Below the pieces are notes generated by a model. The model ran no database searches. It was given only the letters and a program-made list of their open reading frames with translations, and was not told the DNA's origin. A DNA stretch of 32,000 nt from Corynebacterium glutamicum ATCC 13032. GTDB taxonomy: Bacteria; Actinomycetota; Actinomycetes; Mycobacteriales; Mycobacteriaceae. The translations under genes were made by a program, and so were the position numbers. Location of the stretch: contig NC_003450.3 in the NCBI RefSeq assembly GCF_000011325.1, forward strand, positions 1,770,001 through 1,802,000, in the 5' to 3' direction. Shown piece by piece: positions 1 through 32,000 of this stretch; the stretch's first letter is position 1, and each line of letters starts with the position of its first letter.

Positions 1-316
1 ATTCTGCCAAGCTCAAATCCTCTAGATTCTTTTCCTTACGGAATGGGATCACCATCATGTGTCCAGCGTTGTAGGGATACAAGTTGAGTACGCAATACAC
101 CAGCTCACCCCGCGCAACGATCAGGCCGTCCTCATCACTCATTTTGGGAACCTCAATGAAGGGGTCCCGCTTGGCGGTAGTTGATTGCTTACCGCCAGAT
201 CGAGTGTTGATGTAGCTCATCCGGTAGGGCGCCCACAGACGTTCCAGTCTGTCGGGCTCCCCTAGACCTTGATCAACATATACATCCTGACCAACGTGGC
301 TGTCAGATGAGTCCAT
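1..316 (-). CDS. HIT-family protein (N-terminal part; gene runs off the left edge)
   Basis: Absent from the ORF track because no stop lies in the window. A minus-strand ATG at 316 sits 8 nt after the thrS stop (324-326) and stays open to position 1. My translation MDSSDSHVGQDVYVDQGLGEPDRLERLWAPYRMSYI...RGELVYCVLNLYPYNAGHMMVIPFRKE resembles the HIT-family (Ap4A-phosphorylase-like) proteins that follow thrS in actinobacteria. Confidence 0.7.
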   Translation of the reverse strand, partial: MDSSDSHVGQDVYVDQGLGEPDRLERLWAPYRMSYINTRSGGKQSTTAKRDPFIEVPKMSDEDGLIVARGELVYCVLNLYPYNAGHMMVIPFRKEKNLEDLSLAE

Positions 317-323
317 CTCAGGG

Positions 324-2384
324 CTACCTGCGAGCTGCAATGGAGTCCTCGCTCGGCTGATCATTGATGCGGTCACCAATCCAGGAAGAAATCACAGCGA
401 TTGCCTCATCGACGGGCACGCCGTTGACCTGGGTGCCGTCCAAGAAACGGAAGCTCACTGCGTTTGCTTCCACATCGCGGGCACCGGCAAGCAGCATGAA
501 TGGAACCTTGCCGGTGGTGTGGTTGCGGATCTTCTTCTGCATGCGATCATCGGAGGTGTCCACGTCTGCGCGGATACCCTTTTCACGCAGCTGTGCGGTG
601 ATTGTCTCCAGGTGTGGAATGCAATCATCAGCAACTGGAATACCCATGACCTGGTGAGGTGCCAGCCATGCTGGGAAAGCACCAGCGTAGTGCTCCAACA
701 ACACGCCAAAGAAGCGCTCGATGGAACCAAACAGTGCGCGGTGGATCATGATGGGCTGCTGCTTGGAACCATCAGATGAGGTGTATTCCAAGTTGAAGCG
801 CTCAGGCATGTTGAAGTCCAGCTGCACGGTGGACATCTGCCAGGTACGGCCAATCGCGTCGCGTGCCTGAACAGAAATCTTAGGGCCGTAGAATGCGGCA
901 CCTTCTGGGTCTGGAACAAGTTCCAGGCCAGAATTGGTGGCCACACGGTTCAAGATTTCAGTGGAACGCTCCCAGATCTCATCAGAACCGACTGACTTCT
1001 TAGGATCGCGGGTGGAGAGCTCCAGGTAGAAATCATCCAAACCGTAATCGCGCAGCAGCGACAGGATGAAGTCCAGCACAGAGGTGAGCTCTGCTTCCAG
1101 CTGATCCTCGGTGCAGTAGATGTGAGCATCGTCCTGGGTGAAGCCACGGGCACGGGTCAGGCCGTGGATCACACCGGACTTTTCGTAGCGGTAGACGTTG
1201 CCGAACTCAAAAAGACGCAGTGGAAGCTCACGGTAAGAACGTCCACGAGAATCGAAGATGAGGTTGTGCATTGGGCAGTTCATGGGCTTGAGGTAGTACT
1301 CTTGGCCCGGCTTGGTCACATTGCCGTCTTCGTCGAACTCCGCATCCACCTGCATTGGAGGGAACATGCCATCCTTGTAGAAACCAAGGTGACCGGAACG
1401 CTCAAAGAGATCCTGCTTGGTGATGTGCGGGGTGTTCACAAAGGAGTAGCCCGCTGCGATGTGGCGGCGACGGGAGTGATCTTCCATCTCATTGCGCACG
1501 ATGCCACCGTTGGGATGGAATACTGGCAGACCAGAGCCCAGATCATCTGGGAAGGAGAACAAATCAAGTTCAGTGCCTAGACGGCGGTGATCGCGCTTTT
1601 CTGCCTCAGCGAGCATGGTCTGGTAAGCATCGAGGGATTCCTTATCCTCCCACGCGGTACCGTAGATGCGCTGCAGGCCAGCATTATCCTGATCGCCACG
1701 CCAATAAGCAGCGGATGATCGGGTCAATGCGAATGCTGGAATGTAGCGGGTGGTTGGGATGTGTGGTCCACGGCAAAGATCAGACCACTCCACCTCACTG
1801 GTGCGAGGGTTGACGTTGTCATACGCGGTCAGTTCGCCTGCGCCCACTTCGGTGGCTTCATCAGAGTTGGGATCAACGTTGCCCTTGTCCTGGATAAGTT
1901 CCAGCTTGTAAGGCTCGTTCTTCAACTCTTCCGCTGCAGCTTCAGCGGATTCATAGACGCGGCGCTCAAACTTCTGGCCGGTCTTGATGATCTTCTTCAT
2001 CCGCTTTTCAATGGTCTTGAGATCTTCCGGAGTGAAAGGCTCAGCCGCATCGAAGTCGTAGTAGAAACCATTTTCAATGGCTGGGCCGATGCCCAACTTG
2101 GTTCCTGGGAATTCTGCCTGGACAGCCTGTGCCAGCACGTGAGCGCACGAGTGGCGGATTACTGCGCGGCCGTCATCAGTATTTGCAGGTACAGCGGTGA
2201 ACGTAGCAGTGGTTTCTGGGACGTGTGAAAGATCCTTTAGTTGGCCTTCAGCGTCTTTTGCACAAACGATAGCCTCTGGACCCTTGTTGGGCAGATCTAG
2301 TTCGCGCATTGCTGCACCAATTGCGGTGCCTGCAGGGACCTCAAAAACAACAAGGTTTGCTACTGCGGTATCTGTGGTGTTCAC
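324..2384 (-). CDS. thrS: threonine--tRNA ligase
   Basis: 700-aa ORF (324..2426) with ThrRS hallmarks: [14 protein letters not shown] editing-domain His motif, class II core [11 protein letters not shown] and FYGPKI, and a C-terminal anticodon-binding domain. Start placed at GTG 2384 (AAGGAG complement at 2396-2401); the ORF-track start at 2426 is the alternative. Confidence 0.95.
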
Positions 2385-2600
2385 GAAAATTGCGCTCCTT
2401 CGTGCGCTCACGTGGGCAAACGGCATACCTGGCCGCCCCCACTAGTTCAAGGTGCGCAGCTGACCTGGCGCTCCCGATACGTCCAAAAGAGGGAAATATC
2501 GGGATTCACCGCAGATATATTAGGCAATACCTGATGTGGTGCGTGAGCTTCTTTGGCTTTGTCTACTTCAGTCGTCCTACTGATGACGCATTAGCAGTTA

Positions 2601-2628
2601 AAGAAACTCACAGCCGGTGGCCAACTGT
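2601..2628 (-). terminator. putative rho-independent terminator after the DyP operon
   Basis: The minus-strand RNA cagttggccaccggctg can fold (G-U pairs included) and is followed by tgagtttcttt. It lies about 30 nt after the 2655 stop. Confidence 0.35.
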
Positions 2629-2654
2629 CGTTCCACATCCTACCGCGTGGCGGG

Positions 2655-3863
2655 TTATAGAAGGAGTCCGGCACCCCAAAAATCATCCCGAGATGAATCA
2701 TTCGGGTCGGTGCCTGGCGGGATGAAGAATACAGCGGAGCCAATATGGGTAATCCACTGATTCAGGCGGTCTTGTTCATCCAGCCGTTGTTGAATGGGCG
2801 TGAACTGCAGATCGGGGTTTTTCTGGAAGCAGATAAACACCAAACCAGCATTGGACAGTTCCTCTGAAGTGGGATCTGGTGGCAGGTCATAGTTGAACAC
2901 TCGTCGAAGAATCACCTGCTCCGGATTGCTTTCCGGTGCACGCGATCTAGCCATGTGGCTTGCCGGATCGATAAGCGGCAGACCATAGGAATCGCGGGCG
3001 GAGTAATCAGCCTCAGAAAACTCATCGCCACCACTAAGTGGCGCGCCGGTATCCAAGGTGCGCCCCACAGAAACTTCACGGGACGGGCGATCCAGAATTT
3101 CCCATTCATCCAAATTCATAGCAATGCGACGCACAACCATGCAGCTGCCATCAATCGCCCAGTCCGGACCCTCAGAAATCCAGGCTGTTTGCTGGATTTC
3201 ATCATCGGTACGGGGATTCACAGTGCCATCTTTTTGGCCAAAGAGATTCCGCGGAGTCTCATCCGTCTCATTCACACCATGGGCATTCATGAAACCCTGC
3301 TGCACCCACCGCGTAGCCGCATAATCCACACCAGAGCGAATCATATGCCTAGTCGCATGACTCAACGTCACCGGATCATCACTACAAATCTGCAGCACAA
3401 GATCCGCCTCGCCCCATTCCGGACGCAACTGATCCCGCTCAAATTCAGGAATCGGCTTCAACCACTCGGGACGAAGATCAACCTGCTGGGTCACGTCGAA
3501 AAGCGAAGCACCGAAACCACATGTAATGGTGAGGTTTGCCGGCGACGTCACCATCTCCGGCTCCAGGCTGCCCAGCGGCGTCTCGCCAGCGCACAGCGCG
3601 CGGGCATCTTCGGTCCACACGCGCATCAACCGCGTCACGCCAGCGCGATCCACGCCCGCACGCAGCGTAAACGCAACCAGATTCAAATTCGCCTGATGCG
3701 GCGTCGCAATGCCGGCCTGATGGCGGCCATCAAACTCCACCACCTGGCCTTTTAAGCTTATCGACGCACCGTCCGGCTCATTTTCCCCCGCACTGCACCC
3801 CGCCAACGCGGACGCACCAGCAATCAAGCCGGCACCCCCTAGGAAACCCCTACGGGAAACCAT
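2655..3863 (-). CDS. Tat-exported DyP-type (EfeB-like) haem peroxidase, lipoprotein-type leader
   Basis: Twin-arginine/lipobox leader MVSRRGFLGGAGLIAGASALAGC; DyP signature FGQKDGTVNP; AAGGAG 4-5 nt before the ATG. Confidence 0.9.
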   Translation of the reverse strand: MVSRRGFLGGAGLIAGASALAGCSAGENEPDGASISLKGQVVEFDGRHQAGIATPHQANLNLVAFTLRAGVDRAGVTRLMRVWTEDARALCAGETPLGSLEPEMVTSPANLTITCGFGASLFDVTQQVDLRPEWLKPIPEFERDQLRPEWGEADLVLQICSDDPVTLSHATRHMIRSGVDYAATRWVQQGFMNAHGVNETDETPRNLFGQKDGTVNPRTDDEIQQTAWISEGPDWAIDGSCMVVRRIAMNLDEWEILDRPSREVSVGRTLDTGAPLSGGDEFSEADYSARDSYGLPLIDPASHMARSRAPESNPEQVILRRVFNYDLPPDPTSEELSNAGLVFICFQKNPDLQFTPIQQRLDEQDRLNQWITHIGSAVFFIPPGTDPNDSSRDDFWGAGLLL

Positions 3864-3889
3864 GTCGCTCCTTATATATAGTGGCCGGT

Positions 3890-4438
3890 TTAGTGGCCCT
3901 CGTGGCCTTCAGTTCCCAGATCGCCATAATCCTCATCACCAGCAGCAATGGTGCGCGCCGGGATCGGATCAAGCTTAACTTCAGAACCATCAGCCAATTC
4001 AAGAGTGACCGTCACTTCATCGCCAGCCTCGATTGGGTTCGCAAGCCCCATGATCATCAAATGATCGCCACCTGGTGCCAGCTCGATGCTCTCCCCTGCA
4101 GGGATCACAAAACCACCTGGCTTTTCCTGCATGACGCCATCAACAACCTCATGGACCTCAAAGCTGGCAGCATCAACATCAGCAGTAAAGCCAGAAACGT
4201 TGATCTCATCATCAGAATTGTTCACCAACGTAGCGAACACTGCCGTCATGTCGCTGTCCTCCACAGACGCACGAACAACAGCGTTTTCCGTGGTGATCAC
4301 AGCATCGCTTACCTGCGTGCTGCTGGAGGAAGTAGTCTCCACGCTCGTGGAGGTGGAATCACTTTGATTAGCAGGCGAACACGCCGCCATAACCAACGCA
4401 CTGCTCAGTACAGCACCTGCGACAAAAAACTTCTTCAT
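3890..4438 (-). CDS. PCu(A)C-type periplasmic copper chaperone lipoprotein (DUF461-like)
   Basis: Lipoprotein leader MKKFFVAGAVLSSALVMAAC and a His/Met copper motif GGDHLMIMGL. It sits 15 nt downstream of the CopC gene and 26 nt upstream of the DyP gene, consistent with an operon. Confidence 0.8.
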   Translation of the reverse strand: MKKFFVAGAVLSSALVMAACSPANQSDSTSTSVETTSSSSTQVSDAVITTENAVVRASVEDSDMTAVFATLVNNSDDEINVSGFTADVDAASFEVHEVVDGVMQEKPGGFVIPAGESIELAPGGDHLMIMGLANPIEAGDEVTVTLELADGSEVKLDPIPARTIAAGDEDYGDLGTEGHEGH

Positions 4439-4453
4439 GGTGAATAAACCCTC

Positions 4454-5068
4454 TTATTTCTGGTTACGATTCTTTGCAATCATCATGACGATGGCACTTG
4501 CAACAACAAGCACCGCCACGATGCTCAAAACCCAATTCCACGGCGCAGGAATTCCAGAAGTTTCATCAGCAGTTTCAGTTGTCTCTGCTTCGGTGGTCTC
4601 TGAGGTGTCAGTGGTTGCTGCTGACTCAGTTGTCGTCTCTGCTGTTGTCTCTGTTGTCGTTTCAGCAGAGCCTGTCACCTCAAAAGAGATTGAACCTTTA
4701 GTAGCGTGACCATCAGAAGAAGTGATCTGGAAACCCAAAATGTAGTTACCAGCTCCCGTCTGCACATCAGATGGCACTTCATAGCTCAAGTGCTGCCCCT
4801 CAAGCTGAGGAGTTCCAGAAGTTAACACCTCTCCGGAATCCGCATTGCTCAATGCAACTGTTGTGAACAGATCCTGAGGAATACCGGAAAACTCCAACTC
4901 AATGGTCTCCGGGAACTCATCAACGACACTGCCATTTTCAGGATTAGAATCCACCACCACATCATGGGCAGCAGCCTGCGGAGCCACGAGCATCGACATC
5001 GCGCCAACGCCCAACACCCCAGCAGCTGCCGCCAAGGTACGCAATTTTAGATTCTTCTCTGAAGCCAC
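4454..5068 (-). CDS. CopC-domain copper-binding protein with C-terminal membrane anchor
   Basis: Signal peptide LKLRTLAAAAGVLGVGAMSMLVAPQAAA, then a mature N-terminus HDVVVDSNPENGSVV typical of CopC/YcnJ N-domains. A Thr/Glu-rich linker and terminal TM helix follow. Start set at GTG 5068 (GAGAGG upstream); the maximal ORF start is 5191. Confidence 0.8.
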   Translation of the reverse strand: MASEKNLKLRTLAAAAGVLGVGAMSMLVAPQAAAHDVVVDSNPENGSVVDEFPETIELEFSGIPQDLFTTVALSNADSGEVLTSGTPQLEGQHLSYEVPSDVQTGAGNYILGFQITSSDGHATKGSISFEVTGSAETTTETTAETTTESAATTDTSETTEAETTETADETSGIPAPWNWVLSIVAVLVVASAIVMMIAKNRNQK

Positions 5069-5630
5069 ATTCAACCTCTCATAGATGGGCGAAACTTCCT
5101 TTTCGCCGTGGTCGGACGCATTAGTTTCATCTTTGCGCCCGGTTAGTTGTCGAAATCTTCCCCCACTTAGTTCCCCAGAGGGAAATATCAAGCGGAGGTT
5201 ACCAGTAGGTAAATAGAGTCTATCCAGCTTGGAGCCACTTTTCGAAGTCGTGTGATCTAGACTACGTTCCCATTCTGGGGGTGTCTTGCGCAGGTTTCGG
5301 GGTAGAACTCAAGGGCGGGAAGGCATTACCACATGCACCCATACACGAATAGAAAAAATGTGCGAATATTCACCACAAAAAGCGGATTTCCTGCTGGCTG
5401 TGGTGGATATTTCCGCTTTATCTGCCTGCGTGCGCAACTTTAGGACCGATTTCTAGAGTCCAGCCTGGTTTGTGGTGGATCCTTGCCCTGGAAGCTTTCA
5501 GGATTCACAACTGCCCCACCGGCCCCAAAAGTGAGGGCCCCTAAAATCGCGCCCAGCCGCCTGAATGACCTCAATCCATATATCGACCCATCTTGAGCAC
5601 TTCGACCCCTTAAAACACTTTTTGGGAAGC

Positions 5631-5669
5631 ACGCAAAAACACCTATGAGCGTTAACCCATAGGTGTTTT
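5631..5669 (-). terminator. terminator of the tRNA operon
   Basis: Hairpin aaaacacctatg / cataggtgtttt (5636-5669), with a U-run on the minus strand supplied by a5635-5639. It lies directly after the last tRNA-Gly. Confidence 0.55.
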
Positions 5670-5675
5670 AAATTG

Positions 5676-5748
5676 AGCGGATGACGAGACTCGAACTCGC
5701 GACCCTCACCTTGGCAAGGTGATGCGCTACCAACTGCGCTACATCCGC
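5676..5748 (-). tRNA. tRNA-Gly (GCC)
   Basis: 73-nt cloverleaf read on the minus strand: acceptor GCGGATG/CATCCGC, anticodon loop TTGCCAA, T-loop TTCGAGT. No encoded CCA. Confidence 0.92.
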
Positions 5749-5781
5749 ATGAACATTGATTAAAGAGGTTGTTCGTCCTCT

Positions 5782-5856
5782 TGGTGCGCGATACTGGGAT
5801 TGAACCAGTGACCTCTTCCGTGTCAGGGAAGCGCTCTCCCGCTGAGCTAAACGCGC
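5782..5856 (-). tRNA. tRNA-Val (GAC)
   Basis: Acceptor GCGCGTT/ATCGCGC (with one G-T pair), anticodon loop CTGACAC, T-loop TTCAATC. CCA is encoded (tgg at 5782-5784). Confidence 0.92.
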
Positions 5857-5866
5857 CAGAACTGCG

Positions 5867-5937
5867 AGGTGGAAACGGGAATCGAACCCGTGTGCACGGT
5901 TTTGCAGACCGTTGCCTCACCACTCGGCCATTCCACC
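5867..5937 (-). tRNA. tRNA-Cys (GCA)
   Basis: 71 nt: acceptor GGTGGAA/TTCCACC, anticodon stem-loop ACGGT-CTGCAAA-ACCGT, T-loop TTCGATT. Confidence 0.9.
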
Positions 5938-5978
5938 ATGGCATAAATTTGCCTTTAGGTACGTGGTAAACATACCAG

Positions 5979-6051
5979 AGCGGATGACGAGACTCGAACT
6001 CGCGACCCTCACCTTGGCAAGGTGATGCGCTACCAACTGCGCTACATCCGC
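5979..6051 (-). tRNA. tRNA-Gly (GCC), copy 2
   Basis: Identical in sequence to 5676-5748. Confidence 0.92.
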
Positions 6052-6084
6052 ATGAACATTGATTAAAGAGGTTGTTCGTCCTCT

Positions 6085-6159
6085 TGGTGCGCGATACTGG
6101 GATTGAACCAGTGACCTCTTCCGTGTCAGGGAAGCGCTCTCCCGCTGAGCTAAACGCGC
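6085..6159 (-). tRNA. tRNA-Val (GAC), copy 2
   Basis: Identical in sequence to 5782-5856, including the encoded CCA. Confidence 0.92.
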
Positions 6160-6192
6160 GGGACATTTCATCGATTGGCCCGGTGAAATGAG

Positions 6193-6265
6193 AGCGGATG
6201 ACGAGACTCGAACTCGCGACCCTCACCTTGGCAAGGTGATGCGCTACCAACTGCGCTACATCCGC
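6193..6265 (-). tRNA. tRNA-Gly (GCC), copy 3
   Basis: Identical in sequence to 5676-5748. Confidence 0.92.
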
Positions 6266-6612
6266 ATGCACTACTTAGAACTTGTTCCTGCTTGTTCCGT
6301 TCTGTGCGGTGCTGGAATAACTTTAGACCGAACGCTCCCTCGAACACAAATCCCCAAGTCAATGCCACAAAAGCACAGGTAAAACCCCTAGTGAAAACCC
6401 ACTTTCCAAATCACACGGATGTTATTTCGCAGGACAGCAAAGAAAACCTCGAATATTTGACCAATGCTCATCGCTCCAGATTCAGAAACGTGGTGACATC
6501 CGATTTCCATCTATTAGGTACAAGAATTTCTCTTCCATATAGAAGCTGGGTGAAAAATTGAACCGATTATGAATATTCAAAACTTCCGTGTTAACTTCTA
6601 AGCACACCGCAA

Positions 6613-6684
6613 GGTCCTATGGCTCAGTGGAAGAGCGTTCCGTTCACACCGGAAAGGTCGCTGGTTCGAACCCAGCTAGGACCA
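6613..6684 (+). tRNA. tRNA-Val (CAC); probable integration target at the prophage edge
   Basis: 72 nt: acceptor GGTCCTA/TAGGACC, anticodon stem-loop TTCCG-TTCACAC-CGGAA, T-loop TTCGAAC. The character of the sequence changes immediately downstream. Confidence 0.92.
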
Positions 6685-6692
6685 CTTGTTTA

Positions 6693-6716
6693 GCCCCTGC
6701 TTGCAGGGGTTTTATT
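6693..6716 (+). terminator. terminator after tRNA-Val(CAC)
   Basis: gcccctgc-tt-gcaggggt followed by tttatt. Confidence 0.5.
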
Positions 6717-6960
6717 CATTTTTAGGGTTAAAAAACACGCGTTTGTGGGGTGAACGTGGGGTGAAAGAATTCATTACGAGTGCTTTTAAGCACCTCTCCG
6801 TCACTCCCGCTAGTTTTATTCACGATCCGCGTCCAGCTGCAACAAACCGCACTACAAGGCCACCTTCGACACGTCGCCGCTGTGCATAGTTTTCTGCAAG
6901 ATGTCTCTCCGGGTCCTTTTCTGTCACGCATAATATGCAGAGGTTTTTTCCCACCCCACA

Positions 6961-6974
6961 AACCCAGCTAGGAC
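6961..6974 (+). repeat. 14-bp direct repeat of the tRNA-Val 3' end (att-like)
   Basis: aacccagctaggac at 6961-6974 equals tRNA positions 6669-6682. Confidence 0.8.
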
Positions 6975-7268
6975 ACAGCACCCCTGAAATTGTGCACCCG
7001 CAAAGGGGCAATGCTGTGGGCTAAAACAATATGTGCAGACAGATGGATCTGTGATTGAACGTATCCATCTAACCCCGCCTCGCAACTCCCCCAGCTCACC
7101 TTTTTGACCCTCACCCCCAAGGCAAACCCTGAGTCGAAAACAGTTCACGCAGACCCAATGTGCACCCCAAAAACAGCGCTCTCACACCTTTCACTTATTG
7201 AATAAGTTTGTATAAAGTTATTCCTTAATGAACTAACAATAGTTCTGGGAAACTTTATAAAAGGCTTT

Positions 7269-7298
7269 TTGACATTCTTTATTAACGGTTTCTACAGT
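7269..7298 (+). promoter_or_regulatory. putative sigma-A-type promoter of the HTH gene
   Basis: TTGACA (7269-7274), an 18-nt spacer, then TACAGT (7293-7298). It lies in an AT-rich stretch 34 nt upstream of ATG 7332. Confidence 0.35.
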
Positions 7299-7331
7299 TC
7301 ATATTCGAATAACGAGAAAGGTAGTGTCACC

Positions 7332-7649
7332 ATGCCCCATCCCCCTATGAATCGCACTCATTCAGCTGCTCGGGGTCGAACCACAATCACAGCACAAACA
7401 ACTGCATTACATAATCACGTTTCCAGAACGACTATTAAACCTGTTGTTAATATTGAATTACAGGACGCGGATCTTCGCGCCTACTCACGTGCTGAAGTTC
7501 AGGAGCGACTCGGCGGCATTTGTTCACGCTCGGTTGATCGACTCATCAACTCAGGCCAACTCAAAGCTGTGCCTGGTACCCGAGGTAAAGGGAAGCGGCC
7601 ACTCATTACCGCCCGATCCCTTGCGCAATACATCTACTCTGGGGGCTAG
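7332..7649 (+). CDS. excisionase/MerR-like helix-turn-helix DNA-binding protein
   Basis: C-terminal half YSRAEVQERLGGICSRSVDRLINSGQLKAVPG...PLITARSLAQYI fits the Xis-family HTH pattern. Start chosen at ATG 7332 (GAGAAAGG upstream) rather than the ORF-track 7269. A strong terminator follows. Confidence 0.65.
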   Translation: MPHPPMNRTHSAARGRTTITAQTTALHNHVSRTTIKPVVNIELQDADLRAYSRAEVQERLGGICSRSVDRLINSGQLKAVPGTRGKGKRPLITARSLAQYIYSGG

Positions 7650-7672
7650 AGCGCGCCAAAGAAAACACAGAG

Positions 7673-7714
7673 CAACCACCATTGCAGCAGTGCTGCAATG
7701 GTGGTTGTTTTTTT
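7673..7714 (+). terminator. rho-independent terminator
   Basis: Perfect 17-bp arms caaccaccattgcagca / tgctgcaatggtggttg, followed by a T7 run. Confidence 0.75.
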
Positions 7715-8045
7715 GGCACAGTCTCAGGCTGTGTTCGATGAGTGCAACATCAGCAGCAATCCCATTCGAGCAGTCAATGACCACGGGGACGAGCCCCGAG
7801 GTTTTCTCGCACATTATTCATAAAAAAAATTGCCAACCTGTGCTTAGATCAACCGCGAAAGAAAAGGAACACGGTAAAGCAACAGACTGGCAATCTTCCA
7901 CACAGGTATTCGACGAGGGGTTTGGGGAACCAAGGGAACGAACATCTGCGAGATACTTAAGCTTGGGACGACACTCCCTCACTAGAGAACCTGTTACTAG
8001 TGTAACAAAGTTAAAACCAATACTCAATAAGATTCTCTAGTTTAA

Positions 8046-8096
8046 AATACCTAGTTCTTAGATGAAGTTTGAAACTTCATCTAAGAACTAGGTATT
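8046..8096. terminator. 24-bp perfect palindrome abutting the alpC stop (terminator or binding site)
   Basis: aatacctagttcttagatgaagtt-tga-aacttcatctaagaactaggtatt. It ends 2 nt from the alpC stop codon (8099-8101). There is no clean U-run on either strand. Confidence 0.5.
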
Positions 8097-8098
8097 AA

Positions 8099-9508
8099 TT
8101 ACTTGCGTGCTTTCGCTGCAATCGAGCGTGCCGCAATCATAAGTCCTTCGCGATTGAGCTTGCGCGAATATGCTGAATCCAAATACAGCACCGGGAACGT
8201 ATCTTCCGAACCCATCTCCGCTGCCTTAATCAGCAACGCTTCATGCAGTCGATCACGCAGCGGGCCGGAACCACCGCCGTAGACAAAGGCTACTTCGGTA
8301 AGAGCACCCACGTCGCTCAACACTCGTGCGAACTCTGCAGCCACATCCTGAACAAAGAACACTGCCTCCTGATCAACATGCTGTTCCACGCGGGTATAGA
8401 AATTCCGCTTGAGTGCACTCGGTGGTCGCTGCAAATAATCAGCCAACTGCTTACGCGAGTTAAAGTTGTGTGCCAACCCAGCATCGTCCATAGCCTGAAT
8501 CGCCGACTCCAAGACGGTGCCATAACCCTTGTCATAGGCGCGTGAAGCATCATGATTAAACCGCCCATCCGTAAAGACTGGGAAATTCACAGTACCTTCA
8601 CCCACATCCACACCGATTGTGTGGCGAGCTTGTAGCACATCACCTGCTGTCACGCCCTCTAGAGCAAGCCCTTTGGAGCGTACATCGGCGAGCATTCCGT
8701 TCATAAGTACTTCGCCACCTGCGGTAATGGCATACTGTGCCGATGCGCCCTCGGCAATGACCTCGACACGCTCAAAGATGAGCTGCACCGTTGCTGGGGT
8801 TTCAAAGTTGTTAACCGTCACCACATGCACAGCCGGGTTCGCTGCCCCATCACCCATAAACTGTGCCTTATACCCATGACGGTGACCCACATATTCATTA
8901 ATCGGTAACGCAAGTGCAAGATACGTATGCACACGCAGCACACCGGGATCACCCTCAACAGCAACCTGTGGGATTCGACCATGTGCTGCCACAAAGTCTT
9001 TCACAGCCTTGGCCGCAAGTACTGCCATGACCAGCACCTTGCTCAGTTCTTGTTCCGCCTTGGAGCGGTTACCCACCAGATCAAATTCCTCCAAGCTACC
9101 TCGTGCAGACAAGCTGCGCGTGCCACAAAGGTAACGATAATTACCTTTCACCATAGGCGAATTGAAATTGGTATCAATGTGGTTGAAGAAATCCGCACCG
9201 GTGACAGCAACAGCGGTGTCATCTGGTTCGGGAACTTCCGTTGGCCGGCTCATGCGCGTTGCTGCAGAGGGCATATCAATAACATCAACAGACGTGCCAG
9301 TCGTATCACCGGTTGCCTCGATAATGCCCTTGACATAACCGTTTCCAATATCGAGTCCAGCGGTATAGGTGTAGACACCGATATTCGAGCCTAAAGCAGA
9401 TCCGTGCTGGCCTGTCTGTACTGCATCTGTCGCAGAGTAATTCTTCGTATTAATGGGCTTAAGTACTTTCTGTGTGGTCTTCTTCTGCACATTCACAGCG
9501 CTGGTCAT
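8099..9508 (-). CDS. alpC: actin-like (ParM/Alp family) ATPase
   Basis: Actin-fold phosphate-1 GLDIGNGYVKG, phosphate-2 GVDVGEGTVNF and adenosine motif YGGGSG. GGGAAG RBS before ATG 9508. Sits downstream of a small adaptor gene and a repeat array, as in ParMRC-type systems. Confidence 0.9.
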   Translation of the reverse strand: MTSAVNVQKKTTQKVLKPINTKNYSATDAVQTGQHGSALGSNIGVYTYTAGLDIGNGYVKGIIEATGDTTGTSVDVIDMPSAATRMSRPTEVPEPDDTAVAVTGADFFNHIDTNFNSPMVKGNYRYLCGTRSLSARGSLEEFDLVGNRSKAEQELSKVLVMAVLAAKAVKDFVAAHGRIPQVAVEGDPGVLRVHTYLALALPINEYVGHRHGYKAQFMGDGAANPAVHVVTVNNFETPATVQLIFERVEVIAEGASAQYAITAGGEVLMNGMLADVRSKGLALEGVTAGDVLQARHTIGVDVGEGTVNFPVFTDGRFNHDASRAYDKGYGTVLESAIQAMDDAGLAHNFNSRKQLADYLQRPPSALKRNFYTRVEQHVDQEAVFFVQDVAAEFARVLSDVGALTEVAFVYGGGSGPLRDRLHEALLIKAAEMGSEDTFPVLYLDSAYSRKLNREGLMIAARSIAAKARK

Positions 9509-9550
9509 AATCTTCTTCCCTTAAAAAGTGTCGTTGTAACAAGGTATGAG

Positions 9551-10114
9551 CTAGCGACCGAACGCTTGGCCCATGACATCATCCATATCAAAGCCATCAT
9601 CTGGCTCTGACTGTGCTGGTTGCGCCGACTTTTGTTCTGGTTTTTGCTCCGGCTTCTGTGCCGGCTGTGGTGCTACCTGCTGCTTGGGTACTTTGGCCTC
9701 AACAACTGACTCCTCAACCGGCTGACTCTCCGCCTCGGCAACAAACTCATTTACCTGATCAGGTGCACGGGTTGTGGTCGATGGCGGTGCTATCTGCTGC
9801 GGTGCCTTCTTGCGTGTAGTCACAGCGTCTACGTCAGCAACCCCGGCCGCGAGCTGAGCAAAAAGATCACTACCCTCAGCCCCTGCCTGCAGGCTTTCCA
9901 CCAGCTTGAGGCCAATAACGGTAGCAACCTCTACATCACCGTATTCAGCGACAAACAAATAGATCAGCTGTCGCATCGCAAGCGAGATGCCACGAGCACC
10001 CTGTGTTTCCAAAAACCGCTCAACGATAGCGTCTGTTTCTGGGAAGCGCATACGCACATTACGCCACGGGGCATCGTCCTCTGATACATGTGTCGTGTCC
10101 TGTTTTTGAGCCAT
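9551..10114 (-). CDS. alpA: adaptor / centromere-binding partner of the actin-like protein
   Basis: Start placed at ATG 10114 (MAQKQDTTHV...). Compact N-terminal domain, low-complexity PQPAQKPEQKPEQK linker and acidic tail SEPDDGFDMDDVMGQAFGR. Lies 43 nt upstream of alpC in the same orientation. Confidence 0.75.
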   Translation of the reverse strand: MAQKQDTTHVSEDDAPWRNVRMRFPETDAIVERFLETQGARGISLAMRQLIYLFVAEYGDVEVATVIGLKLVESLQAGAEGSDLFAQLAAGVADVDAVTTRKKAPQQIAPPSTTTRAPDQVNEFVAEAESQPVEESVVEAKVPKQQVAPQPAQKPEQKPEQKSAQPAQSEPDDGFDMDDVMGQAFGR

Positions 10115-10169
10115 GTGTGACCCCCATTTCGTACATTGTGTCGGGAAGTTTCTCTTCAATAACTGCATT

Positions 10170-10500
10170 GTTTATGACTAACGTTATTGACTAATTTAAT
10201 AGTAACATAGAAGTGTCTTTTAAAAGACAATTAAAAAGCAATTAACGTACTTTTAAAAGGCACTTATGTGTCAATTAATAATTAACCCGTAAAAAACAAT
10301 TAATCGTTTCTTAAAGGGCTTTTAAACAACCACTAACAGCACAATCCCCTATGTACCGATAATCGACCGTTATCTGCCTTTTAAGGCACTTTTAACAAGC
10401 CCTTAAAACACGCCTAACGTGCACTTAAGCAGGCAGGTAATAAACCCCTAGCGGTCGATTAAATAACTATTTAATAGTTAACTAATGGAGCCCCACCATG
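10170..10500 (-). promoter_or_regulatory. AT-rich repeat array upstream of alpA (alpS/parC-like centromere plus promoter)
   Basis: Palindrome GTCTTTTAAAAGAC (10215-10228) and CTTTTAAAAG (10250-10259). Related TTTTAA(A/G)G-core units occur at about 10308-10330 and three times in 10375-10414. An 8-bp inverted repeat taactatt-t-aatagtta lies at 10464-10480. Confidence 0.6.
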
Positions 10501-10503
10501 ACA

Positions 10504-10905
10504 TCAACCTTTAATCTCCACCGCATTATTGAGTGCGATGCTGTAACCATCACCCCGAAAATGGCGCGCTCGAACATCGAGCTCGCTAGAAGAGGCGGCC
10601 TTACCTGCGACGGTGGAGCCGTAGCTATAACCAATCACAACTTTTCTTTGGTCTGGGTTGCGGGACTGTAGGGCTGTTTGAAACTTCTGAAGATCTTTCG
10701 CAGCGTGATTGGCCACTGCACCTGATACCGCAGTGGAGATAGAATTTGGTGCTTGATAACCCAACCACAGTACTGTTGCGGAATTGGTGGAAGTGGAAAC
10801 CGTGCGGGCGCGATCAGCGTGAAAAGGCAAATTTACGCCACAAGTTGGCCTAAAGGTAACACTCGCACGGGTACGCGGGCGCGCGCATAGGTATGCAGGA
10901 GACAA
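10504..10905 (-). pseudogene. remnant of an alpha/beta-hydrolase (DUF1023-like) gene
   Basis: Only the middle part, VLWLGYQAPNS...AAKDLQKFQTAL...VVIGYSYGSTVAGKAA, resembles the WLGYDAP...GHSYGS hydrolase core. The only start is a TTG flush against the upstream terminator, there is no RBS, and both ends diverge. Confidence 0.4.
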
Positions 10906-10948
10906 AAAGAAACCCCGCGACTGAGAGTTAGATCAGTCGCGGGGTTTC
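10902..10948 (-). terminator. rho-independent terminator of the GNAT gene
   Basis: gaaaccccgcgactga / tcagtcgcggggtttc hairpin, followed on the minus strand by tttcttttt. Confidence 0.75.
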
Positions 10949-11015
10949 CCGAATATAAACAATGAAGTTGCCGCTATGTCCGAACGGCAGGACGCAATAT
11001 CAAAGCCGGGAAGAG

Positions 11016-11585
11016 CTACAGCTCCACTCCCATCGTGTAAACAACAGGGCCACCCGGAACCTCTGATCGATGGGAGACCTTGAAGCCATGACGCTCGTAC
11101 AACGAAACATTGCTTTCAGCTGACGTCTCAAGCGATACCCGTCGATGATCAGACTCTGAAACACGCAGCAATGCTTCTTTGATGAGTGCAGAACCCAAGC
11201 CCCGCCCGGCAGATTCAGGTCGCACGCCAAGAGTCGCAAAATCCCAAGACGTATCGAGCCTTGGCGGAAGCACCAGACCGAATACCTCCTGGACACGATC
11301 GCCCATAATCTCAGCTATCTCAAGCTGAACACTTTCAGAAGGCTCAGGTGCATTAGGAGGAAGTAACGCAGCCACACCATCGCGATTTGGTGTTATCAAA
11401 ATCATGCCGTGCTGTAAAGCATGAGAGAGATAGATCGATTGAAGCCTCAACAATCGCGAGTCGTAATCCGCCTCGGGAAGGCACCATCTAGTCCAAGGAT
11501 AGGAAACAAAGGCTACGGCTAGGGTCGCAGCAGCCTCATCGATGTCGGCCTCCGTAGCCGACTGAACAACGTAATTCACAAGCAA
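11016..11585 (-). CDS. GNAT-family N-acetyltransferase
   Basis: Acetyl-CoA motif A region GVRPESAGRGLGSALIKEAL plus the C-terminal NVSLYERHGFKV. TTG/GTG start region at 11579-11585. Confidence 0.85.
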   Translation of the reverse strand: MLVNYVVQSATEADIDEAAATLAVAFVSYPWTRWCLPEADYDSRLLRLQSIYLSHALQHGMILITPNRDGVAALLPPNAPEPSESVQLEIAEIMGDRVQEVFGLVLPPRLDTSWDFATLGVRPESAGRGLGSALIKEALLRVSESDHRRVSLETSAESNVSLYERHGFKVSHRSEVPGGPVVYTMGVEL

Positions 11586-11923
11586 ACACTACCACAGCGA
11601 CTCTAGGAACTCGGGATCTTTCTGCAGGAAGCAGCAGGTAGCGGACTCGTCGCGCGGAACTGCGAAGCAGGACGCAACGCCTAGAAGAAGAATGGCAGCA
11701 GCTCTTGTCGGAAGCCTTCAGACAGCACGTGTGGCTACGGACTGTGTGGCTCGCGAATCCACAAGGAGAAGCAAAGGAGTGTTTTTACTTTAACAAAAGG
11801 TTGAGGGGTATTTTTTATGCTTTAATCAACCACAGATGTACAAGCCTTGCTGTGTATATTGTTCTGCTGTACTCAACCCCCACTTATTCACCGATATTTT
11901 TCCAGAAGAGGGCACACTACCCT

Positions 11924-12793
11924 ATGACTACACCGCAACCCAGCAAACCTGCGCCATGGTCGCTTGCCTATAAGTATCAAGCCATCAGCAATGATGATTT
12001 TGACAACCATATGGATGACCTCAGCAGTCGCCAAGACCATGAAGCCTACGGCACGTACAACCCCGATAACGGTGTCATGCCCGATCATGTCATCGTGCCT
12101 TCACCCTATGAACCATATGATGATGCTGCGCCGATTGATCCTTTCGACTACGACGAAGATCTTCTCGATGAGATTAAAGAAGAGCGCGCTGCACAAGCGG
12201 CTGACGCACAAGTAACAGAAACAACTAAAGCTGACGCAGACGTTGCAGAGCTCGCAGCCGCTATTGACGAACAGAACCGCACCCACAAAGAGCAGTTCCC
12301 TACGGCAGATCGCAAGGAACTATTCGCCTGGTTGGATAAGCGTCGCCCAGAATTAAGCGACGATTTCATCAAAGCTTTTGATGATTTCCTTCATTCTTTT
12401 GCGTGCCTGGACAAAACAACGATCACCCTATTGGCGCAATCACCGGTGCGCACATCCACTGGCTATACAGGTACTTTTATCGGCATCCCCAATAATGAAC
12501 CACTGTCCGAAGAGCCCACCCCCACCATTTACATTGTGCACGATAATCACACAGGGATAATCCACAGTTACCCCGCACGAATGATTAATCTTAAATCTGA
12601 GCTCGGTTCCGCTGAGATGATTCACGAGGCAATCTGGGGGTCACCCCATCAACAGCAGTTAATCTCATGGTATGAGACTTACTACACCAACATCTACTAT
12701 GGTTTTAACCCACCCACTGAACCACATAAGAGTCTTGAGATTTTTGCTCAAGACTTCTGTCTGACCCCACCAGAGAAACCTCCTTTTTTCTAA
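11924..12793 (+). CDS. hypothetical acidic prophage protein
   Basis: ORF 11705..12793. The first ATG with an RBS-like agaagaggg is 11924 (MTTPQPSKPAPW...). A convergent terminator follows. I recognise no family. Confidence 0.6.
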   Translation: MTTPQPSKPAPWSLAYKYQAISNDDFDNHMDDLSSRQDHEAYGTYNPDNGVMPDHVIVPSPYEPYDDAAPIDPFDYDEDLLDEIKEERAAQAADAQVTETTKADADVAELAAAIDEQNRTHKEQFPTADRKELFAWLDKRRPELSDDFIKAFDDFLHSFACLDKTTITLLAQSPVRTSTGYTGTFIGIPNNEPLSEEPTPTIYIVHDNHTGIIHSYPARMINLKSELGSAEMIHEAIWGSPHQQQLISWYETYYTNIYYGFNPPTEPHKSLEIFAQDFCLTPPEKPPFF

Positions 12794-12819
12794 GGCAAGG
12801 CCCGTGGCACACATACACA

Positions 12820-12850
12820 ACAACCCCTAGAGAATATCTCTAGGGGTTGT
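12820..12850. terminator. bidirectional terminator between convergent genes
   Basis: Perfect 14-bp stem acaacccctagaga / tctctaggggttgt with a 3-nt loop. Confidence 0.65.
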
Positions 12851-12890
12851 GTTCCGACTTTAATCAGTCATGGTCGTTGCTCTATGACCT

Positions 12891-15473
12891 TTAGTCAATA
12901 GTACCTTCGGCATCTGCACCGGTCTCTGCACCGGCCTCAGCATCATCTGGGAATCCAAGATCATCACCTGGGACCGTGATGCAGTCATTGCCGGTACCAG
13001 GGTTGCCGCCACCGCCAAAGGTTGTCGAAATACCAGTGTCCTTTTCGCCGATCCACCAGTTTCCGTTCTCACCGATGTGCGGGGTGAGACCATCCTTACC
13101 GTCAGTTCCGTTAGTACCGTTGGTGCCATCTCGTCCATGTGGAATGGTCACAGTGGAATGGTCACTGAATCGAATAGTGGTGAAACCAGGAGTCTCTTCA
13201 GTACCTATAACAGTGAGGCCCGATGCATTCGGTAGAGAATATGCCATTGGTGAACCTGTAGCGTAGAACACAACAGCACTATGTGGTGGAAGGGTGTAAT
13301 CATATTCTTCACCATTGATCGTTGCAGTAATGGTCTTGGGTTCATCACTAGTGTTGAAGACCACATCAGTGACACCCGCTACCGCCTCACCAACGGGGGT
13401 CGGGCTTGCAGAGACACCTGTATCGGTATCACCGATCCACCAGTTACCGTTGTCGCCAATGTGTGGTGTGAGGCCATCCTCACCAGGTGTTCCAGTGCCA
13501 CCCTGAGCTGGGATACCAGTATCCTTTTCACCGATGTACCAGTTACCGTTGTCACCAATAACAGTGTGCGGGATTTCATATTCAAATTGATCAAGAATGA
13601 TGATGGTGGCCTGGCCACCACCTGGATAACTCGATTCTCGGATCTCAATGTCCACATTACCGGAACCCTCGCCCGGAGCGCCCGTGTCACCAGTGTCACC
13701 CTTATCGCCCTTTGGACCCTGCGCCTTGACACCGGTATTTTCACCATTGATGTACCAGTAGCCATTAATGATCTCAACGGTGTTAGCACCGTTGGTTCCA
13801 TTTTCACCGTCTTGTCCATCGGCTCCGTTGGTGCCATTTTCACCAACTGCCTTGACACCGGTATTTTCACCATTGATGTACCAGTAGCCATTAATGATCT
13901 CAACGGTGTTAGCACCATCGGCTCCGTTGGCGCCATCCTGACCACGAGCAGGAACGCCGGTATCAACGATGCCGATCCACCAATTACCATTATCACCGAT
14001 GCGTGGGGTGTCACCGTCTTTACCGTCATTGCCACGTGCAGCAGTACAGGTGTTGTTCTCACCGATCCACCAGTTACCATCTGGGCCGATGTACGGGGTC
14101 AGTCCGTCCTTACCGTCTTCGCCGGTATCTCCCTTGTCGCCCTTCTCACCCTTGTTGATGGTGATTTCAGTGCCGTTCGAGAACACCACAACAGTGTTGC
14201 CGTCCGCATCGAAACGGGTTTCGATGACCGTAATGGACTCGCCATCTGCGCCATTACTTCCATCTTCACCATCGGCGCCAGCGTCACCCTTATCACCCTT
14301 ATTAATGGTAATAACAGTGCCATCGGAGAGCTCAACAAGAGTGTTGCCTTCAGCATCGTTGCTGGTGTTAACAACAGTAATTGATTCACCATCTGCGCCG
14401 TCTTCGCCATCGGCGCCAGCGTCACCCTTGTCGCCCTTCTCACCCTTGTTGATGGTCACATTGGAGCCATCGGAGAATTCGACAACAGTGTTGCCGTCCG
14501 CATCAACATAAGAGTTCTCCACAGTGATGCTGACTCCATCAGCACCGTCAGAGCCGTCAGCACCGTCCTTACCATCGGTACCCTTCTTTACAATGATCGT
14601 GGAACCATCGGAAAGCTCAACAACGGTGTCTCCATCATCGTTGATGTAGGTATCAGTTACGGTAAGGTCCTTACCGTCTTCGCCGTCCTTGCCGTCTTCT
14701 CCATCTTTACCGTCTTCACCCTTGTCGATAACAATGGTGGAACCGTCAGAGAACTCAACAACAGTATTACCTTCATCGTCGCGGTAAGTATTAACAATGG
14801 TGATAGCAGCGCCGTCTTTACCATTGGTGATGGTGATTTCAGAACCATCGGAAAAGACAACAATGGTATTGCCGTCATCATCAGTCTTAATCTCAGTAAT
14901 GGTGATCGAGGTACCATCTTGACCATCAACACCATTTTCACCATCAGTGCCACTGGAGCCACCCGCGAAGTCGAAGCCTTCCAGCCAGCAGTAGTCAACC
15001 AGTGCGATCAGGCCGGCAGTACCAGCAACAGCGCCGATAGCAGGGCCTGCAGTCTGGCCCACCTGTGCCGCCAGGTCATTCCATCCAGCCATGGTTCGTG
15101 CTGCTTCAGTGAGATCAATACCCTGCACAGCGTTCTGCTGTGGGCCGTGCACGCCGTTACCGAGGCCAATGTTGAGCGATTCAAGAGAGTTGTTGAACTG
15201 ATTGCTGAGATCCTGCCCAATGCGCTGTGCGTCAGACTGAATCTGGGACACCATATGCTGGAATTCTGGCTGCTGAGACAGCAGACCAACACCCACTGCT
15301 GCGCCTGCAACAAGCGGTGCAGCAGCACAAATGGCATCACGGGTGGAATCGGAGTTGGTAGTGTCATCCGCAACATCCTGTGCAGATGCCGCAGGAACAA
15401 TAGACAGACCCAGACCAGCAACAGTCAGCGCGGTAATAGAACGCGCAGAATTCTTCTTCAAATTAAGAGACAA
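12891..15473 (-). CDS. secreted collagen-like / tail-fibre-like repeat protein (860 aa)
   Basis: TTG start with GAAAGG RBS and signal peptide ...SIVPAASAQD. Seven units of G-x-D-G collagen-like triplets plus sITVxNtxxDaxGNTVVEFSDGSxxTInKG. Five P(H/R/Y)IGxxGNWWIGxxDTG units. Two ANTVEIINGYWYINGENTGVKA units. Confidence 0.85.
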   Translation of the reverse strand: MSLNLKKNSARSITALTVAGLGLSIVPAASAQDVADDTTNSDSTRDAICAAAPLVAGAAVGVGLLSQQPEFQHMVSQIQSDAQRIGQDLSNQFNNSLESLNIGLGNGVHGPQQNAVQGIDLTEAARTMAGWNDLAAQVGQTAGPAIGAVAGTAGLIALVDYCWLEGFDFAGGSSGTDGENGVDGQDGTSITITEIKTDDDGNTIVVFSDGSEITITNGKDGAAITIVNTYRDDEGNTVVEFSDGSTIVIDKGEDGKDGEDGKDGEDGKDLTVTDTYINDDGDTVVELSDGSTIIVKKGTDGKDGADGSDGADGVSITVENSYVDADGNTVVEFSDGSNVTINKGEKGDKGDAGADGEDGADGESITVVNTSNDAEGNTLVELSDGTVITINKGDKGDAGADGEDGSNGADGESITVIETRFDADGNTVVVFSNGTEITINKGEKGDKGDTGEDGKDGLTPYIGPDGNWWIGENNTCTAARGNDGKDGDTPRIGDNGNWWIGIVDTGVPARGQDGANGADGANTVEIINGYWYINGENTGVKAVGENGTNGADGQDGENGTNGANTVEIINGYWYINGENTGVKAQGPKGDKGDTGDTGAPGEGSGNVDIEIRESSYPGGGQATIIILDQFEYEIPHTVIGDNGNWYIGEKDTGIPAQGGTGTPGEDGLTPHIGDNGNWWIGDTDTGVSASPTPVGEAVAGVTDVVFNTSDEPKTITATINGEEYDYTLPPHSAVVFYATGSPMAYSLPNASGLTVIGTEETPGFTTIRFSDHSTVTIPHGRDGTNGTNGTDGKDGLTPHIGENGNWWIGEKDTGISTTFGGGGNPGTGNDCITVPGDDLGFPDDAEAGAETGADAEGTID
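13723..13916. repeat. tandem duplication, 126-bp period, inside the 860-aa gene
   Basis: The 68 nt at 13723-13790 are identical to 13849-13916 (gccttgacaccggtattttcaccattgatgtaccagtagccattaatgatctcaacggtgttagcacc). Confidence 0.9.
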
Positions 15474-15650
15474 GGTGAAACGCCTTTCATAAAAGGTAAT
15501 AACATGCTGTAACTAGTTAAAAGATGAAAACTTAATTATTATTTCCCATAAAGTAATTAATGACTTTTAAACTACTTTTAAAGATATACGTTATAGATAA
15601 CTATATGCAACTAAACTATTATTTACTTATTAACTTCTTACATGTCCCCA

Positions 15651-15689
15651 GAAAACTAAAAAACCTTTAAGAAAATTTCTTAAAGGTTT
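15651..15689 (-). terminator. terminator after the 371-aa gene (palindromic, possibly bidirectional)
   Basis: aaacctttaagaaa-a-tttcttaaaggttt (15661-15689), with T-rich flanks on both strands. Confidence 0.7.
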
Positions 15690-15728
15690 TTCTTCATGCT
15701 GCTGTATTAATCCAGCATTACACTGGCG

Positions 15729-16844
15729 TTAACCTGCGTTAACAAGCTCAGGGTCTTCTTCTACTTCGAGATCTGCATCAGTTTCAGTGTCGATCACACT
15801 ATCGTCGTCACCATCAACCTTTTCACTCTGTTCAGATGATCCAAGCCCAGAAGAGCCAGTTGGCTTTTCTGCCGCCACGTCACCATCTGCGTTGTCATCG
15901 GCATCAATGTCGCCACAGAAATCATCAGCGAGCACCGACAGCACAGCAAGGCCGGTAGCACCAGAGATCAACAACCCTGCATCAATATCCTTGGTCGCGT
16001 TGTAGAGCCACTGATCAAACTGGGGGTTGAGGCTTGGAAGATTGAACTGTGCACGCACATCTTCAACAACACGTGGGATCGCCGGTGCCACAGCGTTAGC
16101 AATAGCACCTGCAGCAGGAATTGCTGCCAGCAGCAACATCTTCGGGTTCAGCAGACACTGTGCCAGCTCATCGGTGGCACCCTTAGCTGGCGCTGGGATA
16201 GTGACCTCAGAACCATCGGAGAACACAATGGTAATGGAACCATCGTCATTGGCAATCTGATCGACAATGGTCGCGTTAGCGCCGTTCTCACCATCCTTGC
16301 CATTTTCACCATCAGCACCATCCTGGCCGTCTGAGCCATCGTTGCCGTCCTTACCGTTAGCAACAACAAGCACAGAGCCATCAGAGAACGTAATGACGAT
16401 ATTGCCGTTGGCGTCAGTCGCAGTAGACACCACAGTAGCGTCCTCGCCATCCTTGCCATCTTCACCATCCACACCGTCCTTAGCTGCAGGAATGGTGACG
16501 ACGGTGCCATCAGAGAAGGTGAGCTTGACATCACCATTGGACTCCGTAGCGACATCAACAATGGTTGCGTCCTTGCCGATCACACCATCTTGGCCATCGG
16601 TACCATCCTTGCCATCAACACCCGCCTTGAGGGTGACAAAAGTGCCGTCGGTGAAGTGGAAGGTGATGTCACCAGTCACTGGATCAACAACGGTGCGATC
16701 AAGGTTGACAACGTGAATCGGGGTACCAGCACCTACCTGCTGAGCCGTAGCTGGTGCCGCACCAACAGCAGCAACACCAGAGACACCGACTGCAACAGCG
16801 ACAGCAATGGATGCAAGACGACGAGAATTAAGCTTCAAAGACAT
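15729..16844 (-). CDS. secreted collagen-like repeat protein (371 aa)
   Basis: Signal peptide ending AAPATAQQ and an N-terminus MSLKLN paralogous to the MSLNLK of the 860-aa protein. DGxDGxDG plus ATIVDvatesnGdvkLTFSDGTVVTIPA-type units. Hydrophobic Cys-bracketed module and an acidic tail. Confidence 0.85.
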   Translation of the reverse strand: MSLKLNSRRLASIAVAVAVGVSGVAAVGAAPATAQQVGAGTPIHVVNLDRTVVDPVTGDITFHFTDGTFVTLKAGVDGKDGTDGQDGVIGKDATIVDVATESNGDVKLTFSDGTVVTIPAAKDGVDGEDGKDGEDATVVSTATDANGNIVITFSDGSVLVVANGKDGNDGSDGQDGADGENGKDGENGANATIVDQIANDDGSITIVFSDGSEVTIPAPAKGATDELAQCLLNPKMLLLAAIPAAGAIANAVAPAIPRVVEDVRAQFNLPSLNPQFDQWLYNATKDIDAGLLISGATGLAVLSVLADDFCGDIDADDNADGDVAAEKPTGSSGLGSSEQSEKVDGDDDSVIDTETDADLEVEEDPELVNAG

Positions 16845-16903
16845 GTGAATATTCCTTATCTATATAAAGGTGAGAAAAAAACTCAAAACAGGGAGTGAAA
16901 AAA

Positions 16904-18829
16904 CTACTTACTGGAACTAATGACGGAGCCGCCACCAAGACCGAACAGATTAAACAGCGGGAGAAGCAAATCAAGCAGCTTGGACAGCCAGTTTGTCGGC
17001 GTTGGCTTCGTGGTGATCTGTGAACCGTCCTCGTAGGTAATGGTCACTGAGCCGTTGTCGTTGGTAACTCGGGACACCTCTACCAGACCTTTACCGTCTG
17101 ACCCGTCTACGCCATCTGTGCCATTGACTCCATCTTTGCCGTCCTTACCGTCTGACCCATCAACACCGTTGCGCACAGTGAACTCAGTACCGTCAGAAAG
17201 AACATAGGTGATGTTGCCGTCCTCATCAGGGGTAGCAGATTCCAGCGTTAGGCCAGTACCATCAAGCCCGTCAAGACCATCTTTGCCGTCTTGACCAGCA
17301 TCAAGAGTAAACGTAGTGCCATCGGACAAGGTGACAGTCACCGTGCCGTCAGCATTGTCAACAACATCAATGGCGACAACACCGTCTCGGCCGTCTGAGC
17401 CATCAGACCCATCGTCACCGTCCTTGCCGTCATCAACAGAGGGGAGGTTGCCATCGCCATCGGTGATGTTGGGGCCAAACAAGCCATCACCGGAAAGCAG
17501 ATCGTCTGCGTGGCGATGTTTGTAGAGCTCACCCTCAGTGAAATAGTTATCCCTAGTGAACGCCCCCGCTGGTTCACCAACAGAACCTTGCACCTTATGT
17601 TCGAAGGTTTTACCAGGGCTAAATGGCTCTAGTGCTTCAATACCAGTCCAACTAAAGGAAATATCCGAAGGAATATTCTTAAACGTCGCTGTTGCTGTGG
17701 TCTTATCCGCTGAATACACAACGGTTGGTTCCCACGCAGCTACGTCGTACTCGGGAAATGCGGCAACAAATTCGTCATATTCAAATGAATTTTTGTAAGA
17801 ATAGCTGATCCTCGTCGATGTTTCCTCTACCCGAGGAACTTCCGAGAAAACGTCGAAATCCTCAAATCCACCTCCGGAACGTTCGCGTAAAGTGGCTCCG
17901 TCTGCGGCTGTGAAATTAAGTATCACGTCGCGTGTGGTGGGTGTGGTATTGACAAGCGCACCCCGGAATCCAGCACCGTTGTTATTGCTAATGACAACAT
18001 TGGCGTGCCCGACCACGACGCCAAGTGGAGCTGCGTATGCTAATGCGCCCATATCAACAGCTGGTGGTTGATTAATCTTCCAGTCTTGTTCACTTCGGAA
18101 ATGCGACACGGTCTGCGTAGACTTAACCCACGTGTGCTGGACAGTACTGATAATCCACGGGTGTCCAGCAACGCCGTAGCGGACTACCTTGTTCTCAACC
18201 TGACCCTCAGTCTTACCCACAGTCCAGTCTTGAATTGGTCGCTCACCCGTCTGCTGGGCGCTACTCACCCACCCGTACAGTTCCATATCAAGAGCTGCGG
18301 TGCGAGAAGTAGTGCCAGCATCCGAACTAAAGTTTGTCAACGTACCGCGCGTACCACCGTTGCTCACCAAAAGATCTGCGACACGAATACCTGCATCATT
18401 GCGTACAGGGACGGTGCGATCGTTTGAATTGAAAAACCGAAGTCCATCGCCGGTGAGATTAAAGACGTACTCATCCTCGGCAGTTGCTGAATCCGGGATC
18501 GAAAACTCCATCTGCAATCGCAGTTCACCCTTGGTGATGTCTCCTAGAAGCTCTTCACGCTTGTCGTTGTCACTGATACCCAGCTCAACCGGGTCAGAAA
18601 ATGACAGCCCGTTCAACGTATAAGAAACACTGGTCACAATACTGTCCGGCAACGTCGCAGCAGACGCAGTTGCCATACCAAACTGTGCCACATGATCAGA
18701 TGTCGCCACTGCCACACCGCCAATCGCCACAGTGGTGGCGAGCGCCAACGCAATAGGACGAGCAATCCGAGATCCCAGTACAAACTGAGGACGAACCCCT
18801 ACCTCTCGACCCTGTTTATTAAAAGTCAT
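16904..18829 (-). CDS. secreted protein with a large N-terminal globular region and C-terminal collagen-like repeats (641 aa)
   Basis: GAAGGTGG RBS and signal/anchor ARPIALALATTVAIGGVAVA. About 440 aa are non-repetitive. These are followed by DGKDGDDGSDG plus VTVTLSDGTTFTLDAG-type units and a hydrophobic tail LLDLLLPLFNLFGLGGG. Confidence 0.85.
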   Translation of the reverse strand: MTFNKQGREVGVRPQFVLGSRIARPIALALATTVAIGGVAVATSDHVAQFGMATASAATLPDSIVTSVSYTLNGLSFSDPVELGISDNDKREELLGDITKGELRLQMEFSIPDSATAEDEYVFNLTGDGLRFFNSNDRTVPVRNDAGIRVADLLVSNGGTRGTLTNFSSDAGTTSRTAALDMELYGWVSSAQQTGERPIQDWTVGKTEGQVENKVVRYGVAGHPWIISTVQHTWVKSTQTVSHFRSEQDWKINQPPAVDMGALAYAAPLGVVVGHANVVISNNNGAGFRGALVNTTPTTRDVILNFTAADGATLRERSGGGFEDFDVFSEVPRVEETSTRISYSYKNSFEYDEFVAAFPEYDVAAWEPTVVYSADKTTATATFKNIPSDISFSWTGIEALEPFSPGKTFEHKVQGSVGEPAGAFTRDNYFTEGELYKHRHADDLLSGDGLFGPNITDGDGNLPSVDDGKDGDDGSDGSDGRDGVVAIDVVDNADGTVTVTLSDGTTFTLDAGQDGKDGLDGLDGTGLTLESATPDEDGNITYVLSDGTEFTVRNGVDGSDGKDGKDGVNGTDGVDGSDGKGLVEVSRVTNDNGSVTITYEDGSQITTKPTPTNWLSKLLDLLLPLFNLFGLGGGSVISSSK

Positions 18830-19004
18830 AAAAAACCACCTTCATAAATGTAGTTAATTTACTGTAATGAAACTAAAGAACGTTTCATAGTAATTAACAT
18901 AACACATGTATGAAATAATTGTGAATACTAAAGTTAATAGTTTCTTTATTACTATTATTAACATAATGGCCCCAGGGAAGGTGCTGGTCATACCGCCAAA
19001 AGAG

Positions 19005-19031
19005 CACCGCAGCACAGCTGCGGTCGGACAC
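19005..19031 (+). promoter_or_regulatory. recurrent intergenic dyad motif, copy E
   Basis: caCCGCAGCacaGCTGCGGtcggacac contains a perfect 7-bp dyad. It lies 49 nt upstream of ATG 19080. Confidence 0.5.
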
Positions 19032-19079
19032 TAGTGCGCAGTACTACCTCTTACCCACCCCATATATAAGGAGTAAAAA

Positions 19080-19565
19080 ATGACTGCTCTACCCTGCCCA
19101 CCAACACAGAAGCTGCTCTATGCACAGATGCGTGAAATTGCAGCCGAACTTACAGCCTGTGACGCTACTCGCGGACTCCATGCCGAAGTGGCTGCCGAAT
19201 GGCTTAGTGACGCCATAACCGGCGAACCCACCTCTATCGAGATTGACCCCCACCGCAACCTGTTCTACGCACTTAATGTTGAGCACCCGCGACTCCATGA
19301 ACTCTTTGCCGGTTACGCTACACGCCTTGATGAACTCGACCGCGCACCGCAGCAGTGTGAGTCGCGTCAATATTTTCTTGATTATGTCTGTGCTGACAAC
19401 CCTTTTGGCTCAGACAAACCAGAGGGCATTATCGTGCTGCTCGCTGATCACGTGCTGGCAGCAGATCCAGTGACAAACAAGCCGGCACTCAAATCAGAGG
19501 CATTCCCTACTGTCACAGACTATTGCCGCACTCACTCTGCTAAACCAACAGACATTCTCATTTAA
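19080..19565 (+). CDS. hypothetical prophage protein (161 aa)
   Basis: Strong RBS ATAAGGAG 8 nt before the ATG. First gene of a three-gene plus-strand set. Confidence 0.65.
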   Translation: MTALPCPPTQKLLYAQMREIAAELTACDATRGLHAEVAAEWLSDAITGEPTSIEIDPHRNLFYALNVEHPRLHELFAGYATRLDELDRAPQQCESRQYFLDYVCADNPFGSDKPEGIIVLLADHVLAADPVTNKPALKSEAFPTVTDYCRTHSAKPTDILI

Positions 19566-19579
19566 GGATTTTAGTCACC

Positions 19580-19771
19580 ATGACGAAACACGACCATACT
19601 TACACAACCCCTGCAGAGCACTCAGATCCAGCTGATCAGCGCATTTTTCCGCTCGCTGAATCAGACATAGAAAAATTCGACATGCAGCTCGATCAGCCTG
19701 TCAACACCAAAGAGATGCAGGCTTTTCCGCACGCCCCCACCATCTTTGGCACTGAGATTGTGTTCGATTAA
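19580..19771 (+). CDS. hypothetical small protein (63 aa)
   Basis: AAGGA RBS. Lies 14 nt after the preceding stop. Confidence 0.5.
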   Translation: MTKHDHTYTTPAEHSDPADQRIFPLAESDIEKFDMQLDQPVNTKEMQAFPHAPTIFGTEIVFD

Positions 19772-19832
19772 CTACCACTGCTGCACACACACATACAACA
19801 CCTCTCACACACAAACAAGAAAGGGTCACCCC

Positions 19833-20060
19833 ATGACCACCGTTCAAGTATCCACCCGCACTGTGCGCGAACACCGTTTTACTGTGCCAGTGGACTACGC
19901 TGTCGGCGCCACCATTTCAGAAATCTATGCTGCCTGTGCCATGGCCGAAAAGAAAGCCAACAACCTTGGGCTTAACACTACTAAGGACGATTGGGCACGA
20001 GTCACTGTCACTGATAATGCTGTTGTGTTCATTGTCGAGAATGTTATCGGGAATACTTAG
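19833..20060 (+). CDS. hypothetical small protein (75 aa)
   Basis: ATG 19833 preceded by aagaaaggg. The ORF-track start at 19746 lacks an RBS. Confidence 0.5.
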   Translation: MTTVQVSTRTVREHRFTVPVDYAVGATISEIYAACAMAEKKANNLGLNTTKDDWARVTVTDNAVVFIVENVIGNT

Positions 20061-20293
20061 AATTGTGTGCTCCTTAACGGCTCACTGCGACCCAACCAGC
20101 CTTAATTAAGACACCTCTACAACTGTTAGCAGGGTCTTTCCCTATGTAGCGCACCCACAGTAGCTACCCTTATACCGATACACGCCAATCCAAGAATCGA
20201 GATCAATCTGCTGGCCTCATCGCTTGTACATCCACCGTACGGGCTGTGCAATGCCTCACCGTCACTAAAAAGGTGGGTGTCAGGACAAAAGCC

Positions 20294-20337
20294 AAAACCC
20301 TTAACCTGATATAGGTATAACAGGTTAAGGGTTTTTA
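20294..20337. terminator. bidirectional rho-independent terminator
   Basis: 15-bp arms aaaacccttaacctg / caggttaagggtttt. A-run and T-run flanks serve both convergent units. Confidence 0.7.
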
Positions 20338-20457
20338 CGCAGATGAGAACTGTTAGAAAATCACTTGTACAAATTCTTTCAGATCAGCTCAGCGCTGATT
20401 AGAGGGGAAAAGGGCAGATAATGGACGAGGTAGTGTTTTTTCACTAACCATGCGAAC

Positions 20458-20889
20458 TCAATTACCCACTACAGATAATCCTTCAGTGCCACCGGTGCCA
20501 AAAACCCCGAAAATCTCCAGCGATTCATCTTCATCATTTTTCTTTGAGATGTACGACGTCCACTCTCCACCGGCCTCCCTCACCAGGAGTTCGCCGATAA
20601 GCAAAGCCACATTATTGAGCTCTTGCTCATCGTCGGTGGGGAAAGTGTCACGCTCAATGAGATCTACGATACTCTGCAGTGAAAGATCATCACCGACATC
20701 ACCAGCGGACTCGTTGTGCTTTTCCCACTGTTCAAAGGCACGGCTAGCCGCTTTCTTTACATCAACGAGAGACACCGTTCCTGCTTCAACAGGATAGAGC
20801 ACCGAAGGTGTTTGATCATCGAATGAAGGATTATACAACTTGAATAGCCGTACCTGGCTCAAAACCTGAAGGGGCTGCCTCGGCTGCAT
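20458..20889 (-). CDS. hypothetical protein, probably the frameshifted body of a secreted protein
   Basis: 143-aa ORF with no convincing RBS at 20889. A 41-aa ORF (20831-20956) with RBS GAAAGG and a signal peptide lies upstream in another frame (see findings). Confidence 0.45.
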   Translation of the reverse strand: MQPRQPLQVLSQVRLFKLYNPSFDDQTPSVLYPVEAGTVSLVDVKKAASRAFEQWEKHNESAGDVGDDLSLQSIVDLIERDTFPTDDEQELNNVALLIGELLVREAGGEWTSYISKKNDEDESLEIFGVFGTGGTEGLSVVGN

Positions 20890-21213
20890 TGCTAGGTGCT
20901 GCGATACCTACGAAAACACATGTCAAAGCTGCACCTGCAGCCAGTCTCTTAATCATCCCTAACCTTTCTGTCGTATGTATGGGACTGCGTTCGACTTTAC
21001 GTATGGTGCATGTATTTTAATAGCACTGTCAGAAATATCTATCGGAATATTTAAATCAGGTGCCACACTGTTTTACCCAATCCCTTCCGTGAGGAATTGT
21101 GACGAGGAGTAAACCCCACGTTGAGGTCGATTTATTCAACAGCTTAAAAAACTGATCTCCGCATTGGTGCTCTCATACATGCCCTCACTCAGGGTCAACT
21201 GCCACCAGCTCCT

Positions 21214-21417
21214 CTAGAGCAAACTCACACCAAACTCAGCATGAATAACGCTATGACATTGCGTGCGGGTCCACGTGCGGTGACCCTCAACCATCCCTGA
21301 TTCCCGGCCCGGTAGGAATGCACTGGCCAGAGTAGTACCCGCACCAATTGTCCAGGCATGCCCATTGGGACAACACTCAGGATGACGCTCCACCCACTCC
21401 TCGATATTGGAATGCAT
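21214..21417 (-). CDS. hypothetical protein with remnants of a Cys/His zinc-ribbon pattern
   Basis: 67 aa containing CCPNGHAW...GHRTWTRTQC. The start codon sits in the loop of a 10-bp inverted repeat. Weak call. Confidence 0.3.
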   Translation of the reverse strand: MHSNIEEWVERHPECCPNGHAWTIGAGTTLASAFLPGRESGMVEGHRTWTRTQCHSVIHAEFGVSLL

Positions 21418-21841
21418 ATTCCAATATTAGCTTACCCAGGTGACCATGGTGCAACGTTCGTGCTGCATGATTGTTTTTACATTCTATATATATACAATTA
21501 TCGATTTTTAAAGTGATATTACGATTATAAAGAAACTCAATAGTTGCATATGTTGTTATGTTACAAAACATACAAAAGATCGCCTCAGATTCGCTAAGAA
21601 GCTCATCCGCAAGTCATGTCCAGCAGGAAGAATCGCCCATGACTAACATAACCATCATCTCCATCGTTAATCCACACCGAGCGTAGTAAGAAAATCTAAG
21701 TACTGTTAGGCTGAGGTTGGCCTCTTGATTAACCTCGCCTATGCCACATACCAATAAGTGACATCGGCTAAAACTAATAATTTTCGAAACTTCATGGTCG
21801 ATTTCGATGGGTTAATACATGAACCTCAGATAGGATTCTAA

Positions 21842-22441
21842 ATGCTTTCAATTTGCGCAAAAATTGGATATTCGACGACAATTGCAGAAGTGGAAATGAA
21901 CTTCCGAAAGGGACAAACATATGGTATTTGCGGTGAAAACGGATCTGGAAAATCGACACTTCTTCGCACCCTGTGCGGGGAAATCCATCCAATTGACGGG
22001 TATGCAACTATAGATGACCAAAGTGTCACCGAACCAAGTTCTATCGGTAAAATTATAAAGATTTCTACCCCCGAATTCTATCCCGATATTTCAATTGGAG
22101 AGCACTTTAAGATACTGACTAAAACCACAAAGGTGGACTATGATGACGCCATTAAACGCTGGAATCTGGAAAAACTCCTTGAGAAATCACCTAATCGAGT
22201 ATCGAGCGGGCAGCAACAACGCAGCTTTCTAGCTTTACAATTGGGGGTGAAATGCGATGTGATTGTCTTGGATGAGCCGGAGAGGCATTTAGATTCTTTC
22301 TGGATAAGAATCCTATCGGAGGAACTGAAAGACCGAGCCAAAAGTGGTACGACTGTGATTTTAGCCAGTCATTCACAAGAGATTCTTAAAGTTTGTGACG
22401 AGGTAATCTCACTCGAAAGATATTTAAATGCAAATAAATAA
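21842..22441 (+). CDS. ABC transporter ATP-binding protein
   Basis: Walker A GENGSGKST, signature VSSGQQQR, Walker B VIVLDEP and H-loop ASHS. Confidence 0.9.
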   Translation: MLSICAKIGYSTTIAEVEMNFRKGQTYGICGENGSGKSTLLRTLCGEIHPIDGYATIDDQSVTEPSSIGKIIKISTPEFYPDISIGEHFKILTKTTKVDYDDAIKRWNLEKLLEKSPNRVSSGQQQRSFLALQLGVKCDVIVLDEPERHLDSFWIRILSEELKDRAKSGTTVILASHSQEILKVCDEVISLERYLNANK

Positions 22442-23429
22442 AGTGATCAAATTTGCAATACTGTTGGCTGTTGTCTTAGGTATTTCGTTTTCAACGGTGT
22501 CGTGGGTTTTTGATCAATACAAATTGAATGCAAATGATTACTCCCCGATATCTTCATTTGTCTGGAATCTGATATTCATCATAGGTTTATCGACTCTAGT
22601 AGAAAAATTTCTACCGCTCCTATCAATCTCAAAACTAGAGTGGATATATCATGTGAGACCCTTAGGCCAATTGTCTTTTGGTCGGTTTAGCCCAATCTTG
22701 CAACTGAGTGTATTCGCTCTCTTTGGACTTCTTGTTGGTGCTGCGAATGGGCATTTTTGGATATGGCTCATGATCAGCCTCTTAGCTAGACTAGTCACAG
22801 GCCTTTTTAAGAGAAAATCAATTCCAAATCTTCTTTCTGCAGGTAGAAGAAAAATTTTGTCGGAAGCCAGCCTTAACGTTTTGGATTCTGCACTAGTCGC
22901 AGATAGCACAACAGTCGCTCATCTAAAATGGATAGACCGACCCCCCACCGGAAACTACCTCATACTCACTTTTAGAAGATTTTTAAGAAGACCCCATATC
23001 GCTTTGACAATGCTAGTGGTCATCTCTTTCACATTCTCTTTTTCCAATGTTTTTGGAAATTTTACCCCTTGCTTATTTTTCCTACTGTGGTCCATTTTAG
23101 GTGCCGATGTGGCGCGGTGCGCAGACTTCTCTAAGCTAAAAGGACCAAACCACCTTAAAGTCGTGACTCTTATTGTGCATGGGTTATTCGCGCTAGCGAT
23201 CATGCTAATAATCACAGGGACAATCCAAATGCTGCCCTACGGGATTTTAATACTGCCAAGCATTCTTTGGACAGGAATAGTCAGAAGTCGAGCGAGGAGA
23301 GTAGATCAAATCACCTATATAGACAGCGGCGTTATAGGCCCAATTTCCCCAGAAATCATCAAGTTCTATTTATCAGGTTTACTACCGACTGTAGTAGTGT
23401 CAATTATTATTGTTTCCCTACTAAATTAA
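22428..23429 (+). CDS. polytopic membrane protein, putative permease/immunity partner of the ABC ATPase
   Basis: Overlaps the ATPase gene by 14 nt. The translation shows at least 6 hydrophobic helices. Confidence 0.75.
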   Translation: MQINKVIKFAILLAVVLGISFSTVSWVFDQYKLNANDYSPISSFVWNLIFIIGLSTLVEKFLPLLSISKLEWIYHVRPLGQLSFGRFSPILQLSVFALFGLLVGAANGHFWIWLMISLLARLVTGLFKRKSIPNLLSAGRRKILSEASLNVLDSALVADSTTVAHLKWIDRPPTGNYLILTFRRFLRRPHIALTMLVVISFTFSFSNVFGNFTPCLFFLLWSILGADVARCADFSKLKGPNHLKVVTLIVHGLFALAIMLIITGTIQMLPYGILILPSILWTGIVRSRARRVDQITYIDSGVIGPISPEIIKFYLSGLLPTVVVSIIIVSLLN

Positions 23430-23547
23430 CCCCTAAAGGGGTAATCCACTACCAGTAATTTCTACTTTCAAATACAAATCCTTTGAGCCATGTTAATTTG
23501 ATGATGCCAATACATGGCAACCCCAACTCAAGACAGGAAAACCAAAA

Positions 23548-23703
23548 ATGGTTAATATCAATCGATACACATCTACTAACTCCATTGCATCAGACGCTGG
23601 GAAACCAGCAGACGGTCGCACCACACCAACTACTGTTTCTTCTGTAATTTGCACTGAAACTATCGCCTACACTGTCACTGCTACCATCACAATCGGTTGC
23701 TAG
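23548..23703 (+). CDS. RiPP precursor peptide (51 aa)
   Basis: Not in the ORF track. AGGAAA lies 7 nt before ATG 23548 and the gene ends in a double stop TAGTAG. Peptide: MVNINRYTSTNSIASDAGKPADGRTTPTTVSSVICTETIAYTVTATITIGC. The last 27 aa hold 10 Thr, 2 Ser and 2 Cys, and the final residue is Cys. It sits 10 nt upstream of the kinase gene. Confidence 0.7.
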   Translation: MVNINRYTSTNSIASDAGKPADGRTTPTTVSSVICTETIAYTVTATITIGC

Positions 23704-23713
23704 TAGGCTACAA

Positions 23714-24823
23714 ATGAACCGCCCCCTTCAAAGTCAAAATTTTTCAATAACCAGCGAATGGGCAAATGCCACGTTCAACGATATCGAAGACTCTTTGGAG
23801 GGGTCTTTTGACATCGAACCAGGCCAATACATTGGACGCGGAGAATACTTCGTAGCTACTTCTGGAACGGGTTCCAAAAAGTTTATCAAGGTGGTTTTGG
23901 GTGACGGTATCGATAGCGAACTAAATCGTCGCATCGAAGGTGAAATTCTTGCAAGTAGTCTCCATCTTCCATCCACAGACCTAATCTCTCCTGTCGTAAT
24001 TCAGTATGTGAAAGAGTCTTCTAATTTTCCCGGTGACTTCTACATCGTGTCCGACTTCAAAGACGACACAGAAACTTTAGAGCTATCTAAGGCTTCTCTA
24101 CCCCTCACTGACTTAGCCAAGATCGGAGCGTTTCTCTTTCGTTTGGAATCTGTAACAGTTCCCCCTCAAAATCCTGCAAGGCGAGCAATGGATGTTTTGG
24201 ATGGACTTTCTCTTCTTGCAAATAAAGGCAACATTGAAACAGGCGCACAATTAACAAAAGGAACTATACAAGCTCTTGAAATCATTAATCAAGAAGCGAC
24301 CAACATCGAGAATGCACTTGAAAAAGTAACTAAAGTAGGATCACGGAAGTTTTTCTCGCATGGAGATCTTAAATTTTCTCAGTTCTTAATTAATGGTGAA
24401 ACCGGAAAGATTTTCCTATGTGACTGGGAAGAATGCGGTAGTGCACATTTCGCAAATGACCTATGTTTTCTCGCAGGTGATTTGTTCTATAGCACAATTC
24501 GGGAACTGGTGGATACCAACATCAAAAACATTAAAGGCTCCTCGATCATTCAGGAAGCCTACGATAATGCAACGCTTGAGGCTGTATCAAAAGTAAATGC
24601 AATATTAACTGGCTATTCCTCAGAGAGGGGTTACTCTCTCACCTCGGACGAAAAACGAATCATTAGTATCAGAATCGGATTGGCTGGTCTATTTCGACTT
24701 TACACTGTGAGCGCTAAATCTAATGAGTTACGCCCGCGCGAATTAGCCTTAGCCTCCATCGGAATGCAAATTACTTTAGGTCAAGCACCCAATCTGGTGT
24801 TTACAGATAGCAAGGTGGTTTAA
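23714..24823 (+). CDS. APH/choline-kinase-fold phosphotransferase (Ser/Thr-peptide kinase candidate)
   Basis: Gly-rich loop plus Lys in IGRGEYFVATSGTGSKKFIKV. Catalytic loop FSHGDLKFSQFLIN and metal-binding CDWEECG. Confidence 0.8.
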   Translation: MNRPLQSQNFSITSEWANATFNDIEDSLEGSFDIEPGQYIGRGEYFVATSGTGSKKFIKVVLGDGIDSELNRRIEGEILASSLHLPSTDLISPVVIQYVKESSNFPGDFYIVSDFKDDTETLELSKASLPLTDLAKIGAFLFRLESVTVPPQNPARRAMDVLDGLSLLANKGNIETGAQLTKGTIQALEIINQEATNIENALEKVTKVGSRKFFSHGDLKFSQFLINGETGKIFLCDWEECGSAHFANDLCFLAGDLFYSTIRELVDTNIKNIKGSSIIQEAYDNATLEAVSKVNAILTGYSSERGYSLTSDEKRIISIRIGLAGLFRLYTVSAKSNELRPRELALASIGMQITLGQAPNLVFTDSKVV

Positions 24824-25624
24824 GTGAGGAATTTGCACGAAACGATAGACAAGATCAAAAACTCAATGGTCTTTTTAAATGATCAAACCTTTACGATACC
24901 ACCGTATACAGGGCATCCAGAAACAGAAAACGTCCATGTAACTTCGCTGGAAGCCAATTCGGTACTGGCTAGTTATATTTATTCTCAATATCATGCCCGA
25001 GCAACAGAAGTAATTCCTCTTACAACCAAGCTTGACATAGTTCGCTTTCTCAGAGCTGATCCATATCTCATGGGCCTTTCGGGAGATCCGAATCAAGAAC
25101 AAGCGATACCGAAAATGTCATTAGTCCGATCGCCTGGATTCGTCCACAGTTTTGGAAATCGTAAGTGGGTTCAACCAAAAAAATCAATAGGCAGAATTTA
25201 CATGTCCGCGAAAAACGCGGTAGAGCGAACCGAAATATTTTTAGCTACTTTACAAATCGCTGAGAATAGCAATCTAATATTTCAGGGGAAAACTAGTTGG
25301 AACACATCCCTCCTGCGGACTGATGATATTGTATTCTACTTTCCGTTGGAATCTCATTTCTCGGAAGCACAAAGGCTGATCAAAAAATTTTTACCCTTTC
25401 GATCAGATGACGGCTTAGTTGAATCATTCTTTACTTCCTATTTGGCACCAGGTGTGAGTAAAGCTGTTGAAGTCCCAACTGCTAAGAACAATGGGCTCAG
25501 TTTTGGTATGGAATGGTCCACCATTTGCGCCCAACTAATAATCGAAGAATTTTCAGGAAAATCCGTCACGATCGCAGAAAAACTATCCGAATGGGGTATT
25601 CCTCAGAAGGAGGCCCACGCATAA
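24824..25624 (+). CDS. HopA1-like phospho-Ser/Thr lyase candidate
   Basis: GTG start directly after the kinase stop. The segment GRIYMSAKNAVERTEIFLATLQ...FQGKT...LRTDDIVFYFP matches my recollection of the R-x-Y-x-N / K / R-x-D-x-x-V-x-Y pattern of HopA1-family proteins. This needs HMM confirmation. Confidence 0.55.
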   Translation: MRNLHETIDKIKNSMVFLNDQTFTIPPYTGHPETENVHVTSLEANSVLASYIYSQYHARATEVIPLTTKLDIVRFLRADPYLMGLSGDPNQEQAIPKMSLVRSPGFVHSFGNRKWVQPKKSIGRIYMSAKNAVERTEIFLATLQIAENSNLIFQGKTSWNTSLLRTDDIVFYFPLESHFSEAQRLIKKFLPFRSDDGLVESFFTSYLAPGVSKAVEVPTAKNNGLSFGMEWSTICAQLIIEEFSGKSVTIAEKLSEWGIPQKEAHA

Positions 25625-26184
25625 TGACCAAAGTTACGAATGTGTCTTGGTTAGTAACAGGTTCAATGTCGGCCCTATCAATACCGGGTCTAATTTTCTC
25701 ACTTCGCTCATCACATCCTAACCTTAATTTCACTCCCTATCTAACACAAAGCGCAAGTCGAATCGTCACTATGACCAGTATGGCCACGCTAAGTGGAGTG
25801 ACTCCTAGAAATAGTGACTGGGGGTCAGAACCAGAGGCTACACCCAGCCACATTCAAATCGAATCAGAGTCAGATGCATATCTGATTGCCCCAGCGACCC
25901 TTGATTTTCTAGCTCGCTTTGCGCGTTATGATTGTTCGACCCCTTTCTCCCTTGCTCTTCAATGTACGAAAAAGCCAATTCTCGTAGCACCGTCCTTGCC
26001 GCCTGGGGGGAAAGATTCAATAGCATATAAGTCACTAAGCATGGACCTCTTAAAGTGGGAGAATTTACGGTTATTGAGTCCTATCGAAACTAAAAGTGCT
26101 TCTTCCCCAAACGCATCGTCATCCGGCTTCGGATCTGCCACACGATTAATCGAATTCATGTTAGAAAACCTACAGGGTACTTAG
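25624..26184 (+). CDS. HFCD-family flavoprotein, EpiD/LanD-type peptidyl-cysteine decarboxylase
   Basis: The ATG overlaps the previous stop (TAATG). VSWLVTGSMSA (compare the EpiD N-terminal FMN loop), PYLTQSASRIV, the active-site His context PSHIQIE, and AYLIAPATLDFLARFA (compare ILVLPASANTINKIA). The PxMNxxMW motif is divergent (VAPSLPPGG). Confidence 0.8.
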   Translation: MTKVTNVSWLVTGSMSALSIPGLIFSLRSSHPNLNFTPYLTQSASRIVTMTSMATLSGVTPRNSDWGSEPEATPSHIQIESESDAYLIAPATLDFLARFARYDCSTPFSLALQCTKKPILVAPSLPPGGKDSIAYKSLSMDLLKWENLRLLSPIETKSASSPNASSSGFGSATRLIEFMLENLQGT

Positions 26185-26185
26185 A

Positions 26186-27052
26186 GTGAAAAAAGTTTTT
26201 CAAAATGAAATGCGCACAATTTGGCAAAGAGATTCGGCCAATGATCAAGAACCGTGGTCCGAGATCCGTCGGTACTCTCCTGCAAATGGAAAACTTCCTC
26301 GCTTACCCGAGCAACTTCCTCAAGAAAACAGTTCGATCTATTGGGGTCAATCGGAAGATTTCACATTTAAAATCGGCACTTTGATTGATGAATCATTCTG
26401 GAGTGGTATTAACAAAAAAGCAATCAGTATGACCGATGATGACAAGAGTAAGCTTATTTTGAACTACTCAGAGAAAGCTATTAGTGCTTTCTCTGAGTTC
26501 TCTACTAGCGCCCACTGTCGATATCTGCCGGTTTTTGCACAGTACATCCATCATCTACCAAGAGATCTTCGAGAATTAAAAGAACTCCTGTTGGATAGCC
26601 ATGTGCGCTGTGTATTTGAGGACGCTAACCTATCAGTCTCCTCAATATTCAAAGACATCCAGTCTTTTGAAGATTACTCTAAAAAGTCTCATCGAATAGT
26701 TCATGGTTGTTTTCGATTTAGAAATATAGGTTTCTCAGGCAATGGCAAACTGCTCGTAATCTCCGGGGATGATCTAATCTACGGGTCTGAAATATTTATA
26801 CAAGCTGCGATGCTGGCTGATCTATTTGAGCTAAGTTCCTCCAAAGTCGTTGCTGTAAACAAATCAATGTTCGTTATGTATCAAACCTTCACTCAAAACA
26901 AGGACAGTTTTTATGTAAATAAATTAAACAGATTTACCTTCCTCTACCTAATCTCCCACTATGTACAATTTCTTTTTACCTACAAAAAATCTTTTCCTAA
27001 GAGACTTCTCTCGGAGGCAACGCTACTGAGATTCAACGGGCCTGTCATTTAG
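26186..27052 (+). CDS. kinase-fold-like protein lacking the catalytic Asp (pseudokinase/scaffold candidate)
   Basis: The GTG start is separated from the HFCD stop codon by a single nucleotide. HGCFRFRNIGF...LLVISGDDLIYG aligns with the HGDxxxxN...D pattern, but with Cys in place of Asp. No clear Gly-rich loop. Confidence 0.55.
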   Translation: MKKVFQNEMRTIWQRDSANDQEPWSEIRRYSPANGKLPRLPEQLPQENSSIYWGQSEDFTFKIGTLIDESFWSGINKKAISMTDDDKSKLILNYSEKAISAFSEFSTSAHCRYLPVFAQYIHHLPRDLRELKELLLDSHVRCVFEDANLSVSSIFKDIQSFEDYSKKSHRIVHGCFRFRNIGFSGNGKLLVISGDDLIYGSEIFIQAAMLADLFELSSSKVVAVNKSMFVMYQTFTQNKDSFYVNKLNRFTFLYLISHYVQFLFTYKKSFPKRLLSEATLLRFNGPVI

Positions 27053-27110
27053 CCTTTAGAAACTGGATCTTTTGTGCGCTCTAATAAACAGTAGTAAGAG
27101 TTTCTTCACA

Positions 27111-27137
27111 ACAACGACAGCGCAGTTGCCTTCGAGA
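27111..27137 (+). promoter_or_regulatory. recurrent intergenic dyad motif, copy A
   Basis: acaacgaCAGCgcaGTTGccttcgaga, 44 nt upstream of ATG 27182. Confidence 0.5.
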
Positions 27138-27181
27138 TAGTGGCTGAACACTACTGTGTACATCATCATGAAGGTCATGCA

Positions 27182-27772
27182 ATGTCTGAATACTTACCAC
27201 TCGCGCAACACGTGCTCTCCCAGCGCACGCAGCCGTGGCCAGAAGGGTCTTTTCATGTGCCACTGACAGGACACAGATCACAGTCTTTGCCCGGTGGCTA
27301 CGACAGCCATCCGTTTCAACATGGACTCTACCAACGCTAATACGGCATCATGGAGCGAGGCCTTAGCAAGCACAACCGCTTTGTGCTGCACTCGCATGGC
27401 ACTGGGCGCCGACACAGTGTCGGTGCAGATGCGGTGTGGGCGTACGTCATTACAGCGTTGAAGCAAGCTTATCTGGGTCGGTTCTCTTTTGTTGCTGAGG
27501 CACTACTGTTAACACAGCCAAACCAGTGGCCGGCTCACGCGCAACAACAATGGCAGCAACTGGTACTACAAGCCGATCATGCCAATCTCTACAGCGAGAT
27601 TTATCATCCCAGCGTGCTCATGAAGCGCAACACCGGCATAATTGCTGCTGCTGATCTCGTGCTTGCTGTGATTAACAAGAATGCCACCACCGGTGGCACG
27701 GCACACACTGTTCGGGAAGCAGAAACCATGAGAAAGCAGGTCTTTAGGATTCACCCAGCAGGTCTGGTCTAA
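27182..27772 (+). pseudogene. SLOG-superfamily (YpsA/DUF1273-like) gene interrupted by an in-frame TAA
   Basis: GAAGG RBS plus ATG 27182. The two ORFs 27140..27340 and 27350..27772 share one frame, separated by TAA at 27338-27340. Joined motifs: PLTGHRSQSLPGGYD, GADAVWA, LQADH, MKRNTGIIAAADLVLAV, TTGGTAHTV. Confidence 0.5.
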
Positions 27773-27795
27773 AAGATAGTCAACACTCGCGCACA

Positions 27796-27819
27796 CCCCA
27801 AGAGGATTTCCTCTTGGGG
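27796..27819. terminator. hairpin of the CCCCAAGxGG family
   Basis: ccccaagagg-attt-cctcttgggg, 24 nt after the 27772 stop. Confidence 0.55.
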
Positions 27820-27846
27820 TATGTAGCTCTTTAACTCCACCGAATT

Positions 27847-27969
27847 CTATTTTTCCAACTTGTCGCTCTTACGTTTTTGCACCACTTTCACCAAAATTAC
27901 AATGAGGCCGATCGAAATCAATAGCGCAACAGTAAAAAATAAAAGTGCAAAAAATAAAATAAACTCCAA
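27847..27969 (-). CDS. 40-aa hydrophobic membrane peptide
   Basis: Not in the ORF track. GGAAGGAGG lies 5 nt before TTG 27969. Peptide: MEFILFFALLFFTVALLISIGLIVILVKVVQKRKSDKLEK, one TM helix with a basic tail. It sits 50 nt downstream of the secreted-protein gene. Confidence 0.45.
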   Translation of the reverse strand: MEFILFFALLFFTVALLISIGLIVILVKVVQKRKSDKLEK

Positions 27970-28019
27970 CGAAACCTCCTTCCAACAATAAATCCGAGCA
28001 ACTCAAAAAATTTCACACA

Positions 28020-28757
28020 TTAGTTTGCGCTAAAATGAGCGCCATTGGTATCGACATCAACCTGTATCCAGGCCATATTTTGTATAGGGAATCCCTGGAA
28101 TAATAATGACAAAAGAGCACTCATGCGTACATTTCGATCACTAGTCTGCTCAAATGTTGGTGTTTCAAAACTCATTCCGATCCCAGTAACTGACGGATTG
28201 TAAAACTTCTGAATTTTCGCATCTTGTACTGTGTAATAGTAGTCAAAACGAAATGACATCGTAGCCAAAATAATAGTCTTTTGTGCCAAGCAATTAGTGT
28301 TAAAACGATGCCCTTGAGCAAAGAATTCCTCACAATCCCGAATAGAGCCAGGAACAATCGACCTCGGCTGGATCAGAGAATTATTTGCATCAATCGGGAC
28401 TTGAAGTGTAGAAACTACGACTGACCCATCAGCAAAACGCTCAATAGTACCTTTCCCCTGTTCATTTTCAAAGTCCTCAATGTCCACCGGATGTTTTTGT
28501 GGGTCGATTGAATCCCACAGTTCACCCTGTTCGAGTTTTCCTATTAATCTATTAACTTGCTCTTCAGGGACGTTGTATGACCGAAGGCCATCACGAACTT
28601 CATCAATTTGCTCAGCCGTGTAATCAATAGTTAATTGATCGGTAATGTGTATTGGATCGACACCCTCTATTGCCTCAGAAGGCGAGGCAAAAGTCAGTGT
28701 GGAAATTAAGACGCTCAATGCAATTACCGTAGTAGACGCTCTTATTGAAGTAAGCAC
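28020..28757 (-). CDS. secreted hypothetical protein (245 aa), low-GC
   Basis: Signal peptide MLTSIRASTTVIALSVLISTLTFASPSEA and an AT-rich upstream region at 28758-28990. I recognise no family. Confidence 0.75.
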   Translation of the reverse strand: MLTSIRASTTVIALSVLISTLTFASPSEAIEGVDPIHITDQLTIDYTAEQIDEVRDGLRSYNVPEEQVNRLIGKLEQGELWDSIDPQKHPVDIEDFENEQGKGTIERFADGSVVVSTLQVPIDANNSLIQPRSIVPGSIRDCEEFFAQGHRFNTNCLAQKTIILATMSFRFDYYYTVQDAKIQKFYNPSVTGIGMSFETPTFEQTSDRNVRMSALLSLLFQGFPIQNMAWIQVDVDTNGAHFSAN

Positions 28758-28999
28758 TTTAAAAATTATCCTCTTCTAGTAGTTCTTCAAATGCCAGATA
28801 AAAGCATAGTTTTGAACTATAACACGAATGTATTACCAGTAAATGGCCTTTCTCATTTCGCCACCCCCTCTGTGAAACAAAGCCATCACAGCTTTTCTTT
28901 GCAAAATGAATATAACAATTATAAACAGGGCTTAAATACTCATCTTAGGATTCTGCATATAAGAGCCCCGACATACACTGGCTACACCCTCAAGTATGT

Positions 29000-29035
29000 A
29001 AACGACAACACACCTGCATTCGGGGACATGCTCGA
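29000..29035 (+). promoter_or_regulatory. recurrent intergenic dyad motif, copy B
   Basis: aaacgaCAACacaCCTGcattcggggacatgctcga. It shares the ttcggRgacatgctcga extension with copy C. Confidence 0.5.
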
Positions 29036-29073
29036 TAAGTAGGCTACGTCTGCCTGCTACCGCTACCGTTCTT

Positions 29074-29500
29074 GCTGTTATCTCCGATTTCTGAGGTCAG
29101 TACGCGCTCCTGTCTAACTTCTACCACCCAGCCCAACCAATCGTTTTTCAAGGGTTCACCGAAGCAACTGTTGAGCACCTCATGCAGGTCATTGAGACGC
29201 TTGATCCCGATCAGCGCGCAGCGGTGCTCGCTGCAGCGATACCGCGCGAGGCTAAGATCCTGGGGCGAAAAGTAACTCTTCGCCCTGGTTGGGGCAATAT
29301 GCGCGTACACGTCGTGATTGCAGTTATCTTTATCAAGTTTTTGCAACCGGATCTTCGCCAGGCGCTGCTAACAACAGGTGATGCCGTACTTGTCGAAGAT
29401 GATACCTGAGGCGCCTTCTGGGGCGTCGATTCGCGCACCAGAAAAGGCGACAAACACCTCGATAAAGCACTCATGACTGTCTGTGAAATTCTGCACAACG
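29074..29500 (+). pseudogene. NADAR (YbiA/DUF1768)-domain gene remnant with two in-frame TGA codons and no start codon
   Basis: A single frame reads VISDF*GQYALLSNFYHPAQPIVFQGFTEATVEH...IPREAKILGRKVTLRPGW...IKFLQPDLRQALLTTGDAVLVEDDT*GAFWGVDSRTRKGDKHLDKALM. TGA at 29092-29094 and 29407-29409. This parallels E. coli YbiA: INFY..YGDFSNF..SEHYFQA..RMGR..W..AKF..L..T....LVEHT..D.YWG.G...G.N.LG..LM. Confidence 0.55.
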
Positions 29501-29546
29501 TACATAATCCAAAGGACTTCCCCCTGAGGTTTCTTTTTCTCCCAAG

Positions 29547-29584
29547 GACAACGACAGCACAGCTGCGTTCGGAGACATGCTCGA
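29547..29584 (+). promoter_or_regulatory. recurrent intergenic dyad motif, copy C
   Basis: gacaacgaCAGCacaGCTGcgttcggagacatgctcga, 40 nt upstream of ATG 29624. It is preceded by a degenerate hairpin plus tttcttttt at 29509-29538. Confidence 0.5.
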
Positions 29585-29703
29585 CCAACCACCCACCCGC
29601 ATCCTCAAAGGAGACTGCACATCATGTTCCTCACCAAAGATATGCTCGCACGTTTTCCTGCAAGTTTGAATTTGCCAATGCACAGTGCTCAGAACCAGAA
29701 GAA

Positions 29704-30605
<902 letters not shown>

Positions 30606-30629
30606 TCAATCCCTTAAAAGGAGATCATC

Positions 30630-30761
30630 ATGAACTGCCCAAACTGCTCCGAAGACATGACTGTCGTTGATGTTGTTGGTCGTGGTGCCAGCCGAGGTCT
30701 GTTGCTTATTGACCCCACCACTCACGTCTGCAGCGACTGCGGATATATCGAAGTACTGTAA
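30630..30761 (+). CDS. 43-aa zinc-ribbon protein
   Basis: Not in the ORF track. AAAGGAGA lies 7 nt before the ATG. Peptide: MNCPNCSEDMTVVDVVGRGASRGLLLIDPTTHVCSDCGYIEVL, with a CxxC...CxxC pattern. Confidence 0.6.
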   Translation: MNCPNCSEDMTVVDVVGRGASRGLLLIDPTTHVCSDCGYIEVL

Positions 30762-30804
30762 ATCAGCACACTCTCACATACCTTTACACCACCCCATACC
30801 CTTT

Positions 30805-30852
30805 AACCCCTGCACTGCTCATCCACAAGCACTGTGCAGGGGTTGTGTTTTC
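30805..30852 (+). terminator. putative terminator
   Basis: aacccctgcac ... gtgcaggggtt (30805-30844) followed by gtgttttc. Confidence 0.55.
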
Positions 30853-30872
30853 TAACAAGAAAAGAGACCACC

Positions 30873-31310
30873 ATGTTCACAGCTTTTAAAAGCAATCCTA
30901 CGACCATTAAAAAGCTGGTTTCTGAGCTCATTAATGGCGACGATGCAGCGCTCAACGAACTAGAGCGACACGTCACTAATGAATCAGTCCGTGCTCGCGA
31001 ACTCCCTAATGTCCAGTACAAAGCCACTGCGGGGCGCAACTTCGCCATATCCAAGCTGGTCCAAAATTTGCGTCGCATCAACAAGGCACAAAACAATCCA
31101 CGTGGTGTGCCCACTCATGCCACCGTGATTCTGCTTAAGGAAGACGGCAGCTACGACGGTGAAGAACAGTGGCGCATTCCAGAAAAGGCGATCACTCCGT
31201 TCGACATGCTACGTTCGCCTGACTTCAACCACAACAGGCTGAAGAACCGGCCGCTCATGGTCGAGTCCCAATACCCCTGGGGCGTCCCCGGACTCATTAA
31301 AATGAACTGA
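30873..31310 (+). CDS. hypothetical prophage protein (145 aa), paralog 1
   Basis: ATG 30873 after caagaaaagaga; the ORF-track start at 30834 lies inside the terminator. Contains EEQWRIPEKA and QYPWG, both shared with the next gene. Confidence 0.65.
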   Translation: MFTAFKSNPTTIKKLVSELINGDDAALNELERHVTNESVRARELPNVQYKATAGRNFAISKLVQNLRRINKAQNNPRGVPTHATVILLKEDGSYDGEEQWRIPEKAITPFDMLRSPDFNHNRLKNRPLMVESQYPWGVPGLIKMN

Positions 31311-31493
31311 TCAATCCCTGACACAGCCATTGATTCCGAGGATATGAAAGACCCCCGGACTACCGCGAAATTAACACCGGTGTCGGTACCGGCAACTGCA
31401 TCATTGTCGTTCCTGAACAAGCGCCGTGGTTTAAGCCAGCCATCATCAAACAGGCTTAAAAATACTCAATCGTCCCATTCAAGAAAAGAGCAC

Positions 31494-32000
31494 ATGACCA
31501 TGTACAACGCCGCAAAGACCCTTGTTCCCCAGATTGTTGCTTTCGATGACACAGCAATCATCGCACTCGACCAAGCCGCGGAAGATGAATTCCGCAAGGC
31601 TAACTACCCCGAGGTTAAAGCCAACCAAGAAGCTGCCTATATCCTGGCGGAAGCTGCCCAAAACATTCAACGCATTGCAACAGCTCGTGCCACAGGCGAT
31701 GTCCCAGCGACTGCTCGCGTGGTGCGCATTAAGGGCTCTGAGAAATACTACACCGAGGAGCAGTGGCGCATTCCAGAGAACGCCTACTACCCTCGCAGTA
31801 TGGCTGAATCTCCTGATGCTCACCTTGATGACCGTGGCATCTATATCATCCCAGCTCAATATCCTTGGGGATACGAGGAAATCATTAACCTACCGGCACG
31901 CGCTACCTCTACACCTGCTGTTGCTCCTCGCACTGAGGCTGCTCCAGCTACAGTATCTGATGCTGAGGTCCAGAGCCTGCTTGAGTACTTGCGTACTAAT
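31494..32000 (+). CDS. hypothetical prophage protein, paralog 2 (3' end outside the window)
   Basis: Not in the ORF track (no stop in the window). ATG 31494 after caagaaaagagc, open to 32000. Reads MTMYNAAKTL...YTEEQWRIPENAYYP...AQYPWGYEEI... An in-frame ATG at 31344 is an alternative start. The track's minus ORF 31479..31859 is its antisense shadow. Confidence 0.65.
   Translation, partial: MTMYNAAKTLVPQIVAFDDTAIIALDQAAEDEFRKANYPEVKANQEAAYILAEAAQNIQRIATARATGDVPATARVVRIKGSEKYYTEEQWRIPENAYYPRSMAESPDAHLDDRGIYIIPAQYPWGYEEIINLPARATSTPAVAPRTEAAPATVSDAEVQSLLEYLRTN

Follow-up and report, generated by a model that had tools for sequence, protein, structure and literature searches.

A probable class Va/kintamdin-like lanthipeptide operon in the CGP3 prophage region of Corynebacterium glutamicum ATCC 13032

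Seven genes in the CGP3 prophage region of Corynebacterium glutamicum ATCC 13032 very probably form a self-contained lanthipeptide operon of the class Va/kintamdin-like kind, carried there as low-GC cargo. The kind of pathway is already known and, judged by its sequence, the locus is a diverged form of it: class Va lanthipeptides have LanK, LanY, LanD and LanX as their published minimal enzyme set (PMC12291118), and the same four-enzyme requirement has been published for kintamdin (PMC9415263). An earlier note on this DNA had proposed an undescribed type of system, a proposal superseded by these two publications. It had also described a prophage-borne operon with no described product; the genes do lie within the CGP3 region, and the literature searched describes no product of the operon. 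Published antiSMASH, BAGEL4 and PRISM runs on ATCC 13032 reported no RiPP.

An ORF check of the window (the whole 32,000-nt stretch of DNA analysed) recovered all seven co-directional ORFs where the earlier note had placed them, and every motif it had quoted was found in the sequence. The features are as follows.

21842..22441, + strand: ABC transporter ATP-binding protein, 199 aa (PF00005); cg1903 by position
22428..23429, + strand: ABC permease, 333 aa (hydrophobic segments, position, literature annotation); cg1904
23548..23703, + strand: precursor peptide, 51 aa (orthologues, core signature)
23548-23619, + strand: predicted leader, residues 1-24 (inferred cleavage site)
23620-23700, + strand: predicted core, residues 25-51, TTPTTVSSVICTETIAYTVTATITIGC (same site)
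23714..24823, + strand: LanK, APH-type Ser/Thr kinase of the dehydratase, 369 aa (NF038156, PDB 9dk1_A); cg1905
GTG 24824..25624, + strand: LanY, HopA1-type phospho-Ser/Thr lyase, 266 aa (PF17914, PDB 9dk1_B); cg1906
25624..26184, + strand: LanD, HFCD flavoprotein, peptidyl-cysteine oxidative decarboxylase, 186 aa (PF02441, CypD); cg1907
GTG 26186..27052, + strand: LanX/KinH-like pseudokinase, putative Avi(Me)Cys cyclase, 288 aa (predicted fold, residue losses, position); cg1908 by position

The genes are tightly coupled: the ATPase and permease genes overlap by 14 nt, the GTG start of the 266-aa gene is flush with the stop of the 369-aa gene, and the 186-aa gene begins in a TAATG overlap with the 266-aa gene. 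Shine-Dalgarno-like sequences lie upstream of the 51-aa peptide gene (AGGAAA), the 266-aa gene (AAGGTGG) and the 186-aa gene (GAAGGAGG), and for the 186-aa and 288-aa genes the N-terminal alignments of homologues back the starts at ATG 25624 and at the GTG, respectively. As first noted, GC is low; it is uniform over the seven genes (0.39-0.46), with a GC3 of 0.38-0.40 vs 0.49-0.62 for nearby genes of the prophage and the host. Exact protein matches of the locus are BAB99080-86 and CAF20073-75 of ATCC 13032. The literature annotates cg1884 as CopC, cg1904 as ABC permease, cg1905 as 'putative protein kinase', cg1906 as 'putative protein phosphatase' and cg1907 as 'putative phosphopantothenoylcysteine synthetase/decarboxylase'. 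The names of cg1904-cg1907 fit the numbering cg1903-cg1908 that the earlier note had suggested, in which cg1903 and cg1908 are placed by position only.

One explanation for such a locus is that chance has brought together a housekeeping decarboxylase of the CoaC type, phosphotransferases of the aminoglycoside type, a protein resembling effectors and an ABC pump for drug efflux around a spurious 51-aa ORF, as the database names 'phosphopantothenoylcysteine synthetase/decarboxylase', 'aminoglycoside phosphotransferase domain-containing protein' and 'T3SS effector HopA1 family' would have it. We consider this extremely improbable. The genes are translationally coupled, and operons with this gene order also occur in C. 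diphtheriae, C. timonense, Corynebacterium sp. KPL2850 and metagenome contigs. Because gene order and the Cys-ending 51-aa peptide are kept with the full set in five other lineages, at enzyme identities of 33-59%, we conclude from these alignments that the seven-gene arrangement is more than chance. Wherever the operon recurs, its GC is below that of the host. A scan of species-representative genomes gave no confirmed relatives of the cluster, and no phage record of IMG/VR or GenBank has this operon family. PMC12291118, which tabulates 151 class Va clusters without a methyltransferase, does not list this one.

The 369-aa protein matched NF038156 (LxmK) in the NCBIfam profile search (E 2e-20, model positions 22-336 of 347), although with a score well under the curated cutoff, which counts against the operon reading. 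It also matched the LxmK kinase of PDB 9dk1_A (E 1e-4), is 25-28% identical to products of lxmK-annotated genes of Streptomyces and Nonomuraea, and has invariant R42, K59, D218, Q223 and D237, equivalent to LxmK Arg49, Lys66, Asp221, Gln226 and Asp241. The 266-aa protein matched Pfam PF17914 (HopA1) at 35 bits, above the gathering score of 22.7, and the LxmY lyase of PDB 9dk1_B (E 1e-5); its H57, R124, K156, R165 and Y172 stay unchanged from Corynebacterium to Streptomyces, with a spacing that matches CaoY His57/Arg187/Lys219/Arg229/Tyr236. These results support a LanK kinase and a HopA1-type LanY lyase, each with its catalytic residues intact, and the specific match of the pair to the LxmK-LxmY complex in the PDB sequence search argues further against chance neighbours.

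As the earlier note had warned, the 186-aa protein (PF02441, E 3e-10) is easily taken for a CoaBC-like enzyme, and its database annotation does so. Its top NCBIfam match is a CypD-family RiPP decarboxylase (E 2.7e-16), nearly equalled by CoaBC (59.4 vs 52.7 bits), a closeness that favours chance neighbours; the CypD-profile score is also well under the curated cutoff, which counts against the operon reading. However, the top PDB match is CypD itself (6jdd, E 9e-11), the protein is 37% identical to flavoproteins of two lxmK clusters (E 1e-29 to 1e-33), it keeps the conserved His76 and PA..F motif, and it is a single domain lacking the CoaB part. We rejected a CoaC identity because of the CypD-type best match, the similarity to lxmK-cluster flavoproteins and the missing CoaB domain; a LanD/CypD-type cysteine decarboxylase is the identity that these comparisons support. 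The kinase, HopA1-lyase and HFCD logic originally proposed for the locus thereby holds.

The same cannot be said of the 288-aa protein, previously read as kinase-like. It had no match in Pfam, NCBIfam or PDB sequence searches, and a search of 1.84 billion proteins found only 7 representative clusters. An AF2 model (pLDDT 92, pTM 0.91) gave a confident kinase-type fold whose top 50 listed matches are all kinase/phosphotransferase-type, LxmK 9dk3_A and TvaE 8jsu_D among them, although the modest TM-scores of 0.46-0.59 do not tell LanX and true kinases apart. A second-kinase identity was rejected because, within this fold, an invariant HGC takes the place of the catalytic Asp and no beta3 Lys is conserved. 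Since the Asn180 and Asp195 positions, Mg chelators in kinases, are retained, the protein may have a nucleotide-dependent role. Its gene lies directly 3' of the LanD gene, a D-then-X order shared with lxmK-annotated clusters. The match to the canonical LanX profile is weak (E 1e-3, hhalign probability 22%); it pairs H258 with the THAxD histidine and aligns conserved His and acidic residues. Against the assignment, the Asp position among the three essential RosX residues is Gln here, and BLASTP against Streptomyces or Nonomuraea LanX returned nothing. The protein is best read as a LanX/KinH/TvaE-type pseudokinase, a putative Avi(Me)Cys cyclase.

The 27-residue predicted core carries the KinA signature S7-S8-C11-T22-C27 at matching positions and is identical to kintamdin at 11 of 27, V19-T20-A21-T22 included; the Thr-x4-Cys spacing equals that of the rosin AviMeCys ring. 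Among precursor orthologues, which occupy the equivalent operon position in the five other lineages, RYTS, SIA.D, GRTTPTT.SS..C, YT.T.T and a terminal GC are invariant, and the core is 67-89% identical vs 33-59% for the enzymes. The C. timonense core is 70% identical, and the kintamdin paper's supplement (PMC9415263) already tabulates that peptide as a KinA BLASTP homologue. An annotation of the 51-aa peptide itself exists in a single named database entry. The peptide had no NCBIfam family match at E<=1, any LxmA-leader model of that library included, which counts against the operon reading; by its residues, nevertheless, it is a member of the KinA family.

The 199-aa protein matched PF00005 (ABC_tran, E 5e-23), and because its top NCBIfam model, 'lantibiotic protection ABC', scored far under cutoff (89 bits vs 310), we treat it as a generic ABC ATPase. 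It is 50% identical to its positional counterpart in the C. diphtheriae and L007 clusters and is probably the exporter/immunity ATPase. The 333-aa permease had no Pfam or NCBIfam family match; its sequence has several hydrophobic segments, six transmembrane helices have been predicted for cg1904 (PMC2807442), and it is 36% identical to its counterpart in clusters L003 and L007. An ABC pair beside a precursor ending in Cys agrees with the dedicated exporter/immunity pump first suggested. Also as suggested, Pfam and NCBIfam found no LanB/C/M/KC, YcaO, radical-SAM, methyltransferase or protease among the seven cluster genes, nor was there a reductase gene. Kin-like clusters are reported always to have two metallopeptidase genes, which counts against the operon reading.

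From homology we infer the following route. The 51-aa precursor would be translated and its leader (about residues 1-24, conserved RYTSxxSIAxD) would recruit the enzymes. LanK would phosphorylate Ser/Thr of the core and LanY eliminate the phosphate, yielding up to 12 Dha/Dhb; LanD would convert Cys27 to an enethiol by oxidative decarboxylation, and LanX with LanD would steer this to Dhb22, giving an AviMeCys ring of six residues. At about even odds, Cys11 and Dha7 would then form a rosin-like lanthionine. We rank this above a kintamdin (beta-bithionin) arrangement, a tentative alternative in which Ser7 would become a beta-enamino acid (Aaa) and Cys11, Dhb22 and decarboxylated Cys27 would share a single bis-thioether MAbi ring. 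The core length, KinA signature and identities and the Thr-rich N-terminus speak for the latter, as does the sequence isolation of the operon enzymes from Lxm, Cao and Tva enzymes, likewise a feature of KinC, KinD and KinH. However, the Microbispora rosea rosin precursors are KinA BLASTP homologues too, and rosin, with equivalent Ser-x3-Cys and Thr-x4-Cys residues, carries Lan and AviMeCys by NMR and in vitro reconstitution. Because the two forms are equal in mass, ring topology is undecidable from sequence. Whichever ring forms, a host protease is proposed to remove the leader, since the cluster has no protease gene, and the ABC pair would export the product and/or protect the producer.

A different possibility is that the operon is an intact-looking but silent relic that yields no mature peptide in C. 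glutamicum. CGP3 is a cryptic prophage silenced by the xenogeneic silencer CgpS, which binds along its length (a region-wide rather than gene-specific statement); the cluster has no dedicated protease, the literature searched reports no antimicrobial product of ATCC 13032, and the lack of confirmed relatives in the species-representative scan indicates a sporadic, dispensable cluster. We nevertheless judge this reading unlikely, because none of the seven ORFs is disrupted, the catalytic residues are conserved and the peptide is more strongly conserved across species than the enzymes. Moreover, published work shows that cg1904-cg1906 transcripts are pH-responsive, that sigA overexpression raises cg1907, and that peptides of cg1904, cg1905 and cg1906 are all detected in wild-type cells.

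The preferred lanthipeptide reading places the operon near several known systems. With class Va (lexapeptide lxm, cacaoidin cao, rosin ros) it shares the LanK, LanY, LanD and LanX set, the conserved LanK and LanY catalytic residues, LanX directly 3' of LanD, an ABC transporter and the absence of LanB/C/M/KC. The four-enzyme requirement and LanX cyclase role were demonstrated in vitro for rosin (Lan(6-10), AviMeCys(20-25)), whose precursor likewise has a terminal Cys, the Thr-x4-Cys spacing and, further upstream, Ser-x3-Cys. In contrast to class Va, the enzymes are highly diverged (LanK 25-28% and LanY ~26% identity, LanX invisible to BLASTP), the F420H2 reductase (LanJ), N-methyltransferase and M16/prolyl peptidase are missing, and the leader has Ser at the canonical conserved Glu-12. 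Canonical LanX has HGA and no Mg ligands, whereas the 288-aa protein shows HGC, Asn and Asp at these sites, and Gln for RosX Asp272; the operon is a low-GC module of Corynebacterium mobile elements rather than of a Streptomyces-type actinomycete. Kintamdin (kin, Streptomyces sp. RK44; PMC9415263), for which co-expression demonstrated the four-enzyme requirement and cyclase role, resembles it in the core and, with Kin enzymes compared by description only, in having a kinase, HopA1 lyase, inactive kinase homologue and HFCD flavoprotein isolated in sequence from Lxm and Tva enzymes. Unlike kin, the operon lacks the KinE/KinF metallopeptidases, the KinJ reductase and the KinO methyltransferase, and because Ser is missing from core positions 13, 16 and 18, no D-Ala is expected in the product; published kin work neither describes nor tests Corynebacterium clusters. 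Thioamitides similarly dehydrate with a kinase and HopA1 lyase (TvaC/TvaD) and make AviCys with an inactive kinase homologue and an HFCD flavoprotein (the TvaE/TvaF AviCys synthetase), the TvaE structure being among the fold matches above, whereas the operon has no YcaO/TfuA pair or other thioamitide tailoring gene and a precursor unrelated to TvaA-type cores. Sublancin on Bacillus SPbeta is a prophage-borne bacteriocin cluster. Such prophage cargo, including class I lanthipeptide clusters in Streptomyces prophages, is a known concept as mentioned in PMC10023795, citing Dragos 2021, and an antiSMASH survey of actinobacterial prophages reported clusters for just 13 of the 2112 genomes and none for CGP3. 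Those clusters belong to a different chemical class from the CGP3 operon, but share with it the form of a RiPP cluster carried with its own transporter as prophage cargo.

Seven co-directional ORFs occupy 21842-27052 of the window, at the coordinates and with all of the quoted motifs reported in the earlier note, as confirmed by an ORF check, and all seven products are exact matches to C. glutamicum proteins (including ATCC 13032 accessions BAB99080-86 and CAF20073-75).

Genes of the operon and neighbouring ORFs
21842-22441, + strand: ABC ATPase
22428-23429, + strand: membrane protein (permease); 14-nt overlap with the ATPase gene
23548-23703, + strand: 51-aa ORF, predicted precursor
23714-24823, + strand: 369-aa ORF, predicted LanK
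start GTG 24824, + strand: 266-aa ORF, predicted LanY; abuts the stop of the 369-aa ORF
start ATG 25624, + strand: 186-aa ORF, predicted LanD; TAATG overlap with the 266-aa ORF
start GTG 26186, + strand: 288-aa ORF, putatively LanX-like; 1 nt past the stop of the 186-aa ORF
12891-15473, 15729-16844 and 16904-18829, - strand: three large paralogous ORFs; collagen-like / tail-fibre PHROGs phrog_28074, 29134 and 1806; multiple repeated stretches
27350-27772, + strand: 140-aa ORF downstream of the operon; normal GC, outside the low-GC module
28020-28757, - strand: 245-aa ORF; GC 0.42, GC3 0.36; hydrophobic signal-peptide-like N-terminus

GC3 was 0.38-0.40 in every one of the seven operon genes, compared with 0.49-0.62 in flanking genes, making the block uniform and compositionally distinct. 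Shine-Dalgarno-like sequences were found 5' of three genes (AGGAAA for the peptide, AAGGTGG for the 266-aa protein, GAAGGAGG for the 186-aa protein), and the starts of the 186-aa and 288-aa genes are supported because homologue N-termini align there. Deposited gene models vary: the flavoprotein appears as 172, 186, 197 or 223 aa (starts within 25513-26184), the pseudokinase as 280 or 288 aa (starts 26186/26210) and the HopA1 gene as only 140 aa in one ATCC 13032 entry (BAB99084.1), while the 51-aa precursor is annotated in a single named database entry. Directly 3' of the permease stop, within the 118-nt gap before the precursor gene, lies a perfect short hairpin (CCCCTAAAGGGG, 23430-23441); lacking a T-run, it does not qualify as a classic terminator, and processing or attenuation at this point could set the ratio of precursor to transporter. 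A promoter and terminator scan returned fewer sites than in shuffled sequence and was uninformative.

The left end of the window carries host genes for a Dyp-type peroxidase (2655-3863) and CopC (4454-5191), and between these and the first phage-type genes sits an array of seven tRNAs (5675-6685; Gly-GCC x3, Val-GAC x2, Cys-GCA, Val-CAC), which probably indicates where the prophage has its left attachment region. To the right of the array are a match to a partition-protein PHROG (8099-9508) and the three paralogous ORFs at 12891-18829, which resemble a tandem array of genes for repeat-rich, tail-fibre-like proteins of a cryptic prophage. Published annotation lists cg1884 as CopC, cg1904 as an ABC permease, cg1905 as a 'putative protein kinase', cg1906 as a 'putative protein phosphatase' and cg1907 as a 'putative phosphopantothenoylcysteine synthetase/decarboxylase'. 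The locus tags cg1903-cg1908 suggested in the earlier note agree with these names and their order for cg1904-cg1907, with cg1903 and cg1908 assigned by position only; the correspondence is one of names and order, not of sequence. Because the genes that the CgpS paper describes as 'spread across' CGP3 include both cg1890/91 (alpAC) and the integrase gene cg2071, cg1903-cg1908 fall inside the prophage, in agreement with the view of the operon as prophage cargo.

Two further ORFs lie downstream of the operon. The product of 27350-27772 had a sub-threshold match to the YpsA/SLOG family (24.7 bits; cutoff 27.7) and a weak PADLOC match to ShosA (E 0.002), and the gene might be defence-related. The ORF at 28020-28757 matched no family in Pfam, PHROGs or PADLOC and could encode a separately acquired secreted protein. 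Within the operon, PADLOC made no defence-system assignment for LanK, LanY, LanD or LanX, and its matches to the ABC ATPase reflect generic P-loop similarity rather than a defence system.

The earlier note had proposed phosphorylation, elimination and oxidative decarboxylation of a peptide, and profile and PDB searches, which matched the kinase, lyase and flavoprotein to the LxmK, HopA1 and CypD-type families, respectively, support this chemistry as essentially right. The 369-aa protein matched the NCBIfam LxmK model over nearly its full length (E 2e-20, below the curated equivalog cutoff) and, in a PDB sequence search, the kinase of the LxmK-LxmY crystal structure (E 1e-4), with a weak match to the APH Pfam family (PF01636; 21.7 bits, threshold 23.2). 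In an alignment of lxmK-annotated genes from Streptomyces and Nonomuraea plasmids plus an Arthrobacter relative, R42, K59, D218, Q223 and D237 were invariant across Corynebacterium, Arthrobacter, Streptomyces and Nonomuraea; their LxmK counterparts are Arg49, Lys66, Asp221, Gln226 and Asp241 (PMC12291118). By sequence, the 369-aa protein is a predicted stand-alone LanK kinase of the APH type with its catalytic and ATP/Mg residues intact. The 266-aa protein scored above the gathering threshold of Pfam PF17914 (HopA1) and matched the LxmY lyase chain (E 1e-5, PDB sequence search), and its invariant H57, R124, K156, R165 and Y172 are spaced as in the cacaoidin lyase CaoY, where His57, Arg187, Lys219, Arg229 and Tyr236 have been implicated by mutagenesis or modelling. 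It is a predicted stand-alone LanY lyase of the HopA1 type. The canonical reference clusters used here were obtained by a tblastn search of plasmids; word-indexed homology searches with LanX, LanK and a LanY alignment as queries returned only close Corynebacterium-type relatives, several on metagenome contigs.

For the 186-aa protein, one possibility set out in the earlier note was a genuine CoaC or CoaBC enzyme with partner domains. However, it is a single-domain HFCD flavoprotein with no CoaB domain, its scores lie far below the family cutoffs (CoaBC, 52.7 bits vs 219.7; coaC_strep, 21 bits vs 261) and its nearest relatives are RiPP decarboxylases, so we reject this reading. The best family match was the CypD-type RiPP decarboxylase (NCBIfam), the best PDB match was CypD, and identity to the LanD flavoproteins encoded in two lxmK clusters is 37%, with the active-site His76 kept. 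The 186-aa protein is thus best described as LanD, a predicted decarboxylase acting on a C-terminal Cys.

The last gene of the operon was harder to place. Its 288-aa product had no match in Pfam, NCBIfam or the PDB, with either a single sequence or a profile, its profile was not significantly related to the kinase family of its own cluster, and HMMER, run exhaustively over 1.84 billion representative proteins, found only seven clusters of the family. An AlphaFold2 model built from an 8-sequence alignment had a pLDDT of 92 and a pTM of 0.91; this was the only usable model, that from a 2-sequence alignment having a pLDDT of 39. In a fold search with this model, the best 50 matches listed were all of kinase/phosphotransferase type (TM-scores 0.46-0.59) and included MTR kinase, PsiK, APH enzymes, choline kinase, LxmK (9dk3_A) and TvaE (8jsu_D), which corresponds to LanX in thioamitide pathways. 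The model therefore points to a kinase-type fold, in line with the 'kinase-like' label of the earlier note, but we do not read the protein as a second kinase. The family has an invariant H-G-C at the kinase H-G-D position (Asp replaced by Cys) and no conserved beta3 lysine, which marks it as a pseudokinase, and it retains Asn180 and Asp195/196.

In canonical clusters, a 312-327-aa 'hypothetical protein' is encoded directly after the flavoprotein gene, the same position as that of the 288-aa gene, which follows after a 1-nt gap. Alignment of the 288-aa family with three canonical or bridging LanX sequences, including an Arthrobacter intermediate, was weak by hhalign (E 1e-3, probability 22%); it paired HGC with HGA, ADLFEL with GELLEL and SHYVQF with THAHDF, and MAFFT gave the same alignment. 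In this weak alignment H258 pairs with the THAxD histidine and D212/E215 with a conserved acidic pair, and the position of RosX Asp272 (triad Glu220/His269/Asp272, in a RosX numbering deduced from motif spacing) is Gln in the 288-aa protein. RosX, of the rosin pathway, was shown in vitro to act as the AviMeCys cyclase, having the kinase fold without the kinase residues and binding tightly to RosD (PMC12291118), and KinH and TvaE have the same role (PMC9415263). Given the fold, the loss of the catalytic Asp, the gene position and these three precedents, we read the 288-aa protein as a putative diverged cyclase of the LanX/KinH type.

In every related locus the kinase gene is directly preceded by an orthologue of the 51-aa ORF, likewise of 51 aa, and we regard the ORF as the predicted precursor. 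Invariant in these peptides are RYTS, SIA.D, GRTTPTT.SS..C, YT.T.T and a terminal GC, and the C-terminal Cys is found in the precursors of all lineages. If the leader ends after Gly-Arg, as we infer, the predicted core is the 27-residue TTPTTVSSVICTETIAYTVTATITIGC, whose identity across orthologues (67-89%) exceeds that of any enzyme (33-59%). This core has S7, S8, C11, T22 and C27, plus T1, T2, T4 and T5, and the signature residues do not vary among the five Corynebacterium-type precursors. The calculated mass of the unmodified core (T25-C51) is 2746.3656 Da; twelve dehydrations plus oxidative decarboxylation would bring it to 2484.2334 Da ([M+3H]3+ 829.0851), or to 2485.2174 Da should an N-terminal Dhb hydrolyse to 2-oxobutyryl. 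The candidate ring topologies are Lan(7-11)+AviMeCys(22-27) and Aaa7+MAbi. Eleven core positions, including V19-T20-A21-T22, are identical to those of the kintamdin core, which for this comparison was reconstructed from its authors' NMR fragments. We take the species of two related loci (L004 and L005) to be C. timonense, by way of accession LT629765, and we equate their peptide with WP_155860843.1.

The kintamdin-family signature S-S/T-X-X-C-Xn-T-X4-C corresponds in KinA to S7-S8-C11-T22-C27 and is accompanied by a Thr-rich N-terminus, and the KinA BLASTP homologues in the kintamdin supplement include C. timonense WP_155860843.1 (44% identity) and peptides of the rosin producer Microbispora rosea (PMC9415263). 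In rosin, the equivalent Ser6-Cys10 forms a lanthionine and Thr20-Cys25 the AviMeCys ring (PMC12291118). A Streptomyces precursor annotated as LxmA family (Strep_A2) also fits the KinA signature. Together with the rosin peptides in the KinA table, this fit indicates that KinA-like and class Va precursors are one family, and for that reason the signature neither predicts which of the two isobaric topologies is formed nor separates kintamdin-like from class Va peptides. The C. glutamicum precursor matched no NCBIfam family at E<=1 (PGAP calls canonical precursors 'LxmA leader domain family RiPP'), and the likeness of its leader to the LxmA type, Y-T-x-x-x-[E/S]-[F/L/I], is loose and was seen by eye only.

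The full seven-gene arrangement also occurs in C. diphtheriae FRC0421 (locus L003, 6842-12557) and on a Logan contig, and the K-Y-D-X core with a precursor is found in two Corynebacterium genomes beside gidB-parAB with flanking IS elements. Further copies of the cluster are present in Corynebacterium sp. KPL2850 and, with 47-59% enzyme identity, on another Logan contig. The module is on mobile elements in both C. diphtheriae and strain KPL2850; in the former it is followed by genes with faint to weak Abi_2 and VbhA matches, by one resembling ParA and by one for an integrase, which is cut off where the retrieved locus ends. This setting suggests that in this pathogen the RiPP module travels on another mobile element. 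Its GC content is below that of its surroundings in each host (0.46 vs 0.51, 0.50 vs 0.70 and 0.45 vs 0.59). Two scans of species-representative genomes gave no confirmed relatives (a single pattern match, its source region possibly masked, failed confirmation), a scan of IMG/VR likewise gave none, and no GenBank phage record had the lyase. The family is rare and mobile and, among named records, has been seen only in Corynebacterium. The closest relative found outside the genus, on plasmid NZ_CP126248.1 of Arthrobacter sp. zg-Y820 (L010, 2552-8591), encodes a 55-aa precursor ending in Cys, 344- and 374-aa hypothetical proteins, a 318-aa LanX-like protein (YHYVQF), a kinase and a HopA1 lyase; neither the downstream region nor the sequence across the plasmid origin showed a flavoprotein gene.

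Published antiSMASH, BAGEL4 and PRISM runs on ATCC 13032 list only terpene, NAPAA, T1PKS or NRP clusters, a survey of actinobacterial prophages reported no cluster in CGP3, and the 151-cluster table of PMC12291118 has no Corynebacterium entry. In the searchable literature, which omits most subscription journals, we found no account of this cluster, or of what it makes, in C. glutamicum, and no paper on Corynebacterium and HopA1 in a RiPP context. Published expression data show parallel mRNA changes at pH 6 for cg1905 and cg1906 (-1.33 and -1.17), which are marked as one operon, increased cg1904 mRNA at pH 9 and increased cg1907 on sigA overexpression, and peptides of cg1904, cg1905 and cg1906 are recorded in envelope or membrane fractions. 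These transcript changes and peptides indicate that the operon is not fully silent.

Few bacteria are as well studied or as readily engineered as C. glutamicum ATCC 13032, which serves as both a bacteriocin indicator strain and a production host. The operon would offer a native, complete class V / kintamdin-type pathway, uncharacterised in the searchable literature, in a tractable host. As a minimal four-enzyme system with no reductase, methyltransferase or protease, it could serve studies of Avi(Me)Cys cyclisation, and its small gene set could help to decide between the Lan+AviMeCys and MAbi topologies. It also illustrates how diverged class V clusters can escape the genome-mining rules now in use, and it points to a candidate function for cargo of CGP3 and of the mobile elements carried by C. 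diphtheriae and further Corynebacterium strains. We consider it unlikely, as a combined proposal, that the Corynebacterium clade is a distinct Avi(Me)Cys branch, with the HGC Cys and the Asn/Asp metal ligands kept and a cyclisation perhaps unlike that of RosX/KinH, and that its product works to the benefit of the prophage and not of the host, for instance through the killing of cells that have lost CGP3, the exclusion of other phages or competition with other corynebacteria on skin or mucosa.

The earlier note considered the system a candidate undescribed one, whereas the set of LanK, LanY, LanD and LanX is already published (PMC12291118, PMC9415263), and the operon reveals no new kind of chemistry. 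A thioamitide reading is rejected because the defining YcaO/TfuA pair is absent (neither family was found by Pfam or NCBIfam in any cluster gene), as is a linaridin reading, whose defining genes or domains are likewise absent. Class Va lanthipeptides are defined by a minimal LanK, LanY, LanD and LanX, the last with a proven cyclase role (PMC12291118), and kintamdin follows the same four-protein logic (PMC9415263). Like class Va, the C. glutamicum operon encodes all four enzymes, counting the LanX-like protein; its leader matched no NCBIfam family, but leader type does not decide class membership, which is set by the enzymes. With kintamdin it shares the core signature and the Thr-rich precursor N-terminus. 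It also encodes predicted functional equivalents of the four Kin proteins (MW923391), the equivalence being one of function taken from the Kin descriptions. In contrast to kintamdin, it has no counterpart of the metallopeptidases kinE and kinF, and no peptidase gene was found among the seven genes or their immediate flanks, or in the clusters of C. diphtheriae and a further related locus (L007). We conclude that the operon belongs to the class Va / kintamdin-like lanthipeptide family, as a diverged and minimal member carried on mobile elements.

Follow-up and report, generated by a model that had tools for sequence, protein, structure and literature searches.

A 51-codon gene of the Corynebacterium glutamicum CGP3 prophage region as the probable precursor gene of a small kintamdin-like/class V lanthipeptide cassette

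In Corynebacterium glutamicum ATCC 13032 the left end of prophage CGP3 carries a row of genes of which cg1905 is labelled "protein kinase", cg1906 "protein phosphatase", cg1907 (in some records) an enzyme of the CoA pathway, and cg1908 hypothetical. Between cg1904 and cg1905 lies a short open reading frame that is unannotated in BX927147 and that a sequence-only reading had taken for the precursor peptide of an adjacent kinase/HopA1/HFCD enzyme set. One may therefore ask whether this ORF is a gene at all and, if it is, whether its product is the substrate of the neighboring enzymes. Coordinates below refer to the window, i.e. the whole stretch of 32,000 nucleotides that was analysed.

The ORF occupies positions 23548-23703 of the forward strand, starting with an ATG at 23548 and running for 51 codons (MVNINRYTSTNSIASDAGKPADGRTTPTTVSSVICTETIAYTVTATITIGC). 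Direct reading of the DNA finds a Shine-Dalgarno-like AGGAAA (23535..23540, forward strand) 7 nt 5' of the start, and two stops in succession, a TAG at 23701-23703 and an in-frame TAG at 23704-23706, with the kinase ATG at 23714, 10 nt past the first of them. Among the last 27 residues are 10 Thr and 2 Ser, together with Cys35 and Cys51, and Thr alternates with other residues along T42-V-T44-A-T46-I-T48. On all these points, namely the ORF itself, its ribosome-binding site, the TAGTAG, the 10-nt gap to the kinase gene, the two cysteines, the 12 Ser/Thr of the core-like half and the T-x-T-x-T-x-T stretch, the sequence-only reading was accurate. In Pfam and NCBIfam no precursor model matched the peptide, LxmA-like_leader included, even at E <= 10; the LxmA-like leader (PF28162 / NF038146) gave no match at E <= 10 in any of the three orthologous peptides considered below, and word-based homology searches with the peptide, or with the lyase alone, recovered only self. 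Some 420 C. glutamicum contigs contain the exact peptide sequence, and the DNA of the cassette hardly varies at all; with no variation among assemblies, within-species polymorphism of the cassette region is uninformative.

Other hosts came into view only through an exhaustive HMMER search with the lyase, which yielded no more than two close homologous cassettes, one in C. timonense and one on a read-archive contig. Both have a 51-codon ORF at the same place, ending in Gly-Cys and a stop 1-2 nt before the kinase gene, and preceded at the same distance from the ATG by a ribosome-binding site of GAAAGG type (GAAAGG and GGGAAAGG); the homologous cassettes L018 and L021 keep the gene order up to the 288-aa gene that corresponds to cg1908. 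A homologous short ORF next to the same enzyme set in other genomes, which had been proposed as a check, is thus present in both close cassettes, and this supports the central claim that the ORF encodes the precursor of the adjacent kinase/HopA1/HFCD set. Across the three cassettes the precursor is the best conserved gene, with 55-69% identity vs 33-50% for the enzymes. Its alignment has no indels, and 24 of the 51 positions are invariant: R6-Y7-T8-S9, I13, D16 and G23-R24 in the leader, and T25, T26, P27, T28, T29, S31, S32, C35, Y41-T44, T46, G50 and C51 in the core. Nucleotide differences cluster at codon position 3 (23/31/33) vs position 2 (4/7/6), and of the frames the sense one has the lowest pN/pS (0.28-0.52) and is alone in being free of stops. 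At the sequence level this is a signature of purifying selection on the precursor across three hosts, seen in the sense frame only. The 51-codon ORF is a real, conserved and mostly unannotated gene of the CGP3 prophage region.

Elsewhere the cassette is hard to find. Compared by megablast with genomes and plasmids of E. coli, the cassette gave no match, scans of IMG/VR with the kinase, a kinase alignment and a peptide alignment gave nothing, and the same was true of JGI metagenomes scanned with alignments of the lyase and of the peptide, and of GenBank phages and PLSDB plasmids searched by tblastn with the lyase. Since the IMG/VR, JGI, GenBank phage and PLSDB searches were empty, the cassette is rare, and not a common phage or plasmid module. 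A scan of GTDB genomes returned only a distant archaeal locus (L017), and at E <= 1e-3 the lyase has three non-self relatives among 1.84 billion representative proteins. The next-nearest HopA1 relatives belong to canonical class V clusters, the precursors of which have an LxmA-like leader domain; among four translated precursors from those clusters the C-terminus is GC in two and SC in the other two, with Thr at position -5 throughout.

The enzyme assignments held up. The product of cg1905 (23714..24823, forward strand) is probably a Ser/Thr kinase of LanK/KinD type: its best NCBIfam model is LxmK (2e-20), which aligns over residues 37-355 of 369 with 73 bits vs a cutoff of 315; Pfam APH (PF01636) reaches 21.7 bits vs a cutoff of 23.2; and the only PDB match of the family profile is 9dk1_A, "Kinase" (LxmK). 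Residues R42, K59, D218, Q223 and D237 are invariant and spaced as are R49, K66, D221, Q226 and D241 of LxmK, so that, as judged from the alignment, cg1905 is LxmK-like with all LxmK catalytic residues intact, its ATP/Mg residues likewise being those of LxmK. The product of cg1906 (24824..25624, forward strand) is a HopA1-like phospho-Ser/Thr lyase of LanY/KinC type, which passes the PF17914 cutoff of 22.7 with 35.1 bits (1.6e-8) and whose profile matches 9dk1_B, "Lyase" (LxmY), at 3.5e-23; its invariant R124, K156, R165 and Y172 are spaced like R187, K219, R229 and Y236 of CaoY. A truncated lyase of 140 aa in some strains (locus L001) was considered and rejected: it is a gene-caller difference, because the DNA is identical. 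The HFCD flavoprotein encoded by cg1907 (25624..26184, forward strand), of the LanD/KinI type of peptidyl-cysteine oxidative decarboxylase, matches PF02441 with 39.5 bits (cutoff 22.7) and, among NCBIfam models, best matches the CypD family RiPP decarboxylase (2.7e-16). In the PDB it matches CypD (6jdd, 9.3e-11), with which it has the PATLD motif in common, as well as 6jls, where a His aligns; this places it closest to the RiPP cysteine decarboxylases of CypD and TvaF type.

The fourth gene, cg1908 (26186..27052, forward strand), encodes a 288-aa candidate for a degenerate kinase homologue of the LanX/KinH type of cyclase partner. By sequence or profile it matched nothing in Pfam, NCBIfam or PDB, the family libraries having no curated LanX model, and AlphaFold run on the single sequence gave a model too poor for use (pLDDT 31). 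Its UniRef name is "Aminoglycoside phosphotransferase domain-containing protein". The segment HG-C175 aligns with the HGD loop of the kinase, the catalytic Asp being replaced by Cys175, and a degenerate HGD loop is known from KinH, TvaE and RosX (PMC9415263, PMC12291118). Hhalign against the kinase family gave a match of 25 columns only (E = 0.066), and there is weak similarity (E = 0.001) to the LxmX-position protein of a bona fide class V cluster (L025), in which His258, invariant in the cassettes, is also found; an acidic residue stands at 215, and Gln261 occupies a place where the L025 protein has Asp. With alignments as weak as these (E of about 0.001-0.07), the 288-aa protein is probably a kinase-fold cyclase partner of LanX/KinH type. 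Among the domains of the window ORFs scanned there is no leader protease, reductase or methyltransferase, and no peptidase domain occurs in the cassette or the larger ORFs of the window, or in L018 and L020/L021.

Upstream of the precursor gene lies an ABC pair. The ATPase gene (cg1903 by position; 21842..22441, forward strand; PF00005 ABC_tran, 5.2e-23) overlaps the next gene by 14 nt and is conserved at the same position in the homologous cassette L018; by analogy it is a probable export or immunity component. That next gene, cg1904 (22428..23429, forward strand), encodes a protein with several hydrophobic segments that matched no Pfam family, is named a permease in PMC2807442 and has a counterpart of 348 aa in L018. 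Directly 3' of its stop codon (23427-23429) is a cccc-taaa-gggg element (23430-23441), which folds in both the MFE and the centroid structure as a weak hairpin, A-CCCC-TAAA-GGGG-T (23429..23442, forward strand). It had been suggested that this hairpin tunes the stoichiometry of the precursor, an idea that we find unsupported: the stem has just 4-5 bp and no U-tract, the real intergenic RNA has no folding advantage over its shuffled versions (z = -1.18), 22 out of 200 of which do as well, and a terminator scan gave no terminator-like match at the hairpin. A promoter and terminator scan of the 118-nt gap 5' of the ORF likewise found no site, its consensus being of E. coli type and weak for corynebacteria.

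The system that most resembles this arrangement is that of kintamdin, a beta-bithionin from Streptomyces sp. RK44, with its precursor KinA, the kinase KinD and the HopA1 lyase KinC, as well as an inactive kinase homologue (KinH) and an HFCD enzyme (KinI) (PMC9415263). The same four enzyme types can be matched by type in the cassette, the kinase fold of the KinH-like member being weakly supported. Precursors of the kintamdin family have the signature S-S/T-X-X-C-Xn-T-X4-C(end), with 3-5 core Thr before the first signature Ser, and the C. timonense orthologue was already among the BLASTP homologues of KinA, with 44/61% identity/positives (PMC9415263 and its supplement). Here S31-S32-V-I-C35...T46-I-T-I-G-C51 is kept in all three orthologues, as are the Thr that precede it, T25, T26, T28 and T29 (TTPTTV). 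The division into a leader and a core that the sequence-only reading had drawn also finds support: cleavage after Arg24 would give a leader of residues 1-24 (23548..23619, forward strand) and a core, TTPTTVSSVICTETIAYTVTATITIGC (23620..23703 with the stop, forward strand), in exactly the kintamdin register, S7-S8-x-x-C11...T22-x4-C27. Like the kintamdin core, this core has 27 residues and is Thr-rich at its N-terminus, and against the KinA core, as reconstructed from the paper, it aligns without gaps and with 11/27 identities. There are also differences. The kintamdin leader has 30 residues ending in DAPA, whereas the leader here has 24 ending in DGR; kintamdin comes from Streptomyces, the present cassette from a low-GC island in a prophage region of Corynebacterium; and although kinA-like ORFs were stated always to co-occur with the metallopeptidases KinE/F (PMC9415263), the cassette has neither these nor the F420H2 reductase KinJ or the methyltransferase KinO. 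D-Ala would not be expected in its product, since there is no KinJ.

Taken together, we consider it quite likely, with a probability of roughly 0.8, that the ORF is a true gene, is translated, and encodes a RiPP precursor (KinA-like or class Va LanA-like) that is processed by the cassette as follows. The precursor gene would open a translationally coupled operon of the order A-K-Y-D-X, with the ABC exporter pair 5' of it; cg1905 and cg1906 respond to pH in the manner of a single co-regulated transcription unit (PMC2807442). By analogy, about 24 N-terminal residues would serve as leader, the kinase-lyase pair binding the invariant RYTS...I motif, after which the cg1905 kinase would phosphorylate Ser and Thr of the 27-residue core and the HopA1-type lyase cg1906 would remove the phosphate to give Dha and Dhb at up to 12 sites. 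Cys51 would be oxidatively decarboxylated by the flavoprotein cg1907 to an enethiol, which the pseudokinase cg1908 would steer onto Dhb46 (core position 22, -5), forming a ring of S-aminovinyl-3-methylcysteine type; the invariant Thr46 at -5 is the most likely acceptor to judge from the alignment. Cys35 (core position 11) would make a second thioether, either a lanthionine to Dha31/32, which is the class Va outcome, or, alternatively, as part of a kintamdin-type bis-thioether MAbi in which Ser31 becomes a beta-enamino acid. The sequence-only reading had allowed Cys35 a (methyl)lanthionine; the thioether is retained, whereas the methyl form is not, because Cys35 sits in a Ser-Ser-x-x-Cys motif and its partner would be Dha, giving lanthionine, unless the kintamdin-type bis-thioether is formed. 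Finally, the leader would be cut off near Gly23/Arg24 by a protease encoded outside the cassette, and the ABC pair may export the product or give immunity.

The first alternative concerns the outcome at Cys35. The same precursor and enzymes might yield a plain class Va product, with Lan between Dha31/32 and Cys35, AviMeCys between Dhb46 and Cys51, and the other Thr as Dhb; we regard this as possible, at somewhat less than even odds. The lanthionine would then be substrate-controlled, with no beta-enamino acid or bis-thioether, and this outcome competes with the kintamdin-type one, not with the assignment of the precursor. The (Dhx)2-X-X-Cys motif of class Va peptides reportedly cyclises spontaneously to Lan, and the minimal class Va set, LanK, LanY, LanD and LanX without LanC (PMC12291118), would match the cassette, none of whose proteins has a LANC_like domain, a domain present in loci L017 and L027. 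Lexapeptide (LxmK/Y/X/D), cacaoidin (CaoK/Y/X/D) and the rosins (RosK/Y/X/D) follow the same logic of APH-type kinase, HopA1, HFCD and kinase-fold LanX, the best model of the kinase is that of LxmK, and the nearest enzyme relatives that could be retrieved belong to class V clusters with LxmA-like leader precursors. Cacaoidin and LxmA-like precursors have the same (S/T)(S/T)-x-x-C...T-x4-C layout, and the precursor here shares with class Va a leader Tyr, the (S/T)2-x-x-Cys motif and the C-terminal Thr-x4-Cys. Full conservation of a leader Tyr-17 has been reported in class V type-A precursors (PMC9486802), and here the leader Tyr and the hydrophobic residue six places after it (Tyr+6) are the only ones to line up with LxmA-like leaders, at their Tyr and Ile. 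The cassette enzymes are, however, very divergent from those of class Va (the kinase at 73 bits vs the 315-bit LxmK cutoff), the order is A-K-Y-D-X, and the cassette lacks both tailoring enzymes and an M16 protease. Moreover, the core and KinA are collinear, also in the Thr-rich stretch that precedes the Ser-Ser motif, an orthologue was retrieved by BLASTP with KinA, and the direction of Cys35 by the cyclase partner is not readable from sequence alone. In silico, Lan plus AviMeCys and the kintamdin bis-thioether would thus appear alike compatible with the precursor.

Two further families show related logic. In the thioamitides the minimal AviMeCys synthetase TvaC/D/E/F combines the same kinase, HopA1 lyase, pseudokinase and HFCD functions to make a C-terminal AviMeCys, and cg1907 also matches 6jls, but a YcaO/TfuA thioamidation pair and other thioamitide tailoring genes do not occur among the window ORFs scanned. 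In the linaridins (cypemycin), CypD is the best structural and sequence match of cg1907, with the PATLD motif in common, and the core is likewise Thr-rich and ends in a Cys subject to AviCys-type chemistry. Here, on the other hand, genes of CypH/CypL type are absent, dehydration would be by kinase plus lyase, and the PxxxTP leader motif is lacking, the leader region reading KPADGRTTP.

For a cassette located in a cryptic prophage, one may also consider that it is an intact but silent passenger, its precursor neither matured nor exported and without a present-day function, the reasons being the lack of a leader protease and the silencing of the region. The window indeed encodes no protease, reductase or methyltransferase, and in its low GC the cassette resembles the islands to which the silencer CgpS binds (PMC5137423, PMC7002338). 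Furthermore, an antiSMASH survey of actinobacterial prophages had no C. glutamicum cluster, and ATCC 13032 serves as a bacteriocin-sensitive, apparently non-producing host. Nevertheless, leaders of RiPPs are often removed by host proteases, all six cassette ORFs are intact and virtually identical across hundreds of C. glutamicum assemblies, purifying selection on the peptide extends over three hosts, and the transcripts of cg1905 and cg1906 respond to pH (PMC2807442), and we consider this explanation improbable. What speaks against the precursor reading itself, besides the empty searches with precursor models, the kinase scores below cutoff, the weak LanX/KinH alignments and the missing protease, is that CGP3 is under xenogeneic silencing by CgpS (PMC5137423), so the cassette product may rarely be made.

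That the ORF is a chance or non-coding feature (e.g. the 5' UTR of the kinase operon), or that the true gene is antisense, is highly implausible and was rejected, for while the reference genome BX927147 has no annotation here, no protein-family model matched, and all three loci also have an open antisense frame of 53-67 codons, the sense ORF keeps its length, the context of its start, the place of its stop and its ribosome-binding site throughout three diverged cassettes whose enzymes are only 33-50% identical, it alone combines the lowest pN/pS with freedom from stops, its motif register matches that of an experimentally proven precursor, and the mirror frame has stops in two of the three sequences, the antisense ORFs differing in length and start.

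The precursor gene and its enzymes most likely form a pathway of the small kintamdin-like/class V lanthipeptide type, a new member of a known family, and the cassette reveals no new kind of chemistry or system. At the level of annotation, a gene is missing between cg1904 and cg1905. More broadly, the cassette would be an example of RiPP biosynthesis that a prophage region carries on a mobile island of low GC, one also present in C. timonense. Its bearer, ATCC 13032, is among the most thoroughly studied bacteria of industry and is a host for bacteriocin production that is supposed to make no bacteriocin itself. Four enzymes plus an exporter, with no protease, reductase or methyltransferase, would make this a stripped-down, horizontally mobile kintamdin/class V prophage cargo, and one may speculate, though we think it rather unlikely, that it yields both a new Dhb-rich scaffold and a product serving the phage-host unit. 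The scaffold would owe its Dhb to the 10 Thr and its ring pattern to the very divergent pseudokinase cyclase, and the role might be, e.g., to kill non-lysogenic corynebacteria or to exclude phages, unlike a conventional antibiotic of Streptomyces type. If this were true, engineered prophage-free production strains of C. glutamicum would have lost an unnoticed natural product pathway. The cassette also offers a genetically tractable minimal set (K, Y, D, X) from outside Streptomyces for studying what makes a kinase-fold cyclase partner favor AviMeCys/Lan or, instead, the kintamdin bis-thioether.

The short ORF between cg1904 and cg1905 reads from an ATG at 23548 to a TAG at 23701-23703 on the plus strand (51 codons, MVNINRYTSTNSIASDAGKPADGRTTPTTVSSVICTETIAYTVTATITIGC), with a second in-frame TAG at 23704-23706, and the next gene, that of the kinase, has its ATG at 23714. 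An AGGAAA at 23535-23540 lies 7 nt 5' of the start codon, and the C-terminal 27 residues of the peptide include 10 Thr, 2 Ser, Cys35 and Cys51; in coordinates, AGGAAA site, TAGTAG, Thr-rich C-terminal half and both cysteines the ORF is as the sequence-only reading had described it. The same reading took it for the RiPP precursor of the adjacent enzyme set, a claim supported by orthologous 51-codon ORFs and by conservation of the sense frame. The evidence supports a previously unannotated RiPP gene of a known family, kintamdin-like within the class V lanthipeptide machinery. The gene calls of BX927147 omit the ORF, whereas at least one other assembly lists it as a "hypothetical protein" (NII96608.1). 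Across the seven assemblies compared, the cassette DNA shows either no difference or two SNPs; the kinase protein is identical residue for residue in BX927147.1 (ATCC 13032 chromosome, about 1.795 Mb), and public sources name cassette proteins under C. glutamicum. A transcriptome study listed cg1904 as an ABC permease, cg1905 as a "putative protein kinase" and cg1906 as a "putative protein phosphatase", and handled cg1905/cg1906 as a single pH-responsive unit (PMC2807442).

Queried with the peptide or the lyase, word-based searches returned only the query itself, and an exhaustive HMMER search with the lyase (1.84 billion representative proteins) gave just three other relatives, the two closest of which (38-39% identity) were traced to their DNA. 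A 7-kb read-archive contig (L018) has the same order, namely ABC, permease, a gap, kinase, lyase, flavoprotein and a 284-aa protein, and on two Corynebacterium chromosomes (L020 and L021; LT629765.1 is C. timonense) the genes for kinase, lyase and flavoprotein and one for a 292-aa protein lie among IS elements. A conserved short ORF in orthologous islands had been set beforehand as the decisive test, and a 51-codon ORF is indeed present in both close cassettes, where it ends GC-stop, leaves 1-2 nt to the kinase ATG and has a GAAAGG-type ribosome-binding site (peptides MVEFDRYTSSKAISSDTSTSAEGRTTPTTISSPVCADTVAYTVTITASIGC in L018 and MADINRYTSTKSIAEDARQADDGRTTPTTVSSWICTEAASYTVTITASLGC in the C. 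timonense locus, L021). A gap-free alignment of the three orthologous peptides has 24 invariant positions, and across the three cassettes the peptides are 55-69% identical, as against 33-50% for the enzymes. Nucleotide differences in the ORF fall mostly at codon position 3 (23/31/33, versus 4/7/6 at position 2), and the sense frame has the lowest pN/pS (0.28-0.52) and is the only one that is stop-free in all three. An antisense 53-codon ORF (23493-23654, minus strand) overlaps the precursor gene and is open in the orthologous loci too, with a conserved stretch VVGVVRPS; frame-by-frame substitution analysis shows that it is no gene of its own but a mirror-frame by-product of the Thr-rich sense ORF. 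Nor did we find support for the proposal that a hairpin (cccc-taaa-gggg, 23430-23441) just 3' of the membrane-protein gene stop tunes stoichiometry: structure in the intergenic RNA is not above that of shuffled sequence (z = -1.18), the stem has no U-tract, and a scan of the 118-nt gap before the ORF gave no terminator-like or promoter-like consensus site.

Upstream of the ORF lie genes for an ABC ATPase (21842-22441, PF00005) and a 333-aa membrane protein (22428-23429), and the four genes 3' of it abut or overlap by one base. Among family models the 369-aa kinase fits NF038156 best, "class V lanthionine synthetase subunit LxmK" (2e-20), in an alignment that runs nearly end to end, although its 73 bits are far under the equivalog cutoff of 315 bits. 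The sole PDB match of its family profile is chain A of 9DK1-3, which is LxmK (PMC12291118), and its R42, K59, D218, Q223 and D237, invariant across the three orthologues, have the spacing of LxmK Arg49, Lys66, Asp221, Gln226 and Asp241 (ATP, catalytic and Mg residues). The 266-aa HopA1-family protein scores over the Pfam cutoff, and its profile matches chain B of 9DK1 ("Lyase", 3.5e-23). Its R124, K156, R165 and Y172 are invariant and, judging by their spacing, appear to resemble R187, K219, R229 and Y236 of CaoY, which matter by mutagenesis (PMC9486802). The 186-aa HFCD flavoprotein is closest to the CypD family of RiPP cysteine decarboxylases (NCBIfam, 2.7e-16); it matches PDB 6jdd (9.3e-11), with which it has the PATLD motif in common, as well as 6jls and 7cfu, with the conserved His aligned. 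The 288-aa protein has no family match and no PDB match, and its UniRef label is APH-domain containing. Its H173-G174-C175 matches the H-G-D catalytic loop of the kinase weakly (hhalign, E = 0.066), the same loop is picked up with a profile of eight LanK-type kinases (E = 0.013-0.03, one comparison), and the protein aligns weakly (E = 0.001) to the LxmX-position protein of a bona fide class V cluster. A degenerate kinase beside an HFCD has been described for KinH, TvaE, LxmX and RosX (PMC9415263, PMC12291118), and position together with this weak similarity makes the 288-aa protein a candidate for that type.

KinA-like precursors are defined by S-S/T-X-X-C-Xn-T-X4-C after 3-5 Thr, the signature positions of KinA being S7, S8, C11, T22 and C27 of a 27-residue core (PMC9415263). 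If the peptide is cut after Arg24, the corynebacterial core TTPTTVSSVICTETIAYTVTATITIGC also has 27 residues, with S7/S8/C11/T22/C27 in KinA register and four Thr ahead of the signature. Compared with a KinA core that we reconstructed from the structure description and the mutagenesis primers (I-T-T-T-V-T-S-S-E-I-C-V-S-L-V-S-A-S-V-T-A-T-W-D-S-x-C), it is identical at 11/27 positions, gap-free. Supplementary Table 12 of the kintamdin paper lists WP_155860843.1 of C. timonense (59 aa) as a KinA BLASTP homologue with 44/61% identity/positives (PMC9415263); its source organism and length make it very probable that this is the L021 peptide, with a start codon chosen further upstream. The word "glutamicum" is absent from the supplement of that paper (PMC9415263), the supplementary files of the rosin paper that we examined, including Table S1 (151 class Va clusters without N-methyltransferase genes), contain no Corynebacterium (PMC12291118), and an antiSMASH survey of actinobacterial prophages has no C. 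glutamicum cluster among those reported. In the limited library of literature searched, we found no description of the C. glutamicum cassette as a RiPP cluster.

The next lyase relatives (24-28% identity) are in Nocardiaceae clusters of canonical class V composition: methyltransferase, LxmK (326 bits, above the cutoff), HopA1, one or two LxmA-like precursors, luciferase-like reductase, flavoprotein, an unassigned 296-aa protein, M16 peptidase and ABC transporter. Their precursors end in TTAELGC or similar, and aligned with the corynebacterial peptides they share a Tyr and a hydrophobic residue six positions on in the leader, and a TT.P start, an internal Cys, a Thr at -5 and the terminal Cys in the core. 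Leader Tyr-17 is fully conserved in type-A class V precursors (PMC9486802), and the corynebacterial Tyr7 falls at -17 or -18 according to where cleavage is placed. Streptomyces sp. NPDC001594 (L027, 3377-7969) has a different gene combination, in which a 43-aa peptide with the C-terminus FGTREVC is followed by a flavoprotein, an oppositely oriented LanC-like gene, an APH kinase and a HopA1 lyase, so that LanC-like and HFCD flavoprotein genes share one locus. A Nitrososphaeraceae archaeon MAG (JALDRC010000003.1; L017, 8436-11854) has a 371-aa APH-type kinase followed by a 797-aa protein whose N-terminal part is HopA1 lyase-like and whose fused C-terminal part is LanC-like and has WCHG and CHG motifs; the arrangement resembles a split lanthipeptide synthetase, here in a thaumarchaeon.

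On the model of pathways that have been reconstituted, we propose a scheme of dehydration, Cys decarboxylation and enethiol cyclisation. Kinase and lyase, as a complex recruited by the leader, would convert Ser/Thr to Dha/Dhb; dehydration has been reconstituted in vitro for CaoK/CaoY and in E. coli for KinD/KinC (PMC9415263). The flavoprotein would decarboxylate the terminal Cys, and the pseudokinase partner would control how the enethiol adds to the Dhb at -5, as reported for RosX in vitro (PMC12291118) and for KinH with KinI in E. coli (PMC9415263). For Cys35 two outcomes fit the sequence, at roughly even odds; the (S/T)(S/T)-x-x-C ... T-x4-C layout is common to kintamdin and class Va and therefore does not discriminate. 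It may form a substrate-controlled lanthionine from a (Dhx)2-x-x-Cys motif as in class Va (PMC12291118), which the retrievable enzyme relatives favour, or it may become part of a bis-thioether with Ser31 rearranged to a beta-enamino acid as in kintamdin (PMC9415263), which the Thr-rich extension and the overall collinearity with KinA favour. [quoted passage not shown] The cassette encodes no protease, and the invariant Gly-Arg ahead of the core points to removal of the leader by a protease of the host or a secreted one; the ABC pair presumably exports the product or protects the producer.

On its left side the window carries thrS and genes for a Dyp peroxidase, PCuAC and CopC, as well as a tRNA array. 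Seven tRNA genes make up the array (5675-6685): on the minus strand Gly-GCC, Val-GAC, Cys-GCA, Gly, Val and Gly, and on the plus strand Val-CAC. It separates the CopC-like gene from the first prophage genes and may mark the prophage attachment region; a mechanically called 257-aa ORF (5498-6271, minus strand) overlaps it and is therefore spurious. A 469-aa actin-like protein with a weak ALP_N match (8099-9508, minus strand) marks what we take to be the AlpC/AlpA start of prophage CGP3; together with the 205-aa protein that follows, the pair (8099-10168) is consistent with AlpC/AlpA, which helps to locate the window. Three large repeat-rich minus-strand ORFs (12891-15473, 860 aa; 15729-16844, 371 aa; 16904-18829, 641 aa) with weak DUF4988, collagen-repeat and atypical-Rib matches could encode surface or tail-fibre-like prophage proteins. 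Directly 3' of the cassette, a 140-aa protein with a sub-threshold YpsA/SLOG match (27350-27772), and a small NADAR-domain ORF at about 29182-29409, taken from other gene calls of this region (L001), have no visible connection to the RiPP genes.

The G+C content of the cassette (21842-27052) is 41.7%, versus 50.3% for the rest of the window, and the same holds for the L018 cassette (127-5355; 43.4 vs 53.4% for its host) and that of C. timonense (L021, 8730-12255; 50.3 vs 70.5%). L018 and L020/L021 have IS/transposase genes flanking the cassette; these, and the low G+C of the island in all three hosts, point to horizontal transfer from a lower-GC donor. We found no relatives of the cassette in phage, plasmid, IMG/VR or JGI metagenome collections; with its low G+C and flanking transposases, it therefore resembles rare mobile cargo acquired by CGP3, rather than a phage module. 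The cassette stands out for its unusually divergent enzymes, its minimal gene set and a host that is both unexpected and experimentally convenient.
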